From: Candidatus Woesearchaeota archaeon
GTDB lineage: Archaea > Nanobdellota > Nanobdellia > SCGC-AAA011-G17 > UBA489
Assembly (NCBI GenBank): GCA_016845225.1
Contig: JAERTB010000005.1
Span: forward strand, 9,644 to 73,643
Reading direction: 5' to 3'
Length of the DNA stretch: 64,000 bases
In this document: piece by piece, positions 1 to 64,000 of the stretch
Position numbering within the stretch: position 1 is the stretch's first letter
How the letters are laid out: every line of letters starts with the position of its first letter
Notes under the pieces: model-generated
The model's input: only the letters and a program-made list of their open reading frames with translations
What the model was told of the DNA's origin: nothing
Databases searched by the model: none
Program-made: the position numbers and the translations under genes

Positions 1-193
1 ATTGTTAAAAAATAGATTTACATTGTACACAAAATACCCAGATGAATCCGCCGACTCTTGTTTTTCCATAGATTGGACATCCACATTTTGGACATGGTTT
101 TTCTGCACTACATTCTTCCACTGTAAATCGCCTTGATATCTCATTTTGATTTCAAAACTGTTTATAAATATTCTTAGAATTTAGTTGTTGTTT

Positions 194-652
194 TTAACAG
201 GCCCAAAGACCAAATTTATTCTTTTTTGCATGAGATTCTAATTTCTTTAATTCTGCATATTTCTTAGTATCATGTGCATATTTATCGTAAACTCTTGCAT
301 TACCTGTTAAAATTAATTGTGCATTGATGTCTTTGTTGTTAAAATGAACGTATCTCAACAGCCTTCCATATCTTCCCTTGTTGGTGTAATCTTTTTCAAG
401 AAATATTTCTTGATTTAATACTAACTCATTTAGAAAATTCTTTGATTTGTTATAGTAGCATTCCTCTTTTTCTGGAGAATTTATCCCAGAAAGACGTATT
501 GTTTCTTTATAATTAATCTGAAGAGTATCTCCATCAGTTACCTTAGTTACCCTATAAGGTCCTTCAAATTCAGGAGAGGTACATGATAAAAGAAATAGGG
601 AAAGCAAAATTAGAATATTGAGTTTCATGTAGTATAGTTTAATTCTTGACAA
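194..652 (-). CDS. Thermonuclease (SNase/micrococcal-nuclease-like) secreted lipoprotein
   Basis: 152 aa. Hydrophobic N-terminal leader ending LLSC. SNase-like core motifs GDTLQI and TIRLSGINSPE. Confidence 0.7.
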   Translation of the reverse strand: MSRIKLYYMKLNILILLSLFLLSCTSPEFEGPYRVTKVTDGDTLQINYKETIRLSGINSPEKEECYYNKSKNFLNELVLNQEIFLEKDYTNKGRYGRLLRYVHFNNKDINAQLILTGNARVYDKYAHDTKKYAELKKLESHAKKNKFGLWAC

Positions 653-684
653 TTTTTAAAAACTAGCGAAGCTTTTCCGTAAAT

Positions 685-1053
685 ATGACGGAATTAGTTG
701 CTTTTTTGAGTACAGGGAAAGGAAGCTGGGGACACGTCAATATGCTTCTTAATGGATTTAATGGAGAAAAATGGGACAAAATATTCTTATTGACAAATGA
801 GTTTGGAATGAAAAACTTTCCTCCGCGAGAAGATGTTGAATTAATACAATTAAATATTGAAACTAGTCTTGCCAATTTATCTGAAGAAATCCAAGCTAAA
901 TTAAAAGAAAAAATTAATGGCATGGAGATAGGCGTTAATTTCTTTTCTGGAGAAGGTAAAGAACATATGGCCTTGATTAGTGCTTTAATGAAAATGGGAT
1001 TAGGTTTTAGACTAGTAGATTTAGACGATTCAAAAAGTGTGGTCGAACTTTAA
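685..1053 (+). CDS. Hypothetical protein
   Basis: 122 aa ORF with no recognisable motif. Overlaps an antisense 86 aa ORF. Coding strand uncertain. Confidence 0.3.
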   Translation: MTELVAFLSTGKGSWGHVNMLLNGFNGEKWDKIFLLTNEFGMKNFPPREDVELIQLNIETSLANLSEEIQAKLKEKINGMEIGVNFFSGEGKEHMALISALMKMGLGFRLVDLDDSKSVVEL

Positions 1054-1986
1054 TTTCTTCAAAACTTTTTTTAGATCTTTGCTGAACGGTGCAGAAATTT
1101 CTAATTTCTTTTTTGTGAAAGGATGCACAAACTTTATTTTTGCTGCATGAAGAAATTGCCTTTTCAATAACTTTGACCACTTTTTGTTTATTTTTTCATT
1201 CCCATAAGTCTTATCGCCTAAAACCGGTGCATTTTTAGAAGAAAACTGCAACCTTATCTGATGCATTCTTCCAGTTTTAAGAATCAATTCTAACAATGCG
1301 TAATTTTCCCTAGATTCTAGTGTTTTATAGTCTGTAATTGCGTGTTTGGAGTTAGAATCTGCCTTTTTACAAACCTTCATTATAGGAACATAATCTTTTG
1401 TAGATTTTTTTATGTAACAATCAATTGTCCCTTTTACAGGTTTAGGTTTTTCTATTGTTAATGCATAATATGTTTTTTCTATTGCTCTTTTTTTTGTTAA
1501 TTGATATAATTTTGAATTTGCTTTTTCACTTTTACCAAAAATAATTATTCCAGAAGTTCCAATGTCTAATCTGTTTGCTAATGCAACAGTAGTCTCTGTT
1601 CCCTTTAGATAAAACCTTACTTGGTTAACTAAGTTATTTTCTTTTACTCCGATTCCTCCTTGTGATGCTAAAAATGGAGGTTTGTTTACTATTAAGAAAT
1701 ATTCATCTTCAAATAAAATTTCAAAGGAAGTTTTATGAACAACTCCTTTTTGTTTGTAATCTAAAATTTGTTCATCTGAAAGAAAAATCTTAATTTCATC
1801 TTCTTCTTTCAATTTGTAATCTCCACTACATTTTTTACCATTAATTTTTATTTTTCCAATTCTTAACCATTTATAGATTTCAGAGAGCGTAGCTGAAGGA
1901 AAAGTTTTCATGATAGTTCTGTCTATTCGTTTTCCTTTTCTAAACTTCTTCAAAATTATCATTTTCTGTTGTTTTAACCTATTCAA
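1030..1986 (-). CDS. RluA-family pseudouridine synthase with N-terminal S4-like domain
   Basis: 318 aa. Catalytic-region motif GRMHQIRLQF and GDKTYG typical of the RluA/RsuA family. Confidence 0.8.
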   Translation of the reverse strand: MNRLKQQKMIILKKFRKGKRIDRTIMKTFPSATLSEIYKWLRIGKIKINGKKCSGDYKLKEEDEIKIFLSDEQILDYKQKGVVHKTSFEILFEDEYFLIVNKPPFLASQGGIGVKENNLVNQVRFYLKGTETTVALANRLDIGTSGIIIFGKSEKANSKLYQLTKKRAIEKTYYALTIEKPKPVKGTIDCYIKKSTKDYVPIMKVCKKADSNSKHAITDYKTLESRENYALLELILKTGRMHQIRLQFSSKNAPVLGDKTYGNEKINKKWSKLLKRQFLHAAKIKFVHPFTKKKLEISAPFSKDLKKVLKKLKFDHTF

Positions 1987-2030
1987 TAAAACACAATAAC
2001 TATTAATAAGAGGTAGGTTTTTGTTAGATT

Positions 2031-3110
2031 ATGAATCTTTTTGATAATATGTTGGGCGGTGATGAGAGTCTTTTTTTAGAAAGTATGGCCTTAGATGTAG
2101 ATTATACGCCTCCTTTGATAAAACATAGAGAAGGAGAACAAGGACACATAGCTAGCTGTTTAAAGCCCCTTTTTAGTAAACGGAGCGGTAAAAACTTGAT
2201 AATTACGGGAGTTCCAGGCATTGGGAAAACCTTAGCTACTAAACATATCCTTGAAGAATTGAAAGAACAAACTAATGACATTAAAACTATTTTTATCAAT
2301 TGTTGGAAAAAGGATACGCCTTACAAAATAATTGCAGAAATGTGTCAACAGTTGGGATTTAAATTTGTTGCAGGAAGAAATACTGATGAACTAACTAAAG
2401 AGGTTATTAAAATTTTAAATAAAGGTGCTTGTGTAATTGTGTTGGATGAAGCAGATAAAATTGAAGATCAACATATTTTTTATTCAATATTAGAAGAAAT
2501 ATTTACCAAGTGTCTTATTTGTATTACTAATGAAGGTGATTGGTTAAGTAAATTAGATCAAAGGGTTAGAAGTAGAATGCTTGCTGAACTTGTTCAATTT
2601 AAATCTTATAACTATGATGAAATTAAAAGTATTTTACAAGAAAGAGTGAATTATGCTTTTGTTCCAAATGTATTTGAAACTGAAGCTTTTGATTTAATTG
2701 TAGACAAGTGTTCTGAAATTGGAGATCTAAGGTCTGGATTGTTTTTATTGAAAAATGCTGGCGAAGAAGCTGAGGCCAAATCTAAGAGAAAAATAACTAT
2801 TGAAGATGCTAAAATTGCAATTGAAAAATTAGTTGAATTTCAACGAAAAAGTGCAAGCCAATTAGGTGAAGAAGAAGAGTTCATTCTAAGTTTGATAAAA
2901 AATAATTCTGGAAAAACAAGTAGCGAAATGCATGAGATTTATGCGAATAATAAAGGTAAATTAGCTTACACTACCTTTCAAAGAAAGCTAAAAAGTTTAG
3001 AAAAAGGCAAATTTATTACATTAAATAAAGTCAATATTGGGAAGGGTATGACTACGGTTGTTAAATATGGCGGACCAGAGAACGAGAAGACCTTAGGTGA
3101 CTATATTTAG
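2031..3110 (+). CDS. orc1: Orc1/Cdc6 replication initiator (AAA+ ATPase with C-terminal winged helix)
   Basis: 359 aa. Walker A ITGVPGIGKT, Walker B VLDEAD. Overall Orc1/Cdc6 architecture. Confidence 0.85.
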   Translation: MNLFDNMLGGDESLFLESMALDVDYTPPLIKHREGEQGHIASCLKPLFSKRSGKNLIITGVPGIGKTLATKHILEELKEQTNDIKTIFINCWKKDTPYKIIAEMCQQLGFKFVAGRNTDELTKEVIKILNKGACVIVLDEADKIEDQHIFYSILEEIFTKCLICITNEGDWLSKLDQRVRSRMLAELVQFKSYNYDEIKSILQERVNYAFVPNVFETEAFDLIVDKCSEIGDLRSGLFLLKNAGEEAEAKSKRKITIEDAKIAIEKLVEFQRKSASQLGEEEEFILSLIKNNSGKTSSEMHEIYANNKGKLAYTTFQRKLKSLEKGKFITLNKVNIGKGMTTVVKYGGPENEKTLGDYI

Positions 3111-3130
3111 CATTTACCGTACTTACCTTG
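3108..3130 (+). repeat. Copy 1 of a 23-nt exact repeat (tatttagcatttaccgtacttac) spanning the orc1 stop codon
   Basis: Identical 23-mer recurs at 15301-15323, spanning the GlyRS stop. Both copies are followed by T-rich tracts. Confidence 0.8.
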
Positions 3131-3179
3131 TGCGCGGATTTTTCTTTTAAACAATTGCTTCCTTGTTAGAGTATTAACA

Positions 3180-3374
3180 ATGGAGGTGATGAGTATGCAA
3201 ATAAAATTGGATATTAGTCATGAAAAAATAGAACAAATAACGAGTGAGAAATTATGTAGGTTGAGTTTGGAAGAACCCAATTTCTATGATATGGATTTTA
3301 TTGATGAGCTAGAAGAAAATGATGAAATTATGCCTTGTGAATCTGGATTTATGATGGGTTATTTGAGTGCATAA
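3180..3374 (+). CDS. Hypothetical small acidic protein
   Basis: 64 aa, D/E-rich. Support is weak. Confidence 0.25.
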   Translation: MEVMSMQIKLDISHEKIEQITSEKLCRLSLEEPNFYDMDFIDELEENDEIMPCESGFMMGYLSA

Positions 3375-3414
3375 ATAACATAATTTAAAAAAGAGTATTT
3401 TCCTTTCTTAATTT

Positions 3415-3999
3415 ATGAAAGTACTATTATTTACAGATGTTCATGCAGAACAAGAACCATTAGATCAAATTGTTGAAAAAAGCAAAGATTGTGATGTAAT
3501 GGTATGTTGTGGAGATGCAAGCATCTTTGGATCAGGACTGAAAAAAACAATCAAGAGGTTAGAAGACTGTAATAAACAATTATTCATCACTCACGGAAAC
3601 CATGAAATGATTAGTGAAATGAAAGAAGTTTGTGTTAAGGACCATGTTCGATTTCTTCATAAAGAAGCAGTAGAGTTTGGAGGAATTACATTTGCTGCTT
3701 ATGGCGGAGGAGGATTTAGTGAAATTGATAAAAGATTAGAAAAATGGGCAGCTAAATTAAAAATAAATTCAGATAAAAAATTAGTTCTTTTTACACATGC
3801 GCCACCATATAATACTAAATTAGATAAACTTCCCCACCTTGGACACAGAGGATCTAAAAGTGTTAGAAAGGCAATAGAATGTTTAAACCCTGATTTATTT
3901 GCTTCAGGCCATTTTCATGAAACTTTTTTTAAACAAGAAAAAATTGGCAAAACTCTTATGATTAATCCCGGAAATGATGGCACATTAATTGATCTTTAA
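3415..3999 (+). CDS. Calcineurin-like metallophosphoesterase
   Basis: 194 aa. Metallophosphatase motifs DVH, GD, GNHE and GHFH in canonical order. Confidence 0.75.
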   Translation: MKVLLFTDVHAEQEPLDQIVEKSKDCDVMVCCGDASIFGSGLKKTIKRLEDCNKQLFITHGNHEMISEMKEVCVKDHVRFLHKEAVEFGGITFAAYGGGGFSEIDKRLEKWAAKLKINSDKKLVLFTHAPPYNTKLDKLPHLGHRGSKSVRKAIECLNPDLFASGHFHETFFKQEKIGKTLMINPGNDGTLIDL

Positions 4000-4050
4000 T
4001 TTTCTTAAAAAATAAAAAAATAGAAATAAAAAATTAAGATAAGAGGAGAG

Positions 4051-4359
4051 TTAACGTCTCCTTCTTACTGTTTTTCTTCTTGCAGTCTTTCTCTTAACTA
4101 CTCTCTTCTTAGCAGTCTTTCTCTTAACTACTCTCTTCTTAGCAGTCTTTCTCTTAACTACTCTTTTCTTAGCAGTCTTTCTCTTAACTACTCTCTTCTT
4201 AGCAGTCTTTCTCTTAACTACTCTCTTCTTAGCAGTCTTTCTCTTAACTACTCTTTTTCTTGCAGTAGTTTTTCTTGCAGTCTTTCTCTTAACTACTCTT
4301 TTTCTTGCAGTAGTTTTTCTCTTAACCGCACGCCTTACTGTTTTTCTTCTTGCAGCCAT
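4051..4359 (-). CDS. Lysine/arginine-rich tandem-repeat basic protein (histone-H1-like low-complexity)
   Basis: 102 aa made almost entirely of KRVVKRKTAK decapeptide repeats. Encoded by a perfect 30-bp tandem DNA repeat. Confidence 0.5.
   Translation of the reverse strand: MAARRKTVRRAVKRKTTARKRVVKRKTARKTTARKRVVKRKTAKKRVVKRKTAKKRVVKRKTAKKRVVKRKTAKKRVVKRKTAKKRVVKRKTARRKTVRRRR
4076..4335. repeat. 30-bp tandem repeat, about 8 copies (agcagtctttctcttaactactctcttctt)
   Basis: Direct reading of near-perfect consecutive 30-mers. They are in-frame coding repeats of the basic protein above. Confidence 0.9.
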
Positions 4360-4395
4360 TTGGTTTCACCTCTTTTTTATTCATTACGAATAGTA

Positions 4396-4413
4396 TTAGG
4401 AACTAATTCCTAA
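4396..4413. promoter_or_regulatory. Perfect 7-bp inverted repeat with 4-nt spacer (ttaggaa ctaa ttcctaa) upstream of the repeat-protein gene
   Basis: Seen directly, about 40 bp upstream of the start codon at 4359. Candidate operator. Confidence 0.3.
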
Positions 4414-4510
4414 CTGTTTAAACTATATTTTTCCTTAAATAGTTTTCTGTTAATAGTTTTTTAGAAAAAAATTAAGTTATCACTTAAACATAAAGAAAAA
4501 AATTAAAAAT

Positions 4511-5266
4511 TCACAAAAAAGTTCGTTGATAATTAAGAAAAATATTCTTTTTTACTTCTTCTTTATCTAACTTTTTTAGTTCTGCAATTTTATTTATTGT
4601 ATCAATTACAAAAGAAGGTTCACTTCTATCTTTGTCTTTTGGTGCTAAAAAAGGTGCATCTGTTTCTGTTAAAAGATTGCTAATGGCTGTCTTTAATACT
4701 GCACCTTGAAAGTGTTCGCTTTTATCGATATTTGCAGGTATGGAGATTAACCACCCGTTTTCTTCTATTTTTTTAATTAAACTAAACTTACCAGAAAAAC
4801 AATGAAATACTACTTTCTTTATCTTTAATTCTTCTAATATTTCAATACATTCTCTTTCTGCTTTTCTTGAATGAATTACAAAGGGTTTATTTAAATCTTT
4901 TAATGTTGTTAATGTTTTTTTGAAAAAGGTTACTTGTTTTTCTTGAAGTTCTTTATCTTTTGTTAGGTGAAAATCCAAACCAATTTCTCCAATTCCTAAA
5001 ATCTTATCTTTGTTTTCTTTAATAAATTTAAGTTCGGCATCTAATTCCTTTTCGGACATTTTTTCAATTGTTGTAGGATAAATTCCCAAAGTTGCGTTTA
5101 GAATTTCATCTTTCTTTGTTAATTCCAAAACCTTAACATTAGACTCATGATCGGTTCCTGCATTGATTATTGAAATCATTCCTGCAGATTTCGCTCTAGC
5201 AATTACTTCATCCAAATCAGATTCAAACTTTGGATAATACAAATGAGTGTGCACATCTACAAACAT
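4511..5266 (-). CDS. tatD: TatD-family metal-dependent hydrolase/DNase
   Basis: 251 aa. N-terminal MFVDVHTHL and TIM-barrel TatD layout. Confidence 0.85.
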   Translation of the reverse strand: MFVDVHTHLYYPKFESDLDEVIARAKSAGMISIINAGTDHESNVKVLELTKKDEILNATLGIYPTTIEKMSEKELDAELKFIKENKDKILGIGEIGLDFHLTKDKELQEKQVTFFKKTLTTLKDLNKPFVIHSRKAERECIEILEELKIKKVVFHCFSGKFSLIKKIEENGWLISIPANIDKSEHFQGAVLKTAISNLLTETDAPFLAPKDKDRSEPSFVIDTINKIAELKKLDKEEVKKNIFLNYQRTFL

Positions 5267-5305
5267 AAATAGAATTAACTTTGTTTCATTAAATAAGCTT
5301 TCGGA

Positions 5306-6511
5306 TTAAACTAAAGCAACTAAAAACATTACTGGTTTGATTAAGAATAAAAATAACTTCCATAAGAATGGGGCCATGTTAATAAAAATCAATAATAGAC
5401 AAGTTAGACTTACTATCTTCCAAATTCTGTGTGCCCTTTTCTTTGTAGTTACTCTCTCTAATCCTGATAAAAGCATCCTTCCGCCATCTACAGGACCCAA
5501 AGGTAATAAATTGAATAAACCTACTCCCCAACTTACAATCCATAACCAGAAGAACAACATGTGAATCCATTGCATTGTTGGAGGTACAAACGCCCCATAT
5601 TTCTCAACAACTTCACCTTTAGGAATTCTTGCTAATTCAAAATTTGAAACGCCCATAAATCCCTTAGATGTGTTATCTGGATTTGCTGCCGCAACGAAAG
5701 AAACTGCTCCCTTGTCAGTTTTTAGATCTACTTCATCTCCAGGCAAAACATTAGATGTTGAATTTAAGAAATCTGAAAAATCATTTACTTCTTGATTATT
5801 TAATTCTATTATCTTGAAAGGAGTTTCTAATCCTGCATTCTCCATCGGATACCCTTCAATTAAATCATGAACAACTATTCCGTCTCCTTCATAAGCTGCA
5901 TTGTATAATGGCAAAGTTACCTGAGACATCAATAAGATGAATAAAAATCCAGTTAAAATATTTGAAAAAGGCCCTGCTGAAAAAACAGAAAGTTGAACTC
6001 TTCTGTTTTTCTTAGTTAATTGCTTCTCATCTGGTTCAACAAATGCTGCCAAGATTGGACCAAATAATGCAAGACCAGAACTCTTTACTTTTACTTTGTA
6101 TAGTCTAGCATAAATTCCGTGTGAAAACTCATGAATTACTGCTATGACTAAAATTGCTAGGATCCAGTGCATAAATGATAATATGGGTAATCCAGGTATA
6201 ACTTTTAACCCAGGTAGAACTGGTGCAACTGCAGGGGCAGCTCCAGACATCATTACTAAATCAAATGTTCCTTTGAATAACCAGTAAAAAATAAAACCCA
6301 TTCCTGCAAAACCAGTTATTATGCTTAGTAATCCCAAAACATGTAATGTTTTTGGAAATTTCTTTGCAATCTTATCCATCAACTTTAATCCAATCTTCGT
6401 TCTATAGATTGCAACTAATTTTCCCTGAAATTGGAATCTTGATTTGTTTTTAGAAATGTAGAGAATTATTACTCCGTAAAATATTAATGCTAATAATAAA
6501 TCTATATTCAT
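5306..6511 (-). CDS. Site-2 protease (M50 family) intramembrane metalloprotease with PDZ-like insert
   Basis: 401 aa polytopic membrane protein. HEFSHG zinc motif and a downstream LDG-type third ligand region. Confidence 0.8.
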   Translation of the reverse strand: MNIDLLLALIFYGVIILYISKNKSRFQFQGKLVAIYRTKIGLKLMDKIAKKFPKTLHVLGLLSIITGFAGMGFIFYWLFKGTFDLVMMSGAAPAVAPVLPGLKVIPGLPILSFMHWILAILVIAVIHEFSHGIYARLYKVKVKSSGLALFGPILAAFVEPDEKQLTKKNRRVQLSVFSAGPFSNILTGFLFILLMSQVTLPLYNAAYEGDGIVVHDLIEGYPMENAGLETPFKIIELNNQEVNDFSDFLNSTSNVLPGDEVDLKTDKGAVSFVAAANPDNTSKGFMGVSNFELARIPKGEVVEKYGAFVPPTMQWIHMLFFWLWIVSWGVGLFNLLPLGPVDGGRMLLSGLERVTTKKRAHRIWKIVSLTCLLLIFINMAPFLWKLFLFLIKPVMFLVALV

Positions 6512-6543
6512 GTTTTCCTCTTTTTGAAAATTAAGTTGATGGC

Positions 6544-6720
6544 CTATTTAGCAGTCTTAATTTTTCTAAGTGCTCTAAATTCTCTTGAACCACAGCTTCT
6601 ACATTTTACTGCCCTTAGTACAACTTTAGGTGCAGAAGTTCTTTGTTTAGACTTGCATCTTTTACATACAAATATTCCTTTTACTGTTCTTTCTTCTGCT
6701 GCTGGAAATTTTCTTGCCAT
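6544..6720 (-). CDS. rpl40e: 50S ribosomal protein L40e
   Basis: Hand-translated 58 aa (MARKFPAAEERTVKGIFVCKRCKSKQRTSAPKVVLRAVKCRSCGSREFRALRKIKTAK). CxxC...CxxC zinc ribbon and MARFPEAE-like N-terminus. Below the 60 aa cutoff of the ORF track. Confidence 0.65.
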   Translation of the reverse strand: MARKFPAAEERTVKGIFVCKRCKSKQRTSAPKVVLRAVKCRSCGSREFRALRKIKTAK

Positions 6721-6721
6721 T

Positions 6722-7117
6722 TTATTCTTTCTTAACTTGCTTCATAACCTTGTCTTTTAAGATTACCCAATAAATTACATTTACTCCGTCCTTAACTTCG
6801 TCTTTTAATTCCTTAGGAATATTAATATCAAAAGTTTCAAAGGATTTTAAATCCATAATACTTGCTGAGTCTCCTGTAACTGAAATTACTTGTGCAGTTT
6901 CCTTATCAATTATTGGACTTTCCATTTTATCATGATTAGGTTTGATAAATATCTTCTTTTGCCCATCCATCATTGCTACTGCCTCAATTCTTGATTTTGC
7001 GTGGCCGTGTTTTCCTGGTCTAGAAACTTGTATGCTCTTTACAGTGCATGCAACACCGTCAACTACAACGTAGCTTCCGATTTTAAGACTTCCAACTTCA
7101 ATAGGTTTTGTGCTCAT
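6722..7117 (-). CDS. eif5a: Translation initiation factor 5A (aIF5A)
   Basis: Start placed at internal Met (MSTKPIEVGSLK...). Hypusine-loop motif SRPGKHGHAK. The 184 aa ORF in the track extends upstream artefactually. Confidence 0.9.
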   Translation of the reverse strand: MSTKPIEVGSLKIGSYVVVDGVACTVKSIQVSRPGKHGHAKSRIEAVAMMDGQKKIFIKPNHDKMESPIIDKETAQVISVTGDSASIMDLKSFETFDINIPKELKDEVKDGVNVIYWVILKDKVMKQVKKE

Positions 7118-7210
7118 GAAGCAAAAGTCATTAGTGGGATTTATAAGTATTTTGTTTAGTGAGAGAAAAAAACAATGTTTAAATAGGGAAGCAAATAAAA
7201 TACTACGAAA

Positions 7211-7885
7211 ATGGTAATAAAAAAAGGCGATTTTGTTGAAATCGATTTCATTGGCAGGGTAAAAGATGGAAGGCATATCTTTGACCTTACTAAGAAGACT
7301 GTTGCTGAAAAAGAAGGAATTTTTAACAAAAATGCAGATTATTCTCCAAAGATTATTTGTGTTGGAAACGGAGATGTTGTTAAAGGATTAGATAATTTTC
7401 TTGAAGGTAAAAAGATTGGAGAAAAATATGAATTTGATGTGAGTATAGAAGAAGGATTTGGTAAAAAAAATGCTAAGTTAATTAAAATGCTACCATTAAA
7501 TATTTTCAAAAAACAAAATTTAAGACCCTTTCCAGGATTACAAGTTGATATTGACGGTTCTTATGGAACTGTAAGAACAGTATCTGGAGGAAGAGTTTTA
7601 GTTGACTTTAATCATCCTCTCTCTGGAAAAGAATTAAACTATGAAATTGAGATTAACAAATTAATTACAGACGATACTGAAAAAGTAAAAAGCGTACTTA
7701 AGGGAATGATCTCTAAAGATATTGAATGTACTGTAAAGGATGGAAATGCGATAATTGATTTAGATTTACCAGAACAATATCAAAAAATACTTGCAGATAG
7801 AATAAAAAAAGCCGTTAAATCCTTGAAAAAAGTTGACTTTAAGAAGAAGGAACTTAAAAAGGAAAAGGCAAAAACTTCAAAGTAA
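7211..7885 (+). CDS. FKBP-type peptidyl-prolyl cis-trans isomerase (SlyD-like, with IF domain)
   Basis: 224 aa. FKBP N-terminal fold motifs (GDFVEIDFIGR, KIICVGNG) and a lysine-rich tail. Confidence 0.8.
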   Translation: MVIKKGDFVEIDFIGRVKDGRHIFDLTKKTVAEKEGIFNKNADYSPKIICVGNGDVVKGLDNFLEGKKIGEKYEFDVSIEEGFGKKNAKLIKMLPLNIFKKQNLRPFPGLQVDIDGSYGTVRTVSGGRVLVDFNHPLSGKELNYEIEINKLITDDTEKVKSVLKGMISKDIECTVKDGNAIIDLDLPEQYQKILADRIKKAVKSLKKVDFKKKELKKEKAKTSK

Positions 7886-7957
7886 CTACTTTAAGATAAT
7901 TAAATTTATATATTGATTTTTTCTTTTTCTAACCATCGTAATTTTCGAGATAAAAAG

Positions 7958-9085
7958 ATGGATAGTATGTTAAGAAGCGCGCAAGAGGCAAGTTTGGTTA
8001 ATAGGGAACTCCCTAAAAAATCTTCTTCTAGTATTGATAAGGAACTTGAAGGGTTAATCAAACAACAAACGGCTAGAATTAAAGTTGTTGGAACTGGTGG
8101 AGCTGGAAACAATACTATTAATAGAATTAAAGAAGTTGGCATTGCTGGAACAGAAATTGTTGCTGCAAATACAGATGCTCAAGATCTTCTATACACTGTT
8201 GCAGATTCTAAGATCCTTCTAGGTAGAGAAAGTACTTTAGGATTAGGTGCTGGTGGAAAACCTCTAGTTGGAGAAGAAGCTGCAAGAGAAAGTGAACATG
8301 AAATTAAAGCTAAACTTCATGGTGCAGACATGGTATTCATTACTTGTGGATTAGGTGGTGGAACTGGAACTGGAAGCGCACCAGTAATTGCTGAACAGGC
8401 TAGAAAAATAGGTGCACTTACAATCGCAATCGTAACAATTCCATTTGAGATGGAAGGTAAAAATAGATATGCAAATGCAATGGAAGGATTGGAAAAATTA
8501 GAAAAGAATGTAGATACTTTAATCGTAATTCCAAATGATAAACTTCTAGAACTAGCACCGGATTTGCCAGTTCAAACTGCGTTTAGAGTTGCAGATGAAA
8601 TACTTACAAATTCTGTTAAAGGAATTGCAGAATTAATTACCAGAACAGGATTAGTTAACTTAGATTTTGCAGATATTAAAGCTGTGATGGGTCAAGGAGG
8701 AGTTGCTATGATAGGAGTTGGTGAAAGTGATTCTGAAAATAGAGCAATGGAAAGTGTTGGAAAGGCTTTGACAAATCCGTTATTGGATATTAATATTAGT
8801 GGTGCAAATGGTGCACTAGTTAATGTGTCTGGTGGACCAGATATGACTCTCGATGAAGCAAGAACTGTTGTAGAGGCAGTATCTACTCAATTAAGTGATG
8901 ATGCTAAGATTATCTGGGGAGCACAAGTTTCTGAAGACCTTCCTAAGACCATAAGGACAATGATTATTGTTACTGGGGTGGATAGTAGCCAGATTAGTGG
9001 TAGAACTAAAGATGCTTCTCAAAAAGCTAAAAAAGAGATTGAAAGAGAGTTAGGAATTGACTTTCTTGGCGACGATACCTTTTAA
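7958..9085 (+). CDS. ftsZ: Cell division GTPase FtsZ
   Basis: Tubulin signature GGGTGTG and N-terminal GTGGAGNN. Start chosen at MDSML; an upstream in-frame ATG at 7913 is also possible. Confidence 0.9.
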
Positions 9086-9124
9086 TCAAAAGGTTTAAAA
9101 GGCAAAGGATGGATTCTCAGGATT

Positions 9125-9295
9125 GTGGCATCAAAAATAAAATCTTTCTTTAAGGAGTGTATAAGAGTCTTTAAAGTGACTAAAAAGCCCTCAATGGAAG
9201 AATTAAAGGTTATTGTGAAAGTAAGTGGAATAGGAATGCTTATAATTGGAATAATCGGGTTTTTTATTCAAATTGGATGGCAGATGTTTAGCTAG
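9125..9295 (+). CDS. secE: Preprotein translocase SecE/Sec61-gamma
   Basis: Hand-translated 56 aa (ASKIKSFFKECIRVFKVTKKPSMEELKVIVKVSGIGMLIIGIIGFFIQIGWQMFS). No in-frame ATG, so a GTG start is inferred. Conserved position upstream of Spt5-L11. Confidence 0.7.
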   Translation: MASKIKSFFKECIRVFKVTKKPSMEELKVIVKVSGIGMLIIGIIGFFIQIGWQMFS

Positions 9296-9304
9296 GAGAA
9301 AAAT

Positions 9305-9943
9305 ATGACAATATTCGCATTAAGAACAACCTCAAACAGAGAAGATCAAGTTTTCGATTTTGTTACAGCAAATATCGAAAAGAAAGGACTTCCAGTAGAT
9401 AGTGTCATTAGAGCTCATGGAATGAGAGGATATATCTTTGTTGAAGCAGAAAATAGAGAATTTGCTGAAGAGTGTTATCAAAAAGTACCTTATGCTAGAG
9501 GATTATTGCCAAAACCCATAGATTATCAAGAAATCGAACATATGTTAGAACATGTTAAAATTCAAGTTAATATTATCGTTGGAGATGTTGTAGAAATTAT
9601 TAGTGGACCTTTCAAGAGAGAAGAAGCTAAAGTTACTAGAATTGATCAAACTAAGGAAGAAGTTGTAGTTGAATTATTAGAAGCTGCTGTTCCAATTCCA
9701 ATTACTGTAAAAATGGATTCAGTAAAGGTGATCAGAAGAGAGGAATCTTCTGCTAAAGAAGTTGTAAATAGAGAACAAGTTCCAGAGGAACAAGTTGAAG
9801 TTAAACAATCTGTTGAGGAAACTTTAAAAGAGGAAGAAAAGAAGGAAGTAAAAGAAATCAAGAAAAAGAAGAAAGACAAGAGAGTTGACGACGATGTTGA
9901 TTTAAGTCTTGATGACGATGATGATTTCAATATAAATTTATAA
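9305..9943 (+). CDS. spt5: Transcription elongation factor Spt5 (NusG homologue) with long acidic C-terminal tail
   Basis: NGN plus KOW layout and SecE-Spt5-L11 synteny. About 70 aa Glu/Lys then poly-Asp extension (DDDVDLSLDDDDDF). Confidence 0.85.
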   Translation: MTIFALRTTSNREDQVFDFVTANIEKKGLPVDSVIRAHGMRGYIFVEAENREFAEECYQKVPYARGLLPKPIDYQEIEHMLEHVKIQVNIIVGDVVEIISGPFKREEAKVTRIDQTKEEVVVELLEAAVPIPITVKMDSVKVIRREESSAKEVVNREQVPEEQVEVKQSVEETLKEEEKKEVKEIKKKKKDKRVDDDVDLSLDDDDDFNINL

Positions 9944-9947
9944 GAAA

Positions 9948-10607
9948 ATGGTAAAAATTAAATTAATGGTTGAAGGCGGAAAAGCTAGCACTACTCCTGC
10001 AATGGCGCAAACTTTAGGACCTCTAAAGATGGATATGCAAGAAATTCTAAAAGATGTAAATGAAAAAACTATGACTTACAAAGGACTAAAAGTTCCAGTA
10101 GAATTGGATGTTGATGAGAAAGAAAAAACCTACACAATTACAGTAAAAAGTCCGCCTGCTGCCGAACTAATTAAAAATGAAATTGGCGTTAAGGTTGGAA
10201 GTGGAGAACCTGAAAAGAAAAAGGTAGGAAATATTTCAGTAGAACAATTAATCAAAGTTGCAAAAATGAAAATGGAAAGTTTATTTTCAGAAGACTTACG
10301 TGCAAGTATGAGGGCAGTTGCAGGAACTTGCAATAGTGTCGGCGTATTAATTGAATGTAATGTTTCAAATAAATTTAATGAATTGTTAGAAGAAGGTAAA
10401 TATGATAGCATAATTGATTCAGACAATCCAGAAGTTAGTGCTGAAAAACTTAAAGAACTAAAAACTCAACTTGAAGAAATTCAAACAGGATTAGATAAAA
10501 CTTTTGCTAAGAAGAAAGGAAAAGCTGAGAAAGAAAAAGAAGCTAAACCTGAAGAGACTAAAAAAGAAGAAGGTGCTGAAGATAAGAAGGAGGAAGAATC
10601 AAAATAA
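9948..10607 (+). CDS. rpl11: 50S ribosomal protein L11 (uL11) with K/E-rich C-terminal extension
   Basis: MVKIKLMVEGGKASTTPAMAQTLGPL matches uL11 N-terminus. About 60 aa charged tail. Confidence 0.9.
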   Translation: MVKIKLMVEGGKASTTPAMAQTLGPLKMDMQEILKDVNEKTMTYKGLKVPVELDVDEKEKTYTITVKSPPAAELIKNEIGVKVGSGEPEKKKVGNISVEQLIKVAKMKMESLFSEDLRASMRAVAGTCNSVGVLIECNVSNKFNELLEEGKYDSIIDSDNPEVSAEKLKELKTQLEEIQTGLDKTFAKKKGKAEKEKEAKPEETKKEEGAEDKKEEESK

Positions 10608-10612
10608 TTGTT

Positions 10613-10686
10613 GAGGCTGTGAGGTAATTTGGTTATCCTTCCAGGTTTGGGACCTGGTTATCACGGTTCAAATCCGTGCAGCCTCA
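10613..10686 (+). tRNA. tRNA-Pro (anticodon TGG)
   Basis: Manual fold. Acceptor GAGGCTG/CAGCCTC, anticodon stem CCAGG/CCTGG with loop TTTGGGA, T-arm CACGG-TTCAAAT-CCGTG. 74 nt, no encoded CCA. Confidence 0.85.
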
Positions 10687-10705
10687 CTTGATGGTATAAA
10701 ATAAA

Positions 10706-10915
10706 ATGGCAAATACAAAAGGACCTGCAGGAAGATTTGGGGCTAGATACGGAACCAAAATCAGAAGAAAGGTAGATAATATTGAGAGAAAGCAGAAAGC
10801 AAAACATCCTTGTCCTGGATGTGGAGAACTTAAGGCTAAGAGAATTTCATTAGGAATTTATCAATGTAAAAAATGCGAAGCTAAGTTTACTGGAGGGGCA
10901 TATACGCCTAAATAA
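10706..10915 (+). CDS. rpl37ae: 50S ribosomal protein L37ae (eL43)
   Basis: 69 aa. C4 zinc ribbon CPGCG...CKKC and MAxTKGP...GARYG N-terminus. Confidence 0.9.
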
Positions 10916-10916
10916 A

Positions 10917-11054
10917 ATGACAGACTATAAATGTTTTAATTGTAAAAAGCATGTAAAACCAGATTATATTAAGAAAAAAATTAGATGTCCCTATTGTGGA
11001 TATAAAGTTTTATACAAAGAAAGAAGTATGAGTACAAAATTAAAGGCGGTTTAA
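10917..11054 (+). CDS. rpoP: DNA-directed RNA polymerase subunit P (RpoP/Rpb12)
   Basis: Hand-translated 45 aa (MTDYKCFNCKKHVKPDYIKKKIRCPYCGYKVLYKERSMSTKLKAV). CxxC...CxxC zinc ribbon. Conserved L37ae-RpoP-PfdB order. Confidence 0.75.
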   Translation: MTDYKCFNCKKHVKPDYIKKKIRCPYCGYKVLYKERSMSTKLKAV

Positions 11055-11055
11055 A

Positions 11056-11400
11056 ATGACAGAAAAAACAATGGAAAACGAGATTGCACAATTACAAATG
11101 CTTGAACAAAATTTGAAAAGCATAGAAATGCAAAAACAAAATTTTCAATTACAATTAGTTGAAAGTGAAAATTCTTTGAAAGAAATTGAAAATTATGAAG
11201 GAAAACCCTACAAAATTATTGGGCCAGTGATGATTGAAACAGAAAAAGATGATTTAGTAAAAGATCTTAGTGAAAAAATTGAATTGTTAAAATCCAGATC
11301 AGAAAGTATGGAAAAACAAGAAAAGAGTTTTAGGGAACAATTTGAGACCATCCAAAAGAAATTGATGGAAGAAATGCAAAAACAAAACCCTAACAAATAA
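11056..11400 (+). CDS. pfdB: Prefoldin beta subunit
   Basis: 114 aa coiled-coil/beta-hairpin/coiled-coil layout. Synteny after L37ae-RpoP. Confidence 0.8.
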   Translation: MTEKTMENEIAQLQMLEQNLKSIEMQKQNFQLQLVESENSLKEIENYEGKPYKIIGPVMIETEKDDLVKDLSEKIELLKSRSESMEKQEKSFREQFETIQKKLMEEMQKQNPNK

Positions 11401-11454
11401 TTTTTTAAATAGATTAAATATCAGATTATCACTTTTATTCAGAGATATATAAAA

Positions 11455-11697
11455 ATGGAAGATATGACTAATGTTTTGGAATTGTTATCCTCAATCCAAG
11501 AGGACAATACTGTGCCAAACAACGTTAGAACTAAGGTCCAAGATACAATCTCCTGTTTAAAAAATGATGGTGACTCTGTAGAAGTTTCTGTGGATAAGGC
11601 AATTCAATGCCTAGATGAATTATCAAATGATTCAAATATCCCGATGTTTACAAGAACTCAGCTTTGGAGTGCAATAAGCGCGCTGGAAAGTAAGTAA
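11455..11697 (+). CDS. Small conserved archaeal protein, possibly UPF0147/COG1698 family
   Basis: 80 aa helical protein. Assignment inferred mainly from the conserved position downstream of prefoldin beta. Confidence 0.4.
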   Translation: MEDMTNVLELLSSIQEDNTVPNNVRTKVQDTISCLKNDGDSVEVSVDKAIQCLDELSNDSNIPMFTRTQLWSAISALESK

Positions 11698-11757
11698 TCT
11701 TGTACAGAAATTTTTATATACCACTCCTCATTAGTAATCACTAAATAGGTATACAAA

Positions 11758-12153
11758 ATGGCAATGTTTTCAAAATTAAGAAATTCCTTAGGAATAGGCA
11801 ATAGAGTCGATGAATTCGATGAAGCTTTCGGCGAGGATGAATATGTAGAAATAGACCCTTCTAGACACGTTGGAAGAAATTCTAAGATTGCTGTAAGATC
11901 TTTTGTAGTAAATAGCTTTGATGATATAAAGGAAAGTTTAGATGCTCTTAGAGAGGGATATACCATCGCATTAATTAATATTAGACCTTTGAAAGATAAG
12001 GACATTGTTGAATTAAAAAGAACAATTAACAAACTAAAGAAAACTTGTGATGCAATCGAAGGAGATATTGCAGGAATTTCTGAAGATTGGATTGTTGTTA
12101 CTCCTGCATTTGCAAGAGTTCACAGAAGTACAGGAACCGAAGAACTTCATTAA
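11758..12153 (+). CDS. sepF: Cell division protein SepF (FtsZ anchor)
   Basis: 131 aa. C-terminal SepF-like core (ALINIRPLKDKD...RTINKLKKTCDAIEGDIAGISEDWIVVTP). FtsZ is present nearby. Confidence 0.65.
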   Translation: MAMFSKLRNSLGIGNRVDEFDEAFGEDEYVEIDPSRHVGRNSKIAVRSFVVNSFDDIKESLDALREGYTIALINIRPLKDKDIVELKRTINKLKKTCDAIEGDIAGISEDWIVVTPAFARVHRSTGTEELH

Positions 12154-12189
12154 GCAAAGTTTTTTAAATTTATAATCTAGGATAATTCT

Positions 12190-12723
12190 ATGGAAGAACT
12201 AAAAGGTCAAAAATGTGTTTTTTGTGGAAAAGATACATTAACTTTGATGGAAGATGAAGTAGAAGTTGCTTTTTTTGGAAAGGTTTATGTTTTTTCTATG
12301 AATTGTGAAAACAAAGAATGTAACTACTCTAAGTCAGATTTAGAAGCTGCAGAAATTAAAGACCCTTGTAAGTTGACATTTACTATTGAAAGTGCAGAAG
12401 ACTTGAAAGTTCGTGTTGTTAAAGGTTCAAATGCGACTATAAAGGTAACTGGGTTGAAAATGAATGTTAAACCAGGTCCAGCATCTAACGGCTATATTTC
12501 TAATATTGAAGGCGTATTAAATAGATTTAAGAAGATTATTGAGAAAGTAAGAGATAATAGTGATGATGCTAAAGAAAGAAAGAGTGCTAAGAACTTGTTA
12601 AAGAAACTTTGGAAAGTTGAATGTGGAGACTCACCATTAAAAATTGTAATTGAAGATCCTACTGGAAACAGTGGAATTATTTCTGAGAAGACTAAGATTG
12701 AGAAGTTGAAGGTTAAGAAATAA
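12190..12723 (+). CDS. ZPR1-type zinc-finger protein
   Basis: 177 aa. Two Cys pairs (CVFCGK ... MNCENKEC) followed by a beta-rich domain typical of archaeal ZPR1-like proteins. Confidence 0.65.
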   Translation: MEELKGQKCVFCGKDTLTLMEDEVEVAFFGKVYVFSMNCENKECNYSKSDLEAAEIKDPCKLTFTIESAEDLKVRVVKGSNATIKVTGLKMNVKPGPASNGYISNIEGVLNRFKKIIEKVRDNSDDAKERKSAKNLLKKLWKVECGDSPLKIVIEDPTGNSGIISEKTKIEKLKVKK

Positions 12724-13710
12724 CTAAAGAAATCCTTTTTCTAAAAGATCGTCCCAAGTTATGTCACCACAAAGAACTGCAAATTCTCTAGCTGTTAATA
12801 GAGGTTTGTCAAACATACCTGCAGCGTCAATTGCTATTCTAGGACAAGCTAACTCTACAAATGCCTCAATATCATAAAGGTTTACTAATTTATCATTAGT
12901 TATTTCTGACATTGAAATCATAACATATTCTTTGTTTATTTTCTTTAATTTTTCTTTTACGAATTCAAATGAACCAAACTTTTGTCCTAATTTTGTGCCA
13001 ATAATAATTCCAATCTTCTTTGCTTGTTTTGCTTTTTCAATTGCTGCAAATCTTTGTTTGATTATTTTATCTTTGAACTCATCCATGTTATGAATTTCCT
13101 CATTGAATGGATCAACTAGGATTACTGGTTTGTTTATGCTCATTGCAACGCCTAATGCGTGGAATTTATTTGCAACTATTAATACTGCATCAACTTTGTC
13201 TGAAATTAATTTAAATGAACTGTATTCGCAACCAAGTACTTGTCCATCATAGAATGCATTTCCTTTTGCATCTGGAACATTTACTTCCAATCCTGTTTCT
13301 TCAATTAGCTTTTTTACTTGAGGAATTTGATGAATATGTTGAACTGAAGTTGCTAGTGCTATTTTCTTGAAAGATTCTAACTTATGTAGAGATTTTTTTA
13401 CAATTTTAGTAATGTCTGATTCGTACCTGGCTTCTAGATATAATATCGGAAAGTCTGCATCTGTGAATTTAGCATGGCCATAAATAATAATCATATCACA
13501 ACCAAGAGTTTTAGCTTCATTTACTGCCACATCACATGCCCCCCATAAAGGTTCGCCTGAAAGAATTACCTCTGAAGATGTCTTTTCTCTGATTAGATTA
13601 GAAATCCTAAGCCCTTCTCGTTTTATGCCTTCAGGGAGCTGTAATAAGACCCTCTTGGGCTTTTTTTGGTTTAGTTCTTCTATTAACTTGTTTTCTTCAA
13701 ATGTGTACAT
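12724..13710 (-). CDS. dph2: Diphthamide synthesis 2-(3-amino-3-carboxypropyl)histidine synthase Dph2
   Basis: 328 aa. Conserved blocks RVLLQLPEG, GACDVAVNEAKTLGCD, ATSVQHIHQ, GQVLGCEYS, ACPRIAIDAA. Confidence 0.85.
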   Translation of the reverse strand: MYTFEENKLIEELNQKKPKRVLLQLPEGIKREGLRISNLIREKTSSEVILSGEPLWGACDVAVNEAKTLGCDMIIIYGHAKFTDADFPILYLEARYESDITKIVKKSLHKLESFKKIALATSVQHIHQIPQVKKLIEETGLEVNVPDAKGNAFYDGQVLGCEYSSFKLISDKVDAVLIVANKFHALGVAMSINKPVILVDPFNEEIHNMDEFKDKIIKQRFAAIEKAKQAKKIGIIIGTKLGQKFGSFEFVKEKLKKINKEYVMISMSEITNDKLVNLYDIEAFVELACPRIAIDAAGMFDKPLLTAREFAVLCGDITWDDLLEKGFL

Positions 13711-13762
13711 TTTATTTACCTATAGCCTAGAGTGTATAGGAAAGCATTATAAATCTTCTCCT

Positions 13763-15310
13763 ATGCATTGTGTTATGCCTAACAATCCAGTCAAGGTCGA
13801 TAAGAAAAAAAGAGAAGAGTTTCTTACTAACTTGAGTTCTTTTATGCAAAGCAAGAGCTTTATTTGGGGACCCTTTCCTGAAATTTATGGCGGTGTTGCA
13901 GGATTCTATTCTTATGGGCCGATGGGAAAACTACTGAAAGATAAAGTAGAAAATATTGTTAGGAGAACTTTTCAAAGCAATGGATTCTGGGAAGTAGAGT
14001 GCCCAATTGTTTTACCCGATGTTGTTTGGAAAGCTTCAGGACATTTAGATACTTTTGAAGATAGAATAATTAATTGTAGTAAATGTAAATCAGTTTTTAG
14101 AGCTGATAAATTAATTGAAGAAAATCACGATGTTAGTGCAGATGCCTATTCTGATCAAGAATTGATTGATTTTATTACTAAAGAAAAAATAAAATGTCCA
14201 TCATGTAAGGGCGAGTTTGTTTATGATATCCAAACACAAAGTTTAATGATGAAAACTAAAGTTGCAGGTATTGAAAGTTCATTGAGACCAGAAACTGCAA
14301 CCGTAACTTATATTCCATTTAAGAGATACTATGAATTCTTTAGAAGAAAATTGCCTGTCGGTGTTTTCCAAATTGGAAAAGCATTTAGAAATGAGATTAG
14401 TCCTAGACAGAGTGTTTTGAGAGGAAGAGAGTTTACTCAGGCAGAAGGTCAATTATTTATTGATCCTTCTAAGAAAAATGATTGGGAAAAATATGATTTG
14501 ATTAAGAAAGAAAAACTACCTATTTGGGATTACAAAGCACAGAAAGGAGAAAAACCCCATGTTTCAATGAGCGTTGCTGATGGAATAAAAAAGAAGTTGT
14601 TCCAATCTAAGGCCTATGCATGGTGTGTTTGGCTAGCATATAAACAATTTATCAATATGGGCATACCTGAAGATAGAATTAGAATAAGACAGCACCATCC
14701 TGATGAAAAAGCGTTCTATGCTGATGATGCATGGGATATTGAAATAAATTTGAATAGTTTTGGTTGGACAGAAGTTTGTGGAATACATGATAGAACAGAT
14801 TATGATTTAATTCAACATTCTAAATTTTCAAAGCAAAACTTAACTGCAAAAGATGATAAGAATAAAGATATTACTCCCCATGTTTTAGAAATTGCATTTG
14901 GAATTGATAGGCCTGTTTTTGCATTGTTGGATTTATTCTATTCTAAAATGGGAAAGAGTGAAGGAAAAACAATGTTTAAATTACCATACCATTTAGCTCC
15001 AGTTGATGTTGCAGTGTTCCCTCTAATGAAGAAAGAAGGAATGCCTGAAAAAGCTAATGAGGTTAAAGTTCAATTAGAAAGTGACTTTGTTGTGGAGTTT
15101 GATCAATCTGGAAGTATTGGAAAAAGATATTTGCGTGCAGCTGAAAGTGGAACCGCTTATTGTATTACTGTTGATCATGATAGTCTGAAAGATGACACTG
15201 TTACTTTAAGAGATAGAGATTCTGAAGAACAAAAAAGAGTTAAGATTTCTGAATTAAATAATTTAATTAGAGAACTTCTAAAAGGAACTGTTAGTTTCGA
15301 ATCTATTTAG
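13763..15310 (+). CDS. glyS: Glycyl-tRNA synthetase (archaeal/eukaryotic class II type)
   Basis: FIWGPFPEIYGGVAGFYSYGPMG and class-II motifs. Start moved to the ATG at 13763 because the upstream ORF extension overlaps dph2 on the opposite strand. Confidence 0.9.
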   Translation: MHCVMPNNPVKVDKKKREEFLTNLSSFMQSKSFIWGPFPEIYGGVAGFYSYGPMGKLLKDKVENIVRRTFQSNGFWEVECPIVLPDVVWKASGHLDTFEDRIINCSKCKSVFRADKLIEENHDVSADAYSDQELIDFITKEKIKCPSCKGEFVYDIQTQSLMMKTKVAGIESSLRPETATVTYIPFKRYYEFFRRKLPVGVFQIGKAFRNEISPRQSVLRGREFTQAEGQLFIDPSKKNDWEKYDLIKKEKLPIWDYKAQKGEKPHVSMSVADGIKKKLFQSKAYAWCVWLAYKQFINMGIPEDRIRIRQHHPDEKAFYADDAWDIEINLNSFGWTEVCGIHDRTDYDLIQHSKFSKQNLTAKDDKNKDITPHVLEIAFGIDRPVFALLDLFYSKMGKSEGKTMFKLPYHLAPVDVAVFPLMKKEGMPEKANEVKVQLESDFVVEFDQSGSIGKRYLRAAESGTAYCITVDHDSLKDDTVTLRDRDSEEQKRVKISELNNLIRELLKGTVSFESI

Positions 15311-15323
15311 CATTTACCGTACT
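15301..15323 (+). repeat. Copy 2 of the 23-nt exact repeat (tatttagcatttaccgtacttac) spanning the GlyRS stop codon
   Basis: Identical to 3108-3130. Lies 50 bp upstream of the LAGLIDADG endonuclease gene. Confidence 0.8.
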
Positions 15324-15372
15324 TACTCCCTGCTGGAGAATTCTTTTTTAAGTAGTTTAAATTTTATAGGTT

Positions 15373-16137
15373 ATGGCATTATTAACACAAATTAAGAAAG
15401 AACAGTTGTGCAATTATATTTCTAAAGGAATTTCCTTAAATCAGATTAGCTCTAAATTAGGAATTCCTAAGTCTACTGCATATTATTACTATCGAAAGCT
15501 AAAATATAAAAAATATAAAAAACCTGAGTACTCCATTAAGTTTTCAGAAATAGAGGGAGAAATTGTGGGAATTTTTGCTGGAGATGGTAGCCAGTATCAC
15601 TACAAGAAAAATGGAAATTACACAACCACTATCCACTTTGGAAATGTTATTGGTTATATCTCCCATGTAAGAAAATTGTACAACTCTTTTTTTGGAAAAT
15701 CTTGGAATTTGTGGAGAGAAAGAACAAAAGAAGGATTTATACGTCATAGGTTGAGGGCATATAACAAAGAGATATTTAATTTTTTTTACAATTATCTTAA
15801 TTATGATAGTACCCATAAATATGATACTTGTGAAGTTAAATCGATTAATTTTCCAGAAGAATTTAAAATTGGATTTTTGAGAGGATTTTTTGATACAGAT
15901 GGGCACCTTAGTACTTCAAGCAATAGACTGAGAGCATTTTATTATACTACTTCAAAAAAACTTGCAACTCAGATGCAGATATTTTTTAATGATCTGAATA
16001 TTAAAACTATAATTTGGCAAGAGCAACGAAAAGATAAAAAGTGTAAAGATTTATTTATTTTAAGAGTGGCAGAGAAAGAAGTGAATAATTTTTTAAATAA
16101 AATTAGACCCTATAGGGCTAATAAGTTGGGCCGATAG
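15373..16137 (+). CDS. Free-standing LAGLIDADG homing endonuclease with N-terminal HTH
   Basis: 254 aa. Two LAGLIDADG motifs (GIFAGDGS and GFFDTDGH). N-terminal HTH-like ISKGISLNQISSKLGIPKSTAYYY. Stop codon TAG lies inside the tRNA-Ala 5' region. Confidence 0.8.
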   Translation: MALLTQIKKEQLCNYISKGISLNQISSKLGIPKSTAYYYYRKLKYKKYKKPEYSIKFSEIEGEIVGIFAGDGSQYHYKKNGNYTTTIHFGNVIGYISHVRKLYNSFFGKSWNLWRERTKEGFIRHRLRAYNKEIFNFFYNYLNYDSTHKYDTCEVKSINFPEEFKIGFLRGFFDTDGHLSTSSNRLRAFYYTTSKKLATQMQIFFNDLNIKTIIWQEQRKDKKCKDLFILRVAEKEVNNFLNKIRPYRANKLGR

Positions 16138-16201
16138 TTCAGTCCGGTAGAACGTGCGGCTGGCAGTCGCAATGCCTCGGGTTCAAATCCCGATCGGTCC
16201 A
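16128..16201 (+). tRNA. tRNA-Ala (anticodon GGC)
   Basis: Manual fold. Acceptor GGGCCGA/TCGGTCC with G3:U70 Ala identity pair, D-arm GTTC-AGTCCGGTA-GAAC, anticodon loop CTGGCAG, T-arm TCGGG-TTCAAAT-CCCGA. 74 nt. Confidence 0.9.
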
Positions 16202-16268
16202 CATTTAGTTATTATTGGGAAGTAGTTAAAATAAAAAGATTTATAAGTTTTGTATTATAAGTTTACTT

Positions 16269-16766
16269 ATGAAATATCAAAAAATTTTGAAAAATCTTAG
16301 TGAGAGTGATTCAAAGTATTTAGTAGTTGGAGGAATGGCATTACTTTTTAGTGGATATAGGCGTTTAACTATGGATCTGGACATCTTAGCAGATTTAAAA
16401 ACTGAAAATCTTGAAAAAATTGTTAAAGTTATGGACGATAATGGATATATTCCAAGAGTTCCTGTCAATGCAAAAGATATTCTTGATGAATCTAAAAGGC
16501 TAGAACGGTTTGAAGAAAAAGGAATGAAAGCATTTACTTATGTACACCCAGAAGACCCTTTGTCTAGTGTAGATTTATTAATATTTAATCCAATTTCTTT
16601 TGAAAATGCTTATGAAAATAAAAGAGAATTGCTTATTGAAAATACTCCTGTGTATTTTGCAAGTATTGATGACTTAATATCTATGAAAAAAGTTGCAGGT
16701 AGAACTAAAGATTTATATGATATAAAGATGTTAGAGATTATAAAGGAAAGAGCAGAAGATGAATAA
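16269..16766 (+). CDS. Nucleotidyltransferase-fold protein (pol-beta superfamily; AbiEii/MNT-like)
   Basis: 165 aa. VGGMALLFSGYRRLTMDLDIL resembles the hG[GS]xA..R.T.DxD NTase motif. Confidence 0.5.
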   Translation: MKYQKILKNLSESDSKYLVVGGMALLFSGYRRLTMDLDILADLKTENLEKIVKVMDDNGYIPRVPVNAKDILDESKRLERFEEKGMKAFTYVHPEDPLSSVDLLIFNPISFENAYENKRELLIENTPVYFASIDDLISMKKVAGRTKDLYDIKMLEIIKERAEDE

Positions 16767-16989
16767 AAGAAAAATATTAGAAGACAAATTATCTGAAGAC
16801 TATGAACTTAGTCTTGGCGAGAAAGTAGATGCCTCATATATCCTGGATTGGGTTCAAGAAACTAACAGATTCTTATATTCTGTAATGGATCAGAAAACCA
16901 AAGATGTTATTTATGAAACTGATAAAATAATGAATCAGAAAGCAACAAAAGAAGATATAAAACTTATTCTTGGAAGATATGAAATTTAA
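16759..16989 (+). CDS. Hypothetical protein, possible partner of the upstream nucleotidyltransferase
   Basis: 76 aa. Start overlaps the NTase gene by 8 nt. No recognisable motif. Confidence 0.3.
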   Translation: MNKRKILEDKLSEDYELSLGEKVDASYILDWVQETNRFLYSVMDQKTKDVIYETDKIMNQKATKEDIKLILGRYEI

Positions 16990-17020
16990 TTAAATTTTAT
17001 CTTATCGTAAGGTTATTATA

Positions 17021-17296
17021 GTGCTGATTCTAGGTATTTGTATGGGAAGAAAAGCAAAGAGCAGAAGAGTCACTATGCAAAAAAGAAAGCGTATGTCTGC
17101 TGTTAAAGGAAAGTTCAGAGAACAGAAAAAGGAAAGAGCAGCGAAAGCTAAAAAAATTGCATTGTCAGGAGCTGCAAAAAAAGAAAGGAGAAAGGTTTAC
17201 AAGAAAGTTAGACCTAAAGTAGATAGAAGTACCAAAAAGAGTTTTTTGAAAAAGATGAGAGAGAAAGCAAAGACTTGGGGACTTATAGATGAGTGA
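17021..17296 (+). CDS. Lysine/arginine-rich basic small protein
   Basis: 91 aa, more than 40% K/R. Overlaps the HIT gene start by 8 nt. Confidence 0.35.
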   Translation: MLILGICMGRKAKSRRVTMQKRKRMSAVKGKFREQKKERAAKAKKIALSGAAKKERRKVYKKVRPKVDRSTKKSFLKKMREKAKTWGLIDE

Positions 17297-17717
17297 GTGT
17301 ATTTTTTGTAAAATTGTAAATAAAGAGATTCCTGCTGAAGTGATTTATGAGGATGAGAAAGTTTTAGTTTTTTTAGATATTAATCCAATTACTCAAGGAC
17401 ATCTTTTAGTAATTCCTAAAAATCATTATGAAAATATATTAGAAACTCCTGAAAATGTTTTGCAAGATGTTAGTTTAATAGTTAAAAAGATGGCACAAGT
17501 CGTTGATAAAATTTCTGATGGAGTGAATATTGGACAAAATAATAAACTTGCTGCAGGACAATTAGTTAATCATCTGCATTTTCATGTAATTCCTAGAAAT
17601 GAGAATGATGGATTGGTTTCTTGGCCAGGAAAAGAATATGAATCTGAAGCTGAAAGACTAAAAATGGCTGAAGAGATAAGAAAAATCGTTAAAGAAGTAG
17701 AAGTAGAGAATCCCTAG
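17289..17717 (+). CDS. HIT-family (histidine triad) nucleotide hydrolase
   Basis: 142 aa. Histidine triad NHLHFHVIPR and N-terminal CIFCKI. Confidence 0.85.
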   Translation: MSECIFCKIVNKEIPAEVIYEDEKVLVFLDINPITQGHLLVIPKNHYENILETPENVLQDVSLIVKKMAQVVDKISDGVNIGQNNKLAAGQLVNHLHFHVIPRNENDGLVSWPGKEYESEAERLKMAEEIRKIVKEVEVENP

Positions 17718-17764
17718 AGTCTCAAAGAAACTCTTTTAAACGCAGTTCTAAAGATTATTTATGC

Positions 17765-17838
17765 GCCTCCGTAGATTAGTTGGCTAAATCGTCAGTCTCA
17801 TAAGCTGAAGATCGAGGGTTCAAGTCCCTCTGGAGGCA
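17765..17838 (+). tRNA. tRNA-Met (anticodon CAT), elongator type or Ile2
   Basis: Manual fold. Acceptor GCCTCCG/TGGAGGC, D-arm GATT-AGTTGGCTA-AATC, anticodon loop CTCATAA, T-arm GAGGG-TTCAAGT-CCCTC. Lacks initiator features. Confidence 0.85.
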
Positions 17839-19563
17839 CTATCCTTTTATTTTTCTGCCAAATCTCTCTATGAATAGAATATGGTCGATGCTTTGATTTT
17901 TGATTCTTTCAATCTTCTTTTTTCCTTTGAAAAGGTCTTTAATTATTGTAGACATTTTTTCTCCAGATACAATGTGTGGAATGATCACATAATCTGCACC
18001 TGCATCGTAAAGGTCTAATGCTTGGTGAATATGCTCTGCAACTACAATTATTTTTGTGTCGTAATTATGTTCTTTAATATAATTAATCATGTAAAGATTA
18101 TCTTCAACTGTTCTCACTGTTGAAACTACGAATTCAGTATTACTTAATCCTGCATGTTTTAGAATTTCTTCATTTGAAACGTTACCATATAGACAGTTTA
18201 CTTTCATCTTTTCTAATTCTTCAACTCTATGCGGATTGTGATCAACAACTAATACTTTTTTCTTTGCTTTTTTGAAAGTGTCTAAGAATATTGCCCCCAT
18301 TCTGTGGCACCCAAATAATACAATGTCTTTTTTTCTTAATTTCTTTTCTTTTTTTAATTTACTTTTTGGAAGAAGTGAAGAAATGAAGCTGTAATATCCA
18401 GATAAGAATGAATAGATTTTGCCTTCAATTCTCAAGGTGTATGCAGTTGTTACTATTGAAACTGCGACTAGCAACACTGTTAGGGAGAATATTTCTGGGC
18501 CAATTAAATTACTACTTAATGCTACTGCTGCAACTATTAATGAAAATTCACTAACTTGTCCTAAAGAGAAACCTGCAGTAGATGCTGCTCTTTTTTCATA
18601 TCCAAATAATAATGCTATTGTTGCAATTAATAGTGGTTTGAAAATGATCACTAATGCCAACATTGCCCAAAAAATATTTACTAAATTGCTCATCCCTGCA
18701 AACTTCATTTGAAGCCCCAAAGATACAAAGAAGATTGTTGCGAAAAAATCCTTTAGTGGTTCAATCATACCTTGAATGTTTAAACTGTATTTTAGCGGAG
18801 CAATACTTATTCCCGCTAGAAATGCTCCAACAGCAATCGAAAATCCAAAGTATGCGGCTATTGTTGAAAAGATAAAACAAGTTGTTAATGAAAGTAAGAG
18901 TATCATTTCTCTATATTCTGCCGCTGCAGTAAATAATCTTGGGAAAACTACGCTAGAAAGTAAGAGTGCTGTTGCAAATATTGCAATTCCTTTGAAGAAT
19001 GATGTTGCTAAAGAAAGAATTGTGAATGATGCAGTAGTAGATATTGCTGAAAGTAAGAAAATAACGATTATATCTTGCATCAATAATAATCCCAATGACA
19101 ATCTACTAGATAATGCATCTATCTCATCATTGTCTGAAAATATCTTAACTACGATGGAAGTACTACTAAATGCAACGATTAAACTTAGAATTGAAGCAAC
19201 AGTCGTATCCATTCCAAATTTCAGCAAAATAAAGAACGCTGCAAGGAATGTTAGAACTACTTGTATGATTGTTCCAGCCGTTGAAAAGAAACCAACTTCT
19301 TTTAGTTTCTTTAGATCCATTTCTAGACCTACAAAGAATAATAAGAATGCAATCCCTATTTCTGAAAGTGCAAAAATAATCTCTTGATTTTTAATTAATT
19401 GAAATGTTGTTGGGCCTAAAAGAATTCCTGCTAAAATATAACCTACAATCAAAGGTTGTTTGAATAATCTTGCGATAAATGCAAGTATGGTTGCAAATAC
19501 AATTATAATTGCTACATCAAATAACAGATTTATCTGTAAGTTAGACAGCACCTCTAAAGCCAT
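17839..19563 (-). CDS. Kef-type (CPA2) K+/H+ antiporter with C-terminal TrkA-N/RCK domain
   Basis: 574 aa. About 12 TM helices followed by a Rossmann-like IVLFGCHRMG NAD-binding motif. Confidence 0.8.
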   Translation of the reverse strand: MALEVLSNLQINLLFDVAIIIVFATILAFIARLFKQPLIVGYILAGILLGPTTFQLIKNQEIIFALSEIGIAFLLFFVGLEMDLKKLKEVGFFSTAGTIIQVVLTFLAAFFILLKFGMDTTVASILSLIVAFSSTSIVVKIFSDNDEIDALSSRLSLGLLLMQDIIVIFLLSAISTTASFTILSLATSFFKGIAIFATALLLSSVVFPRLFTAAAEYREMILLLSLTTCFIFSTIAAYFGFSIAVGAFLAGISIAPLKYSLNIQGMIEPLKDFFATIFFVSLGLQMKFAGMSNLVNIFWAMLALVIIFKPLLIATIALLFGYEKRAASTAGFSLGQVSEFSLIVAAVALSSNLIGPEIFSLTVLLVAVSIVTTAYTLRIEGKIYSFLSGYYSFISSLLPKSKLKKEKKLRKKDIVLFGCHRMGAIFLDTFKKAKKKVLVVDHNPHRVEELEKMKVNCLYGNVSNEEILKHAGLSNTEFVVSTVRTVEDNLYMINYIKEHNYDTKIIVVAEHIHQALDLYDAGADYVIIPHIVSGEKMSTIIKDLFKGKKKIERIKNQSIDHILFIERFGRKIKG

Positions 19564-19615
19564 GTTTATAAAAAGAATTTTCTATTTATTAATTGTTCGC
19601 TACCCTTCAAAGTGA

Positions 19616-19921
19616 TTATAACTTTTTTAGAACTATTTCAATTGTAGAAACTCTTACGTCTTTACCTTCACTGTTCTTGAAACCTTCACTATCTATAGAT
19701 ATATTTGAAACTTCAATTTGTCCTTCAAGAAATCTTTTTGCTGCAACTTCAGCAATATCTACTGCCTTACTTATGAATTTCCCTCTTGCTTTGATTGTAG
19801 AAGTTACTGCGTTTTGAGTTGTAAATTGCATAACTACACCAGTTACATAATTCATAAAGGGCTTATCTCCGATAAAAACAATGTGATCTTTTGATTCACA
19901 CTCTGTGGTCTTCTCTGTCAT
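19616..19921 (-). CDS. alba: Chromatin protein Alba
   Basis: 101 aa. IVFIGDKPFMNYVTGVV ... IKARGKFISKAVDIAEV matches Alba core. Confidence 0.85.
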   Translation of the reverse strand: MTEKTTECESKDHIVFIGDKPFMNYVTGVVMQFTTQNAVTSTIKARGKFISKAVDIAEVAAKRFLEGQIEVSNISIDSEGFKNSEGKDVRVSTIEIVLKKL

Positions 19922-19947
19922 CTTGAGTCACCCTCCTTAGAATGAAA

Positions 19948-20142
19948 TTAAAGTTCTTTTTCGTTCTTAACTAATCTAGTAGCATATCCTGCTATTACGT
20001 TTCTCATCTTTTTACCTGGAGCGGTTAATAATTGTTGAACAACCTTCTTATTTTCTTCAAAATTCTTAGTAAATGAAGATCTCTTTGCTTCTAGTAACTT
20101 GATAGTTGACCTTTTGATTAATTGTGTTTTGATTCTTCCCAT
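19948..20142 (-). CDS. rps17e: 30S ribosomal protein S17e
   Basis: 64 aa. MGRIKTQLIKR ... KKMRNVIAGY matches the eS17 N-terminal domain. Confidence 0.85.
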   Translation of the reverse strand: MGRIKTQLIKRSTIKLLEAKRSSFTKNFEENKKVVQQLLTAPGKKMRNVIAGYATRLVKNEKEL

Positions 20143-20163
20143 AAATTTAGGGTCGAAAAAAGG

Positions 20164-21282
20164 TTATTTAAGCTTTTCTAAAACATATATCTTACGCTTT
20201 ATTTTGCTGTTTTTTAGCTTATAATCTATAGGTATCAATGTATTGTCTAATGGCTGATATATCTCAAATCCGTGTTTTTTAAGCATGGACTGAAATCCTA
20301 TCCGAATAATCTTAGAATTCCTAGTTTTGAAGTTTGGAACGATAATTGACATTTTTGAGCCTTTTTTGAGTAATTTTGAAGCCTGTTGAAGTAACATATC
20401 ATAAGCTCTTGAAAGAGACTTGGCCAATTCTCTTGCTTCTGATTCGGTTGGCAACTTTCTAAGGTATGGTCCAAGATCTGGTTCTGTTGCTATGCAGTCT
20501 ACACCCTTTATTTCTTTTGAAATCCTATGAAGATTTAATTGTTTCATAGAAATCTTTGAATGCGATTTAAAATTTTCTTTTAACCATTGAATATTTTGCT
20601 TCCCTCTTTTGAATAACATAGGATTTTCTTCAATTCCAATGCTTTCTATTCCCATCAGATAAGCTTCTTGAGAAATTGTACCCAATCCACTGTAAGGAAT
20701 TAATAATTTTGATTTGTTTGTTGGTTGTGCTAAGTTGATTAATATTTTTGCTAACCTAATAGATGTAACTCTTAATGGATCAAAATTAGGCCGTTCTTCA
20801 TCTCTTGCTTTGTAACCTTTTGGATCCGATACTGCAGATACTCTGTAAAGTTTATTCTTGAAAAGTGTTAACTCTAAATCTAAATTCTTTGATTTTGAAG
20901 GAGGTATTTCTTTTTCTGTTGGATGTTTTTGCAATAATTTTAATTTTTGTTCTTTAGCAAATTGTTTCAACGTAGTTACTAACTCTTCTTTAGTTTCATC
21001 TGAAGATTCAAATTCATTTGTTGCATAAATTACCTTTGATTTGGTTAAATTTGAAAAAATTCTTGAAATAAATTCTTCCGAATTCTCTATCTCTGAAGAT
21101 ATCTTTATTGTTCCTCCTAATGCATTGATTGCTTTTTTAGGGTCGAATTTTTTAATTTCTGTTTGAATACACTTCTTAGTTATTTTTAGAATTTCATACT
21201 CTCTACTTGTTCTCTTAAGATAAGATACTACTTCTAGGATGCTTAATTCGGCATCTCTTCCCAAATGGAATATGTGTTTCAT
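20164..21282 (-). CDS. Putative THUMP-domain RNA N2-guanine methyltransferase (Trm11/Trm14-like)
   Basis: 372 aa. SAM motif I-like IPYSGLGTI and motif IV-like EPDLGPY. Confidence 0.5.
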   Translation of the reverse strand: MKHIFHLGRDAELSILEVVSYLKRTSREYEILKITKKCIQTEIKKFDPKKAINALGGTIKISSEIENSEEFISRIFSNLTKSKVIYATNEFESSDETKEELVTTLKQFAKEQKLKLLQKHPTEKEIPPSKSKNLDLELTLFKNKLYRVSAVSDPKGYKARDEERPNFDPLRVTSIRLAKILINLAQPTNKSKLLIPYSGLGTISQEAYLMGIESIGIEENPMLFKRGKQNIQWLKENFKSHSKISMKQLNLHRISKEIKGVDCIATEPDLGPYLRKLPTESEARELAKSLSRAYDMLLQQASKLLKKGSKMSIIVPNFKTRNSKIIRIGFQSMLKKHGFEIYQPLDNTLIPIDYKLKNSKIKRKIYVLEKLK

Positions 21283-22820
21283 TGAATGCCTTCTAATAAT
21301 TTTGCTACCCTTTCTTGTCCTAAGGTGATTATGAAGTTTGCCAACCTTGGCCCTTTTTCTTTTCCAATAATTGCTAAGTATGCTCCCTTAAAAAAATCCT
21401 TATTCTTTATTTTATGTTTTTGGCATAACTCATAAAACTCATTAAATAATGATTCTGCATCGTGTTTATTTTTTAATATTTCAACTAACTCTTTTAATGC
21501 AGGCTTAATTGATTCATCTAGGTGTTCATTAATCTCTTTTGTAATTTTTGTATGTACTTCAAATTTAAAATCATCTGGAGCATAAGATTCTAACCAGTTT
21601 AATGCACATTGTGCCCTTGTTTTAATTCTTGAAGATTTTATCCCTTTTGTTGCCTTTTCTATGTCTCCTTCGTGAATTTGTACTAATGTTGTTAGGTGTC
21701 TGAAAGTTATTTGTTCTCCAAATTCTTTAGGAATATCTTTACATGACAATTCATAAATTCTTTTTTGTTTTTTAGATTCTTTTTCTGTAACTTCTTCTTT
21801 GTTAAAATAAATTCTTTCACATTTATCAAAATCTTCATAAATTTTTAATGTATCTAAATCAAAACTAATTTCAAATGTTTTATTTGGTTGTGTTCCTGCA
21901 AAAAGATATGTAGCTACATCTGGTTCATAAATTTTCATAACGTCTTCTGGCAAGGTAACTACACCTCCCGAACTTGTGAATTGTTTTCCTCCCTTCATTG
22001 CAATCCATTCGTATGCCCTGTAAGTTGGTGCATTAAAATTCCAGATTAATGGAGCTATCTTTTTAGAAGTGTCGTATGAGCCTCCAGCTGCAGAATGATC
22101 TTTTCCTCCTGGTTCGAAATCTACTTGTTCGTAGTTCCATCTCATTGGCCAATCCACCCTCCATAAAAGAGCAACATTGCCTACTTTTCTAAAATCAAAT
22201 TTGTTTGAATGATTACATTTACATTCGTAATGAATTTCATATTCTCCATCGTATTCTAAAATATTTGTTGTATTTTTCCAACATTTTTCACAAAAAACTT
22301 CTATTGGCAACCATTCTTTTGCTAAAGGTTCTTTTCTATGTTTGTTCAATACTTCTGCAATTTTTTCTTTATTGTTTAATGCTTCTTTAATATGTTCTGC
22401 GTATTTACAATCTTGGTACATCTTACCTTGATAAATAAATTCAATTCCCCAATCTAATTGTTCAATTGCTTGTTCTAATTCTTTTTCGAAATGTTCTGAA
22501 TAAGATTTGTGACAGCCGTGAGGATCTGGAACTTTGCACAATGGCATTCCCAAATATTGTTTAAAATTTTCTGGAAAATCTTTTGGAACTTTTCTAAATG
22601 CATCAAAATCATCCCAAGAATAAATGAAACGTACTTTTTTTCTTCTTGATCTTAATGCTTTTGCTACTTGTGCAGAGGTAATTATTTCTCTAAAGTTTCC
22701 AATGTGTATGTGGCCTGAAGGACTTATTCCTGCTGCAACTACATAAGAAGGTTTGTCTCCTTTTTCTTTGATTATCTTTTCTGCAGTAACATCTGCCCAA
22801 TTCATTAGATTTTCAGCCAT
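21279..22820 (-). CDS. lysK: Lysyl-tRNA synthetase, class I
   Basis: 513 aa. HIGH-type motif SPSGHIHIGN and class-I LysRS N-terminal region. Confidence 0.9.
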   Translation of the reverse strand: MAENLMNWADVTAEKIIKEKGDKPSYVVAAGISPSGHIHIGNFREIITSAQVAKALRSRRKKVRFIYSWDDFDAFRKVPKDFPENFKQYLGMPLCKVPDPHGCHKSYSEHFEKELEQAIEQLDWGIEFIYQGKMYQDCKYAEHIKEALNNKEKIAEVLNKHRKEPLAKEWLPIEVFCEKCWKNTTNILEYDGEYEIHYECKCNHSNKFDFRKVGNVALLWRVDWPMRWNYEQVDFEPGGKDHSAAGGSYDTSKKIAPLIWNFNAPTYRAYEWIAMKGGKQFTSSGGVVTLPEDVMKIYEPDVATYLFAGTQPNKTFEISFDLDTLKIYEDFDKCERIYFNKEEVTEKESKKQKRIYELSCKDIPKEFGEQITFRHLTTLVQIHEGDIEKATKGIKSSRIKTRAQCALNWLESYAPDDFKFEVHTKITKEINEHLDESIKPALKELVEILKNKHDAESLFNEFYELCQKHKIKNKDFFKGAYLAIIGKEKGPRLANFIITLGQERVAKLLEGIQ

Positions 22821-22894
22821 GTGAGGATTTATAATAATATTACTTAAATAGCTTTTGAAATTGGCCTAAAATAGCTAAAAACAGCAAATAGAGG

Positions 22895-22905
22895 CTATAT
22901 TAACG
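22895..22905 (+). repeat. 11-bp direct repeat ctatattaacg (left copy) flanking the accessory segment
   Basis: Exact match to 32005-32015. Candidate target-site duplication. Confidence 0.45.
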
Positions 22906-22964
22906 GCTTTGCATGTTTATTAACCCTATTTATGTGCAATTTGAAGCCCTGCACATTTATTAAA
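22906..22964. repeat. Left-terminal array of 3 copies of a ~17-bp TTAAT-N-ATGTGCA(A/G) motif (orientation rev, fwd, rev)
   Basis: gctttgcatgtttattaa / ctatttatgtgcaa / cctgcacatttattaa. Inverted relative to the array at 31946-32008. Overlaps the transposase 3' end. Confidence 0.5.
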
Positions 22965-24044
22965 ATCAATGTTTATGCCCAATTCAAACATCTCCTGCAC
23001 CAAAACACACATATTATGTGCAAGACATTTAGCTAAAATCTCATTATCTTGGCCTATTTCACTTTTAGATCTCAAACTTTTCCCAAATTTCATCTTAAGC
23101 ATATGAAAAACAGTCTCAGAATTACTTCTTTTATGGTAATGATTCATAAATTCTTCTCGATTATATCTAAAATAGTCCCACATGGCCCTCCATATGCCTG
23201 TTCCCTTCGGATTGCCTCTAGTATTGCTCTTAAAAGGAATAAAAGGCACTCCTCCACAGTCTGAGACTGCCTGAAGGTTTTTTCTTGATAGATATGCTTT
23301 ATCTGCAGAAACTTCTCTAATATCATAAATTTTTGAAGTGGTTTTTGTTAAATTTTCAAATTCTGGACTATCACCAGAAAAACCTCTTGTTGTATTCACA
23401 GCAGCGATTATATTTGTTTTAACTCCACAGGTCATATGACACTTCCTAAATCTTCTTTTTTCAGTTTCTCTTCCTTTATCAAAACGAATATCAAACCACC
23501 TATCAAATTGGGATGTAGAGAAGCCAGAACTATCTGTAGCGAAGTCAATTTCTACTTCTGCTAAAGGGATTCCAGAAACATTTATGATATGTTGTAAATA
23601 GGTTTTATTTTCAGGTTTTCCTAAACATTTTAACACTGTATTGAAATGAGGGGTTTTTTCTACAAATCCTAATTGTCTACAAATTTCAATATCTGAAATA
23701 CATCTTCTAGAACTTTTTTGATTATAAGATTGAACAACCATATAGAATATTTGATCTCTAGTTGGAATACTTTTTCTTCCTCTTTGAGTTTTATTTTCAG
23801 GAAACTCCATATTGTTCAGTAAATCATTAAGAAAAGAGAAACAAAGAATTTTTTCCTTCATTTGAGCATTGTTGTATGCTGTCCAATCCTGAGTACATTT
23901 TTTAGGTCCTGTTGATTTAGATTTTTTTAATAAAAATTCATCTAAGAGTTTCTGCCTAGAGTAAGGTTGAAGCTTATTAGATCTAAGGATATGTTCTGTT
24001 AGTTTTTCTAACTCTTCTGATAGTTCAATTTCATCATTTTTCAT
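22926..24044 (-). CDS. DDE transposase, IS4/IS5 superfamily
   Basis: 372 aa. C-terminal block RSNSETVFHMLKMKFG resembling the YREK motif. Sits at the end of the flanked segment. Confidence 0.7.
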   Translation of the reverse strand: MKNDEIELSEELEKLTEHILRSNKLQPYSRQKLLDEFLLKKSKSTGPKKCTQDWTAYNNAQMKEKILCFSFLNDLLNNMEFPENKTQRGRKSIPTRDQIFYMVVQSYNQKSSRRCISDIEICRQLGFVEKTPHFNTVLKCLGKPENKTYLQHIINVSGIPLAEVEIDFATDSSGFSTSQFDRWFDIRFDKGRETEKRRFRKCHMTCGVKTNIIAAVNTTRGFSGDSPEFENLTKTTSKIYDIREVSADKAYLSRKNLQAVSDCGGVPFIPFKSNTRGNPKGTGIWRAMWDYFRYNREEFMNHYHKRSNSETVFHMLKMKFGKSLRSKSEIGQDNEILAKCLAHNMCVLVQEMFELGINIDFNKCAGLQIAHK

Positions 24045-24208
24045 GTTATTTAGGTACCTAATAGGTTATTTAAATCTTTCGGTACCTAATGATAAGTACG
24101 ATAAGTGATGAAAATCAAAGTATTTCGCAAACTTTACGAAGTATTTAAGGCAAAACTTATAAATTAAAGTAGTTACTACAAAATAATAGTTAAACTATAT
24201 AGAATAAA

Positions 24209-25573
24209 ATGGAAAATCAAGAAAAATCTGTTGGAGCCATTGTCTATAAAGAAGATTCTGAAGGATTAAAATTCCTTATTTTAAATAGATCTGATAAAAA
24301 AGAAGATTTTTGGGAGTATCCTAAAGGTCACCAAGAAAAAAATGAAACTGATGAATGTACATTAAATAGAGAAATTAGAGAAGAATTAGGAATTAAAACA
24401 TTTAAGATAATAGATGGGTACAAACAAACTATCTCCTATGTTTCAAATAGTAGCGGAAAAATAAGAAAATTGGTTTATTATTTGCTTTCTTCAGATGATG
24501 AGATAATTTTATCTAAAGAACATTCAGATTTAAAATGGATCAGTTTAGAAAATGCAAAATCTTTTTTTGAGTATCATGACATGGTTGAATTATTAGAAGA
24601 CGCAAAAAAATATATACAGAATAAAAAAACAAAAATCAAAATTAGCTCAAAAATCAATATAGTCGTTCCTTGTAGGAATGTGGCCAAGACAATAACTAAA
24701 ACAGTAGATTCTGTAATTTCCCAAGTAGATAATACAAATGGAAAATTGGTCTTGGTAGAAAATGATTCTGAAGACAACACTCAAGAAGTACTTGAAAAAA
24801 TCTCAAAAAAATCTCAAAACATAATTTTGAAAAAATCTCAAAGAGGAAAAATAAATGCTCTTCTAAAAGGGTTCGAGGAATTTGATAGTTTTGAACCAAT
24901 TTTTTGTATAGATGGAGACTCTTGGGCAAAGTATAGAAATTTCTCATTAGCACTTCAAGAATTTCAAAAACATCCAGAATTAAAAATAGTTGGGGGCGTG
25001 CCAAAAATTGAAGAATTTGAAATAAAAGATTCTTTAATGTCGGCAAATCTTTCAGGAATTTATCCAAGATCCAAAAAAGTTACAGATAACAAATGCAGTT
25101 TTAACAAAGCCTTTGAAGATCCGCAAGATAACTTACCACCAGAAATAGAGATTAATTTAAAACCTTTCTTCCATGGAAGACTTTTCTGTTTGAGAAATAA
25201 ATCTGTAGTTCCAAACAAATCATTAAACTGCAACTTACCTGATGACGTTTATTGGAACAGATACATCTTTAATAAATATGGCGAAAATTCAATAAGAATA
25301 CTACAAAAATTACAAGTGTATTATGAACCTTTTAAATCGATGAAAGAGTTGATTAGTTATTGTAAAAGAATTAAAGTTCAAGTGAATAAATTACTGAAGA
25401 TTTTTCCAGAATATTCCTCTCTAAAAAAAGCATTTGAAATATATAGAGACCAAGGATATGTAAAAACATTAAGCAAAAAAGCGCAGGAAGCATTCAAAAA
25501 AGAAGAATCATTTTTCTTAAATAACAAGGAATCTGAAAAAAGTTCTTGGCACGGAGAGAAATATGACCATTAG
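24209..25573 (+). CDS. NUDIX hydrolase fused to family-2 glycosyltransferase domain
   Basis: 454 aa. Nudix box GHQEKNETDECTLNREIREELGI at N-terminus. GT2-like IVVPCRN...DS core in the C-terminal half. Confidence 0.7.
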   Translation: MENQEKSVGAIVYKEDSEGLKFLILNRSDKKEDFWEYPKGHQEKNETDECTLNREIREELGIKTFKIIDGYKQTISYVSNSSGKIRKLVYYLLSSDDEIILSKEHSDLKWISLENAKSFFEYHDMVELLEDAKKYIQNKKTKIKISSKINIVVPCRNVAKTITKTVDSVISQVDNTNGKLVLVENDSEDNTQEVLEKISKKSQNIILKKSQRGKINALLKGFEEFDSFEPIFCIDGDSWAKYRNFSLALQEFQKHPELKIVGGVPKIEEFEIKDSLMSANLSGIYPRSKKVTDNKCSFNKAFEDPQDNLPPEIEINLKPFFHGRLFCLRNKSVVPNKSLNCNLPDDVYWNRYIFNKYGENSIRILQKLQVYYEPFKSMKELISYCKRIKVQVNKLLKIFPEYSSLKKAFEIYRDQGYVKTLSKKAQEAFKKEESFFLNNKESEKSSWHGEKYDH

Positions 25574-26477
25574 ATCAAAATTAGAATGTAAATCCAATGA
25601 TTATACTAATTTAGAACCCTTTGAAAATGATTCTCCAATAAAATCATCAATATTAATTCCAGCATATAATGAAGAAGGGTATCTAAAAAATACTATTAAA
25701 GCTATAAATAACGCAATAGAGTATTCCAATAATCCTAATTTTTTTGAATTGATCATAGTTGATGATGGTTCTAAAAAAGATTTAACAACTATTTTAGAAA
25801 ATGAAGAAATATGTTGTAAAAAGGTTTTCCACCGCTTTCAAAAAAATAGAGGAAGATCTCTTGCAAGAAACAAAGCAATTGAATTATCTTCAAATGAATT
25901 AATCTTTTTCTTTGACAGTGATGTGCTGATTCAAAATAATTATTTTAATGAACACTGGAAGATTCATAATAAAACAAGAAATGCAATTGCAGTCGGTTTA
26001 GCGGAAAATATCTATGGGGGAGATAGAAGGATAAATAGATTTCTATCAGAAAATGCTCCAACACCAGATATTAAAAAAGATTTTAGAATTTATAAAGATA
26101 TAAGTAAATGGGCAGACGAAAACAGTAGAAAAGAATTTCATCTACTGAATGAAACAAACAATTTTAAGCATTGGGGGAATAATAAAAAAATAGATTTTTG
26201 GACATTGCCTTATATGGTGGTTTCACATAATATGAGTGTTTTATCAGAAAATGTTGAAGAAGTAAATGGTTTTGATGAAAGATTTAAGGGATGGGGTTGT
26301 GAAGATAGTTTCTTTGGTGCAAAGTTGATTTCTTCAGGAGGTTATGTAATCCCTGTTTTAAATTCTTCTGCATATAGGATAAAACACCCTCCAAGAGAAG
26401 GAGATGAAAATCAACGTAAAAAAGAGATGATGAATAATATGGATCTTTATGAGCTCTTGTTGGATGAAAAATGTTAG
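25563..26477 (+). CDS. Family-2 glycosyltransferase
   Basis: 304 aa. SILIPAYNEEGYL, IIVDDGS and DSD motifs. Start overlaps the upstream gene by 11 nt. Confidence 0.75.
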   Translation: MTIRSKLECKSNDYTNLEPFENDSPIKSSILIPAYNEEGYLKNTIKAINNAIEYSNNPNFFELIIVDDGSKKDLTTILENEEICCKKVFHRFQKNRGRSLARNKAIELSSNELIFFFDSDVLIQNNYFNEHWKIHNKTRNAIAVGLAENIYGGDRRINRFLSENAPTPDIKKDFRIYKDISKWADENSRKEFHLLNETNNFKHWGNNKKIDFWTLPYMVVSHNMSVLSENVEEVNGFDERFKGWGCEDSFFGAKLISSGGYVIPVLNSSAYRIKHPPREGDENQRKKEMMNNMDLYELLLDEKC

Positions 26478-27289
26478 AAGCAATATTAAAAAAAGAAAAT
26501 TATGAATTAGTTAATCAAGAGTTTTTAGGAAAAAGAAATTCTGTATTTAAAATTAATAATGGAAATAATTTTGCAATTTTAAAAATCTATCAAAATAAAT
26601 ATTTTCCTAATCAAAGAGAATATGAAGCGAATATCTTAGGAAATCTTTCAGGAAATATTGTCTTTCCTAAGATAATAAAATCAGACAAGGAAGGAGGACT
26701 AAATTACAACATTTTAACATTGATAGAGGGTAAAACATTATACGTTGAAAAGCAAGAGAATTATACTTCTTTGGTGGGAAATTATCTAAATTATCTGCAT
26801 AAACTAAAACCTGCAATATGTTCTAGAAAATTGGAAAATGATGAAAATAAAATTATGAAAAAAGCTTTTGCAAAAATAAATGATAAAAGCCTAGAGAATC
26901 TTTTTGAAAAGCAAGATATGAAGGGTAACAAGTCATTCATACATCATGATCCCCATTTCAGACACACGATAATATCTCAAGAAGGGATTGTCGGGATGAT
27001 AGATTGGGAAGATGCAAGATATGGTCATTTAGAAACAGATTACGCCTCATTTATTAAAGATCAAATAGAGACAGATTGTCCAATTTCAGAAATTTATGAA
27101 TTTTCTAAAAATTATAAGGAAAAACCAGAAAATCTATTGAAACATTTAGCTAAAATTTATTTAATCGATTTAGCATTTAAGGAAGGAATTCTTAATAAAT
27201 CTGACGCAAAAACAAAAGAAGTTATTAAAGTAATGCTTTCTAATGATTCTTTTGAAAAAACAATTGAGAGGATTTATGATGATTATTAA
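26471..27289 (+). CDS. Aminoglycoside/choline-kinase-like phosphotransferase (APH fold)
   Basis: 272 aa. Catalytic loop IHHDPHFRHTI and GMIDWEDARYG (D..W.D). Overlaps the upstream gene by 7 nt. Confidence 0.65.
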   Translation: MLEAILKKENYELVNQEFLGKRNSVFKINNGNNFAILKIYQNKYFPNQREYEANILGNLSGNIVFPKIIKSDKEGGLNYNILTLIEGKTLYVEKQENYTSLVGNYLNYLHKLKPAICSRKLENDENKIMKKAFAKINDKSLENLFEKQDMKGNKSFIHHDPHFRHTIISQEGIVGMIDWEDARYGHLETDYASFIKDQIETDCPISEIYEFSKNYKEKPENLLKHLAKIYLIDLAFKEGILNKSDAKTKEVIKVMLSNDSFEKTIERIYDDY

Positions 27290-28376
27290 TGTAACTGGTA
27301 AGAAAGGAAGTGGAAAAACAACTGCACTAAATTACTTTAATAATTTAGGATTTTCAACAGTAGAGTTATATGGCAAATTTCACGAACTTTTGAAAAATGG
27401 TAAATTAACAGAAAAAGAAAAAGAAGCTATAAACAAATGGGATGACTCCCAAATAAATGTGTTAAATGAACACTTATTAAAAAATTATAAAAAAAATATT
27501 ATATTTCTTGGAGGATTACTCAGAACAGAAGAATTAGATTTTTTGAAAAAAAATGATGAAGTTATAACTCTCAACATTGAAACTTCAAAAGATATTTCAA
27601 GATATGGCCGGCTTCTAAAAAGAGCTAGAAATTCAGAAGGAAATTACAGTTATGGGGATTTTTTAAGAAGAGATAAAAATCGTAATGGTGAAACAAAAGG
27701 ATATCATGAAAATAATTTATTGAAAATAATTGATCAATCTGATTTGATTGTTAAGAATAATCATTCCGTGCAGGATTTTGAAAAAGAGCTAGAGAAAGGA
27801 TTAATTAAGATTGGAGCAATATTACAAGAAGGCAAACCATGGTATGAAACTTCAAATAAATATGGCTCATTAAAAAATCAAATACTTTTTGCTATTGAAT
27901 CATTGATTGGAAAGAGAAAGGATGTTTTAGAAAGCATTGAAGATTTAGAAAGTGTAGTTTCCCTTGGTTGTGGATTAGGTACAGAGTTAGATTCAACACC
28001 CGCCAAAAGAAAATTAGGGATAGATTTATTACCTGAAACTTGGTTCAAAAACAGAGATTTTGAATACAAGAATGCAGATTACAAAAATACCTCAAATGCT
28101 GCAGACTTAGTTACACTTCTTAGAACAAATACCACTATCAGAAAAAATTCAAAAAAAGGGATAGAAAAAGGGATATCTCTTGCAAATGAATATTTTATTA
28201 TGAGTTTTGCAACTGCAGGGATAATGTATGATGGTTCAATAAAAAAATTCAAAAAAGCTTCCGATGGAAATTCTTTGGAGGGCCTATTTTCAGAAGTAAG
28301 AGAAGAATTAAACTTATACGGTGAAGTAAATGAAAAAATCACTCCTTTTGAGCATTATTTTATATTAAGGAAGTAA
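27243..28376 (+). CDS. P-loop kinase-like protein with unknown C-terminal domain
   Basis: 377 aa. N-terminal Walker A INVTGKKGSGKTT resembling dephospho-CoA/nucleoside kinases. Overlaps the upstream gene by 47 nt. Confidence 0.5.
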   Translation: MILLKKQLRGFMMIINVTGKKGSGKTTALNYFNNLGFSTVELYGKFHELLKNGKLTEKEKEAINKWDDSQINVLNEHLLKNYKKNIIFLGGLLRTEELDFLKKNDEVITLNIETSKDISRYGRLLKRARNSEGNYSYGDFLRRDKNRNGETKGYHENNLLKIIDQSDLIVKNNHSVQDFEKELEKGLIKIGAILQEGKPWYETSNKYGSLKNQILFAIESLIGKRKDVLESIEDLESVVSLGCGLGTELDSTPAKRKLGIDLLPETWFKNRDFEYKNADYKNTSNAADLVTLLRTNTTIRKNSKKGIEKGISLANEYFIMSFATAGIMYDGSIKKFKKASDGNSLEGLFSEVREELNLYGEVNEKITPFEHYFILRK

Positions 28377-28474
28377 TTTAATATTTTATGTTGTAATGCA
28401 GATTAAAAATCAACTAAAATGTCAAATTCTTGGGTACCTAAAATTATTTAAAGTTTAAAATTATACTAAAATCT

Positions 28475-28636
28475 ATGAAACTCCAAAAACAGCTTTCTAG
28501 AAAAGTTGGAGATAAGGATTATGCTAAGTGGGTTTTGGTAATTCCTCCGGAAATAATCAAGGAAGCATGTCTAAAAGAAGGTCAAGAGTTAAAGATCAAA
28601 GTAAAAGATAATAAACTAATAATTGAGAAAGAATAA
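28475..28636 (+). CDS. AbrB/MazE-type swapped-hairpin small DNA-binding protein (antitoxin-like)
   Basis: Hand-translated 53 aa (MKLQKQLSRKVGDKDYAKWVLVIPPEIIKEACLKEGQELKIKVKDNKLIIEKE). Pattern matches SpoVT/AbrB domain. Missed by the ORF track. Confidence 0.55.
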   Translation: MKLQKQLSRKVGDKDYAKWVLVIPPEIIKEACLKEGQELKIKVKDNKLIIEKE

Positions 28637-28637
28637 A

Positions 28638-28919
28638 ATGGCAAAGAGGAAGGAAATAAATGTTAATTGTTCTTTTGAAAGTTTTGAACCAAAAATAAAT
28701 AATAGAAATGGAGAATTAACACATTTTAGTACTGGAAGCATAGTTATAAAATCAAAAAACTTAATAGGTGTTTATGAACAACAAATAGATACAAATCCTC
28801 ATCCTCCTATATATGATTTGCACTTACAAGAAAGTTTAAGAGGATCTTCAAAAAATAAAAGACCAAAGAAATTCAAGTCGAAAATAATAAATAATCTAAA
28901 TCACCAAAAAATATATTAA
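28638..28919 (+). CDS. Hypothetical basic protein
   Basis: About 93 aa from the ATG at 28638, overlapping the stop of the AbrB-like gene. No motif. Confidence 0.3.
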   Translation: MAKRKEINVNCSFESFEPKINNRNGELTHFSTGSIVIKSKNLIGVYEQQIDTNPHPPIYDLHLQESLRGSSKNKRPKKFKSKIINNLNHQKIY

Positions 28920-28922
28920 AAA

Positions 28923-29591
28923 ATGGCAAAAAAAGATAATATCCAGATAAAGAAAAAATATTTAATAATTATTGGAATCGTTATGTTATTTGTTATTTTA
29001 TTTTTTCTTAATCAAAAAGAAATCTCAGAAAATGATTATAAAAAAGAGGACTATAAACAAGTCACAGCCTCTTACAAAGAAAAATTTTTAGAAACAAGAG
29101 TTGACATTTGCGAATTAGATGAATTTGGTTTTATGAGTGTAACGGGGGTTGTGAAAAATAAAGGAAATCTTAGAGTAAATGAAATTGATGTAGGTGTTGA
29201 TTTTTATAATGGTGAGACTGCAATAGATTATTCTAAGACAGGTGTCTTAAACATTCCTTCAAATGAAGAGAGAGTATTTAACACATTAAGTACAAGCACT
29301 AATAAAATAACGGAATGTAGGGCAAGCATAGTTATTTATCCTTGGGAGTATGAAGAAGAGCAAGAACAAATCAAAATAGAAACAACTATCCCTCAAAAAA
29401 CAGAGATTAAAGAAAGCACATTGTCCTCAACAGAAAAACAAACAATTTGTAATGATATTCTTGCTTATTTTGATTGGTGTTATGACAATAGTGTTTCTGC
29501 AGAAGACTGTGGCAATCAGGCACATGAAAAAGTTTTACGTCTTTATGATATAACCAATTCACAATTACAGGAGGTATTAGCATATTGCTAA
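28923..29591 (+). CDS. Membrane-anchored extracytoplasmic hypothetical protein
   Basis: 222 aa. Single N-terminal TM helix, Cys-containing C-terminal region. Confidence 0.35.
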   Translation: MAKKDNIQIKKKYLIIIGIVMLFVILFFLNQKEISENDYKKEDYKQVTASYKEKFLETRVDICELDEFGFMSVTGVVKNKGNLRVNEIDVGVDFYNGETAIDYSKTGVLNIPSNEERVFNTLSTSTNKITECRASIVIYPWEYEEEQEQIKIETTIPQKTEIKESTLSSTEKQTICNDILAYFDWCYDNSVSAEDCGNQAHEKVLRLYDITNSQLQEVLAYC

Positions 29592-29598
29592 AATAAAA

Positions 29599-29817
29599 AT
29601 GAAAGATAAATCGGTGGCAGTAATCCTAGCAGTTTTTTTAAGTTTTTGGACATGGTTATACACTTACAGCCTAAACTCAAAAAAATTTTGGATAGGCATT
29701 CTCGTAAGTATTTTCGGTATGATAGTATTAGGTTTTCTTGCACCTTTTGGTGTTTGGATATGGGCAATAGTAGATTCTGTTTCAAGAGACACCAAAGAAT
29801 ATAAGAAAATAAAATGA
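29599..29817 (+). CDS. Small two-TM membrane protein
   Basis: 72 aa, hydrophobic. Confidence 0.35.
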   Translation: MKDKSVAVILAVFLSFWTWLYTYSLNSKKFWIGILVSIFGMIVLGFLAPFGVWIWAIVDSVSRDTKEYKKIK

Positions 29818-29963
29818 ACAAAAAAGGCAATTGGAATCTTTCAGCAATCTTAGGGATATCTGCAGTGGGCTTAATCATAATCTCATTTACTGGAATTATT
29901 TCCAAACTTTGGATTTTTTTAGGTATCTTATTCTTGTTCTTAGCATTTAAAGCAAATCATTAG
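29814..29963 (+). CDS. Small two-TM membrane protein (ATGA-overlapped with upstream gene)
   Basis: Hand-translated 49 aa (MNKKGNWNLSAILGISAVGLIIISFTGIISKLWIFLGILFLFLAFKANH). Confidence 0.3.
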   Translation: MNKKGNWNLSAILGISAVGLIIISFTGIISKLWIFLGILFLFLAFKANH

Positions 29964-30040
29964 TTTTTCGCAAATTCTACGAAAATTTGTTAGAAAACAA
30001 TAAAAACATTAAAATAATATGTCTAATTAGAGGTTATAAT

Positions 30041-31030
30041 ATGAAAAAAGAGTTTAAAACAATTGATCTATTTGCAGGTGTTGGAGGAGTAAGATTAGCA
30101 TTCGAAAAAGCAGGTTTTTCAACAGTATTTGCAAACGATATAGATAAAAATTGTAAAAAAACTTACGACATAAATTTTAAAGATATTTATCTTCACGTAG
30201 AAGATATAAATAAACTAGATATTAATTCTATTCCAAAATTTGATATACTTCTCGGAGGTTTTCCTTGTCAGGCATTTAGTATTGCAGGATATAGGCAAGG
30301 ATTCAAAGATAAGAAAGGCAGAGGAAACTTATTTTTTAGAATTGCAGATATTCTTAAAGAAAGAAAACCTCAAGCAATACTTCTTGAAAATGTTAAGAAT
30401 TTGAAAGGACATGACAAGGGTAAGACTTTCAAAATAATTAAAGAAACTCTTGAAAAAGAATTAGGATACTACATTAGAACAGAAGTTCTAAACAGCATGA
30501 CACATGGTAACCTGCCACAAAATAGAGAAAGGATATTTATTGTAGGATTTTTAGATAAAAAGAAATGTGATGCGTTTGAGTTTCCTAAAAAAATAACTTT
30601 AACTAAAAAATGGAGCGAATTTGTGGAAAAAGAAGTAGATGATAAATATTACTACAACGACAAACCACTTTATAATAAAATTAAGAACGACATCAACTCA
30701 GAAGATAAAGTATATCAATGGCGTAGAAAATATGTTAGGGAAAATAAAAAAGGAGTTGTTCCAACACTAACCGCCAATATGGGCAGAGGAGGACATAATG
30801 TTCCAATAATAAAAACTGATAAAGGCATAAGGAAATTAACTCCAAAAGAATGTTTTTTAATCCAAGGATTCCCACAGTCTTTCATTCTTCCAAAAGATAT
30901 TTCAGATAGCGAGTTATACCATCAAGCAGGAAATAGCGTAACCATTCCGGTTATTCAAAGAATTGCAGAGAATATAAAATTAGTATTAGAAGAAAAAAGA
31001 ATAAGTGAACAAATCAAATTAAAAAATTAA
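30041..31030 (+). CDS. dcm: DNA (cytosine-5)-methyltransferase
   Basis: Motif I DLFAGVGG, motif IV GFPCQAFSIAG, motif VI ENVKNL, C-terminal QAGNSV. Start at internal ATG preceded by AGG. Confidence 0.9.
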   Translation: MKKEFKTIDLFAGVGGVRLAFEKAGFSTVFANDIDKNCKKTYDINFKDIYLHVEDINKLDINSIPKFDILLGGFPCQAFSIAGYRQGFKDKKGRGNLFFRIADILKERKPQAILLENVKNLKGHDKGKTFKIIKETLEKELGYYIRTEVLNSMTHGNLPQNRERIFIVGFLDKKKCDAFEFPKKITLTKKWSEFVEKEVDDKYYYNDKPLYNKIKNDINSEDKVYQWRRKYVRENKKGVVPTLTANMGRGGHNVPIIKTDKGIRKLTPKECFLIQGFPQSFILPKDISDSELYHQAGNSVTIPVIQRIAENIKLVLEEKRISEQIKLKN

Positions 31031-31863
31031 AGTTTTTTAAGAAAATCTTTCCAGTCTTTATCACTATTTTTCAATTTAGAAACAGATTTAACATATCTGT
31101 GCCCATCAAACTTTTGTCCAGGTATTTCTGTAACCTTTTCCAAATCATCAAAATATGAAATACCACATATCCAAATAGGGATTTTGTTTAATTTTTTAAT
31201 AGTTTTAAAACCATCATTTTTTTCTAAATACTCTCTAACCTTTCCAAAAAAAGAGTGTTCTCTCAAAATTCTAAATAAATGGTCTGATGGAAGGCCAACT
31301 CTTGCAAAAATATAAACATCACTTTTTCTCTCAACTCTTTCAACTTCATTGGATCCCAATACCAAATATGCGTTTTTCATTTTACTTGCTTTAACTCCAA
31401 CACCTAATTTAGGGTAGACAAATTTCCCCTTTTTTTTGATTCTATGAAAGTCTTGAGGGGTTATTTCTTCAGTATGCACCTCTTCGTCCAATTCTATATT
31501 TGTAGAAAATTTTTCGTTTAGGAATTTTTTTATTGCATGTTCCGCAAGAATCCCCAAAATAACATCGTCAGCTGCCTGGACCTCCGTTCTTTTTCCACGA
31601 ATTCCATGCAATGCAAGTCCTCCATAGACCATTTTTATTGCGAACTCAAAGCATTTTTCATATTCTTTCATTGAAAGATAAATTGTTCTACTTTCTTTCA
31701 AGTTTTTCCAATTGTCTAAATCAGATTTTTTGAACTTCCACCTATTTTTTTCCTTAAATGCAGAAATTTCTTCACTATTCTTAAAATAATTTTCAAATTC
31801 TTTTTTATCAATACCAAGATAATCCAATGCTTCTTTTGAGTTAAAAATCCCTTTTTTCAACAT
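31027..31863 (-). CDS. Putative Type II restriction endonuclease cognate to the Dcm methyltransferase
   Basis: 278 aa, no family match by eye. Convergent and 4-nt overlapped with the methyltransferase. Call is positional. Confidence 0.45.
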   Translation of the reverse strand: MLKKGIFNSKEALDYLGIDKKEFENYFKNSEEISAFKEKNRWKFKKSDLDNWKNLKESRTIYLSMKEYEKCFEFAIKMVYGGLALHGIRGKRTEVQAADDVILGILAEHAIKKFLNEKFSTNIELDEEVHTEEITPQDFHRIKKKGKFVYPKLGVGVKASKMKNAYLVLGSNEVERVERKSDVYIFARVGLPSDHLFRILREHSFFGKVREYLEKNDGFKTIKKLNKIPIWICGISYFDDLEKVTEIPGQKFDGHRYVKSVSKLKNSDKDWKDFLKKL

Positions 31864-31945
31864 AGAATTTTATAAATATGCAATTGTTTATAAACTCTTG
31901 CACATTTTAAGAAGAATAGTTCAAAATCTAGCTATTTGGTCCATT

Positions 31946-32008
31946 TCTCCATTAATGTGCAAACCACATTATTAAATGTGCAGGACTTAATTTATGTGCA
32001 AACCCTAT
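31946..32008. repeat. Right-terminal array of 3 direct copies of the TTAAT-N-ATGTGCA(A/G) motif
   Basis: cattaatgtgcaaacc / attaaatgtgcaggac / ttaatttatgtgcaaaccc. Followed immediately by the direct-repeat copy at 32005-32015. Confidence 0.5.
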
Positions 32009-32015
32009 ATTAACG
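32005..32015 (+). repeat. 11-bp direct repeat ctatattaacg (right copy)
   Basis: Exact match to 22895-22905. Confidence 0.45.
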
Positions 32016-32118
32016 AAATCTTTATAAAAGGTATTGAGTTTTAGTTCATTGAAATCATGAGATATAGGCGCTGTAAAGTGTTTTCATGATTATTAAAACA
32101 AAACGAGGTAATAATAAA

Positions 32119-32289
32119 ATGGCAGAAATGTTAGTTGTAAGAAGTAAAGTAAAGGAAGCGGCTAAAGGAATGAACGTAGCTGGAGACTTTGCAGACTGTT
32201 TAAGCGAAAAAGTTCAAGCATTAATCAATGATGCATCAAGAAGAGCTAAAGAAAACGGAAGAGCAACCGTTAAAGCAAGAGACCTTTAA
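32119..32289 (+). CDS. Small histone-fold-like DNA-binding protein
   Basis: 56 aa from MAEMLVV... Spacing of hydrophobics and C-terminal GRATVKARDL resemble the GRKTIKAxD end of archaeal histones. Weak. Confidence 0.4.
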   Translation: MAEMLVVRSKVKEAAKGMNVAGDFADCLSEKVQALINDASRRAKENGRATVKARDL

Positions 32290-32348
32290 GTCTCTTGATT
32301 TTTCTTTTTTTTAATTAATTTTTTAAAGTTTAATTCTAAGTTTATACT

Positions 32349-32741
32349 ATGAGTAAAGTAAAGGGGTCTAGAACTGAAAGAGAACTATTGCATATGTTCT
32401 GGAAACATGATTGGTTCTGTATTAGAATTGCAGGTTCTGGAAGTATGCCTTTTCCTTGTCCAGATTTACTAGCTGGTAAAGATGGAAAAAGTATTGCAAT
32501 TGAATGTAAAAGTGGAAAAGGTAAACAAAGAAGATATATTTCTAAGGAACAAATTGAAGAGTTAGAAAGTTTTTCAAATGGATTTGGTGCAGATGCATGG
32601 GTAGGTGTTCGTTTTGATGGAAAGAAATGGGCGTTTTTGAAGTCTTCTCAACTTGGAAGAAGCAAGGGTTTGGAGAACTATTATTTTGATAAAGAACTTG
32701 TTGCTGCTTATGGAATTTCTTTTGAAAGTTTAATCGGATAA
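32349..32741 (+). CDS. hjc: Holliday junction resolvase Hjc
   Basis: 130 aa. GSRTERELLHMF, AGSG, PDLLAG and IAIECKSGK blocks match the Hjc PD-(D/E)xK core. Confidence 0.85.
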   Translation: MSKVKGSRTERELLHMFWKHDWFCIRIAGSGSMPFPCPDLLAGKDGKSIAIECKSGKGKQRRYISKEQIEELESFSNGFGADAWVGVRFDGKKWAFLKSSQLGRSKGLENYYFDKELVAAYGISFESLIG

Positions 32742-32793
32742 ATTTCGAAAAAAATACTGGAAGCTTTTAATTAAATAAAATTTAATTTCTTTT

Positions 32794-33801
32794 ATGTTAC
32801 TTCGAATAGGAGTATGGTTAATTTTGATGAGTAGTTTTGTTAGTGCGGAAATTACAGAGGTTATGTATAATCCTGTTGGAAGCGATAATAATGGAGAATA
32901 TGTGGAGGTTTTATTTGATGTTGAAACTAACTTAGAAGGATGGATAATTCGTGATGAAGATAGTTCTGATGCTTTAATTTTATTGAATGGTTCTGGAAAT
33001 AGCAAATTAAATTTAATTATTGAAGAAGAATTAGCGGGTTTTGATTTAAACTTAAACGATGTTAGTGTCTATAGTGTAGGAAAAGCAATTGGAAATGGAT
33101 TAGGGAATAGTGGAGATGAAATCTATTTACATGACACTGATGCAAATTTAATATTTGAAACAAGTTATACTGGTGATTTGGCAAATGGAAATGGAAAGGC
33201 ATTATGTTTTGATGAAGTTACTCTTGAATGTGATCCTAGTCCTGGAAGTTACGGTGTTGTTGAAGAAGGCGGTAATGAAAATAGTTCTGATGAAATTAGC
33301 GAAGATGAAAAAATTAACAAGAGTGAGAGTAGTTGGATAAGAATTAATTATGTAGAAGTTCCAGAAAATAAATGTGGAAATTTAAGAGTAGGTATAGAAT
33401 TATGGAATAATAGGAATAAAAAAGAGGAGATTTCTGCATATGTTCGAGAGGTTAATGAAATTAGTTCATTGAAGATTAATCCCCAGAGAGGACAGAGTAT
33501 TGAACTTCCTGTAGCGACTTGTGGAGTGATTAATGCTGTTGAGGGTGAATATGTATTGGTTGTAGAAGGTTTCGGTGAGGAAGACTATAGGCTGATTTGG
33601 CTTGAATTTGAAGAAGCTTCTTTGGTTGTTGAAGAAGGCCCTAGAGTGAAATTAAATGAAAGAGAAAGCAATATAAACGAAGAGAAAGAGGAAGTAATTA
33701 TATCAACTATCCCCATAGAAGATGAAAATAAGGATTTGACTCTTTATTTGAGTTATTTTGTTGGAGTATTAGGGCTGTTTTATTGGCTCAAGAAGGATTA
33801 A
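32794..33801 (+). CDS. Secreted lamin-tail-domain (LTD) protein with C-terminal membrane anchor
   Basis: 335 aa. Signal peptide, then ITEVMYNPVGSDNNGEYVEV...GWIIRDED typical of the LTD fold. C-terminal TM. Confidence 0.6.
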   Translation: MLLRIGVWLILMSSFVSAEITEVMYNPVGSDNNGEYVEVLFDVETNLEGWIIRDEDSSDALILLNGSGNSKLNLIIEEELAGFDLNLNDVSVYSVGKAIGNGLGNSGDEIYLHDTDANLIFETSYTGDLANGNGKALCFDEVTLECDPSPGSYGVVEEGGNENSSDEISEDEKINKSESSWIRINYVEVPENKCGNLRVGIELWNNRNKKEEISAYVREVNEISSLKINPQRGQSIELPVATCGVINAVEGEYVLVVEGFGEEDYRLIWLEFEEASLVVEEGPRVKLNERESNINEEKEEVIISTIPIEDENKDLTLYLSYFVGVLGLFYWLKKD

Positions 33802-33802
33802 A

Positions 33803-34285
33803 ATGGAAGAAGTAAAAACAAAAATTAAAGTAAGGGCAATTATGGAAATAATGGGATCTCCCGAAGAACATGTTAATAAAACCATGAATATGGTTGTTGA
33901 AAAATTAAAAAATTCGGACTATTTTGAGTGTATTAGTGAAAAGGTATCTGAATCAACTAAAATTGAAGATAGGCCTTTTTGGAGTAAATTTGTTGAAGCA
34001 GAATTGGAGTTTAAAGAACTAGATATGATTACAGGGTTTTGTTTTGACTTTATGCCAAGCACTATTGAAATTTTAGAACCTTCAAAGGCAGAATTTGATA
34101 GAGAAACTATGAATAATCTTTGGAATGATTTAATTGCTAGATTACATCAATATGATATGCTTGTAAAAAATCTTCATGCAGAAAATGTAGTTTTGAAAAG
34201 AGAAATGGAAAAGTTAAGCGTTAAAGCTGGACAACCAAAACCTACAGAAGCTGTTGTTGAAAAAGATGAAGAGAAAAAAGAATAA
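33803..34285 (+). CDS. Hypothetical coiled-coil protein
   Basis: 160 aa, no motif. Confidence 0.35.
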   Translation: MEEVKTKIKVRAIMEIMGSPEEHVNKTMNMVVEKLKNSDYFECISEKVSESTKIEDRPFWSKFVEAELEFKELDMITGFCFDFMPSTIEILEPSKAEFDRETMNNLWNDLIARLHQYDMLVKNLHAENVVLKREMEKLSVKAGQPKPTEAVVEKDEEKKE

Positions 34286-35572
34286 TTAATTGGTTTTTAT
34301 TACATCTGAGAATTTCTTTGTTTTAGTTTTCTTCTTTTTACCTGATAAGATAAATACTAATATTGCTATCACTAGTAGCGGAAGTATAATTGCAACTATT
34401 GGAGCTGCATTCTCTTGTGCTTCTTCTTGATATTCCCCCGCTAAATCCCAAGGAATTACGTCTTTTACTGGAGATTCTGTTTCTGTTGTTTGTTCTGTCT
34501 CTGTGATGGTTACTTCTTGTTCAGGAAATAATTCTGTTTCAATTTTTTCTTCTATTATTACCTTAATATTTAATGTGGAAGAATATTCTTCATTGTAAAT
34601 TATTAAATCTCCAGAGTAATAATCTAGTGTAGGTGTTTTATCTTTATTTATTGAAATATAAATTGAAAAGTTTGAAAGAGGTCGGATTGAATTAATTGAA
34701 GTTTGTTGTAATGAGATTATTTGGTTTAGATTTCCTGTTAGTTTTATGTTTAAGTTGTTTAATGTGGTGTCTAATTTATTGTACATGTAAAGATTCCCTT
34801 CTTCTGAATCTTCTTTGTGGATTTGTTTAATTAATTTAGAACCTTCAATTCTAAACCCTATTGGGTCTTTTAGATATTCTTTAGTTTGAGTTGATTGATT
34901 TGATTCTTCTTGAGTTATTTGTTCTTCTACTAATATGGGAATTGTGTATTCTTTTGAATTAGAAATAAATTTTATTTCTGAAGTAAGTGCATTTGTAGTG
35001 TCGTAAGAAAATGTGAATGTTCTTGGAATGTTGGAAGTTAACGTTTGTTCAGTGATATATGGGTGTGCGACATATTCTGGTACCTGAAAGCTTATGGGTT
35101 CATCTGTTTGAGATTTTACAGTTATTTGAATTTGACCCTGTTTATCTAAGTTTAAATAGAAAAATCCAGGAGTGATTGCTATTGACGGTTGAGAATTTAA
35201 TATTGATATTGTTTCTTCTTGAGTTATTTGTTGTAAAACATTATTGATTAGAAATGATTGATCTTCTATTTTTAAAGTATGATCTCCGTCTTGAATTGTT
35301 TGAGAAATTTCAAAGTATAAAAAATAATGATTTGGAGAAATTTCTTTTAGAAATGGTGCTAATGGTTGTAATGTATTTTTTGAAGAATAAAGTTTGATAT
35401 CTTGGGGTTTTAGAGGATTTATTGGATTCTTTAAAATTATTTCTGTTTGGTAAACTTCTCCTTGAGAAAGTTGGGAAGTTAAAGGCGTTAATTGGATTAA
35501 GTCGTCTGTTTGTGCGAAAACTAAATTACCTGAAATTGTAAAAAGAAAAAGAAAAACTAAGGTTTTCTTCAT
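34286..35572 (-). CDS. Secreted T/Q/N-rich surface protein with C-terminal TM anchor and lysine tail
   Basis: 428 aa. Signal peptide, low-complexity beta-rich body, TM plus KKKKTKTKK tail. Confidence 0.4.
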   Translation of the reverse strand: MKKTLVFLFLFTISGNLVFAQTDDLIQLTPLTSQLSQGEVYQTEIILKNPINPLKPQDIKLYSSKNTLQPLAPFLKEISPNHYFLYFEISQTIQDGDHTLKIEDQSFLINNVLQQITQEETISILNSQPSIAITPGFFYLNLDKQGQIQITVKSQTDEPISFQVPEYVAHPYITEQTLTSNIPRTFTFSYDTTNALTSEIKFISNSKEYTIPILVEEQITQEESNQSTQTKEYLKDPIGFRIEGSKLIKQIHKEDSEEGNLYMYNKLDTTLNNLNIKLTGNLNQIISLQQTSINSIRPLSNFSIYISINKDKTPTLDYYSGDLIIYNEEYSSTLNIKVIIEEKIETELFPEQEVTITETEQTTETESPVKDVIPWDLAGEYQEEAQENAAPIVAIILPLLVIAILVFILSGKKKKTKTKKFSDVIKTN

Positions 35573-37386
35573 TTTCCACCAAGAAGTTTTCTTGCTTCAC
35601 TTAAAGATTTTTCAAGTTCTCTTTCTGCTGAAGATTTACCTTTTTTTGGAGGGGCTCTTCTTGCTTGGAATTTTGGTTGTGGAGAACCAAATCCTCCCGT
35701 TGGACCTTTTGGTTTGAATACTGGGGCGTTCCCAAATGTTCTTTTTGGTTTTGGTTTCTTATTAAAATAACTCTTGAATGCAATAAATGCTGCAATTCCA
35801 ACAAATAATATGATTAAGAATAATAGGAAAATTGTTCCGAATCCACTTTTTTCTTTTTGAGGTGCTAAGGACTCACATTCACAGTTGTAATTACAAATTT
35901 CTCCAGATAAACATGCGGAATCATCATAACCATCGCATTCTTCTCCAGCTTCTTGAATATCATTTCCACAATACGCTGAAGCTGTAGTTTCTCCACAATC
36001 TAGAGAACATGAAGATTCTTCTGAAGGTTGACATACATTGTCTCCACAGAAACAGTCATTAGGGCAATTTTGGTTTGTTTCACCAAAACTATAATCACAA
36101 ACACCGTCTTCAATACAAAGATCCTTGGTCGTGGTTTCACAATCAGAAGGGCAAGAATATTCATTTTCTGTTAAAGGATTACAGATATCATCTCCGCAAA
36201 TACTTTCATCTGAACTATCGTCTCCTGGAGGCGTTAATGTTTCTGGTAAATCTACAGAAGCGCCTGCAAACGCAGTGTAAAGAATTAGGGCGGTAGTCGC
36301 TTCATCTGCATCCCATGCACCTTCTTGATTTACTGAAGATTCTAAATAATCTATTGCTAATGTAATTTCTTCTGTTGATGCCGATGCAATTAAGCTCATT
36401 AACGCCATGCCTGTTTCAAAATTATTTTTGTTAAAGCTCCCATCTAATCTTTGTATGTCTAATAATTCTTGTAAGTATTTTGTTTTTTTACTTGGATCTG
36501 TTGTTGATAGATAAAGTAAAGAAGTGTCTACTGGTTTTAATGAATCATATGTGTCTAGTAAGTAAAGGTTTGTGTTTATTTCTGAATTTTTATTTGTTAA
36601 TACCCAGTTAGCCCATAATGAAGTATCTTTGTGGCATGTTGCTCCTTGTTTATGGCACGCATTAGGAATTTGTGTTTTGTATTTAGAAGTAGTTGCTTGT
36701 TCAGTTACATAATATGAAGAACCTGAATTGTAAATTATTGAGATTGTTGTTCCTTCTCCAATTGAAGAACAATCGATTGTTAGTTCAATTAAAGGATTGT
36801 TATCAATTAAATTATTTCCTGCAACACATCTGTTTAAATCAAAGAACGTTGGAGGTTGACCTGCAGTACATCCAGGGAATGTACCTTCATCAACTTGAAT
36901 GTCTACTTGTTCTAAAGTTTCTCCAGCAGGATATGCAATTGTACAAGTTTTATCTTGTGCTGAAGTGATGATTTCTAACCACCAGTTTCCTGCTAAACCA
37001 GTTCCTAATTCTGATTCAATGTAAGATTCTATTTCTGAAGTGTCTTCACCATAGTTGGATAATGCCCAGTATGCAATTGCAGTATCTTTAATGTTACAGT
37101 TTCCTTTTGGAAAACATGCTACTGTGTCCTTTTTTTCTGATTGAATATATTTTATTGCTTGCATACCATATGAATTACCGTAACCTGCAAGTTTCATAGC
37201 CATTGCGTAAAAAGAAGTTGCAAAAATACTATCATCACAGTTTCCGCCCTGACAGTGTTCAATCAACCACTCATAACTTGAGGTTGGATCAAAGTCTTCT
37301 GGTTCTTCTTCTGCTAATGTAAATGGGGTTAATAGAGATAGAATTAATATTGATGTTAATATGATTGCTAACTGTTTTTGCTTCAT
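35569..37386 (-). CDS. Secreted surface protein: alpha/alpha-toroid (prenyltransferase/terpene-cyclase-like) repeats plus Cys-rich modules, C-terminal TM
   Basis: 605 aa. Repeats such as SFYAMAMKLAGYG and AIAYWALSNYGED. About 30 Cys in CxxC/EGF-like spacing. C-terminal TM and basic tail. Confidence 0.4.
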   Translation of the reverse strand: MKQKQLAIILTSILILSLLTPFTLAEEEPEDFDPTSSYEWLIEHCQGGNCDDSIFATSFYAMAMKLAGYGNSYGMQAIKYIQSEKKDTVACFPKGNCNIKDTAIAYWALSNYGEDTSEIESYIESELGTGLAGNWWLEIITSAQDKTCTIAYPAGETLEQVDIQVDEGTFPGCTAGQPPTFFDLNRCVAGNNLIDNNPLIELTIDCSSIGEGTTISIIYNSGSSYYVTEQATTSKYKTQIPNACHKQGATCHKDTSLWANWVLTNKNSEINTNLYLLDTYDSLKPVDTSLLYLSTTDPSKKTKYLQELLDIQRLDGSFNKNNFETGMALMSLIASASTEEITLAIDYLESSVNQEGAWDADEATTALILYTAFAGASVDLPETLTPPGDDSSDESICGDDICNPLTENEYSCPSDCETTTKDLCIEDGVCDYSFGETNQNCPNDCFCGDNVCQPSEESSCSLDCGETTASAYCGNDIQEAGEECDGYDDSACLSGEICNYNCECESLAPQKEKSGFGTIFLLFLIILFVGIAAFIAFKSYFNKKPKPKRTFGNAPVFKPKGPTGGFGSPQPKFQARRAPPKKGKSSAERELEKSLSEARKLLGGK

Positions 37387-37468
37387 TAAAATAACCCCTT
37401 TTTGTTAAGTATTAAATTTGAAAGAGTATTTAAATAACTTTCTATGTAATGAGGGTAGAGGGCTTAAG

Positions 37469-38041
37469 ATGGCAAAGAAATTAACGTTTGGAGAAGTAAT
37501 TGGAAAAGGTAAAAGGGGCGTAGTTAGAGAGTGTACTTTTGATGGAAAGAAGTGTGCTGTTAAGGTTCCTACTGTTGAGAGTGATGCTATTTGTAGGATT
37601 TCTAATGAAAGTTATTGGTTGAAACGATTAAATGAGTATGGAATTGGCCCTAAATTTGTTTATGCTGATGATGAAGTGTTAGTTATGGAATTTTTGGATG
37701 GAGTTCATTTAGTTGATTACTTGAAGGTTGAAAAAGATGATAAAAAAATTAGAAAAGTGTTTAAGAAAATATTGAAAGAGTGTAGAGTTATGGATAAGTT
37801 GAAATTAAATAAGTTAGAAATGCATAGAATTACTAAGAATGCTATCGTTGTAGGTAATGATGTTGTGTTGATTGATTTTGAGAGATGTAAACGAGTTTTG
37901 GTTCCTAAGAATGTTACTCAGTTTTTTCAGTTTTTAATTAAGAGAGGTTTTGTTGATGGTTCTAAAATTTTGAAAGATTTGAAAAGATATAAAGAAGATA
38001 ATTCTGAAAAAAACTTTAAGGTTTTGGAGAAGTTTGTTTAG
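37469..38041 (+). CDS. Small atypical protein kinase (Bud32/RIO-like)
   Basis: Gly-rich loop IGKGKRGVV, AVK lysine, DFE(R) metal-binding region. Length about 190 aa fits Bud32. Confidence 0.55.
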   Translation: MAKKLTFGEVIGKGKRGVVRECTFDGKKCAVKVPTVESDAICRISNESYWLKRLNEYGIGPKFVYADDEVLVMEFLDGVHLVDYLKVEKDDKKIRKVFKKILKECRVMDKLKLNKLEMHRITKNAIVVGNDVVLIDFERCKRVLVPKNVTQFFQFLIKRGFVDGSKILKDLKRYKEDNSEKNFKVLEKFV

Positions 38042-39443
38042 GTTTTTTCTTAACAACTTTCTTTTTAGAAACTCTCTTTCTTGTTGTTTTTTTCTTAACA
38101 ACTTTCTTTTTAGTATTCTTTTGGGCTTCAAATCTCATTTTAATTAATGTATAATTTAGAGGGTTCTTTATTTTTGCACACAAACCGTCTGGAGAACATA
38201 TACCTAATGCTTTGTAATATCCTTCGTTTGCACAGTTTGGAGGGAGTAGCGAAGCTGAACGATTAACTGCATTTAATTGTGCTATAAGATATCCTTCCCT
38301 TACAGGATCTCCATTTTTCTTATTCCATTCATCCATCTTATGTTTAATTTCTTCAGGAGAATAGTTTAAACTTTTTAAGAAATTAAGTAAAATGAATAAA
38401 GACCTTTTCTTTCCGTCTTCTTTTATTCCTTCTAATGCTTTCTTTACACAAGGAGGATAATATTCTTCTTTTACTAATTTATTATCTACAACTACTGCTT
38501 CAAAGTTTTTCTTTTCCGGTTGTGCAAAATAATCTTTTCCTTGAACAACTATTGTGGACTTTCTTGTTAATTTAGAATCTTTATTGGGCGCATCAAATGC
38601 CTGAATCAACAATGATCTTGCTTCTGGTTCTACTGGTTTTTTTAAGAATTTGATATCAGTGTTTACGTTTTCTATTTTTGCCTGTCCTAGTTTGAATCTG
38701 TTTATGTTGTTTGGATCAACAGGTACACTAATTAACCCTGATTTTTCATTAACCGAATAAACTGAACGAAATAGATGTCTTGAAGAGATTAATATTGTGT
38801 CTATGTCTACTATTGCAAATGGGTTGAATTTTCCATCAAGAGTTATTTCTTCAATTGATTTGCCTGTGAATTTTGAAATTTCTTCAATTGTTGCTTCCGA
38901 TAAAATCTTTTCAGATAATTTATCAAAAATCATGTTTCCTAAAAAATCTGCTATTTTTCTTGGACCTTCAGGAAATAATTGACTTGTTGGTTTACCATCT
39001 ATTTCTTTAGGAAATGCTTCAAATGGGATAATTATATGGAATCCTTTTCTTCCACTGAACTTGACTCCAAATGATTTGATATTGTAGAACTTTAAGGCTT
39101 CAATTAGTAAGAATGTTGTGATCTGGGAGTATTCTACGTATGCTGAATCAATATCTAGAACACAATCCCATCCGCTTCTTAATGCATTTAATTCTTTTCT
39201 GGGCATTCCTGTGACTATCTGTAAGGGATTGCTCCAGCGTTCTTCAGATACGTGGAATGAAGAAGCTCCGCTCCTAGCGAATTCAAATACGTCTGAGCCA
39301 TATTGTAGTATATCTGGACGTTTGCCAAATCCTCCGTCACTATACCTTACTGCTACCTCTCTATCTTTAGCTAAGTCTAGAATAGCATTTTGAATAGGTT
39401 TACGAGCATAAAATTTTAGAAGATTTTCAAAGTCTAAGGCCAT
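38016..39443 (-). CDS. priS: DNA primase: PriS catalytic subunit fused to PriL-CTD-like Fe-S domain, lysine-rich tail
   Basis: PriS motifs WDCVLDIDS, SGRKGFHIIIP and RHLFRSVYSVNEKSG. C-terminal PPCVKK plus three further Cys (CANEGYY...GICSPDGLC) resembling the PriL CTD. KKVVKKK tail. Confidence 0.8.
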   Translation of the reverse strand: MALDFENLLKFYARKPIQNAILDLAKDREVAVRYSDGGFGKRPDILQYGSDVFEFARSGASSFHVSEERWSNPLQIVTGMPRKELNALRSGWDCVLDIDSAYVEYSQITTFLLIEALKFYNIKSFGVKFSGRKGFHIIIPFEAFPKEIDGKPTSQLFPEGPRKIADFLGNMIFDKLSEKILSEATIEEISKFTGKSIEEITLDGKFNPFAIVDIDTILISSRHLFRSVYSVNEKSGLISVPVDPNNINRFKLGQAKIENVNTDIKFLKKPVEPEARSLLIQAFDAPNKDSKLTRKSTIVVQGKDYFAQPEKKNFEAVVVDNKLVKEEYYPPCVKKALEGIKEDGKKRSLFILLNFLKSLNYSPEEIKHKMDEWNKKNGDPVREGYLIAQLNAVNRSASLLPPNCANEGYYKALGICSPDGLCAKIKNPLNYTLIKMRFEAQKNTKKKVVKKKTTRKRVSKKKVVKKKPKQTSPKP

Positions 39444-39497
39444 GGATAAAGGATGCTATAGGCTGTTTAAATAGATTTTGAGCTTAGAATTGAGGTG

Positions 39498-39944
39498 TTA
39501 ATGGTTGCAATTAGGACCGTGAACGTGAGGTTCTTGTTTTGGAGAAAGCTCTGCTAATTCGTTATTTAAAGTGTTTAACTTTTGATAACTCTCTTCAATT
39601 TCTCCCTCTAATTGTGTAAGAATTTTATTTAGTTCTACTAATTGTTTATCAACTAGTTCGCTTGACTCTTTGATTGGTTTTTCTATTACTACGTTTGAAC
39701 CAATGTTAACTAGAACGTTAGTATTATCTTTTAATTCTGATTTTAAGAAAATTCCAGAACCAATTGGAGTATTCATTGAGGATCCAACTTTAGTTTTTAG
39801 AATGTTTTCTATGTTTTCTTTTAGAGAAGTAAATTCAACCATTTGTTTTTCAACAGTTGCTTTCTTTTGTTGTAAGTGATTGATAGCTTGCTCTAGCATC
39901 TGGAATTCCATGTACTTATTTCTTAGAATTGTTTCGTCTGTCAT
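39498..39944 (-). CDS. pfdA: Prefoldin alpha subunit
   Basis: 148 aa. Coiled coil, double beta-hairpin (GSGIFLKSELKDNTNVLVNIGSNVVIE), coiled coil. Confidence 0.75.
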   Translation of the reverse strand: MTDETILRNKYMEFQMLEQAINHLQQKKATVEKQMVEFTSLKENIENILKTKVGSSMNTPIGSGIFLKSELKDNTNVLVNIGSNVVIEKPIKESSELVDKQLVELNKILTQLEGEIEESYQKLNTLNNELAELSPKQEPHVHGPNCNH

Positions 39945-39981
39945 TTTTTATTTTTTTGTTTTTCAGTATTTAAGTTTTGTG

Positions 39982-42009
39982 TTATGGTAATAGCATTACA
40001 GGCACTGCCGGTGCAATTGAGTATATTTCTGAGTTTATTTCTAAATCTTCTTCTGAAGAAGTTACAAATGAGAAATATACGGTTTTTCCTATGTAATTCT
40101 GATTGTTTGGGATTGTCCAAGTTACTGTACTTGTCCCATTCAAGTTTAATTGAGATTGAGCATTTGAAAATCCATAATTAGTTGAATTTGACAACATATT
40201 TTTGAATATTTGATTATATTCTAAAGGAATTTCTCTCCTATCTGGCAAGGTTAATGGAGGAGTCATACTATCAGACATAAGTAAAGTATAATTTTTATTT
40301 GGATTTAAATGATCTGTCAAAGAAATATTTATTGTTGTTCCAATTTGTACTAAATTGTTTACAGTTATATTTGCTTGTGAATTTTCTTCAATGTTCAGGC
40401 TAGTTTCTACTTGATTGTTGGTTTCATTTAGTTCATAAATTGAATTGTTTGGATCTATGTTTACTTTTACCAGATATTCTTCAAATTTAGGAAATATGTG
40501 ATTAATTACTGCAGTATAATTCTCTCCAGGAGAAATATTTGCAATGTTTATTCCTGCACCTTTTCCATCACCAAACTCGATTCTCCCTTCAATGTTTTCT
40601 GCAAAAATTGTTCCTTGGTTTTCAATATTGTAAACAAAAGAAAACTTTCTAGGATTTATTGGATCTTGTTTCTTAAAAATTAAAACTGGAGATAAATCAG
40701 GAGTGCCATTTACAAAGATAGTCATTGTTCCTTTGTTGTTTGATTCATTTGATTCTTGAATAAGGTCTTGAGGATCCAATTCAAAATAAAATGTGTAATA
40801 TCCTCCTAAATCATAAGTGTGATTAATTAAAATGTTTAAACTTTCCCCCGCATTAAGATTTCTTGAGTTACTTCCATTTGGATAATCAAAATTATATTTC
40901 CATTCAAAGGTACTTACTGGACCACTTCCCAAATTTGCTATTGTGATGTTTGCAGTTACAGTCTCTCCGATTTCTACATAGTTAGGTAGGTAAGTCATAT
41001 CTAAAATTTTTAAATCTGGTAAACTTTGATTTGAATAAGTTTCTATAGTATTAAAATTGTAATTTGGAGAAGGATCTGCATATTTATTTAACCTTACTTC
41101 GTAAACATAAATATCAGTACTGTGGTTTGGGCCTAATCCAAAGAAAACACTTTCTGTACCTTGTGTATTTGAAGTTCCTTGCCAATTAAATTTATCGTTT
41201 CCATTTTGAATTGTTAAATTATTTCTTGTTGAATTCCAAAGAAATGTGGAATCTACTATTGCCCCATTCATGTTTACGCCTATATTCTGGCTAGCTATTC
41301 CCCCTTTATCAGAAGTAATCCATAATGCATCTGCCCCTGCATTTGCATGATTCATCCAATGGAAATATCCCCCAGTAGAATCTGATTGTGAATCTGCAAA
41401 TCCAAATGAATGATAATCTCCGTCATTATTTCTAACTTTTTTTGTTCTCATCCATAAATCTAAATTATCTGCTTGATCAAATTTCTTTATTGACTTTAGA
41501 TAGGAAGTTCCATGTAATGCGTAAGCATAACCATTTGTTTCTACCCAATCCGAAGTATTTGTCCAAATTGATGAATCAATTATACCATCTTCAAAATCAT
41601 CTGCTAAAATGAATGAGGATTTTAGATCACTTGTTGATTGGACTGATTCATTTCCAAAATATAAATACAGTTTAGCATGACCGTTAGGATCTAATTTCGG
41701 AAGTTTTACCCAGACTTCTGCAGAAATGTTGTTGCTAGATTCTACCCAATACGGGATTGTCTGAGTTCCATCAATATTTGTAAATCTTATATCTTCAAAA
41801 TTTTCTTGCATATTTGATTCATAAGGAATTGTTAACTGGAGAGAATAGTCTGAAAGATTGTTTCCAGAGAGTTCTTGAACATCTAACAATCTTCTGTTTT
41901 GCCAATTAGGATCCCACCAATTTGATGCAGAAACAATACTAGAAGTTAATATAATGATAAATAAAGAAAGGATTAGAAATTTTGAAAGTTTTTTTGTTGT
42001 GTTTTGCAT
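39982..42009 (-). CDS. Large secreted surface protein (DUF2341-like N-terminal W..W..R motif, CARDB-like Ig domains)
   Basis: 675 aa. Signal peptide, WWDPNWQNRRLL, LamG-like middle, repeated Ig-like segments with NxT/S sequons. Confidence 0.4.
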   Translation of the reverse strand: MQNTTKKLSKFLILSLFIIILTSSIVSASNWWDPNWQNRRLLDVQELSGNNLSDYSLQLTIPYESNMQENFEDIRFTNIDGTQTIPYWVESSNNISAEVWVKLPKLDPNGHAKLYLYFGNESVQSTSDLKSSFILADDFEDGIIDSSIWTNTSDWVETNGYAYALHGTSYLKSIKKFDQADNLDLWMRTKKVRNNDGDYHSFGFADSQSDSTGGYFHWMNHANAGADALWITSDKGGIASQNIGVNMNGAIVDSTFLWNSTRNNLTIQNGNDKFNWQGTSNTQGTESVFFGLGPNHSTDIYVYEVRLNKYADPSPNYNFNTIETYSNQSLPDLKILDMTYLPNYVEIGETVTANITIANLGSGPVSTFEWKYNFDYPNGSNSRNLNAGESLNILINHTYDLGGYYTFYFELDPQDLIQESNESNNKGTMTIFVNGTPDLSPVLIFKKQDPINPRKFSFVYNIENQGTIFAENIEGRIEFGDGKGAGINIANISPGENYTAVINHIFPKFEEYLVKVNIDPNNSIYELNETNNQVETSLNIEENSQANITVNNLVQIGTTINISLTDHLNPNKNYTLLMSDSMTPPLTLPDRREIPLEYNQIFKNMLSNSTNYGFSNAQSQLNLNGTSTVTWTIPNNQNYIGKTVYFSFVTSSEEDLEINSEIYSIAPAVPVMLLP

Positions 42010-42014
42010 TGGTC

Positions 42015-42440
42015 TTATTTTTTTGTAGCGGTTTTCTTAACTACTTTTTTGACGGTTTTCTTTGTAACTTTTTTCACAACTTTTTTTACTTTTGGTTTTT
42101 CTTCTTTTTTTTCAACCTTAGGTTTTGCAACTTTCTTAGGTTTTTCTTTTGAATGTGATTTTCTAACTCTTCTAGGGCGTTCAGTCTTTTTTGTTTTTGG
42201 TTTTGTAGTTTTAACATCGATGTTTAAAGTTTTGAATGCAGTTGCTACTTTAGCATGTGCATCTCCTTTTTTAATATCTAAGGTTTTGTTAAGTGGTTCT
42301 AAATGATTTATACTACACTTTCTTCTTCTTGTTTCTCCATCAATTAATACGAAGTTAGAATCAATTTTTTCAACAACAACAGCTTTCTTTCCAGCGTCTC
42401 TTCCTGCTATTTTAACGCAAACTCTTCCTACATCAATCAT
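42015..42440 (-). CDS. rpl14e: 50S ribosomal protein L14e with KKVVKK lysine-repeat tail
   Basis: MIDVGRVCVKIAGRDAGKKAVVVEKIDSNFVLIDG matches eL14. C-terminal VKKVVKKVTKKTVKKVVKK. Confidence 0.85.
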   Translation of the reverse strand: MIDVGRVCVKIAGRDAGKKAVVVEKIDSNFVLIDGETRRRKCSINHLEPLNKTLDIKKGDAHAKVATAFKTLNIDVKTTKPKTKKTERPRRVRKSHSKEKPKKVAKPKVEKKEEKPKVKKVVKKVTKKTVKKVVKKTATKK

Positions 42441-42712
42441 TGTTCTTCCTCTCTTGCTTTAGTAATTAGTAATTTTCTTGTTGCCTTAGAAGATAAAACT
42501 CCACCATAAGGTCTTTCAGGTCTTCTTTTTGACTTAGAGATTGTTTGTAACTTTGCTGATCTTGCTTGAGGCACTGCTTGTAAAGGTTTACCAGTCACAG
42601 CACACACTACTCTAGATGATCTTTTTTGCTTTACAGTTACTTTTGATCTTCCACCAGGTAAACGAATTGTCTGCTTTCCCTTGGTCTTAGAATTTACTGA
42701 TTTTCCTGCCAT
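42437..42712 (-). CDS. rpl34e: 50S ribosomal protein L34e
   Basis: 91 aa. eL34-like N-terminus and central region with one Cys. Conserved position before L14e. Confidence 0.85.
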   Translation of the reverse strand: MAGKSVNSKTKGKQTIRLPGGRSKVTVKQKRSSRVVCAVTGKPLQAVPQARSAKLQTISKSKRRPERPYGGVLSSKATRKLLITKAREEEQ

Positions 42713-42770
42713 TGTGTGATTTAGTTCTAAAATTTGATTTAAAAAGTTTTGGGTAGCTAGAAGCGCTGTA

Positions 42771-43238
42771 TTAGTGAATTTTAAGGATTTTACGGATAAT
42801 TATGCTAAAGAACACCGCTGATAGAAAATAAGTTCCTAACCAACCTAATCCTGTGCCAAATAACGGAACATTTGCACTCCAAGTGATAATATCTCCCATT
42901 TCTGAAAATTTTGCTCTTAACCATCCAAATACAATAATTAAAGGTATGAAAGTGATCATAGTTGGCTTCATACTTAGTTTCATATATTGTAAATTTTTAG
43001 CCATTGCTTTCTTTTGAATTTTCATGAATTTTTCTGGATTATCTCTCAGAGTTTTCATTTCTTTTTGAAGTTCTTTTAGTTCTTTTTTTAGAGCCTTCAT
43101 TAAATGCTGATCTGTGAAAAATTTATAGAATAAATTAATCATAAGTGTTAATAAAACTGAGACTAAAATTACAGCCCACGCTGCACCTAACTTCATGAAT
43201 GGTTGAAATAACCAATCGAAAAAACTTTCTAACACCAT
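42771..43238 (-). CDS. DUF106/EMC3-like membrane insertase homologue (archaeal Oxa1 superfamily)
   Basis: 155 aa. Three TM helices with a charged coiled-coil loop. Conserved position between secY and L34e. Confidence 0.65.
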   Translation of the reverse strand: MVLESFFDWLFQPFMKLGAAWAVILVSVLLTLMINLFYKFFTDQHLMKALKKELKELQKEMKTLRDNPEKFMKIQKKAMAKNLQYMKLSMKPTMITFIPLIIVFGWLRAKFSEMGDIITWSANVPLFGTGLGWLGTYFLSAVFFSIIIRKILKIH

Positions 43239-43242
43239 CTTT

Positions 43243-44649
43243 TTATTTCTCCATCATCTTTCTTAATGCTGGATGCATATCCATCATATGTTGTTGTGCG
43301 ATCTCCTCGTATAGTTTGTAAATAATCATTACTGCTAGTAAGATACCTGTTCCATTTGCTAATGCTCCAAGTAAATCTGCTGATGCTGCTAAAACTCCGA
43401 TAGCCACTCCTCCAAGCACTGTTAATGAAGGAATGTACCTATTTAAGATTGCTTCTAAAACTCTTGGATCTCTTCTGAATCCTGGAATTTGTAAACCTGA
43501 TGCCATCATCTTCTTTGCCTGTGCTGCCGCATCCATTCCTGCAGTTTGAACCCAGAAAACTGAGAATAAAACTGCTCCGCCAACCATTAATGCCATGTAA
43601 ACTACTGCATGTGCAATATCTATTCCTGCTAATGATCCAGTAATCATTCCATGGACAAGATTTGGAGGATATATCCATGCAACTAAACCTGATGAAGGGG
43701 TGTTTCCTGCAAAAGTACCTAGTATAGGTTTACCCCAATTTTCTAATAGTCTCGCCCATAATTGGATGTTAGCTAAAAGTGCTGCTGTTAAAATAACTGG
43801 GATGTTTGAAGTATATAAGAAATTTAATGGCCATCTCATTCCGTGACCCCTTACTCTTCCGAAAGATAGAGGGATTTGAATTTTCATGGATTGTGCATAC
43901 ACTGAAAATATGAAAATAAATATTGTTGCTAAAATTGCTGCTAAAGCTAATCCTGCACCCAATGGATTTCTACCCATTAATGATTGGAAAAATACCCAAA
44001 CTTGTCCAATTGGTGCTTGGCCTGAACCGAATGCCCAACTACCAATACTGTTTAGTGGAGAAAGTGCTCTTACGAAAATTGAACTTGACACCCCTGCAGC
44101 GATGAATAGTGAAACACCTGAACCAAATCCATATTTATTGATAACTTGATCCATGTAAAGAACCATGAAACCTCCCAAGATTAATTGAAACACTAATGTA
44201 AATTGCATAAGTAAATATGAAGAAGTTCCTAATAATTCTGATGCTGGTGCTAATCCGCCCAAGAACACATAAATAAATGCTTCAAATACAATAAAGAATA
44301 CAGTCATTACTTTTTGTAAACCTTGAAAAAACATTTTTCCATCTGGGGTGTTTGTATCGATTTTTAATATACCTGAACCTGTTAATAATTGAAGTACGAT
44401 GGATGCTGTTACAATAGGGCCAATACCTAAGGACATGATGGAACCAAAACTTGCTCCAAGAATAATTGAAAGTGATTCAAATTGAGAAAGTGCGTTTTGA
44501 CCTAAACCGAATAAAGGAATTATGGATAAAACAAAGAATGCAACTAGAATTAATAATGTCCATTTTAGTTTTACTTTGAATCCAAGTCTTTTTTCAGAAG
44601 GACCCCTTACTTCGGGAAAAATATTTGCTACTTTTTCAAAAAATTTCAT
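43243..44649 (-). CDS. secY: Preprotein translocase SecY
   Basis: 468 aa, 10 TM. Conserved SecY blocks and position after L15. Confidence 0.95.
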   Translation of the reverse strand: MKFFEKVANIFPEVRGPSEKRLGFKVKLKWTLLILVAFFVLSIIPLFGLGQNALSQFESLSIILGASFGSIMSLGIGPIVTASIVLQLLTGSGILKIDTNTPDGKMFFQGLQKVMTVFFIVFEAFIYVFLGGLAPASELLGTSSYLLMQFTLVFQLILGGFMVLYMDQVINKYGFGSGVSLFIAAGVSSSIFVRALSPLNSIGSWAFGSGQAPIGQVWVFFQSLMGRNPLGAGLALAAILATIFIFIFSVYAQSMKIQIPLSFGRVRGHGMRWPLNFLYTSNIPVILTAALLANIQLWARLLENWGKPILGTFAGNTPSSGLVAWIYPPNLVHGMITGSLAGIDIAHAVVYMALMVGGAVLFSVFWVQTAGMDAAAQAKKMMASGLQIPGFRRDPRVLEAILNRYIPSLTVLGGVAIGVLAASADLLGALANGTGILLAVMIIYKLYEEIAQQHMMDMHPALRKMMEK

Positions 44650-44683
44650 ATTTACAAGACCAGTTTTCTATTTTTAACATGTT

Positions 44684-45109
44684 CTATTCTTCAGAAGACT
44701 CGGAAGGTTTGGAAAGAACAGTTACTTTTCCCCCATTTGCTTCTATTTTTTGTTTAGCCTTTTCTGAACATGTATCTACTGTAATCTCGTATTTTAATTT
44801 TGGTGAACCTTTGCCTAAAAGTTTTTTGTATCCTAAACTTCCTAAATCTAATTTTGGAGTTTCTGGAAGATCGCATATGTTAATGGATTTAACTTCCACT
44901 GTTGTTTTTCTATGGAATCCCCTTTTACCTAAATAAGAAAGTCCAAATTTTTGAAGAACTGTGAATTTTCTATGATCTGCCCTCTTACCAGTACCAGCAT
45001 TACCATACCCTCCACGATTACCTGATCCTCTTCTCTTCTTTTGAGAACCTCCTCCGTGTGTTCTTTCTCCTCTGTAACGCTTTAGTTTTTTTTGTCTTTT
45101 TACTGTCAT
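44684..45109 (-). CDS. rpl15: 50S ribosomal protein L15 (uL15)
   Basis: Gly/Arg-rich N-terminus ([30 protein letters not shown]). Synteny. Confidence 0.85.
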
Positions 45110-45110
45110 T

Positions 45111-45614
45111 TTAAAGCATCCTTGTTAATATATCTTTGATTTTATCTTTTCTGTATCCCACAACTCCACCTTGTGCGAATGGAACCTTTATTCCTTTTCT
45201 TTCAAATCCTTTTACAGGAGGATTTAATTTAAAGAAACTCTTTAGTCCTGGAACATCTTTAATTTCTTTTTTGAATGAGATAAAATCTTTTGCAAAACTT
45301 GCAATATCTGATTTTGTTTTTTCTTTTAAGTAATCGTCTGTTAATCTTTTGTTGCCTGGAAGTTTTCCTCTTGCTTTGAATAGTGATTCACAAGTTTCTT
45401 CATCGATTTCTCCCCATGTAGCATCGTTCTTTATTTTTTCTAACATTCCTAAATGTGAAGGATCGTTAGGAATAATTACACAAGTGTACTTATTGTAGAG
45501 TCTTAACTTTTCAAATGTAGCCTTAACGTCATGCCTCATACCTGGCTTTCCTTTAATTCTAATTACTGCAATTCTTCTTTTTTCAGTCATTTTAAAGTTT
45601 TGAACCCTCCACAA
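45111..45614 (-). CDS. rpl30: 50S ribosomal protein L30 (uL30)
   Basis: 167 aa archaeal long form. Synteny S5-L30-L15. Confidence 0.8.
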
Positions 45615-46362
45615 TTCCTAATTTTTTTATGTGAGATTCTTGAATTTTAACTTTTGATAGATTCTTTAATGCATCAAAACATGCTTTAAGTAAATTTAAT
45701 TTTGTACCTGTGTGTCCTGAAGTTTTAGAGTAAATATCTTTTATTCCTGCCATTTCTAGGATTCTTGCACATTCCTTTTCTACAACTAATCCTGTACCCT
45801 GTGGAGCAGGCATTAATCTAACTTTTACTGAACCGCATTTTCCTTCTACTGCGAATGGAATTGATGTAGGTTTAGGTTCTGCTGATTCCCATGACCCTGA
45901 TCCTCTTCTTATTTTGATCAAATTTAATTTTGCTTGTCTTGTAGATTTTTCTCTTGCAGGAACTGTTTCTCTTGCCTTTCCAAGACCAATACCCACATAT
46001 CCATCTTCATTTCCAACAATTGCTAGTGCTGAGAAACTCGCTTTGTTTCCTTCTTTAGTCTTCTTTTGAGTTTGTCTCCAAATACTCTTCTTTCCACCAC
46101 CGAACTTTCCTTTAGATTGTCCGATGTTTAGTAAATCTGATTTTAAACCTGGAACTAATGCGTCCACGATTTCTGCTTCTAGAATAGTATAACCGTTATC
46201 TAATACTTGATCAATATCTGTAATTTTGCCTGCCTTTACTTCTTTACCTATTTTAGTAATTGGCTTCCAACCATCTGCATCAAATACTCTTTCTCTAGAA
46301 ACTCCCTTAGGCATGTTTCCTTCCGCTCTGGTTTCTTTAGATTGTGGTTTTTGTTCTGTCAT
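45592..46362 (-). CDS. rps5: 30S ribosomal protein S5 (uS5)
   Basis: dsRBD plus S5 C-terminal domain (VGNEDGYVGIGLGKA...). Synteny. Confidence 0.9.
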   Translation of the reverse strand: MTEQKPQSKETRAEGNMPKGVSRERVFDADGWKPITKIGKEVKAGKITDIDQVLDNGYTILEAEIVDALVPGLKSDLLNIGQSKGKFGGGKKSIWRQTQKKTKEGNKASFSALAIVGNEDGYVGIGLGKARETVPAREKSTRQAKLNLIKIRRGSGSWESAEPKPTSIPFAVEGKCGSVKVRLMPAPQGTGLVVEKECARILEMAGIKDIYSKTSGHTGTKLNLLKACFDALKNLSKVKIQESHIKKLGIVEGSKL

Positions 46363-46363
46363 T

Positions 46364-46870
46364 TTATTTCTTTAATTTATTGATTATTTCTTCATAATTT
46401 TGTTTCTTTGTTACATGTTCGCCTTTTAAGCGTTCTTCTACGGGGAATACTGAAGACTCAAGCTCTTTTCCGTGTGAAATGCTTACTCCTGCGTCTGTAA
46501 TTCCTTTAAGTGCTGCGAAAATTGCTCCGGTTGTATGAGGTTTTCTTGAACCTAAGTCTGGAACAACTTCTGTAATTTTTAGTTCTTTAATTTTATTACC
46601 TGCCAAAAGTCCAGTAATATATGCTGCAGGAATATTCTTTAATGAACCCTTTAATCCGTGAGATTTAGGTAATGTTTGTGAAGATGTTGAGGATAATATC
46701 TTATCTCCATCGGGAGTAAATTGTATTAATTGAATAACAATGTTCTTTAGTGATCTTCTAATTACTAATCTTGGTCTTCCTGCTTTAAGTAAACTAAGTC
46801 TTTTATTGTAATCGGTTCTTCCTTCTCTTTTCCTTTTGTAAGGAAGTCCATTCTTTGTTATGTTTTTCAT
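46364..46870 (-). CDS. rpl18: 50S ribosomal protein L18 (uL18)
   Basis: 168 aa. Synteny and RLVIRRSLKNIVIQLIQ. Confidence 0.85.
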   Translation of the reverse strand: MKNITKNGLPYKRKREGRTDYNKRLSLLKAGRPRLVIRRSLKNIVIQLIQFTPDGDKILSSTSSQTLPKSHGLKGSLKNIPAAYITGLLAGNKIKELKITEVVPDLGSRKPHTTGAIFAALKGITDAGVSISHGKELESSVFPVEERLKGEHVTKKQNYEEIINKLKK

Positions 46871-47316
46871 TTTTTACCTAAATTATGCTCCTCAATGTAA
46901 AGTCTAATGTGTCTTCTACTTCTGAAGAAACCACCCTTAGATTTTCTATAAAGTAAACGATAAACTTTTGTTTCGATTATTCCTTTTTCTTTTAAGTACT
47001 TTAGTAAGTCTCTAATTGCTCTAATTTTATTCATCCATGCAACTTTTTTAGGAAGTCTTGCATTACGTGTTCCGCTTCTTCTTCCTTGACCTGATCTTCT
47101 ACCTTTTCTTTTTTGTTTTAGTGTTTTTCTAAATCTTGATTTTGAAATTCCTTTATCTTGTTCTTTTGTGATTACTTTGTCCTTGATTAATGAACGAATA
47201 TCTGCTGAAGTGATTGCTTCTTTAATACTCTTAAGTTCTGAGGTGTTGAATCTAACTTTATTCTTTCCACATTTCAATGCTTGAGCTGCAATCCTTTTTT
47301 TACTTGTTAAGTTCAT
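46867..47316 (-). CDS. rpl19e: 50S ribosomal protein L19e
   Basis: 149 aa. KKRIAAQALKCGKNKVRF matches eL19 N-terminus. Confidence 0.85.
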   Translation of the reverse strand: MNLTSKKRIAAQALKCGKNKVRFNTSELKSIKEAITSADIRSLIKDKVITKEQDKGISKSRFRKTLKQKRKGRRSGQGRRSGTRNARLPKKVAWMNKIRAIRDLLKYLKEKGIIETKVYRLLYRKSKGGFFRSRRHIRLYIEEHNLGKK

Positions 47317-47322
47317 TTTTTA

Positions 47323-47898
47323 TTATTCCTTTTTCTCCAAGATTTTTTTCTTTTCTTCTTTTACTTTAGATTCTTGTTTTTCAGTAGAGGTTTTTTCTTT
47401 TGGTTTGTCTTTTTCTTCTTTTTTCTTTTCTTCTGCTTTCTTTTTAGCTTCTTCTTTCGCTCTCTTATCTTTTCTTTGTTGAATTCTTTGCTTATTAGAT
47501 TTTAATGAATCTTCTATAGCTTTTGTGTAGGACTCAACGTCTTTAATGTTTAAAATTTGAATATTATTTTTCTTACATTCTTTAATTATTTCCATTCTTT
47601 TTCTCTTTCCAACTGTTGCACCGATTGAAATTGGAGTTTTTACCCCTTCTAATTCTTTAACTGTGTTGATTAAAATTACTTCATGGCCTTCTCTAGTTAA
47701 TCCTCTTACTTCTTTTGGTGAGGAGAATCCCATTGAAGGATGCCTTCTATAGCTTCTTAGTTTCTTACGGAATTTAGAGTGTTGACCTTTTGGTTGTCTC
47801 CAGTGGTTCCTAAGTCTAACCATAGTGTTAGCTCCTTGTTTTAGGAAAGTTGGCTTCTTTGCCTTTGCTTTATTCCTTAAATCTAGTAATTTTTTCAT
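47323..47898 (-). CDS. rpl32e: 50S ribosomal protein L32e with K/E-rich tail
   Basis: RLRNHWRQPKGQHSKFRKKLRS matches the eL32 core. Confidence 0.85.
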   Translation of the reverse strand: MKKLLDLRNKAKAKKPTFLKQGANTMVRLRNHWRQPKGQHSKFRKKLRSYRRHPSMGFSSPKEVRGLTREGHEVILINTVKELEGVKTPISIGATVGKRKRMEIIKECKKNNIQILNIKDVESYTKAIEDSLKSNKQRIQQRKDKRAKEEAKKKAEEKKKEEKDKPKEKTSTEKQESKVKEEKKKILEKKE

Positions 47899-48449
47899 TT
47901 TTTATCGCTCGGTTTTGATGTAATGTAGCATCCGTCTTGGAAAGTACGTCTATCTCTCTTCTTGATGAAAGTTGCCTTTTCAATATTTGCCGCAGTTTGA
48001 CCTGCATTTTCAATTTCAGATGATTTTACTGTAATGTCTTCTCCTTTAATTTCTAAATCTACTCCTGGAAGGATAATTGCTCTTCTTGGAATTTTTTCTC
48101 CAAGGAAATTTGTTACTACGACTTCTGATCCTTCTTTCTTTACAGTCATAGGGAAGTGACCCGAACATATCTTTAACTCATAAGTAAATCCGTCAGTTGC
48201 GCCAATTATTTGATTATTGATATGTGCTTTAATTGTGTTTAATACTCTTGTAAATTTTCTTTTTACTGATCTTGAAGATACAATTATTGAGTTGTCTTTT
48301 TGTGCTAATTGAACTAAGGGATTGAAGTAATCTCTTGAATTTTCTCCTGCAGGGCCCTTCATAGTTAACACTGCCTCATTAAGAGTTGCAGTAATTCCTT
48401 CTGGAAGAGTTATTGTGTTACTTATTCCGGTATCTTTCTTAGTTGCCAT
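47895..48449 (-). CDS. rpl6: 50S ribosomal protein L6 (uL6)
   Basis: 184 aa, two-domain L6. Synteny. Confidence 0.9.
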   Translation of the reverse strand: MATKKDTGISNTITLPEGITATLNEAVLTMKGPAGENSRDYFNPLVQLAQKDNSIIVSSRSVKRKFTRVLNTIKAHINNQIIGATDGFTYELKICSGHFPMTVKKEGSEVVVTNFLGEKIPRRAIILPGVDLEIKGEDITVKSSEIENAGQTAANIEKATFIKKRDRRTFQDGCYITSKPSDKK

Positions 48450-48451
48450 TG

Positions 48452-48853
48452 TTAGTAAATATATGCGATTAACCTTCCTCCAACTTTTTGTTCTTTTGCT
48501 TGTTCATGAAGCATTAATCCTTTTGAAGTTGAAACTAAAATGTGACCAAATCCTTTTGCTGGAAGATATCTTTTTTCGAATTTTTCGAAATTATCTAGTT
48601 TAACAGGGAATCTTGGTTTGATTACTCCGCATTTGTTTAATGTTCCAATTAAATTAACTACGATTTTTCCGCCTTTTTTGTCATCGATTACTTCTTGATC
48701 TCCGATGTAACCATTTTCTTGCATTATTGTTAATACTTTTAATACCACTTTGGATACAGGTCCAACTGTACATTCGGTCTTTCCTGCTTTTGAAGCAAGA
48801 TACATTGTGTTCAACACGTTAGCTAATGGGTCATTTAACATTTTTTTCCTCAA
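48452..48853 (-). CDS. rps8: 30S ribosomal protein S8 (uS8)
   Basis: 133 aa. [13 protein letters not shown] matches the uS8 N-terminus. Confidence 0.9.
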
Positions 48854-49080
48854 CAGTATTTTTTGAATCCTATTTTTGTTGCAATATCTCTAAAACACTT
48901 TCTGCAAAGTTTTAGATTATATTTTTGAATATGTCCGGATTTTGAACCGCATCTTCTACACTTTTTCAAATTTTTTCCACAAGTACGTAATTTTGGGGAA
49001 TTGTGTTTCTTGTATTTTAACAACTTTGCAGGTTTTGCTTTAAGTTGTTTAAACATTTTAGTGTAGCTTTTTGTAGTCAT
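48850..49080 (-). CDS. rps14: 30S ribosomal protein S14 type Z (uS14, zinc-binding)
   Basis: 76 aa. CRRCG...CRKCFR zinc motif. Synteny between L5 and S8. Confidence 0.8.
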
Positions 49081-49601
49081 ATTGTCTTAACTCCATATTT
49101 TGTTTTCATAAATGTGATTGCATTTTCTTTTGTAATTTTATGGGCCTTAGGTATGCTTTTTTTGTGTACTGCTCTTCTTTTAATTCTGAATCCTTTTCTC
49201 TTCAATGTAACTGCTAATTCTAAACCAGATATCCCTATTTCTGGATCATATTCTATTCCAGGAATGTCTAAATATTCGTGAATTCCGAATGAAAAGTTTC
49301 CATGATCGTCGAAAGATGATTCTTTTAGTTCTTTTTTCTTTGCATCTAATAATTGTTTTAGTAATTCTGCTGCCTTTTTTCCTCTAACTGTAACCCTGCA
49401 TCCAAGCTCTAATCCAGGACGAACTCCCCATGTAGGAATTCTTCTTGAAGACTTTGTAGTTACTGCTTTCATTCCTGAAAGTTTATTCAATAACTTTAGG
49501 GATTTTTCTAATTGTGCTCCAGGCCCACCTGTACCACAGTTTAAAGAAATTTTCTCTACTGAGATTTCTCTCATTACATTTTCTTTAACAGCATCTGCCA
49601 T
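49077..49601 (-). CDS. rpl5: 50S ribosomal protein L5 (uL5)
   Basis: 174 aa. Synteny and conserved core. Confidence 0.9.
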
Positions 49602-50278
49602 TATAAGTCTCCTCCGACTACATATGCATATTCTTTTGCTGTTTCAATTGATTCTTTTCCAATTTTAACTATGATCTTTTGAACTGTTGAAAGATTTACT
49701 TTATCTAAAATTTCTTCTACAATTGCATTATGTCCGATGTGCTTACCTGCGGTCAAGAATACTTTTGCACCTTTTTCAAGTTTGAAATGAGATGTAACTT
49801 TGTTTTTTTCTACAACTACAGAATCTCCAACCTTGTAACCTGCATCTTTATCTAAAATTAAGTTTTTACCTGCGAATAAATTTAATTGAAGTTTACCTTT
49901 TGGAAGTATTGTTTTACCAATAATTCTTGAAGGTCTTTGAATTGCTTTTGTTTGTTTTTTGAATTCAAATTTACCTAATTGATTGTAAATTACCAAGTAT
50001 GATTCTTTTAGTAGAGGAAATGAAATTTCATCTAAGAAACCGATTGAAAATCTGTGATCTTTTACTGCTTCACCATTAACTAATACGTCACCAGTATTCA
50101 AAATCTTTTTAGTTTCTCTTGATGTTTTTACTACTTGTAAAATATCTCTTAGTGCAACTACTAATGATACTGATTCTTCCTTCTTATGCGCTCCTGCCGA
50201 TTGGCAAACTAAATACTTTGTTGCCTTTCTTCCAAGAGGCATCCTTTTTGAAGTTGCCATTCTTTTTTGATGAGTCAT
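49601..50278 (-). CDS. rps4e: 30S ribosomal protein S4e
   Basis: 225 aa. S4-like plus KOW-containing eS4 layout. Synteny. Confidence 0.9.
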   Translation of the reverse strand: MTHQKRMATSKRMPLGRKATKYLVCQSAGAHKKEESVSLVVALRDILQVVKTSRETKKILNTGDVLVNGEAVKDHRFSIGFLDEISFPLLKESYLVIYNQLGKFEFKKQTKAIQRPSRIIGKTILPKGKLQLNLFAGKNLILDKDAGYKVGDSVVVEKNKVTSHFKLEKGAKVFLTAGKHIGHNAIVEEILDKVNLSTVQKIIVKIGKESIETAKEYAYVVGGDL

Positions 50279-50673
50279 TTTTTATTTTCCTCTGTTAATG
50301 AATTTAATTTTGATTTTCTTTTTTTATCTTCAAGATTTAACTCTTCGATTTGTATATTTGATGAGTTCATTGGATGAAATGATTTTGAACCATCTCTTTT
50401 CATTGTAAATAATGAATCTATTTTTACTTTGGACGTTTTTACATCAACAGAGTCTATTTTTCCTGTTTTTCCACTGTATTGTCCTCTCATCACTTTCACT
50501 TTGTCTCCAACCCTTAATCTGAATGATCTTATCCCATACTTTTGGATTAATGCTTTTGATAAATGTGCATTTAGGAATTTTCCACGTAGGTGAATAGGTG
50601 CATTAGCTAAATATTTTCTTTGCTTTCTTCTATTCTTACTTGATTTCCAAAGTGGTGAAAAAAATTGTTTCAT
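50275..50673 (-). CDS. rpl24: 50S ribosomal protein L24 (uL24)
   Basis: KOW motif (GDKVKVMRGQYSGKTGKI). Synteny. Confidence 0.85.
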   Translation of the reverse strand: MKQFFSPLWKSSKNRRKQRKYLANAPIHLRGKFLNAHLSKALIQKYGIRSFRLRVGDKVKVMRGQYSGKTGKIDSVDVKTSKVKIDSLFTMKRDGSKSFHPMNSSNIQIEELNLEDKKRKSKLNSLTEENKK

Positions 50674-50674
50674 T

Positions 50675-51076
50675 TTATAATATAATTCTCGCTATTTTTG
50701 ATATTCTTGGCCATCTAGCCGCAGCCTCTTTTGATACTGGCCCTTTAAAAATGGTACCTTTAGGTGTTCCTTTTTCATCTTTAAGCACTACTGCCGCATT
50801 ACTTTCAAAACATACATGAGTTCCATCTGGCCTTCTGTATGATTTTTTTTGACGAACAATAACTGCAGGAACTACTTGTTTTCTCATTGCAGGAGTTCCT
50901 TTGATAACTGATGCTAATACTAGGTCTCCAACTTGAGCTTCGGGTTTACGGCCCTTAACACCTTTTGTACCCTTTACTGAAATAATTCTAAGAACTTTTG
51001 CTCCTGAATTGTCACAAGTAGGTACTTTTGCTCTATGAGGTAAACATCTACTCATACTTGCAGATAAGGCTTTCAT
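50675..51076 (-). CDS. rpl14: 50S ribosomal protein L14 (uL14)
   Basis: 133 aa. Highly conserved uL14 sequence (DNSGAK...). Confidence 0.95.
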   Translation of the reverse strand: MKALSASMSRCLPHRAKVPTCDNSGAKVLRIISVKGTKGVKGRKPEAQVGDLVLASVIKGTPAMRKQVVPAVIVRQKKSYRRPDGTHVCFESNAAVVLKDEKGTPKGTIFKGPVSKEAAARWPRISKIARIIL

Positions 51077-51339
51077 TGTGAAATAACCTCCATAGCTACA
51101 AAGTTTTTTGTTTTAGAGATAGGTCTTGTTTCAACAATCTTTAACATATCTCCCTTTGCTAATTTGAAATCTTCTGGAACATGAACTTTAATTCTTGTTT
51201 TTCTTTTTTGGAACCTTTCATATTTTGAAACGTATACTTTTCTATCGAACTCTATTGTTGTTGTTTTGTGGAAAACATCAGAGATAACTCTACCTACAAA
51301 GGTTCTTCCATGTGTTCTGATTTTTGTGTTTTGTTTCAT
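51073..51339 (-). CDS. rps17: 30S ribosomal protein S17 (uS17)
   Basis: 88 aa OB-fold. Synteny. Confidence 0.85.
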   Translation of the reverse strand: MKQNTKIRTHGRTFVGRVISDVFHKTTTIEFDRKVYVSKYERFQKRKTRIKVHVPEDFKLAKGDMLKIVETRPISKTKNFVAMEVISQ

Positions 51340-51340
51340 T

Positions 51341-51619
51341 TTATATTTTGATTTTTTTCTTCAGGCGTTCTTCAGGTCTTCCTTGAAGAATTTCTCCTTC
51401 AATGATGAATGTTTTCCCTTGAATTTTTGTTTTTATTGTTATTTGTTTTTTTACGAGTTTCTTTGTTTCTCCGTTTTCTGTTTCCAATGTGAACAGATTT
51501 TTTGTTTCATTGACAACTTTTCCTTTCATCCCAATTTGGGAAGGGTTGTTTGCAGAGATTATCTCAACAATCTTGCCAATGAATTCCGTTCTTGGAATGT
51601 TTTTTGCCTTTGTTTGCAT
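51341..51619 (-). CDS. rnp1: RNase P protein component 1 (Rpp29/Pop4)
   Basis: 92 aa. GMKGKVVNETKNLFTLET Sm-like core. Conserved position between SUI1/L29 and S17. Confidence 0.7.
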   Translation of the reverse strand: MQTKAKNIPRTEFIGKIVEIISANNPSQIGMKGKVVNETKNLFTLETENGETKKLVKKQITIKTKIQGKTFIIEGEILQGRPEERLKKKIKI

Positions 51620-51621
51620 AT

Positions 51622-51924
51622 TTATTCTATGGATTCCTTTGCAAAGCCCATTTTTTCAAGCTCGGCCTTTGCTCTTTGCTTGTGTTCTCCTTGGAGTTCA
51701 ACGGTGGTTCCTTTGATGGTTCCTCCGCAAGCAAGCTTTGACTTAAGCTTCTTTGCAACATCTTTGATGTTTATTGACTTTGGGTCCAAACCCATTATGA
51801 CGGTGATTATTTTTCCGAACTTCCTTTTTTCAAGTTTAACCTTGATTCGTTGTTCACCTTTGGCGATATTATCCCAAACGTCTAGTTCTTTTGGAAGTCC
51901 TGTTATCGGATCTCTCTCAACCAT
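51622..51924 (-). CDS. sui1: Translation initiation factor SUI1 (aIF1)
   Basis: 100 aa. RKFGKIITVIMGLD and CGGTIKG blocks. Confidence 0.8.
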   Translation of the reverse strand: MVERDPITGLPKELDVWDNIAKGEQRIKVKLEKRKFGKIITVIMGLDPKSINIKDVAKKLKSKLACGGTIKGTTVELQGEHKQRAKAELEKMGFAKESIE

Positions 51925-52226
51925 TATGCTTTCTTCTCGACCTCCTTTGTTTTTTGCGAGCTTGATTTTTTAACAACTTTTTTTACTACCTTTTTAACAA
52001 CTTTTTTTACCTTAACTTCAGTTGCTGGTGCATTTTCTTTTTGTGTTATATAAGTATTAATCCTTGCAATTGCTTTTCTTGTTGCTTTGATAAGACCTGG
52101 ATTTTCTGGAGGTGTTCCGCTTGCCCTTTGCATATTTAATTTCATTAATTCTTTCTTTAACTCTGATCCTTTTGTTCCTAATTGTTCAAGGTTTAATTGA
52201 GCAAGTTCTTTCTTTTTGATTGACAT
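51924..52226 (-). CDS. rpl29: 50S ribosomal protein L29 (uL29) with KKVVKK tail
   Basis: N-terminal uL29 helix pair (KELAQLNLEQL...ELMKLNMQ). C-terminal VKKVVKKVVKKVVKK. Confidence 0.8.
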   Translation of the reverse strand: MSIKKKELAQLNLEQLGTKGSELKKELMKLNMQRASGTPPENPGLIKATRKAIARINTYITQKENAPATEVKVKKVVKKVVKKVVKKSSSQKTKEVEKKA

Positions 52227-52227
52227 T

Positions 52228-53055
52228 TTACTCTACCTTATCTCCTTTAGTTTCTTCTTTAGGAGCTTCTTCTTTAGGAGCTTCTTCTTTAGCAACTTTC
52301 TTTGTTGTTTTCTTTACAGTTTTCTTAGCAGCTTTCTTTGTTGTTTTTTCTTTTTTAACTTCAATTACATCTATTCCATCAACTTCTGAAACTTCTACAG
52401 TTTTTTCTGCATTTAACTCCTTAAAGTCTGTTTCTTCTAATTGTGGTTCAAGTTCTTCTTGTTTGATTGCTAGCATTTCTTTTTCTAACATAATGTCTGA
52501 AGTAAGTATGCTAACTGCAACTCCAATTGTTCCCATTTTGTTTGTGAAGTTTAGTGATTTTTTATGAACTTTAGATTGATTGATATCTCCAGATTTCTTT
52601 AAGTATCCTGCTGAGAATCTCCAAGATTTTGCTCTTGTACTTGGAATTTTACCAGACAATATAATCTCTGCACCGATTGCTCCTGCATCCATGATGTTCT
52701 GTAATAATTTGTATCCAATTGACTTGAATCTTTTTTGACCAAATCTTTCTAAGCTTGAAGCAACTCTATCAGCAACATAATCTACATCCAACATAGGTGC
52801 CGGAAGTTCTCCAATCTCTAATTGAGGATTTTCTAATTTGTATTTGTTTTTTAATAATGCTGTTAATTTTTTGATATTTTCTCCCTTCTTACCAACTACG
52901 ATTCCTGGCCTAGTAGTATAAACAATTACATTTTCACCTAGAGGAGTTCTTCTTATTTCAATATGTGAAAATCCAGTTCTAGCAAAGATTCTACCTATTT
53001 GCTCTTGAATTTGGAATTCCTTCAATTTTTGGTTTATGAATTGTCTTTCTATCAT
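52228..53055 (-). CDS. rps3: 30S ribosomal protein S3 (uS3) with lysine-rich C-terminal extension
   Basis: KH plus S3-C domains. Tail KKAAKKTVKKTTKKVAKEEAPKEE. Confidence 0.9.
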   Translation of the reverse strand: MIERQFINQKLKEFQIQEQIGRIFARTGFSHIEIRRTPLGENVIVYTTRPGIVVGKKGENIKKLTALLKNKYKLENPQLEIGELPAPMLDVDYVADRVASSLERFGQKRFKSIGYKLLQNIMDAGAIGAEIILSGKIPSTRAKSWRFSAGYLKKSGDINQSKVHKKSLNFTNKMGTIGVAVSILTSDIMLEKEMLAIKQEELEPQLEETDFKELNAEKTVEVSEVDGIDVIEVKKEKTTKKAAKKTVKKTTKKVAKEEAPKEEAPKEETKGDKVE

Positions 53056-53600
53056 TTTTTATTTTCCTCAGTTTTTGGTTTTACGACTTTTTTTACAACT
53101 TTCTTTACAACTTTCTTTGTTGCGGGTTTTGTTGTTTCTTTTTCAACTTGTTTTTGTTCTGGTTTTTTTGTTTGTTTCTTTTCTTTTACTTTTTCTTCAG
53201 CATGAATTTCAATGTGTGATCTTTTTGTTTTTCTTCTAATTTGTCTTCCTTGACGCATTGGTCTTGAAGCCATATTTGGAATTACTTGTGAAATCACTAG
53301 TGAGCTTGTTTCTAATCCTTTTTCTTGAGCATTCTTTTCAACTGAATTTAATAAAGTTAATATTTCTGTAGATGCCTTTACAGGGTATCTTCCTGCAGCC
53401 ATTTTTCCTTTCTTGTGCGCAATTTTGTGTAAATGTCTAGTGAAAGGTATTGCGGATTTCAATTTGATTACTTTCTTTAGGTAATCTTGTGCAACTGAAA
53501 GCTTCTTGCCTCTAATGAAATTACTTATTACAATTGCATGCTTGGTCGAAATAGATAAATTCCTTCCAATTACCTTTGCGCTGTGTGCATCTACTTTCAT
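53052..53600 (-). CDS. rpl22: 50S ribosomal protein L22 (uL22) with KKVVKK tail
   Basis: uL22 core (SPKKL...). Tail ATKKVVKKVVKKVVKPK. Confidence 0.85.
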   Translation of the reverse strand: MKVDAHSAKVIGRNLSISTKHAIVISNFIRGKKLSVAQDYLKKVIKLKSAIPFTRHLHKIAHKKGKMAAGRYPVKASTEILTLLNSVEKNAQEKGLETSSLVISQVIPNMASRPMRQGRQIRRKTKRSHIEIHAEEKVKEKKQTKKPEQKQVEKETTKPATKKVVKKVVKKVVKPKTEENKK

Positions 53601-53605
53601 TTTAA

Positions 53606-54010
53606 TTATTTAGCCTTTGAAGCTGATGAAGTACTGGATTTAGTAGCACCGACACCTGCTGAACCGTGAGTAACTCTCTTTCTTGACGGAGCTAACTCTC
53701 CGAAAAACAGTCCAATCATTTCCTCCACTATGTGTATTTCTGCGAAATCTTTTCCGTTGTGAATTCCAATTGTTAATCCTACCATTTCTGGTAAAACAAT
53801 CATTGTTCTACTGTGTGTTTTAATTTGTTTTTTTCTAGTTCCTTGGTTTGCAGCTCTTACTTTTTTCATAAGAGGTTCTACAGTAGTCATTAAATCCCTC
53901 ATTAATGATCTTCTCTTTCTTGAAGTTAATAAATCTGCAAAAGATTTTATATCCATCTGCTTTAATTCTTCCAATGTTTTTCCTTTGTACTTGAATATTT
54001 CATCTACCAT
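53606..54010 (-). CDS. rps19: 30S ribosomal protein S19 (uS19)
   Basis: 134 aa. GLTIGIHNGKDF conserved block. Confidence 0.9.
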   Translation of the reverse strand: MVDEIFKYKGKTLEELKQMDIKSFADLLTSRKRRSLMRDLMTTVEPLMKKVRAANQGTRKKQIKTHSRTMIVLPEMVGLTIGIHNGKDFAEIHIVEEMIGLFFGELAPSRKRVTHGSAGVGATKSSTSSASKAK

Positions 54011-54015
54011 TTTAG

Positions 54016-54741
54016 TTAGTTCCTCTTACCTGTTCTTCTTGCTCTAATCTTACCAACATTTCTACCTGGTGGTGCAAACTTAGGAGCTGTAAGCGGTTTA
54101 CCTGCATGACGTCCACGACCTGAACCGAATGGATGGTCTACAGCATTCATCGCTACACCTGAAGTTCTAGGATATAGTTTTCCTTTTGCTTTCATTGCAT
54201 GATATTTATTTCCTGCTTTTACTAGAGGTTTTTCTTTCTTTCCTCCGCCTGCAATTTTTCCAATTGTTGCACGACATTCAGGATTGAATAATTTCTTTTT
54301 TCTTGAAGGCATAATAACTAATGCACCTTTTTCTGTAATTGTACTAAGTTTAGCTGTTGCACCAGATGCTCTAACTAATGAGCCTCCATCTGCAAGTCTT
54401 GTTTCAATATTATAAATTTGAGTCCCTTCTGGAATATTTTTCAATGCTAGGGTACTACCTAATGTTGGTTCTGCTTTTGCACCAGTGTTAACTCTGTCTC
54501 CTACTTTCATACCTAATGGTGCGAAGATGTAATTATATTCTCCATTATCATATTTTACTATTGCAATAGGAGCTGTATGTCCTGCACAATGTGTTAAATC
54601 TTTAACAACTCCGCCCATTGAACCTTCTTGTTCAATCTCATCATACCTTCTGTGATTAATTGCAACATTCCATCTATGTGAATGTGCTTTGTATGTGGAA
54701 GTTCCTCTTCCTCTTCTCTGTGTAATGATTCTTTTTCCCAT
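54016..54741 (-). CDS. rpl2: 50S ribosomal protein L2 (uL2)
   Basis: Start at MGKRIITQRRGRG. Highly conserved uL2 blocks (HPFGSGRGRHAGKP in the C-terminal region). Confidence 0.95.
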   Translation of the reverse strand: MGKRIITQRRGRGTSTYKAHSHRWNVAINHRRYDEIEQEGSMGGVVKDLTHCAGHTAPIAIVKYDNGEYNYIFAPLGMKVGDRVNTGAKAEPTLGSTLALKNIPEGTQIYNIETRLADGGSLVRASGATAKLSTITEKGALVIMPSRKKKLFNPECRATIGKIAGGGKKEKPLVKAGNKYHAMKAKGKLYPRTSGVAMNAVDHPFGSGRGRHAGKPLTAPKFAPPGRNVGKIRARRTGKRN

Positions 54742-54742
54742 C

Positions 54743-55006
54743 TTATAACATTCCCATTTGTGTTGCCACGTCAATTGCAGGAGTTTCTAATGAAAGTTTT
54801 ACATAAGCTTTCTTTTTTCCTGTCGGCATGATTGTTGTATTTATTCCTTCAACTTTTACTTTGAATATGTTTTCTATTGATTCTTTAATTTCTTTTTTAG
54901 TTGAGTCTTTAGCTACAGTAAAAACTAATTTATTTTCTGATTCCATTAATCTTACTGCCTTTTCTGTTGGCTTTGGATATTTTACTATGCTGTATGGATC
55001 TCTCAT
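54743..55006 (-). CDS. rpl23: 50S ribosomal protein L23 (uL23)
   Basis: 87 aa. Synteny and uL23 core. Confidence 0.85.
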   Translation of the reverse strand: MRDPYSIVKYPKPTEKAVRLMESENKLVFTVAKDSTKKEIKESIENIFKVKVEGINTTIMPTGKKKAYVKLSLETPAIDVATQMGML

Positions 55007-55926
55007 TGTTTAACTTCCTTTGTTTTCTTTGTAACTTTTTTTACAACTTTTTTTACTGTTTTTTTTGCAACCTTCTTAACAACTTTCTTTGTTTTAGGTT
55101 TTTCTTCTTTTTTTGAAATTGATTTGTAAAATAGGTTTTCTTTTTCCATTGTTTTTACTGCTTCTTCTGTGAATAATGTTAATCTTCCAGGATTTCCTCC
55201 AGGAGCTAATACCATTACATTTAGATTTTTAACCAAACAAACATCAACACCCAATAAATTTGATGCTGCATCAAATAAAGGACACTCTTTTGAAACAACT
55301 ATTAACGGCCCTCTTTTGGTCCTATATTTTCTGTTTCTCATCTTTCCTCTTCCTGCTCTAACTTTTCTTTTAGAAACTCTTTTCATTTCTTCTGATAAGT
55401 TTAATTTTGTAAGTAGAGTTGCAACATCTTTTGTTTTTGAAATTGCTTCTGCTTTAGAATCGATTACAGAGATTAATTCTGAAAATCTGTGGCCTCTTGC
55501 CTTTACAATGTCAGGAATTATTGTTGAAGAGATTGCTGAACGGATTGCAAATCTTCTTTCATTTTTATTTATTTTTTGTGAAAAATCTTTTGTTGCTTTT
55601 GCTGGATGTGCTCTTCTTCCAGATACGGTTCCTGGTGCAAACGCTCCAACATATGCGAATTGGGTTCCTCTCTTCCATAAGAATTTTCTAGGAACACGAG
55701 AAATACCTCTACCATATGAAGATTTGATTTTTTTACGTCTTCTAGATAGTTCTGCTGCTGCTCTGATACCTGCACCAACGAAAGCCCCTGCTCTTTGACG
55801 TAAATTTCCTTCAATTACTTCATTTGCTTTTTTGATAATATCTGGACGAATTGATTCAGTAAACTGTTTAGGTAGGTTGATTGAAGATCCCTTCTTTCCA
55901 TCCACTCCATAAATGTCTGCTTTCAT
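55003..55926 (-). CDS. rpl4: 50S ribosomal protein L4 (uL4) with KKVVKK tail
   Basis: uL4 core. Tail KKVVKKVAKKTVKKVVKKVTKK. Confidence 0.85.
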   Translation of the reverse strand: MKADIYGVDGKKGSSINLPKQFTESIRPDIIKKANEVIEGNLRQRAGAFVGAGIRAAAELSRRRKKIKSSYGRGISRVPRKFLWKRGTQFAYVGAFAPGTVSGRRAHPAKATKDFSQKINKNERRFAIRSAISSTIIPDIVKARGHRFSELISVIDSKAEAISKTKDVATLLTKLNLSEEMKRVSKRKVRAGRGKMRNRKYRTKRGPLIVVSKECPLFDAASNLLGVDVCLVKNLNVMVLAPGGNPGRLTLFTEEAVKTMEKENLFYKSISKKEEKPKTKKVVKKVAKKTVKKVVKKVTKKTKEVKQ

Positions 55927-55927
55927 T

Positions 55928-56887
55928 TTACTGTTTGTTCTCCGTACTTATTTTTACAATTTCGAATGATTCTGGTTTTTTTGTTTTTCTCATTGGCACA
56001 GTCATTAATACTGGCCTTTTAGCTGCTCCACCAATTGAACCTTTTATTAATACAGCTTCACCTTTTATGTTTCCGTAGTGTTTTATTCCACCTTTTTGAT
56101 TTACATCTTCTGCTTTAACGGATTTTAAAACTAATTTATTATACTCTGTTCTTTGATGGTAACCCATTTTTCCTGCGTGAGCCAATTGTCCCGCCATAAC
56201 TCTTTTAGGTGTCCATGCCCCTAAAGCTCCAGGACCTCTTTTGGTCTTTTCTGATTTATGTTGTCTAACTTTAACACCATATCTTTTAACTGGACCTTGG
56301 AAACCTTTACCTTTAGTTACTGAATGAACATCAATTAATTGTCCATCATCAAAAATTTCTGAAAATGAAAGTGTATCTTTTGCTAATAGCTCTTGAGCCT
56401 TAGTTACTTTTTCTGCCAAATCTCTTCCACCAATGCTCATTTCGAAAACATGAGGAGTTTTATTTCCTGTAGGTGTTTCTTGAGGTTGGGTATGCACTGT
56501 AAATCTTACATCGGTAAATTCTCCTTCTTTTGGAAGATCTGCAGATTTTCCAGTTTTGATAGATTTGTGAACTTTTTTAGCAAAAATTTCTGCAATAATT
56601 TTCTTGCAAATGATATTTTTTTTGTAAAAACGAATAGAAACAGGTTTTATTTTTGGACAATCAACGATTGTCACTGGAATTGTGATAATTTGGGATTTTG
56701 TCATAGAAGTCGGATTATTATCTCTTACTTGGACATGAGTCATCCCTGCCTTGTATCCTAAAAATGCCAAAGGCTTGCTTTCATTTGATGCTCCGTAGTT
56801 TCTAACCCTAGCTACAATGTTCTTAGCTCTCTTTCTAGGCCAGAACTGTTTACTTCCTCTCCTTGGATTATTGTCTACTTTTCCCAT
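55928..56887 (-). CDS. rpl3: 50S ribosomal protein L3 (uL3)
   Basis: 319 aa. First gene of the S10-like operon. Conserved uL3 blocks. Confidence 0.9.
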   Translation of the reverse strand: MGKVDNNPRRGSKQFWPRKRAKNIVARVRNYGASNESKPLAFLGYKAGMTHVQVRDNNPTSMTKSQIITIPVTIVDCPKIKPVSIRFYKKNIICKKIIAEIFAKKVHKSIKTGKSADLPKEGEFTDVRFTVHTQPQETPTGNKTPHVFEMSIGGRDLAEKVTKAQELLAKDTLSFSEIFDDGQLIDVHSVTKGKGFQGPVKRYGVKVRQHKSEKTKRGPGALGAWTPKRVMAGQLAHAGKMGYHQRTEYNKLVLKSVKAEDVNQKGGIKHYGNIKGEAVLIKGSIGGAAKRPVLMTVPMRKTKKPESFEIVKISTENKQ

Positions 56888-56988
56888 TTTGTATATTTTG
56901 CTTGTTTACGGTTTTTAACCTTTACTATATTTTTTATTTTTTTGAGATTTCACTCTCTAGAATCAGCGACTATATATTAGGCTTACAT

Positions 56989-57014
56989 GGTCCTTTCGGA
57001 CTATCCTTTCGGAC
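56989..57014. promoter_or_regulatory. Two tandem mini-hairpins (GTCC-TTTC-GGAC, TCC-TTTC-GGA) in the leader/divergent region between rpl3 and the histone gene
   Basis: Read directly (ggtcctttcggactatcctttcggac). TATA-like atatataaag at about 57063. Confidence 0.3.
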
Positions 57015-57141
57015 ATAACGGTTTTTTTATTTCAGTAGGGAATCATTTTGTCGAGTTGTGAATATATAAAGTTAACTGATTAAAGAAAACCTTATAAATC
57101 TCTTTAATTTCAAAAATAAAGACAAAAAGGAGGTTATTTTA

Positions 57142-57351
57142 ATGACAAGGTCTATTTTACCCTTAGCGGCAATGGAAAAACTATTGAAACAGGCAGGTGC
57201 TCCCAGAGTAAGTGAAGAAGCAAAGGAAGCATTAAAAGACATATTAGAGGCATATTCTCAAGAATTGGGGAAAAAAGCAGTTAAGTTTTCAGCACATTCT
57301 GGAAGAAAAACTATTAAAGCTTCAGATGTGAGGTTAGCAAGTAATCACTAA
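57142..57351 (+). CDS. Archaeal histone (HMf-like)
   Basis: 69 aa. LPLAAMEKLLKQAGAPRVSEEA ... HSGRKTIKASDV matches the archaeal histone fold. Confidence 0.9.
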   Translation: MTRSILPLAAMEKLLKQAGAPRVSEEAKEALKDILEAYSQELGKKAVKFSAHSGRKTIKASDVRLASNH

Positions 57352-57410
57352 CCACAACTTTTTTAAAGAAGTAATGTTTAGAACATATATATTATATACA
57401 TCTAATCAAA

Positions 57411-57779
57411 ATGACAAATAAAAAGCCAAAGAAAACATACCCAACTTATCTTAAAGGACAATGGTGCAGAATTAACGGCGAATGGAAATTAGTAGATGTT
57501 AATGCAAAAGGTATTGATCAATTACTTAAAGCACACCCTACAAAAAAATCCACAGCACCAGAATATTCTGATGCAGACTATATGAGATCTGGATGCAAAA
57601 ATTTAGAAGAAAGCCTATTAGTTGAATATGCCGAATCTTTGAAATGCAGAACTTATGATTTGTTAGACTTCGCATATGGTGGAGAATTTTGCAAACATGA
57701 TGACAATTATCAGACAAAAGCAATAGATATACTATATGGTGCAGGATTAATTACAGATAGTGACGAAGTGGAATATTAA
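57411..57779 (+). CDS. Hypothetical protein
   Basis: 122 aa, no motif. Confidence 0.3.
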   Translation: MTNKKPKKTYPTYLKGQWCRINGEWKLVDVNAKGIDQLLKAHPTKKSTAPEYSDADYMRSGCKNLEESLLVEYAESLKCRTYDLLDFAYGGEFCKHDDNYQTKAIDILYGAGLITDSDEVEY

Positions 57780-58210
57780 TTCCCCTTCATCTTCTTTGTA
57801 ATATTAATTTTTTCCTTACATTTTTCACATAAAAATTGTAAAGCTTTTGCTGAAGATTTTTTTCCAGTTTCTTCATCAATTATTTGTACTGTTTTTCTTT
57901 TGTAAGGAATTTCAGCTTCAGCTTCATGAATGCAATTTGGACAAGTATATATAATACACGCATTTAAACTTTCTTCATGTTCTTTTTTTTCTTCAGTGAA
58001 ACTACAGTTTAGACAAACGTATTCTTTAGCTCTTATTTTTGGTTTACCTGTTTTTGGATCTCTTGGCTTAGCCATCACTCCATCTTTACATTTAGGACAA
58101 GTTTTTTTGAATACCCATGCCTTGGTTTTTCCTTTTCCTTTAGATCTGTTTGTAAAATAAATGCACTCATCCATTGATTTTGGTTTTTTTAATGTCAATT
58201 TATTGTTCAC
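57776..58210 (-). CDS. Multi-zinc-ribbon protein (four CxxC pairs)
   Basis: 144 aa. CPKCKDG, CLNCSF, CPNCIHE, CEKCKEK. Confidence 0.35.
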   Translation of the reverse strand: MNNKLTLKKPKSMDECIYFTNRSKGKGKTKAWVFKKTCPKCKDGVMAKPRDPKTGKPKIRAKEYVCLNCSFTEEKKEHEESLNACIIYTCPNCIHEAEAEIPYKRKTVQIIDEETGKKSSAKALQFLCEKCKEKINITKKMKGN

Positions 58211-58228
58211 CTCTTAATTTATTTTTAG

Positions 58229-58303
58229 CGCTCCCTCCGGGATTTGAACCCGAGTTCTTGCCGTGAGAGGGCAAAGTGATAGACCGGACTACACTAAAGG
58301 AGC
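58229..58303 (-). tRNA. tRNA-Glu (anticodon CTC)
   Basis: Manual fold of the reverse complement. Acceptor GCTCCTT/AGGGAGC, anticodon stem TTGCC/GGCAA with loop CTCTCAC, T-arm TCGGG-TTCAAAT-CCCGG. 75 nt. Confidence 0.85.
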
Positions 58304-58338
58304 CTAATCTAATTTTAGTTTTTTTCTTTTTTTAAGTT

Positions 58339-58411
58339 TAGCCCTGCCAGGATTTGAACCTGGGTCCCGAGGCCCAGAACCTCATGTGCTAGACCACTAC
58401 ACTACAGGGCT
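58339..58411 (-). tRNA. tRNA-Gln (anticodon CTG)
   Basis: Manual fold. Acceptor AGCCCTG/CAGGGCT (A1:U72), D-arm GTGT-AGTGGTCTA-GCAC, anticodon loop TTCTGGG, T-arm CCAGG-TTCAAAT-CCTGG. 73 nt. Confidence 0.85.
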
Positions 58412-58488
58412 TTGTTACTATGACAATGATTTTATTTTTAATTGTTTTTATTAGTAAAGTTTAATAATAGAAATTCTTAAATTAAATT

Positions 58489-58818
58489 ATGACTGAAGTT
58501 AATTTTGAAGATTGGATGAAGCTAGATTTAAGAGTTGGAAAAATCTTAGAGGCGGAATTACATCCTGATGCAGATAAGCTTTATGTAATAAAAGTAGATA
58601 TTGGAGAAGAAACTCCTAGAACAATTGTTTCTGGATTAAGGGACCATTATGAGCTTGAAGAATTAAAAGATAAAAAGATAATTGTTTTTGCAAATTTAAA
58701 ACCTGCAAAATTAAGAGGCATCATGAGTGAAGGAATGTTGCTTGCTGCAGGAAAAGACGATAAGTGTGTTTTATTGGATCTAGAAAAAGATATTGAAGTA
58801 GGATCTAAAATTAGTTAA
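58489..58818 (+). CDS. tRNA-binding domain protein (Trbp111/CsaA/EMAP-II-like OB fold)
   Basis: 109 aa. DLRVGKILEAELHPDADKLYVIKVDIGEE...IVSGL matches the MetRS C-terminal tRNA-binding arm. Confidence 0.8.
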   Translation: MTEVNFEDWMKLDLRVGKILEAELHPDADKLYVIKVDIGEETPRTIVSGLRDHYELEELKDKKIIVFANLKPAKLRGIMSEGMLLAAGKDDKCVLLDLEKDIEVGSKIS

Positions 58819-59429
58819 TCTTCTTCGTCATTTAACATTAATGAGAAACCAATTACTTTATTTTTTCTTACTATGAAATCTAATCCCATTTCTTCATATC
58901 TTAGTAATCTAATTATTAATGCAGAATCTTTCTTAATTGGCATGAATAATGTATCTTCGGGAATTCCAAACTTTTGATACAATTCTGATTTTGAATAAAT
59001 TTTAGCAGTTTCACCAACTAGTTTTTCATTGAAAGGTGTTCTTATTGTGATTGATCTTATAATTCCATTATCTAGAGAAATAATTATTCCTGCCTCATCT
59101 AATCCCAGGGATGTTGAATATTCCCAACTTGAAACTCCTCCGGAGAAATCTGTTTGAAGGTCTGGATTCCCTAATTTTTCTAATAATTTTTTAGTTCTAT
59201 CTCCTACTGAAATGCCCATTACAGAAACATTATTTGCATTAAACGATTCTAATGAAAATATATCAAATTCAGTAACTTCATATTTGTCTACTATAGTTTC
59301 TTCTACAGATTTCATACTATTAAAAATAGAAAATATAGAAAATATTAGTGCCAGTAGAATTAAAGTTACTGCTACTTTGTTCTTTTCTTTTTTAATCTTT
59401 TTCGTGAATTTTTTTATGAATTTTTTCAT
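58815..59429 (-). CDS. Membrane-anchored hypothetical protein
   Basis: Start placed at MKKFIKK, because the upstream ORF extension runs through tRNA-Ile. Lysine-rich N-terminus plus TM. Confidence 0.35.
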   Translation of the reverse strand: MKKFIKKFTKKIKKEKNKVAVTLILLALIFSIFSIFNSMKSVEETIVDKYEVTEFDIFSLESFNANNVSVMGISVGDRTKKLLEKLGNPDLQTDFSGGVSSWEYSTSLGLDEAGIIISLDNGIIRSITIRTPFNEKLVGETAKIYSKSELYQKFGIPEDTLFMPIKKDSALIIRLLRYEEMGLDFIVRKNKVIGFSLMLNDEED

Positions 59430-59440
59430 TTTATTGCAAG

Positions 59441-59515
59441 TGAGCCCGAACGGATTTGAACCGTCGACCTCTCGATTATCAGTCGAGTGCTCCAACCAGA
59501 CTAAGCTACGGGCTC
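59441..59515 (-). tRNA. tRNA-Ile (anticodon GAT)
   Basis: Manual fold. Acceptor GAGCCCG/CGGGCTC, anticodon stem CTCGA/TCGAG with loop CTGATAA, T-arm GACGG-TTCAAAT-CCGTT. 75 nt. Confidence 0.9.
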
Positions 59516-59581
59516 TTAACAATTAATAAGTTTTGAATCGATTTATAAGATTTTCTAGCGTCTAAATTATTGATTAATATG

Positions 59582-59654
59582 CGTCCCGGGAAGGATTTGA
59601 ACCTTCGACCTCACGGTTAACAGCCGTGTGCTCTAACCACTGAGCTACCGAGAC
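59582..59654 (-). tRNA. tRNA-Asn (anticodon GTT)
   Basis: Manual fold. Acceptor GTCTCGG/CCGGGAC, D-arm GCTC-AGTGGTTA-GAGC, anticodon loop CTGTTAA, T-arm GAAGG-TTCAAAT-CCTTC. 73 nt. Confidence 0.9.
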
Positions 59655-59854
59655 AATAGTAAAAGATTCAAATTAGTTTGTTTAAAAGATTTTCCACAAG
59701 ACTTATATCTTTTCTAGGGCATTAAATAATCGTGATAGGGATGATATTTGGAGGAATTTTTGGGGTTGTTCCTGAAAATTTTGGAAGTTTTCAGATTTTG
59801 TTTGGATTTTTGATTTTATTATTTGGTTTGCTTATTAATTCTTGGAAAAATTAA

Positions 59855-60766
59855 TTATCTGGATAGGATAAACCAAATTCCCAAAATAATTACTACTACT
59901 GCTAAAAAGCCGAATACAATATTTTTTGCTGCATCTTCATTTGAAAAAAATTCTTGAAAAAAACCTAACTCCTCAGGTGATTTTTCTTTGACTGGTCCAG
60001 GTAAAGGAATTATTTCTTCTTTTGTTTCAGATTTACAACAGCAGGATTTATCTCCAGCACAATATCTTAATCCTTTATTGACTTCTCCTGGCTCACAAAT
60101 GTTTACATTCGGGTTAGTAGGAATTTCCCTACAAAAAGATGCGACATATCCTTCTTCATTGCAGATATCGTTGCAAGTTTTTTTATTGCAATCTGGAAAA
60201 CAGATAAATGATTCTCCTGGCTCACAAATACCATCTCCACAAACAAATTCATTTTCTTCTTTTGCTTTATCAATTGTTAATTCTGCAGAAGTTAAGGTTT
60301 CTCCGGAGATTACAATAAATGAATAATCTTTTAATTCTTGATAATCTGGATAATCTCTCAAGATTATTCCTGCCCTTCTTCTATCGTTTGGATTTGTTCC
60401 AGTAATAATTAAATTATTTCCATCAACTTTTACAATTGCTTGATTTTCCTCATAAGGCCATTCTTCGCAAGGATAACCAAATACGGATTCCAAATAAACA
60501 CTTCCACAATACGGTCCGACGTAAATTTTTGGAAGAGAATCGCTGATTTCTCCATCCAAAACTGTTTGAATCTCTAATTCATTGTGTTTTTGTAAACCTA
60601 GAACGATGTCTGTTGCCGCAGCAGTATCCCCTCCAACTGCTTCCTCTGCAAGTACAAGATAATAATATTGATCTACATCTTCTAAAGTTTCTGAAATAGA
60701 TTTTTCTGCTGAAACAAGTTGAGAAACTAGGAATACTGCCAGAAATAAAATTAATAACTTTTTCAT
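59855..60766 (-). CDS. Secreted Cys-rich surface protein with C-terminal TM anchor
   Basis: 303 aa. Signal peptide. C-terminal third has more than 20 Cys (CGDGICEPGESFICFPDCNKKTCNDICNEEGY...). Terminal TM. Confidence 0.4.
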   Translation of the reverse strand: MKKLLILFLAVFLVSQLVSAEKSISETLEDVDQYYYLVLAEEAVGGDTAAATDIVLGLQKHNELEIQTVLDGEISDSLPKIYVGPYCGSVYLESVFGYPCEEWPYEENQAIVKVDGNNLIITGTNPNDRRRAGIILRDYPDYQELKDYSFIVISGETLTSAELTIDKAKEENEFVCGDGICEPGESFICFPDCNKKTCNDICNEEGYVASFCREIPTNPNVNICEPGEVNKGLRYCAGDKSCCCKSETKEEIIPLPGPVKEKSPEELGFFQEFFSNEDAAKNIVFGFLAVVVIILGIWFILSR

Positions 60767-60767
60767 T

Positions 60768-61760
60768 TTAAAATGTTTGAAAAATCATTTGCCCTTTAAG
60801 ATTTTTTTCAAGATATTCTTTTGCTTTTTTTGTTGAATCTCCTGTTGTAAGGAATAATGTTTGTTTTTTTTGATTTTGTCCTTTTTGGTGTGCGATCATT
60901 AAGTCTTGATCGTTGATTTTCTTTTTATTTTTTGCACAGACAAATAATTCTATTGGGCCAAGTTGTGATGAAATCTTTATTATGAAATTGGATTCTGAAT
61001 TTTTTCTTACTACCTCTTTTTCTAAAATTTTAATCTGTTTTTCTAAAAAGAAATTTTCTACTTTTTTTGAAAATTCATCTTCTTTATTTTGTTTTGGTTT
61101 GATTTCCTCTACTTTTGGTTTGATTTCCTCTACTTTTGGTTTGATTTCCTCTACTTTTGGTTTGATTTCCCCTACTTTTGGTTTGATTTCCCCTACTTTT
61201 GGTTTGATTTCCCCTACTTTTGGTTTGATTTCCGTTTGAATAGTTCTTTGAGATTCTTTAACAGGAGATCTTATTTCTGGTTTTGGAACGTTCTTTGCTA
61301 CAGGTTCTAAGTGCCACCTCCACGCTTGTTCTCCATTATAATTAAAAGGTATTGAGAAATCTATTAAATTTGCTAATGCAACTCTTTCAACTGGATCAAT
61401 TTCGGCCGCCTTTAAGATTTTTTTCTGTTTTAACATATCATATGCTTTTTTTTCTGCTTCATGTAAATGATCATAAAGTATTGAAAGTTTTTCTTCTTGT
61501 CCTGGAAGGTAATATAATTTAGAACCTCCAATTTTCGCGTGACTTAACTTTATTCTTTTAGATTTAAGTAATTCTGTAAGCACTGCTCCAATAAAATAAG
61601 ATTCCCTTCCAACTCCTTGGGCAATTTTTGCAGGAAAAGATGGTCCTGCTGTTGATAAAAATTGAAATACTTGTTCTTTTAGAGAAATTGAAGGTTTTTG
61701 TGGAGAGACCACCTTAGGTTTAGATTGCATATTACCACCTTTAGAACTTAATTCGAACAT
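60768..61760 (-). CDS. Hypothetical protein with possible N-terminal winged-helix and 7x heptad (PKV[GE]EIK) tandem repeat
   Basis: 330 aa. The central repeat is encoded by a 21-bp tandem DNA repeat. Confidence 0.35.
   Translation of the reverse strand: MFELSSKGGNMQSKPKVVSPQKPSISLKEQVFQFLSTAGPSFPAKIAQGVGRESYFIGAVLTELLKSKRIKLSHAKIGGSKLYYLPGQEEKLSILYDHLHEAEKKAYDMLKQKKILKAAEIDPVERVALANLIDFSIPFNYNGEQAWRWHLEPVAKNVPKPEIRSPVKESQRTIQTEIKPKVGEIKPKVGEIKPKVGEIKPKVEEIKPKVEEIKPKVEEIKPKQNKEDEFSKKVENFFLEKQIKILEKEVVRKNSESNFIIKISSQLGPIELFVCAKNKKKINDQDLMIAHQKGQNQKKQTLFLTTGDSTKKAKEYLEKNLKGQMIFQTF
61090..61245. repeat. 21-bp tandem repeat x7 (ttggtttgatttcc[tc]ctactt)
   Basis: Read directly. First 3 copies carry cct, last 4 carry ccc. 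In-frame coding repeat. Confidence 0.9.
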
Positions 61761-61810
61761 AATCTAAATTTGAATAATAAGTATTTAAGTTTTATTAAGT
61801 TCTAGCCATT

Positions 61811-62338
61811 TTATGGCTTTTTCCAAGCAATTTCATAATAAGTTACATCGTCTTCATTATCTACAATTGCCATAAGAAGATTCTTTCTTGTTGAGTGCGA
61901 TACTCTATTTTTTGCTGAAAAGTCATGCCAAGTTAATGTATTTGACTCGTGTACTGGAAAAACAATCCATTTTGCATGGTCTTCCCCAGGCTTTATTCCC
62001 TTATCATATACTCTGAAGTCTGCACCAAATTTAAGTGCTGTTTTTACAATGTATCCTCTGGATCTTAAATCCTTGAATACTGCGTACCTTATCCAAAATT
62101 TTTTATCTATTCTTCTTGACTTTTTTATGAATTCTTCAGCAGATAGCTCTTTTTTTCCTGAAAAAACTTTTAGTTTATTAGATTCTAGCAAGTATAGTGC
62201 TTCTTGAAGAGAATATTTGAATTTGCCAGATTTTAATTCTCCAACCCTAGTTTTATCATAAAGATTTCTTGAAGTAGGATTATCTAATACTGTAATTCCT
62301 TCTTCTGCGAATATCCCTTCTAATTTAGCCCTTACCAT
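61811..62338 (-). CDS. endA: tRNA-splicing endonuclease EndA
   Basis: 175 aa. C-terminal catalytic domain GYIVKTALKFGADFRVY...H...K. Confidence 0.8.
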   Translation of the reverse strand: MVRAKLEGIFAEEGITVLDNPTSRNLYDKTRVGELKSGKFKYSLQEALYLLESNKLKVFSGKKELSAEEFIKKSRRIDKKFWIRYAVFKDLRSRGYIVKTALKFGADFRVYDKGIKPGEDHAKWIVFPVHESNTLTWHDFSAKNRVSHSTRKNLLMAIVDNEDDVTYYEIAWKKP

Positions 62339-62397
62339 ACTCTCTTTAAAAAAGAACTATTTATAAAAGCGTTTGGGTAATGAGATTTATGGTAAAA

Positions 62398-63300
62398 ATG
62401 AAAGTAACTTTTTTGGGAACCTCTTCAATGACCCCTACTAAGACTAGAGGACAGAGCGGAATTTATGTAGACTGTGGTAAAGAAAAAATACTTTTAGATT
62501 GTGGAGAGAATATCCAAAGGCAAATGAGAATTATTGGCATATCTCCTCCAAAAACTACAAGGGTTTTTATTTCTCATTGGCATGGAGATCATGTTTTTGG
62601 TTTGCCAGGACTATTAGAAAATATAGCTAAAAATGCATTTGAAAAAAAAATAGAAATATATGGGAATGCTGAAGTTAAAAAAAGATTAAAGCAATTAGTA
62701 AAAGCATTTGATTTAAACCATAAACTAAAAATTAATTTTAATCTTATTGAAAAAAATGGGATTTTCTTAAAAACTGATGACCATGAATTTGGCGCTTATT
62801 TGTTGAAACATGGAACTCCTTGTTTAGGATATTATGTAAAAGAAAAAGATAAGATTTGTGTAGATAAAACTAAAATGAAGAAGGCAGGATTACCTAGCGG
62901 ACCAATTATTAGTAAAATAAAAAATAAAAAAGATGTTACATTTAAAGGTAAAAAGATTAAATGGAAAGATGTTACATATCTAAAAGAAGGTAAAAAAATT
63001 ACAGTAATTCTAGATACTGGAATTTGTAGAAATGCAATTAATTTAGCAAAAAATTCTGATTTGCTTATCTGTGAATCTACTTATCTTGATGAAAAAAAGG
63101 AAAATGCAATTAAATACAACCATTTAACTTCTGGGCAATGTGGAGAAATTGCAACTAAATCTGGAACCAAAAAAGTAATACTTACTCATTTTAGTCAACG
63201 ATATGAAAAAGAAGATATTATTAAAATGAAAAAAGAAGTGAAAAAAGAATTCAGAGGCAAAGTAGATGCTGCTGAAGACTTTATGGTTGTAGAAGTTTAA
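62398..63300 (+). CDS. rnz: Ribonuclease Z (tRNA 3' endonuclease, metallo-beta-lactamase fold)
   Basis: Start at MKVTFLGTSS. HWHGDH motif, C-terminal ILTHFSQRY. Confidence 0.85.
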   Translation: MKVTFLGTSSMTPTKTRGQSGIYVDCGKEKILLDCGENIQRQMRIIGISPPKTTRVFISHWHGDHVFGLPGLLENIAKNAFEKKIEIYGNAEVKKRLKQLVKAFDLNHKLKINFNLIEKNGIFLKTDDHEFGAYLLKHGTPCLGYYVKEKDKICVDKTKMKKAGLPSGPIISKIKNKKDVTFKGKKIKWKDVTYLKEGKKITVILDTGICRNAINLAKNSDLLICESTYLDEKKENAIKYNHLTSGQCGEIATKSGTKKVILTHFSQRYEKEDIIKMKKEVKKEFRGKVDAAEDFMVVEV

Positions 63301-63965
63301 TTTTTCTTTATTGTTTTGTAAGTATTAAAGATAAATAATTGTGTCCATGCTGCAACACTGAAAAGTATTAATGAAGTTGCTGCTGAAATAAGATTTCCTA
63401 AAATTAAATTTTCTGAAACTGGAATTTTTGCTATTGAATAAAATACAATTATATTTAATGCTGCTATCATTAATGCTGCAAATAATACTTTTAACTTTGA
63501 TTTTTTGAAGAATTTGAATGAATTAACTAGTGTCTTTGTTGATGATTTATTTTCTATGAACAACATGGCTTCCCTATAGAAGATTGTTAGTGCTGTTCCT
63601 GCAAAGATGATTATTGGTAAGATTGTTGCCAATCTTAAGTAATTTGATACTAACAGAGAATAAACAATTAAAGATAATGTAAAAGCTAAAAGGAATACTA
63701 AAAATGCTAAAACTTTTAGAACAATTACTTTCCAATAAAATTTTTTTGAATCTTTGTAAGATGTGATTAGATTTAATTTTTTGTTCTTTGTGGCATTAAG
63801 TACCATATTAAGCTTGAATGCCTTTAATCTGGCACCAATGAAAAATGCTACTAATGCAAATAAAATTAAAGATCCTAGCACCTGTCCAAAATTAGCAAGA
63901 ACTATTGATTGAAGTTCAGATTCTGAAACTGAAAGAATTCCATTGTATTTTGCAAATAGATTCAT
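63297..63965 (-). CDS. Polytopic membrane hypothetical protein
   Basis: 222 aa, at least 5 TM helices, no motif. Confidence 0.3.
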   Translation of the reverse strand: MNLFAKYNGILSVSESELQSIVLANFGQVLGSLILFALVAFFIGARLKAFKLNMVLNATKNKKLNLITSYKDSKKFYWKVIVLKVLAFLVFLLAFTLSLIVYSLLVSNYLRLATILPIIIFAGTALTIFYREAMLFIENKSSTKTLVNSFKFFKKSKLKVLFAALMIAALNIIVFYSIAKIPVSENLILGNLISAATSLILFSVAAWTQLFIFNTYKTIKKN

Positions 63966-64000
63966 TAAAAATATAGTGATTATTACAAAAATTAAATCTG

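Follow-up and report, generated by a model that had tools for sequence, protein, structure and literature searches.

Already in 2005 a fusion of the PriS catalytic domain with the PriL Fe-S domain was noted in N. equitans (Iyer et al. 2005, as cited in PMC3914693). The fusion was later extended to other nanosized Archaea (Raymann et al. 2014; PMC3914693) and was described as a synapomorphy of the Undinarchaeota and the DPANN Cluster 2 (Dombrowski et al. 2020; PMC7414124). Separate priS and priL genes are absent in this clade according to published data, and in N. equitans the fused gene is the only primase in the genome (PMC10250227). Since the fusion is a textbook feature of this archaeal clade, the architecture described here is already known: it was reported in 2005 and characterised biochemically in N. 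equitans in 2023.

The N. equitans protein, NEQ395 (AAR39242.1), is a monomeric [4Fe-4S] primase whose primers measure about 9 nt (Schneider, Bergsch and Lipps 2023; PMC10250227). Initiation, unlike elongation, depends on its PriL domain, the two domains are inactive in trans, and the cluster is dispensable in vitro (PMC10250227). The linker sets the local concentration and the primer length, and the primer length distribution is tuned by the length of the linker (PMC10250227). Mutagenesis covered H58, D87, D89, S119, K122, H125, D194, H202 and R205 in the PriS domain as well as C289, R301, R303, F306, C364, C376 and C384 in the PriL domain (PMC10250227). A D87/D89 double mutant was inactive, and mutants of R301, R303 and F306 had lost priming but kept elongation (PMC10250227).

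A complete gene for such a fused PriS-PriL(CTD) primase is located at 38016..39443 on the minus strand of the window, by which we mean the whole stretch of 64 kb of DNA that was analysed; the coordinates of the protein domains, motifs and promoter element given below refer to the same strand. The initial annotation had placed the open reading frame exactly: it begins with ATG, comprises 475 amino acids plus a stop codon and is open across all 475 codons in the ORF list. The proposal that it encodes a DPANN-type fusion of PriS and PriL-CTD in a single polypeptide is borne out by matches to Pfam, NCBIfam and PDB profiles, by a two-domain AlphaFold2 (AF2) model and by more than 1500 full-length relatives. 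The protein is very probably the replicative DNA primase of the cell, in the single-chain form of Nanoarchaeota and Woesearchaeota (DPANN Cluster 2), and an orthologue-type relative of NEQ395. A TATA-like box (tatttaaa, 39466..39473), read from the sequence, lies 23–30 nt upstream of the ATG, which suggests that the primase gene may have its own promoter and possibly gives rise to a leaderless mRNA.

A structure prediction had been proposed as a check and gave two ordered domains connected by a flexible linker and followed by a flexible tail. The full-length AF2 model, built on an alignment of 116 sequences, has a mean pLDDT of 90; these 116 sequences, the window protein and 115 full-length relatives, are also the basis of all conservation counts. 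The PriS/AEP catalytic domain (residues ~1–285, 38589..39443; PF01896, AF2 and Foldseek) is an ordered alpha/beta domain with a pLDDT mostly of 91–98. It is followed by a variable inter-domain linker (residues ~286–324, 38472..38588) with a low pLDDT of 57–68 and no consensus in the family alignment. The ordered PriL-CTD-like helical module (residues ~325–450, 38094..38471) was delimited by NCBIfam PriL, the Pyrococcus abyssi PriL chain 9f26_B and AF2. The protein ends with a Lys/Arg-rich, disordered tail (residues ~451–475 plus the stop codon, 38016..38093), which was recognised by its pLDDT of 50–57 and its K/R fraction. From motif III to the first cysteine there are 105 amino acids in the window protein compared to a family median of 95.

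The catalytic part scores 28.1 bits with PF01896 (DNA_primase_S) at residues 109–243, above the curated cut-off of 26.8. A Foldseek search with the AF2 model shows that the N-domain has an AEP fold; PDB matches of the full model include Prim-PolC, the LigD polymerase, human Pri1 and P. abyssi PriS with E-values of 5e-8 to 3e-5. All three PriS catalytic motifs which the initial annotation had reported are present, with D97/D99, H136 and D215 invariant in 116 of 116 sequences, following the AEP definitions of motif I (hhhDhD/E), motif II (sxH) and motif III (hD/E) (PMC10250227). The metal-binding aspartates of motif I, D97-I-D99 within V95-L-D97-I-D99, are encoded at 39147..39155. The motif II region, S130-G-R-K133-G134-F-H136, lies at 39036..39056, and S130 is as invariant as H136. 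Motif III with D215 (I214-D215) and the nucleotide-binding residues H223 and R226 is located at 38766..38801; here R222, H223 and R226 also occur in all 116 sequences, and H64 is likewise invariant in this alignment.

The PriL-like part is recognised by NCBIfam PriL models at residues ~310–458 (E 1.5e-9 and 2.3e-8), and these matches all lie in the last third of the model, at positions ~211–360 of 360. The Pfam model PF04104 (DNA_primase_lrg) remains below its threshold in the window protein (residues 303–405, 19.3 bits against a cut-off of 22.4, E 7.7e-4) and exceeds it in about 40 of the 120 best relatives out of more than 1510. In a single-sequence search of PDB sequences the sole significant match was P. 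abyssi PriL (9f26_B, E 1e-6), which the family profile found with E 8e-8. The initial annotation had described a PPC motif and three further cysteines near the C-terminus, and C332, C404, C416 and C422 indeed align one-to-one with the four cysteines of P. abyssi PriL in the motifs FPPC, PPNC, LCxPD (LCTPD) and xxCK..NPxxY. The putative first [4Fe-4S] ligand, in P330-P331-C332 (38448..38456), aligns with the FPPC of P. abyssi and is found in 116 of 116 sequences. The putative ligands 2–4, P401-P-N-C404...C416...C422 (38178..38243), correspond to PPNC..LCTPD..C; C404 and C422 are conserved in all 116 sequences and C416 in 101. In addition, the counterpart of the initiation residues of NEQ395 forms a segment at 38397..38411, in which K346 and R347 are shared by all sequences and F350 by at least 90 % of them. 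The family consensus has Arg instead of K345.

An AF2 model of the CTD taken separately reached a pLDDT of 90.6 and a pTM of 0.85. Its best structural fits are the Fe-S domains of yeast and human PriL, with TM-scores of 0.46–0.48 and weak E-values. The N-terminal, PriS-binding domain of PriL is absent, as the matches to the PriL models begin at about position 211 of 360, and only ~40 low-confidence residues lie between the two folded domains of the AF2 model.

The likeness to NEQ395 covers the whole layout: in both, one polypeptide comprises, from the N-terminus onwards, a PriS domain, a linker and a four-Cys PriL-CTD, and it lacks the PriL N-terminal domain. The residues examined in NEQ395 correspond to H64, D97, D99, S130, K133, H136, D215, H223, R226, C332, K345, R347, F350, C404, C416 and C422 of the window protein, a mapping made by local spacing and family invariance and not by sequence alignment. 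Both proteins share the spacings D-x-D, S-3-K-3-H and D-8-H-3-R in the PriS domain and R/K-x-R-xx-F (i, i+2, i+5) in the PriL domain, where the position of R301 is occupied by Lys in the window protein. The cysteines are spaced by 72, 12 and 6 residues, close to the 75, 12 and 8 residues in NEQ395. However, with 475 amino acids the window protein is 82 residues longer than NEQ395 (393 amino acids), and its linker is a low-confidence segment of ~40 amino acids whereas a long helix (251–280) was modelled in NEQ395. After the last cysteine 53 residues follow, compared to 9 after C384 in the published numbering of NEQ395, and a helix at 428–449 and the basic tail appear to be missing there. Furthermore, the window derives from a mesophile-type, low-GC, Woesearchaeota-like genome and NEQ395 from a hyperthermophile. 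Among the fused primases of the Undinarchaeota and the DPANN Cluster 2 (PMC7414124; PMC3914693), to which the window protein belongs, it differs only by a tail longer than the median. At the level of the sequence it has all the features that characterise this family.

More distant relatives are the heterodimeric primases. With P. abyssi PriS/PriL (PDB 9f26/9f28) the window protein shares the AEP fold (9f28_A, E 1.8e-5; 9f26_A, E 3.1e-5) and the four-Cys pattern FPPC, PPNC, CxPD..C and NPxxY of the PriL CTD. In contrast to the window protein, canonical PriS and PriL are encoded by two genes and comprise the PriL N-terminal domain and the PriS zinc motif. Canonical PriS, as known from structures of Pyrococcus and Sulfolobus, carries a zinc-binding Cys/His motif. 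No Cys/His cluster of this kind was found in residues 1–290 of the window protein, where the only such residues are C94, H64, H136 and H223; C94 is not conserved (Leu in 80 of 116 sequences), and the three histidines are all catalytic or NTP-binding. The catalytic core fold is also common to the eukaryotic PRIM1/PRIM2 (p49/p58) primase, with human Pri1 matching at ~1e-6, and the structural fits of the CTD mentioned above concern the p58C [4Fe-4S] domain (PDB 3q36, 5f0q, 3lgb) and the yeast PriL-CTD. Compared to the eukaryotic enzyme, the window protein is a fusion instead of a heterodimer, has a far smaller size, contains none of the eukaryotic insertions and has no Pol alpha partner; the identity is 13–16 %.

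The distribution of the family was determined by searches of protein clusters and of GTDB genomes. A word-indexed search found more than 1510 homologous clusters at 90 % identity; the best 120 of them are all 413–502 amino acids long and, where named, were assigned to Nanoarchaeota, Woesearchaeota or Nanoarchaeia, and about 40 of these 120 carry both PF01896 and PF04104 in the precomputed Pfam annotation. An exhaustive search of representatives at 50 % identity yielded 686 clusters with E <= 1e-3, of which 302 reach E <= 1e-30, nearly all of them matching end-to-end. Relatives occur in at least 583 GTDB species genomes, and the top 80 belong to MAGs of Woesearchaeota, Nanoarchaeota or Pacearchaeota. 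The initial annotation had called the fusion rare and lineage-restricted. The restriction to a lineage, i.e. to MAGs of Nanoarchaeota and Woesearchaeota, was confirmed, but with more than 1510 clusters and at least 583 GTDB species genomes the architecture is abundant and not rare, and the fusion is the norm within its clade.

The window itself (~31 % GC) is part of a cellular archaeal chromosome. It contains genes for Orc1/Cdc6, FtsZ, a diphthamide synthase, a class-I LysRS, SecY, L3 and L4 (ribosomal-protein operon) and a prefoldin, as well as seven tRNAs; elsewhere in the window a DDE transposase and a C5 methylase are encoded. The SecY shares 74 % identity with the SecY of a Nanoarchaeia MAG. 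Upstream of the primase the order SecY, EMC3/YidC-like protein, KOW protein, prefoldin and primase recurs in ~24–29 of 80 related loci, many of which are incomplete, and this recurrence favours a vertically inherited housekeeping gene over the primase of a mobile element. No second PriS- or PriL-like open reading frame was detected in the 64-kb window by a six-frame hmmsearch with family HMMs of the N- and C-domains, nor was another PriS or PriL found by a Pfam scan of 30 other ORFs of the window. The statement of the initial annotation that the window holds no separate priL therefore stands, and the stand-alone priL for which it had suggested a search was not found in these 64 kb.

Different explanations for the gene have to be weighed against a function as replicative primase. 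A repair-type primase-polymerase resembling PrimPol, the LigD polymerase or Prim-PolC, which serves gap filling or NHEJ and not replication priming, could be suspected because the best Foldseek E-values of the full model (5e-8 to 5e-7) belong to Prim-PolC and LigD polymerase domains and a weak Pfam match to LigD_Prim-Pol (E 0.013) exists. However, at 13–15 % identity these structural matches reflect the compact AEP core which all of these proteins share. Repair AEPs lack a PriL-CTD Fe-S module, whereas the window protein possesses a predicted one including counterparts of the initiation residues of NEQ395, and neither a ligase nor a Ku gene is adjacent to the primase. The homologous NEQ395 is a true primase and the only one in its genome (PMC10250227), and we regard a repair function as very unlikely. 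An origin from a mobile element or virus, comparable to PolpTN2 of pTN2, ORF904 of pRN1 or the helix-bundle phage AEPs, is even harder to reconcile with the data and highly improbable. It is true that fused PriS/PriL-like proteins are known from archaeal plasmids (PMC3973330; PMC3914693), that the AEP fold is common to viral AEPs and that the transposase and the methylase are encoded in the same window. PolpTN2 of the Thermococcus nautilus plasmid pTN2 (Gill et al. 2014; PMC3973330) combines a PriS-like and a PriL-CTD-like part in one chain, but it is plasmid-borne, arose independently and shows no similarity in sequence with the fused primases of nanosized Archaea (PMC3914693), whereas the gene of the window is chromosomal and syntenic. 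Against a mobile element also speak the synteny with SecY, YidC-like, KOW and prefoldin genes conserved in many related genomes, the presence in at least 583 species genomes of one lineage and the neighbourhood of the primase, which includes no helicase or integrase; the matches of the viral fold search are remote (TM <= 0.38, identity <= 17 %).

An artefact was also considered, in which a mistake in sequencing or assembly, or the loss of a stop codon, would have joined a priS gene to a short priL gene next to it; a precedent of sorts is one nanohaloarchaeon in which a pair of neighbouring genes aligns to the fused primase (PMC3914693). Yet independent Logan contigs of the two separate sequencing runs SRR13374099 and SRR13374101 encode the identical 475-aa protein, the frame is open throughout, a relative of the same length is 96 % identical, and hundreds of relatives at 40–70 % identity share the equally continuous fused architecture, which leaves this explanation with practically no probability. 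The mobile-element, repair-polymerase and mis-assembly explanations were all rejected.

The present analysis establishes the domain identities, the conservation of residues, the catalytic-domain fold, the distribution and the chromosomal housekeeping context. The replicative primase favoured here would act as inferred from NEQ395, i.e. as a monomer with priming activity and a bound cluster and possibly with a role for its tail. The PriS domain (~1–285) would synthesise the RNA primer by polymerising NTPs on ssDNA, with D97, D99 and D215 as predicted metal ligands and H64, S130, K133, H136, H223 and R226 predicted to hold the elongating NTP. The PriL-CTD (~325–450) probably carries a [4Fe-4S] cluster on C332, C404, C416 and C422. 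Furthermore, K345, R347 and F350 are the predicted site for the initiating nucleotide or the 5′-triphosphate end, which would make the formation of a dinucleotide possible. In the absence of the PriL N-terminal domain, nothing but the flexible linker of ~40 amino acids connects the two modules; this covalent connection would replace the tether otherwise provided by the PriL-NTD and may limit the length of the primer.

The KKVVKK tail pointed out by the initial annotation is real and occurs as KKKVVKKK twice, encoded by two perfect 26-nt direct repeats (38043–38068 and 38088–38113, together 38043..38113, no strand assigned) with a spacing of 45 nt. The closest relatives in the 116-sequence alignment have a single copy, which points to a recent duplication. 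Lys and Arg make up a fraction of 0.52 of the last 29 residues (447–475, slightly beyond the tail) compared to 0.15 of residues 1–440. The 53 residues after the last cysteine (family median 32) consist of a confident helix at 428–449, which also aligns with P. abyssi PriL, and the Lys-rich tail, and the 45-nt-spaced duplication accounts for the above-median tail length of the window copy. A basic tail is present family-wide with a median K/R fraction of 0.41, and 82 % of the longer tails have a fraction of 0.3 or more. These are the small new points of this analysis: the basic tail is a property of the family, and in the window copy it has been lengthened by a perfect duplication. The tail is not discussed in the NEQ395 paper, in which the word "tail" is absent (PMC10250227). 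By analogy the Lys-rich disordered tail would most likely add non-specific affinity for DNA. It is conceivable, though on balance rather doubtful, that the tail and the helix 428–449 form a functional element for DNA tethering or replisome docking in Woesearchaeota-type fused primases, which would partly compensate the lost PriL N-terminal domain and whose length would be tuned by slippage or duplication.

As a discovery the gene carries little weight since single-chain primases have already been published as a hallmark of the Nanoarchaeota-type DPANN Archaea. Its practical value is that of a taxonomic marker, which places the window in the DPANN Cluster 2. For the family, the window protein represents a natural variant of the minimal archaeo-eukaryotic primase in which the linker is longer and the basic tail is long, and it could serve to test the influence of linker length and DNA-binding appendages on primer length in the NEQ395 system. 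If the tail indeed acts as a docking element, the published NEQ395 model would not be fully representative of the family.

The fused primase gene is located at the end of a ribosomal-protein/SecY cluster. Upstream of it, genes for SecY, an EMC3/YidC-like protein, a KOW protein and prefoldin form a string of conserved order on the minus strand (39498-44649). Among 80 related loci (L001-L080, the best 80 of at least 583 GTDB species genomes encoding a primase relative), about 24-29 share this order up to the primase. Linkage of replication and translation genes has been described in Archaea (PMC2643942), and the placement of the primase next to the SecY cluster resembles it. Between the KOW gene and prefoldin lies a gene for a 675-aa surface-type protein with DUF2341 and CARDB domains (39982-42009, minus strand). 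Because a counterpart is absent from all 80 loci (best 80 of at least 583), this gene was probably inserted into the otherwise conserved SecY-to-primase string in a lineage-specific manner.

On the other side, a small RIO/Bud32-like kinase gene (37418-38041, plus strand) is convergent with the primase, and the two 3' ends overlap by 26 nt (38016-38041); 16 of the best 80 of at least 583 related loci also have this kinase close to the primase. Immediately downstream of this pair follows a 605-aa ORF (35569-37386, minus strand), relatives of which occupy an equivalent relative position in 15 of these loci (again the best 80 of at least 583). Its translation, read by eye, displays a signal-like N-terminus, Cys-rich repeats of the CGDxxC type, a C-terminal TM segment and a basic tail. 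A Pfam scan gave no match for this ORF or for the adjoining 428-aa ORF (34286-35572, minus strand).

Farther away, an Orc1/Cdc6 gene with AAA_22 and Cdc6 lid domains (2031-3110, plus strand) is separated from the primase by 35 kb, and a replication origin may lie in its vicinity. The stretch 22926-31863 comprises a DDE transposase (22926-24044), NUDIX-GT2 and GT2 glycosyltransferases, an HTH protein and a C5 cytosine methylase (29987-31030), and it may represent a variable or acquired island; the GC content at 24-30 kb is 0.275-0.286 versus about 0.31-0.34 elsewhere in the window.

Among the fused-primase relatives retrieved by protein homology searches, six from outside the window (P0122, P0129, P0173, P0234, P0267 and P0165; 727-1019 aa) carry an intein with Intein_splicing and LAGLIDADG_3 domains, mostly within the PriS catalytic domain; in P0234 it lies closer to the PriL-CTD junction. 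P0198 (769 aa) is instead extended at its C-terminus by an alpha/beta-hydrolase, perhaps through a gene-calling fusion. Several public MAG records encoding the DPANN-type fused primase (loci L006, L013, L026, L027, L050 and others) are entitled 'uncultured Methanosarcinales archaeon' or 'Candidatus Omnitrophica bacterium'; probably the titles are wrong or the contigs were mis-binned.

The Lys/Arg-rich tail of the primase itself contains a perfect 26-nt direct repeat in two copies (38043-38068 and 38088-38113), 45 nt (15 codons) apart, so that KKKVVKKK is encoded twice. Its closest relatives possess a single copy, and P0001, a relative with 96% identity, departs from the window protein within the second copy and at its very C-terminal end. 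The primase tail appears to evolve fast via duplication or slippage.

Follow-up and report, generated by a model that had tools for sequence, protein, structure and literature searches.

Lysine-rich C-terminal tails in a Woesearchaeota ribosomal-protein locus

The window analyzed here is a stretch of 64,000 nucleotides from the genome of a Woesearchaeota (DPANN) archaeon. In this small-genome archaeon, five ribosomal proteins and a primase carry C-terminal lysine-rich repeat tails of the (KKVV)n type. A sequence-only reading had described near-identical KKVVKK-type tails on eL14, uL29, uS3, uL22 and uL4, all of which were recovered by translation and in frame. It had also described the tail-coding DNA as repeated, and Tandem Repeats Finder indeed returned period-12, period-24 or period-36 arrays at every tail. 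In the tailed ribosomal proteins these arrays correspond to low-complexity segments, and Pfam domains stop before the tails start.

All five genes lie on the minus strand. The C-terminal end of eL14 (42015-42440) is ...KVKKVVKKVTKKTVKKVVKKTATKK. Alignments to solved archaeal eL14 stop at query residue ~74, and the C-terminal extension (42018..42215, minus strand) lies past this core of ~75 residues. It contains a periodic (KKxx) core at 42018-42086 (minus strand), placed by translation and motif match, and a period-24 array at 42019-42074 (Tandem Repeats Finder). The end of uL29 (51924-52226) includes ...VKKVVKKVVKKVVKKSSSQ...; its Pfam L29 domain extends to residue 63, and the tail (51927..52034, minus strand) has a (KKVV)3KK core at 51966-52007 and a period-12 array of 3.5 copies with 80% matches. 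In uS3 (52228-53055), whose end includes ...KTTKKAAKKTVKKTTKKVAKEEAPKEEAPKEE..., the tail (52231..52350, minus strand) holds a KK(T/A/V)2 periodic block at 52285-52340 followed by a 15-nt (KEEAP) repeat at 52252-52292 (minus strand), with arrays of period 12 (4.6 copies) and period 15 (2.7 copies at 100% match). The Pfam L22 domain of uL22 (53052-53600) ends at residue 133, its C-terminal end includes ...TKKVVKKVVKKVVKPK..., and its tail (53055..53198, minus strand) has a (KKVV)3 core at 53080-53118 and a period-12 array with 92% matches. Finally, most alignments of uL4 (55003-55926) to solved structures stop at query residue ~261-262 (~261 for archaeal structures). Its end includes ...KTKKVVKKVAKKTVKKVVKKVTKKTK..., and its tail (55006..55125, minus strand) has a periodic core at 55024-55089 and arrays of period 12 and period 36. 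Lysine makes up 39% of the pooled window tails, above the 30% that defines the lysine-rich low-complexity class (PMC6821194), and both uL4 and eL14 have 50% K+R over their final 30 residues.

The primase is a fused PriS-PriL protein (gene 38016-39443) with Pfam matches to both the small and large subunits. Its basic C-terminal tail (38019..38120, minus strand; KKKVVKKKTTRKRVSKKKVVKKKPK) repeats with a period of 5 residues (KKKVVKKKTTRKRVSKKKVVKKK). A stand-alone 102-aa ORF (4051..4359, minus strand) of the form (KRVVKRKTAK)n, also listed by the earlier reading, is present as described, with a repeat period of 10 residues and a 30-nt tandem array at 4075-4266 (6.4 copies, 96% matches in Tandem Repeats Finder). 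Both resemble the ribosomal tails in composition, but they cannot be called near-identical to them, as the earlier reading called the primase tail, because their periods are 5 and 10 residues rather than 4. The 102-aa ORF scored 25.1 bits (E = 2.2e-5) against Pfam HC2 (PF07382), below the 40-bit gathering threshold, and we regard this match as compositional. A word-indexed protein search, which handles low-complexity queries poorly, found no real homologue of this ORF and one compositional match to an unrelated protein whose tail reads (KKKTA)n; with the 42-aa uL4 tail as query, its single match was a partial uL4 from a close relative. An exact-sequence contig look-up in the assembly collection returned no record for the ORF.

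The DNA pattern encoding KKVVKK (AARAARGTNGTNAARAAR) had 11 matches in the window where shuffles predict 0.03, a ~370-fold enrichment over chance, and none of 100 shuffles reached 11. Every match lies on the minus strand at the 3' end of eL14, uL29, uL22, uL4 or the primase; the uS3 tail is the KK(T/A/V)2 variant. A six-frame scan of the window for (KKxx)3KK gave only four matches, with 0-22 residues between each of them and a stop codon. When 88 non-overlapping ORFs were ranked by how basic their C-termini are, the top five were the 102-aa repeat protein, the primase, uL4, eL14 and uL29. We found no copy of the motif in the ~60 non-ribosomal ORFs of the window besides the primase. The carriers are not the "many unrelated proteins" first proposed, nor a random set, but certain ribosomal proteins and one DNA enzyme. 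Spt5 and L11 do have charged tails of a different kind, as had been noted. eL32 (gene 47323-47898) has a K/E-rich tail (47326..47493, minus strand), another flavor of charged low-complexity sequence, which occurs in all 31 Woesearchaeota loci examined (with at least 15 residues in 25 of 25 other loci).

Tail positions and flavors in related genomes

We compared the window with 63 related ribosomal-operon loci (~1 Mb), a sample centered on the ribosomal operon. C-terminal tails of at least 15 residues occurred on uL4, uL22, uS3, uL29, eL32, uS17, uL24, uL15, eL19 and uS5, and none was found in these loci on uL2, uL3, uL5, uL6, uL14, uL23, uS8, uS19 or SecY. In other Woesearchaeota loci, tails of this length were present on 11 of 26 uL4, 14 of 32 uL22 and 25 of 32 uS3 proteins, and eL14, scored separately, had long tails in most of 15 orthologues. 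The same few "permissive" ribosomal proteins bear lysine-rich low-complexity C-terminal tails throughout Woesearchaeota. Tail lengths of uL4 and uL22 covaried across genomes (rho = 0.62), a value uncontrolled for phylogeny to which we attach no weight. The KKVV-type motif was not found outside ribosomal-protein C-termini in the 63 loci (~1 Mb), and its restriction to nucleic-acid-binding proteins is accordingly a result for operon-centered loci and not for a whole proteome. The tails are not universal among archaeal orthologues: they are missing from the solved archaeal structures of uL4 (246-255 aa, one of 285 aa) and of eL14 (81-103 aa), and from most Pacearchaeota-like loci.

The (KKVV)n flavor was confined to a clade comprising the window and loci L001-L006, with ribosomal-protein identities of 70-74%. 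Five members of this clade (the window, L002, L003, L004 and L006) kept the eL14 block KKVVKKVTKK. On uL4 and uL22, L002-L004 have K/E/P-rich sequence in place of the KKVV blocks, so the exact motif can be dispensed with. The uL29 tail recurred in L001, L184 and L002. The (KKVV)3 core of uL22 was whole in L097, L184 and L006, with an 8-residue indel in its flanks. Copy number in the uS3 tail was not the same in the close relatives L184 and L097, and the uL4 tail of L184/P0001 is a rearranged version of the repeat. Relatives ~96% identical in uL14 had gained or lost whole repeat units while keeping the motif.

At the same C-termini, relatives carry K/E/P-rich or A/P/K-rich tails. Since the positions are orthologous and the sequences differ, the tail positions predate the KKVV flavor, which speaks against their addition in one recent event. 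Tail composition followed genome GC: alanine plus proline increased with GC (Spearman 0.82), lysine decreased (Spearman -0.53), and spacer residues were alanine or proline at high GC and valine, threonine or glutamate at low GC. The description of the tails as lineage-specific holds for this flavor but not for the peptide itself, which we found in more than 120 metagenome contigs spanning 19-69% GC.

Origin of the similarity among tails

Repeats are able to seed chimeric assemblies, and one relative may be an example: the uS3 ORF of L097 continues via (KEEAP)9 into an unrelated coiled-coil protein. We nevertheless rejected for the window the explanation that a frameshift, mis-assembly or mis-called stops created the apparent tails, and consider it extremely improbable. 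The tails are in frame, and the stop codons of tailed genes adjoin or overlap the start of the next gene. They also recur in independent genomes or contigs (L001, L002-L006, L097, L155 and L184), among them assemblies from different studies (L001, L002, L006, L097, L155 and L184).

The earlier reading had suggested that the tails spread through recombination between gene 3' ends. Under this explanation, one tail-coding cassette would have been copied between genes by recombination or gene conversion, with exchange maintaining the similarity. Closely similar peptides in five genes, on one strand and within 13 kb, are what it would lead one to expect, as are the short exact DNA matches, at most 20 nt long, that the eL14 tail shares with that of uL4. 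However, matched residues in different tails used an identical codon in only 90 of 178 cases, against ~101 expected from codon usage, and codon identity was at or below this expectation in all 15 gene pairs. The 20-nt match, the longest exact DNA common to two tails, is A-rich and is what the preferred codons for KKVTKK give. Moreover, as noted above, the tail positions are older than the flavor that a cassette would have carried. Gene conversion between tails was rejected, and the data neither support a mobile module copied between genes nor bear signs of recent DNA exchange between them; we regard such propagation as very unlikely. An old transfer followed by synonymous saturation is a possible variant, and the codon tests are small enough that old or short conversion tracts could escape them.

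Replication slippage fared differently. The tails are built from short tandem units, but recent 12-nt slippage was not supported as their sole origin: it had no aggregate support at a lag of four codons, where adjacent units within tails shared 88 of 188 codons against 100 expected. Longer-period duplications were supported. Local duplication is visible in the primase tail as a perfect 26-nt direct repeat (38043-38068 and 38088-38113), with 8 of 8 codons identical at a lag of 15 codons, in uS3 as 15-nt and 36-nt units, and in uL22 as 12-nt units.

A neutral origin would require neither copying nor function. If mutation is AT-biased and A-rich 3' ends are prone to slippage, functionless lysine-rich junk could build up wherever an exposed C-terminus tolerates it, which would account for the dependence of tail composition on genome GC, the fast turnover and indels between close relatives, and the existence of related lineages without tails. 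Nonsynonymous to synonymous counts were raised in the tails of uL22 (7:7, versus 10:24 in the core) and uL29 (2:4 versus 2:15), showing that tails evolve faster than cores and that constraint is therefore relaxed. That Spt5, L11 and eL32 end in acidic or K/E tails suggests a general tendency of this genome toward charged tails. On the other hand, the K-K-x-x pattern was kept while synonymous sites were randomized, which points to selection on the peptide. AAA/AAG choice is at equilibrium, whereas neutral decay would also scramble codon positions 1 and 2. Conservation of the eL14 block across ~70% identity and the lack of the motif in the non-ribosomal ORFs of the window, the primase excepted, further count against a purely neutral origin, which we consider unlikely.

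Function, precedents and meaning

We assign a probability of about 0.6 to the interpretation that the tails are polycationic, disordered, histone-H1-like C-terminal extensions that evolved in place, are kept by selection, and bind RNA or DNA. They would have originated in the 3' ends of those genes whose products accept extra residues at the C-terminus, and would lengthen or shorten as units of 12-45 nt are duplicated in tandem or lost. Selection would hold the lysine pairs and their spacing, and spacer identity would be set largely by base composition: valine, threonine and alanine at ~31% GC, with an equivalent tail at high GC reading AKKA or PAKK. The likeness of the tails would then reflect convergence within the compositional regime of one genome, plus vertical inheritance in a family-level clade, without DNA copying. 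Nucleic-acid binding is inferred from charge, composition and the identity of the carriers, and would consist of non-specific electrostatic contact with the phosphate backbone. Putative targets are rRNA at the ribosome surface for uL4, uL22, uL29, uS3 and eL14, and DNA for the primase. Metagenome carriers of the peptide were mainly nucleic-acid-binding families (IF-2, sigma-70, CarD, topoisomerase I, SWIB and HC2, besides others), with exact KKVVKKVVKK on topoisomerase I and HC2-type proteins, and the presence of the tails on nucleic-acid-binding proteins fits an RNA- or DNA-binding role. Among the best 150 primase homologues, 25 had at least 40% K+R in their last 30 residues, in tails of unrelated sequence.

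The tails probably become helical upon binding. A single-sequence AlphaFold2 model of eL14, with a mean pLDDT of 49.8 and a poor globular domain, predicted a helix at residues 117-140 with pLDDT ~84. The tails might instead be amphipathic-helix tags for a target other than nucleic acid. They could attach ribosomes to the membrane, given that the exit tunnel has uL22 and uL29 in its vicinity, bundle proteins together, or be recognized by a chaperone or lysine-modifying enzyme that all carriers have in common. Such a common reader would need a motif common to several proteins, the eL14 helix was predicted confidently, and for uL4, uL29 and uS3 the hydrophobic moment at 100 degrees per residue was equalled by few shuffled sequences (a fraction of 0.008-0.03). 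Yet the moment peaked at 90 degrees, a period of 4 drifts out of alpha-helix phase over 25 residues, and the shuffle fraction at 100 degrees was 0.19 for eL14, which is not significant, and 0.9 for the primase. There is no obvious membrane logic for uS3, eL14 or the primase, the motif elsewhere sits on soluble DNA- or RNA-binding proteins, and the K/E/P-rich substitutes in relatives cannot be amphipathic. We consider this explanation improbable. About equally improbable is that the tails go beyond generic charge and mark a defined set of surface ribosomal proteins, together with the primase, as a tag common to this clade. One partner could read it, or it could drive lysine/RNA co-condensation in a nucleolus-like assembly or clustering of ribosomes in this ultra-small archaeon. 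Lysine-rich disordered domains have a comparable role in eukaryotic snoRNP proteins (PMC11528048). The tails might alternatively compensate for a lineage-specific rRNA change. If true, this reading would mean an independent replay of eukaryote-like ribosome elaboration, at permissive C-termini to which eukaryotes later added extensions of their own.

Eukaryotic uL4, eL14 and uL29 have basic C-terminal extensions, which are ordered and bind rRNA expansion segments. In solved 80S ribosomes the same proteins are thus extended at the same end, with uL4 mostly 316-427 aa and eL14 130-220 aa long. In contrast to this likeness in position, we saw no evidence of common descent with the archaeal tails: eukaryotic eL14 aligns to query residues 2-124/130 only weakly and by composition, at E = 1e-4 to 1e-5, versus 1e-13 to 1e-17 for archaeal cores.

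Closer precedents exist. Prokaryotic ribosomal proteins often contain low-complexity regions, 15% of those in archaeal ones contain at least 30% lysine, and the authors read the lysine-rich class as nucleic-acid binding (Ntountoumi et al. 2019, PMC6821194). Like the present tails, the regions in that survey span ~30-40 residues with at least 30% lysine and are conserved across genera, and archaeal S3 is among the recurrent carriers named. The survey covered proteomes of cultured genera and does not describe DPANN, a strict period-4 (KKVV)n unit, or its sharing by five ribosomal proteins of one genome. Parcubacteria (CPR), also an ultra-small lineage with reduced genomes, have a clade-specific alanine/lysine-rich C-terminal addition of ~25 residues on uS19 (PMC9297842), although that case is bacterial and limited to one protein, and uS19 was never tailed in our archaeal loci. 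Mosquito RPS6 and RpL23a bear lineage-specific lysine-rich repeat tails that resemble each other and histone H1. The H1-like tail of RPS6 was judged convergent with histone H1 (PMC548281), and the two tails were concluded to be of independent, convergent origin (PMC548281; Hernandez and Fallon 2007, cited in PMC11764897). These tails occur in eukaryotes and on other ribosomal proteins and abound in alanine, proline and lysine, whereas the AT-rich archaeon studied here has valine and threonine as spacers. For the primase tail and the 102-aa ORF, whose DNA binding is putative, the nearest counterparts are repetitive lysine-rich proteins such as Chlamydia Hc2 (PF07382) and Pseudomonas AlgP (PMC9239181). 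According to work as cited in PMC6821194, C-terminal lysine repeats also bind DNA non-specifically in Streptomyces topoisomerase I, where they raise processivity, and in mycobacterial Ku. None of these is homologous in sequence to the tails of the window.

We found no description of the present case in the literature on lysine-rich ribosomal tails of DPANN or Woesearchaeota. The tails are a local flavor of the well-known positively charged, "histone-H1-like" tails of nucleic-acid-binding proteins, and what is new is modest: (KKVV)n tails are a further case of a known lysine-rich type. In practical terms, annotation and phylogenomic pipelines should trim such tails off ribosomal-protein markers, assemblers may form chimeras at them, and their flavor is a cheap marker of one Woesearchaeota clade. 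They would amount to a new kind of biology only if they have a specific partner. More broadly, they show the way in which the translation machinery of archaea with reduced genomes acquires charged low-complexity tails: C-terminal tolerance would fix the sites, base composition the sequence and selection the charge pattern, while repeat number changes fast.

Lysine-rich tails in the window

The archaeal ribosomal-protein operon, in a window of 31% GC, extends from 56887 to 42015 on the minus strand in the order uL3, uL4, uL23, uL2, uS19, uL22, uS3, uL29, SUI1, RNase P p29, uS17, uL14, uL24, eS4, uL5, uS14, uS8, uL6, eL32, eL19, uL18, uS5, uL30, uL15, SecY, a membrane protein, eL34 and eL14. Our translations of the 3' ends agreed with the sequence-only reading, which had described lysine-rich tails on uL4, uL22, uL29, uS3, eL14 and the primase, and domain names were confirmed for the tail-bearing proteins of the window and also in a near-identical contig. 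A six-frame search for (KKxx)3KK returned only four matches, in uL4, uS3, uL29 and eL14, with 0-22 residues left before the stop codon in each case. The 18-nt degenerate DNA pattern for KKVVKK matched 11 times compared with 0.03 expected from shuffles, and all 11 matches were on the minus strand within the tails of the primase, eL14, uL29, uL22 and uL4. Relative to characterised archaea, the tails are add-ons: solved archaeal uL4 (246-255 aa, one of 285 aa) could be aligned up to about residue 261 of 307 in the query and solved archaeal eL14 (81-103 aa) up to about residue 74 of 141, and the Pfam domain finished at residue 133 in uL22 and at residue 63 in uL29.

The five most basic C-termini among 88 non-overlapping ORFs belonged to a stand-alone 102-aa ORF, the primase, uL4, eL14 and uL29. 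The likeness of the first two to the ribosomal tails, described previously as near-identity for the primase and as a related repeat for the 102-aa ORF, was overstated: their periods are 5 (primase) and 10 (102-aa ORF) residues rather than 4, and the likeness is compositional only. The primase (38016-39443, minus strand) is a fused PriS-PriL, with Pfam small subunit (residues 109-243) and large subunit (303-405) in one polypeptide. It has 686 homologues in a representative library, mostly of 410-550 aa. Among the best 150 of these 686, many have a conserved IKNPxNY and, beyond it, a basic tail that varies and is unrelated in sequence; in 25 of them, K+R account for 40% or more of the final 30 residues. 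The basic tail of the window's primase has the local KKKVV flavour. The 102-aa (KRVVKRKTAK)n ORF (4051-4359) is a period-30 array with 96% identity according to Tandem Repeats Finder, and such near-perfect repeats imply recent expansion. It scored 25 bits against Pfam HC2, under the 40-bit cut-off, resembles Chlamydia Hc2 in composition only, and had no detectable homologues in a database protein search. The single database match was P0002, a 179-aa protein with an unrelated N-terminal part and a (KKKTAKKxG/A)n tail annotated as Pfam HC2, which implies that searches with such repeats recover composition rather than homology.

Several flavours of charged low-complexity C-terminus are found side by side in this genome. 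Spt5 finishes in an acidic stretch of D/E and L11 in a K/E-rich tail (9305-10607, plus strand). A K/E-rich tail also closes eL32 (47323-47898, minus strand), and was found in all 31 Woesearchaeota loci examined. A 21-nt tandem repeat at 61092-61233 (6.8 copies, 99% identity) codes for a central (EIKPKVG/E)n stretch in a 330-aa protein with no assigned function (60768-61760, minus strand), and adds a further charged repeat of recent expansion to this genome. Elsewhere, a 254-aa ORF with two LAGLIDADG-like motifs, GIFAGDGS and GFFDTDGH, lies at 15373-16137 (plus strand), flanked by a class II aminoacyl-tRNA synthetase-like gene and tRNA-Ala, and looks like a free-standing homing endonuclease. 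At 29987-31863, a cytosine-5 DNA methyltransferase-like ORF (motifs FAGVGG, PCQ and ENV) is convergent with a 278-aa ORF on the opposite strand, possibly as a restriction-modification pair.

Carriers, flavours and age among related loci

Using uL14 as a query against one genome per species yielded 63 loci (L001-L063), the nearest of which were from Candidatus Woesearchaeota (DPANN), with L001 at 96% identity and L002-L006 at 75-84%. We called ORFs in all 63, assigned orthologues by BLAST, and defined a tail, per family, as the residues past the last alignment column in which 80% or more of the sequences had a residue. Woesearchaeota commonly carry C-terminal tails, on certain proteins only. 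Tails of 15 residues or longer were present, depending on the lineage, on uL4, uL22, uS3, uL29, eL32, uS17, uL24, uL15, eL19 and uS5, and never in these loci on uL2, uL3, uL5, uL6, uL14, uL23, uS8, uS19 or SecY. Scored separately, eL14 had long tails in most of 15 orthologues. The carriers, previously taken for unrelated proteins, are instead a defined subset of nucleic-acid-binding proteins. Several of the tail-permissive ribosomal proteins are those with C-terminal extensions in eukaryotes. The set of tail-bearing proteins was identical across Woesearchaeota, Pacearchaeota-like and Thermoplasmatota loci. Pacearchaeota-like loci mostly had no tails on uL4, uL22 and uS3.

Tail residues other than lysine track base composition. 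Alanine plus proline content rose with locus GC (rho = 0.82) and lysine content fell (rho = -0.53). The uL4 tail of the high-GC locus L011, for example, reads ...PAKKAAKKAAKKA, and in low-GC relatives the residues beside lysine are glutamate, valine, threonine, isoleucine or asparagine.

A neighbour-joining tree built from 3,962 concatenated core columns had the topology (((WIN,(L002,(L003,L004))),L005),L006), where WIN is the window and clade members are 70-74% identical to it. Among the 63 loci, the (KKVV)n flavour was restricted to this one clade, so the description of the flavour as lineage-specific stands at this scale. KKVVKKVTKK was kept on eL14 in the window, L002, L003, L004 and L006; L006 also has (KKVV)n on uL4, uL22 and uS3, and L002 retains it on uL29. 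On uL4 and uL22, K/E/P-rich sequence was substituted for it in L002-L004. When every ORF of the 63 loci (~1 Mb) was scanned, the motif turned up only at ribosomal-protein C-termini. The comparison with sister lineages therefore dates the acquisitions in two layers: the distribution of tails and flavours implies that tail positions are old, and the restriction of KKVV to one clade that this flavour dates to the clade ancestor and is partly eroding in some members.

Local turnover and the origin of the likeness

The sequence-only reading suggested that the module might have spread through replication slippage or recombination between gene 3' ends. Copying between genes or gene conversion should leave synonymous codons shared beyond what codon usage predicts. 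Across the best-aligned tails of different genes, codons were shared at 90 of 178 same-amino-acid positions as compared to ~101 expected, with excess sharing in no gene pair, and the longest exact DNA common to two tails was 20 nt. There is consequently no sign of recent DNA exchange between genes, and the proposed recombinational spread is not supported.

The repeat-built character of the tails was borne out. Imperfect arrays of period 12, 24 and 36 were reported at every tail by Tandem Repeats Finder. The primase tail contains a perfect 26-nt repeat 45 nt apart (codon identity 8/8), the uS3 tail a local duplication of 36-nt and 15-nt units, and the uL22 tail two identical 12-nt units. In aggregate, adjacent four-codon units within the tails of the window and five relatives showed no excess, with 88 of 188 codons identical versus 100 expected. 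Whole repeat units distinguish the window from the contigs L184 and L001 (~96% identical to it in uL14) and from their relative L097. The uL4 tail has KKVTKKTVKKVVKKVTKKTVKKVVKKVTK in L184 versus KKVVKKVAKKTVKKVVKKVTKK in the window, the uS3 K-block two units in relatives versus four, and the uS3 (KEEAP) array three or about nine copies versus 2.7; the uL22 flank has an 8-residue indel in relatives beside an unchanged (KKVV)3. Hence, tails lengthen and shorten locally. They also accept more amino-acid change than the cores, with non-synonymous to synonymous counts of 7:7 in the uL22 tail versus 10:24 in its core and 2:4 in the uL29 tail versus 2:15. The lysine-pair period is nevertheless kept despite AAA/AAG choice being at equilibrium, which suggests selection for the peptide pattern, with constraint loosened but still present.

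In L097, a 99-kb metagenome contig whose uL22 and uS3 are 93-96% identical to the window's, the uS3 frame (L097:10404-12200, minus strand of the locus; compare window 52228-53055) runs through about nine KEEAP copies with no stop before uL29 and extends into a coiled-coil protein for another ~300 residues. In the sister contig L184, uS3 is normal and uL29 comes next. The run-on reflects either a genuine fusion or rearrangement at the repeat or a chimera that the repeat seeded during assembly. Separately, the uL29 tail (window 51924-51950, minus strand) ends in codons reading ...AAGGAGGTCGAGAAGAAAGCATAATG. A Shine-Dalgarno-like AGGAGGT lies inside its coding DNA ~15 nt upstream of the SUI1 start, which overlaps the uL29 stop by one base, implying that tail ends also hold translation-coupling signals.

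Occurrence elsewhere and a probable nucleic-acid-binding role

An exact-pattern scan found KKVVKKVVKK-coding DNA in at least 120 metagenome contigs of 19-69% GC, which rules out a motif peculiar to the window's lineage. Among the matches listed, which include the window relatives L097 and L155, 82 enclosing ORFs with a length of 100 aa or more were put to Pfam; the recurrent families were IF-2 and its GTPase domain, sigma-70, CarD, bacterial topoisomerase I, SWIB and HC2, almost all of these carriers being proteins that act on DNA or RNA. Low-complexity regions are reported to be frequent in bacterial and archaeal ribosomal proteins, with archaeal S3 a recurrent carrier, and 15% of those in archaea have at least 30% lysine, read as nucleic-acid binding (PMC6821194). 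Lysine repeats of Streptomyces topoisomerase I and mycobacterial Ku are non-specific DNA binders, as cited in that work. Parcubacteria uS19 has an alanine/lysine-rich C-terminal region (PMC9297842), and the histone-H1-like lysine-rich tails of mosquito RPS6 and RpL23a (PMC548281; reference 198 in PMC11764897) were judged independent and convergent. We found no literature description of such tails in DPANN or Woesearchaeota. The window's tails are a new, well-delimited case of already known lysine-rich tails.

A single-sequence AlphaFold2 model of eL14 was poor overall (mean pLDDT 49.8), with residues 117-140, the KKVV block, predicted as helix at pLDDT ~84. The hydrophobic moment of the tails was greatest at 90 degrees per residue. 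At 100 degrees, the alpha-helical value, it was above most shuffles for uL4, uL29 and uS3, and not for eL14 or the primase. It is plausible that the tails become helical on binding; a targeting helix of the classical amphipathic kind is not established.

Overall, the sequence-only reading survives as a lineage-specific, repeat-built and probably nucleic-acid-binding set of tails, the last on the strength of charge and carriers, without recombinational spread. KKxx spacing would hold adenine runs to 7-8 bases, and may be a route to high lysine density without long poly(A) in an AAA-preferring genome; long poly(A) tracts disturb translation in other systems (PMC7295572). The tails would act as flexible polycations binding the phosphate backbone, presumably of rRNA at the ribosome surface for the ribosomal proteins and of DNA for the primase, and would raise affinity during assembly or stabilise the particle.
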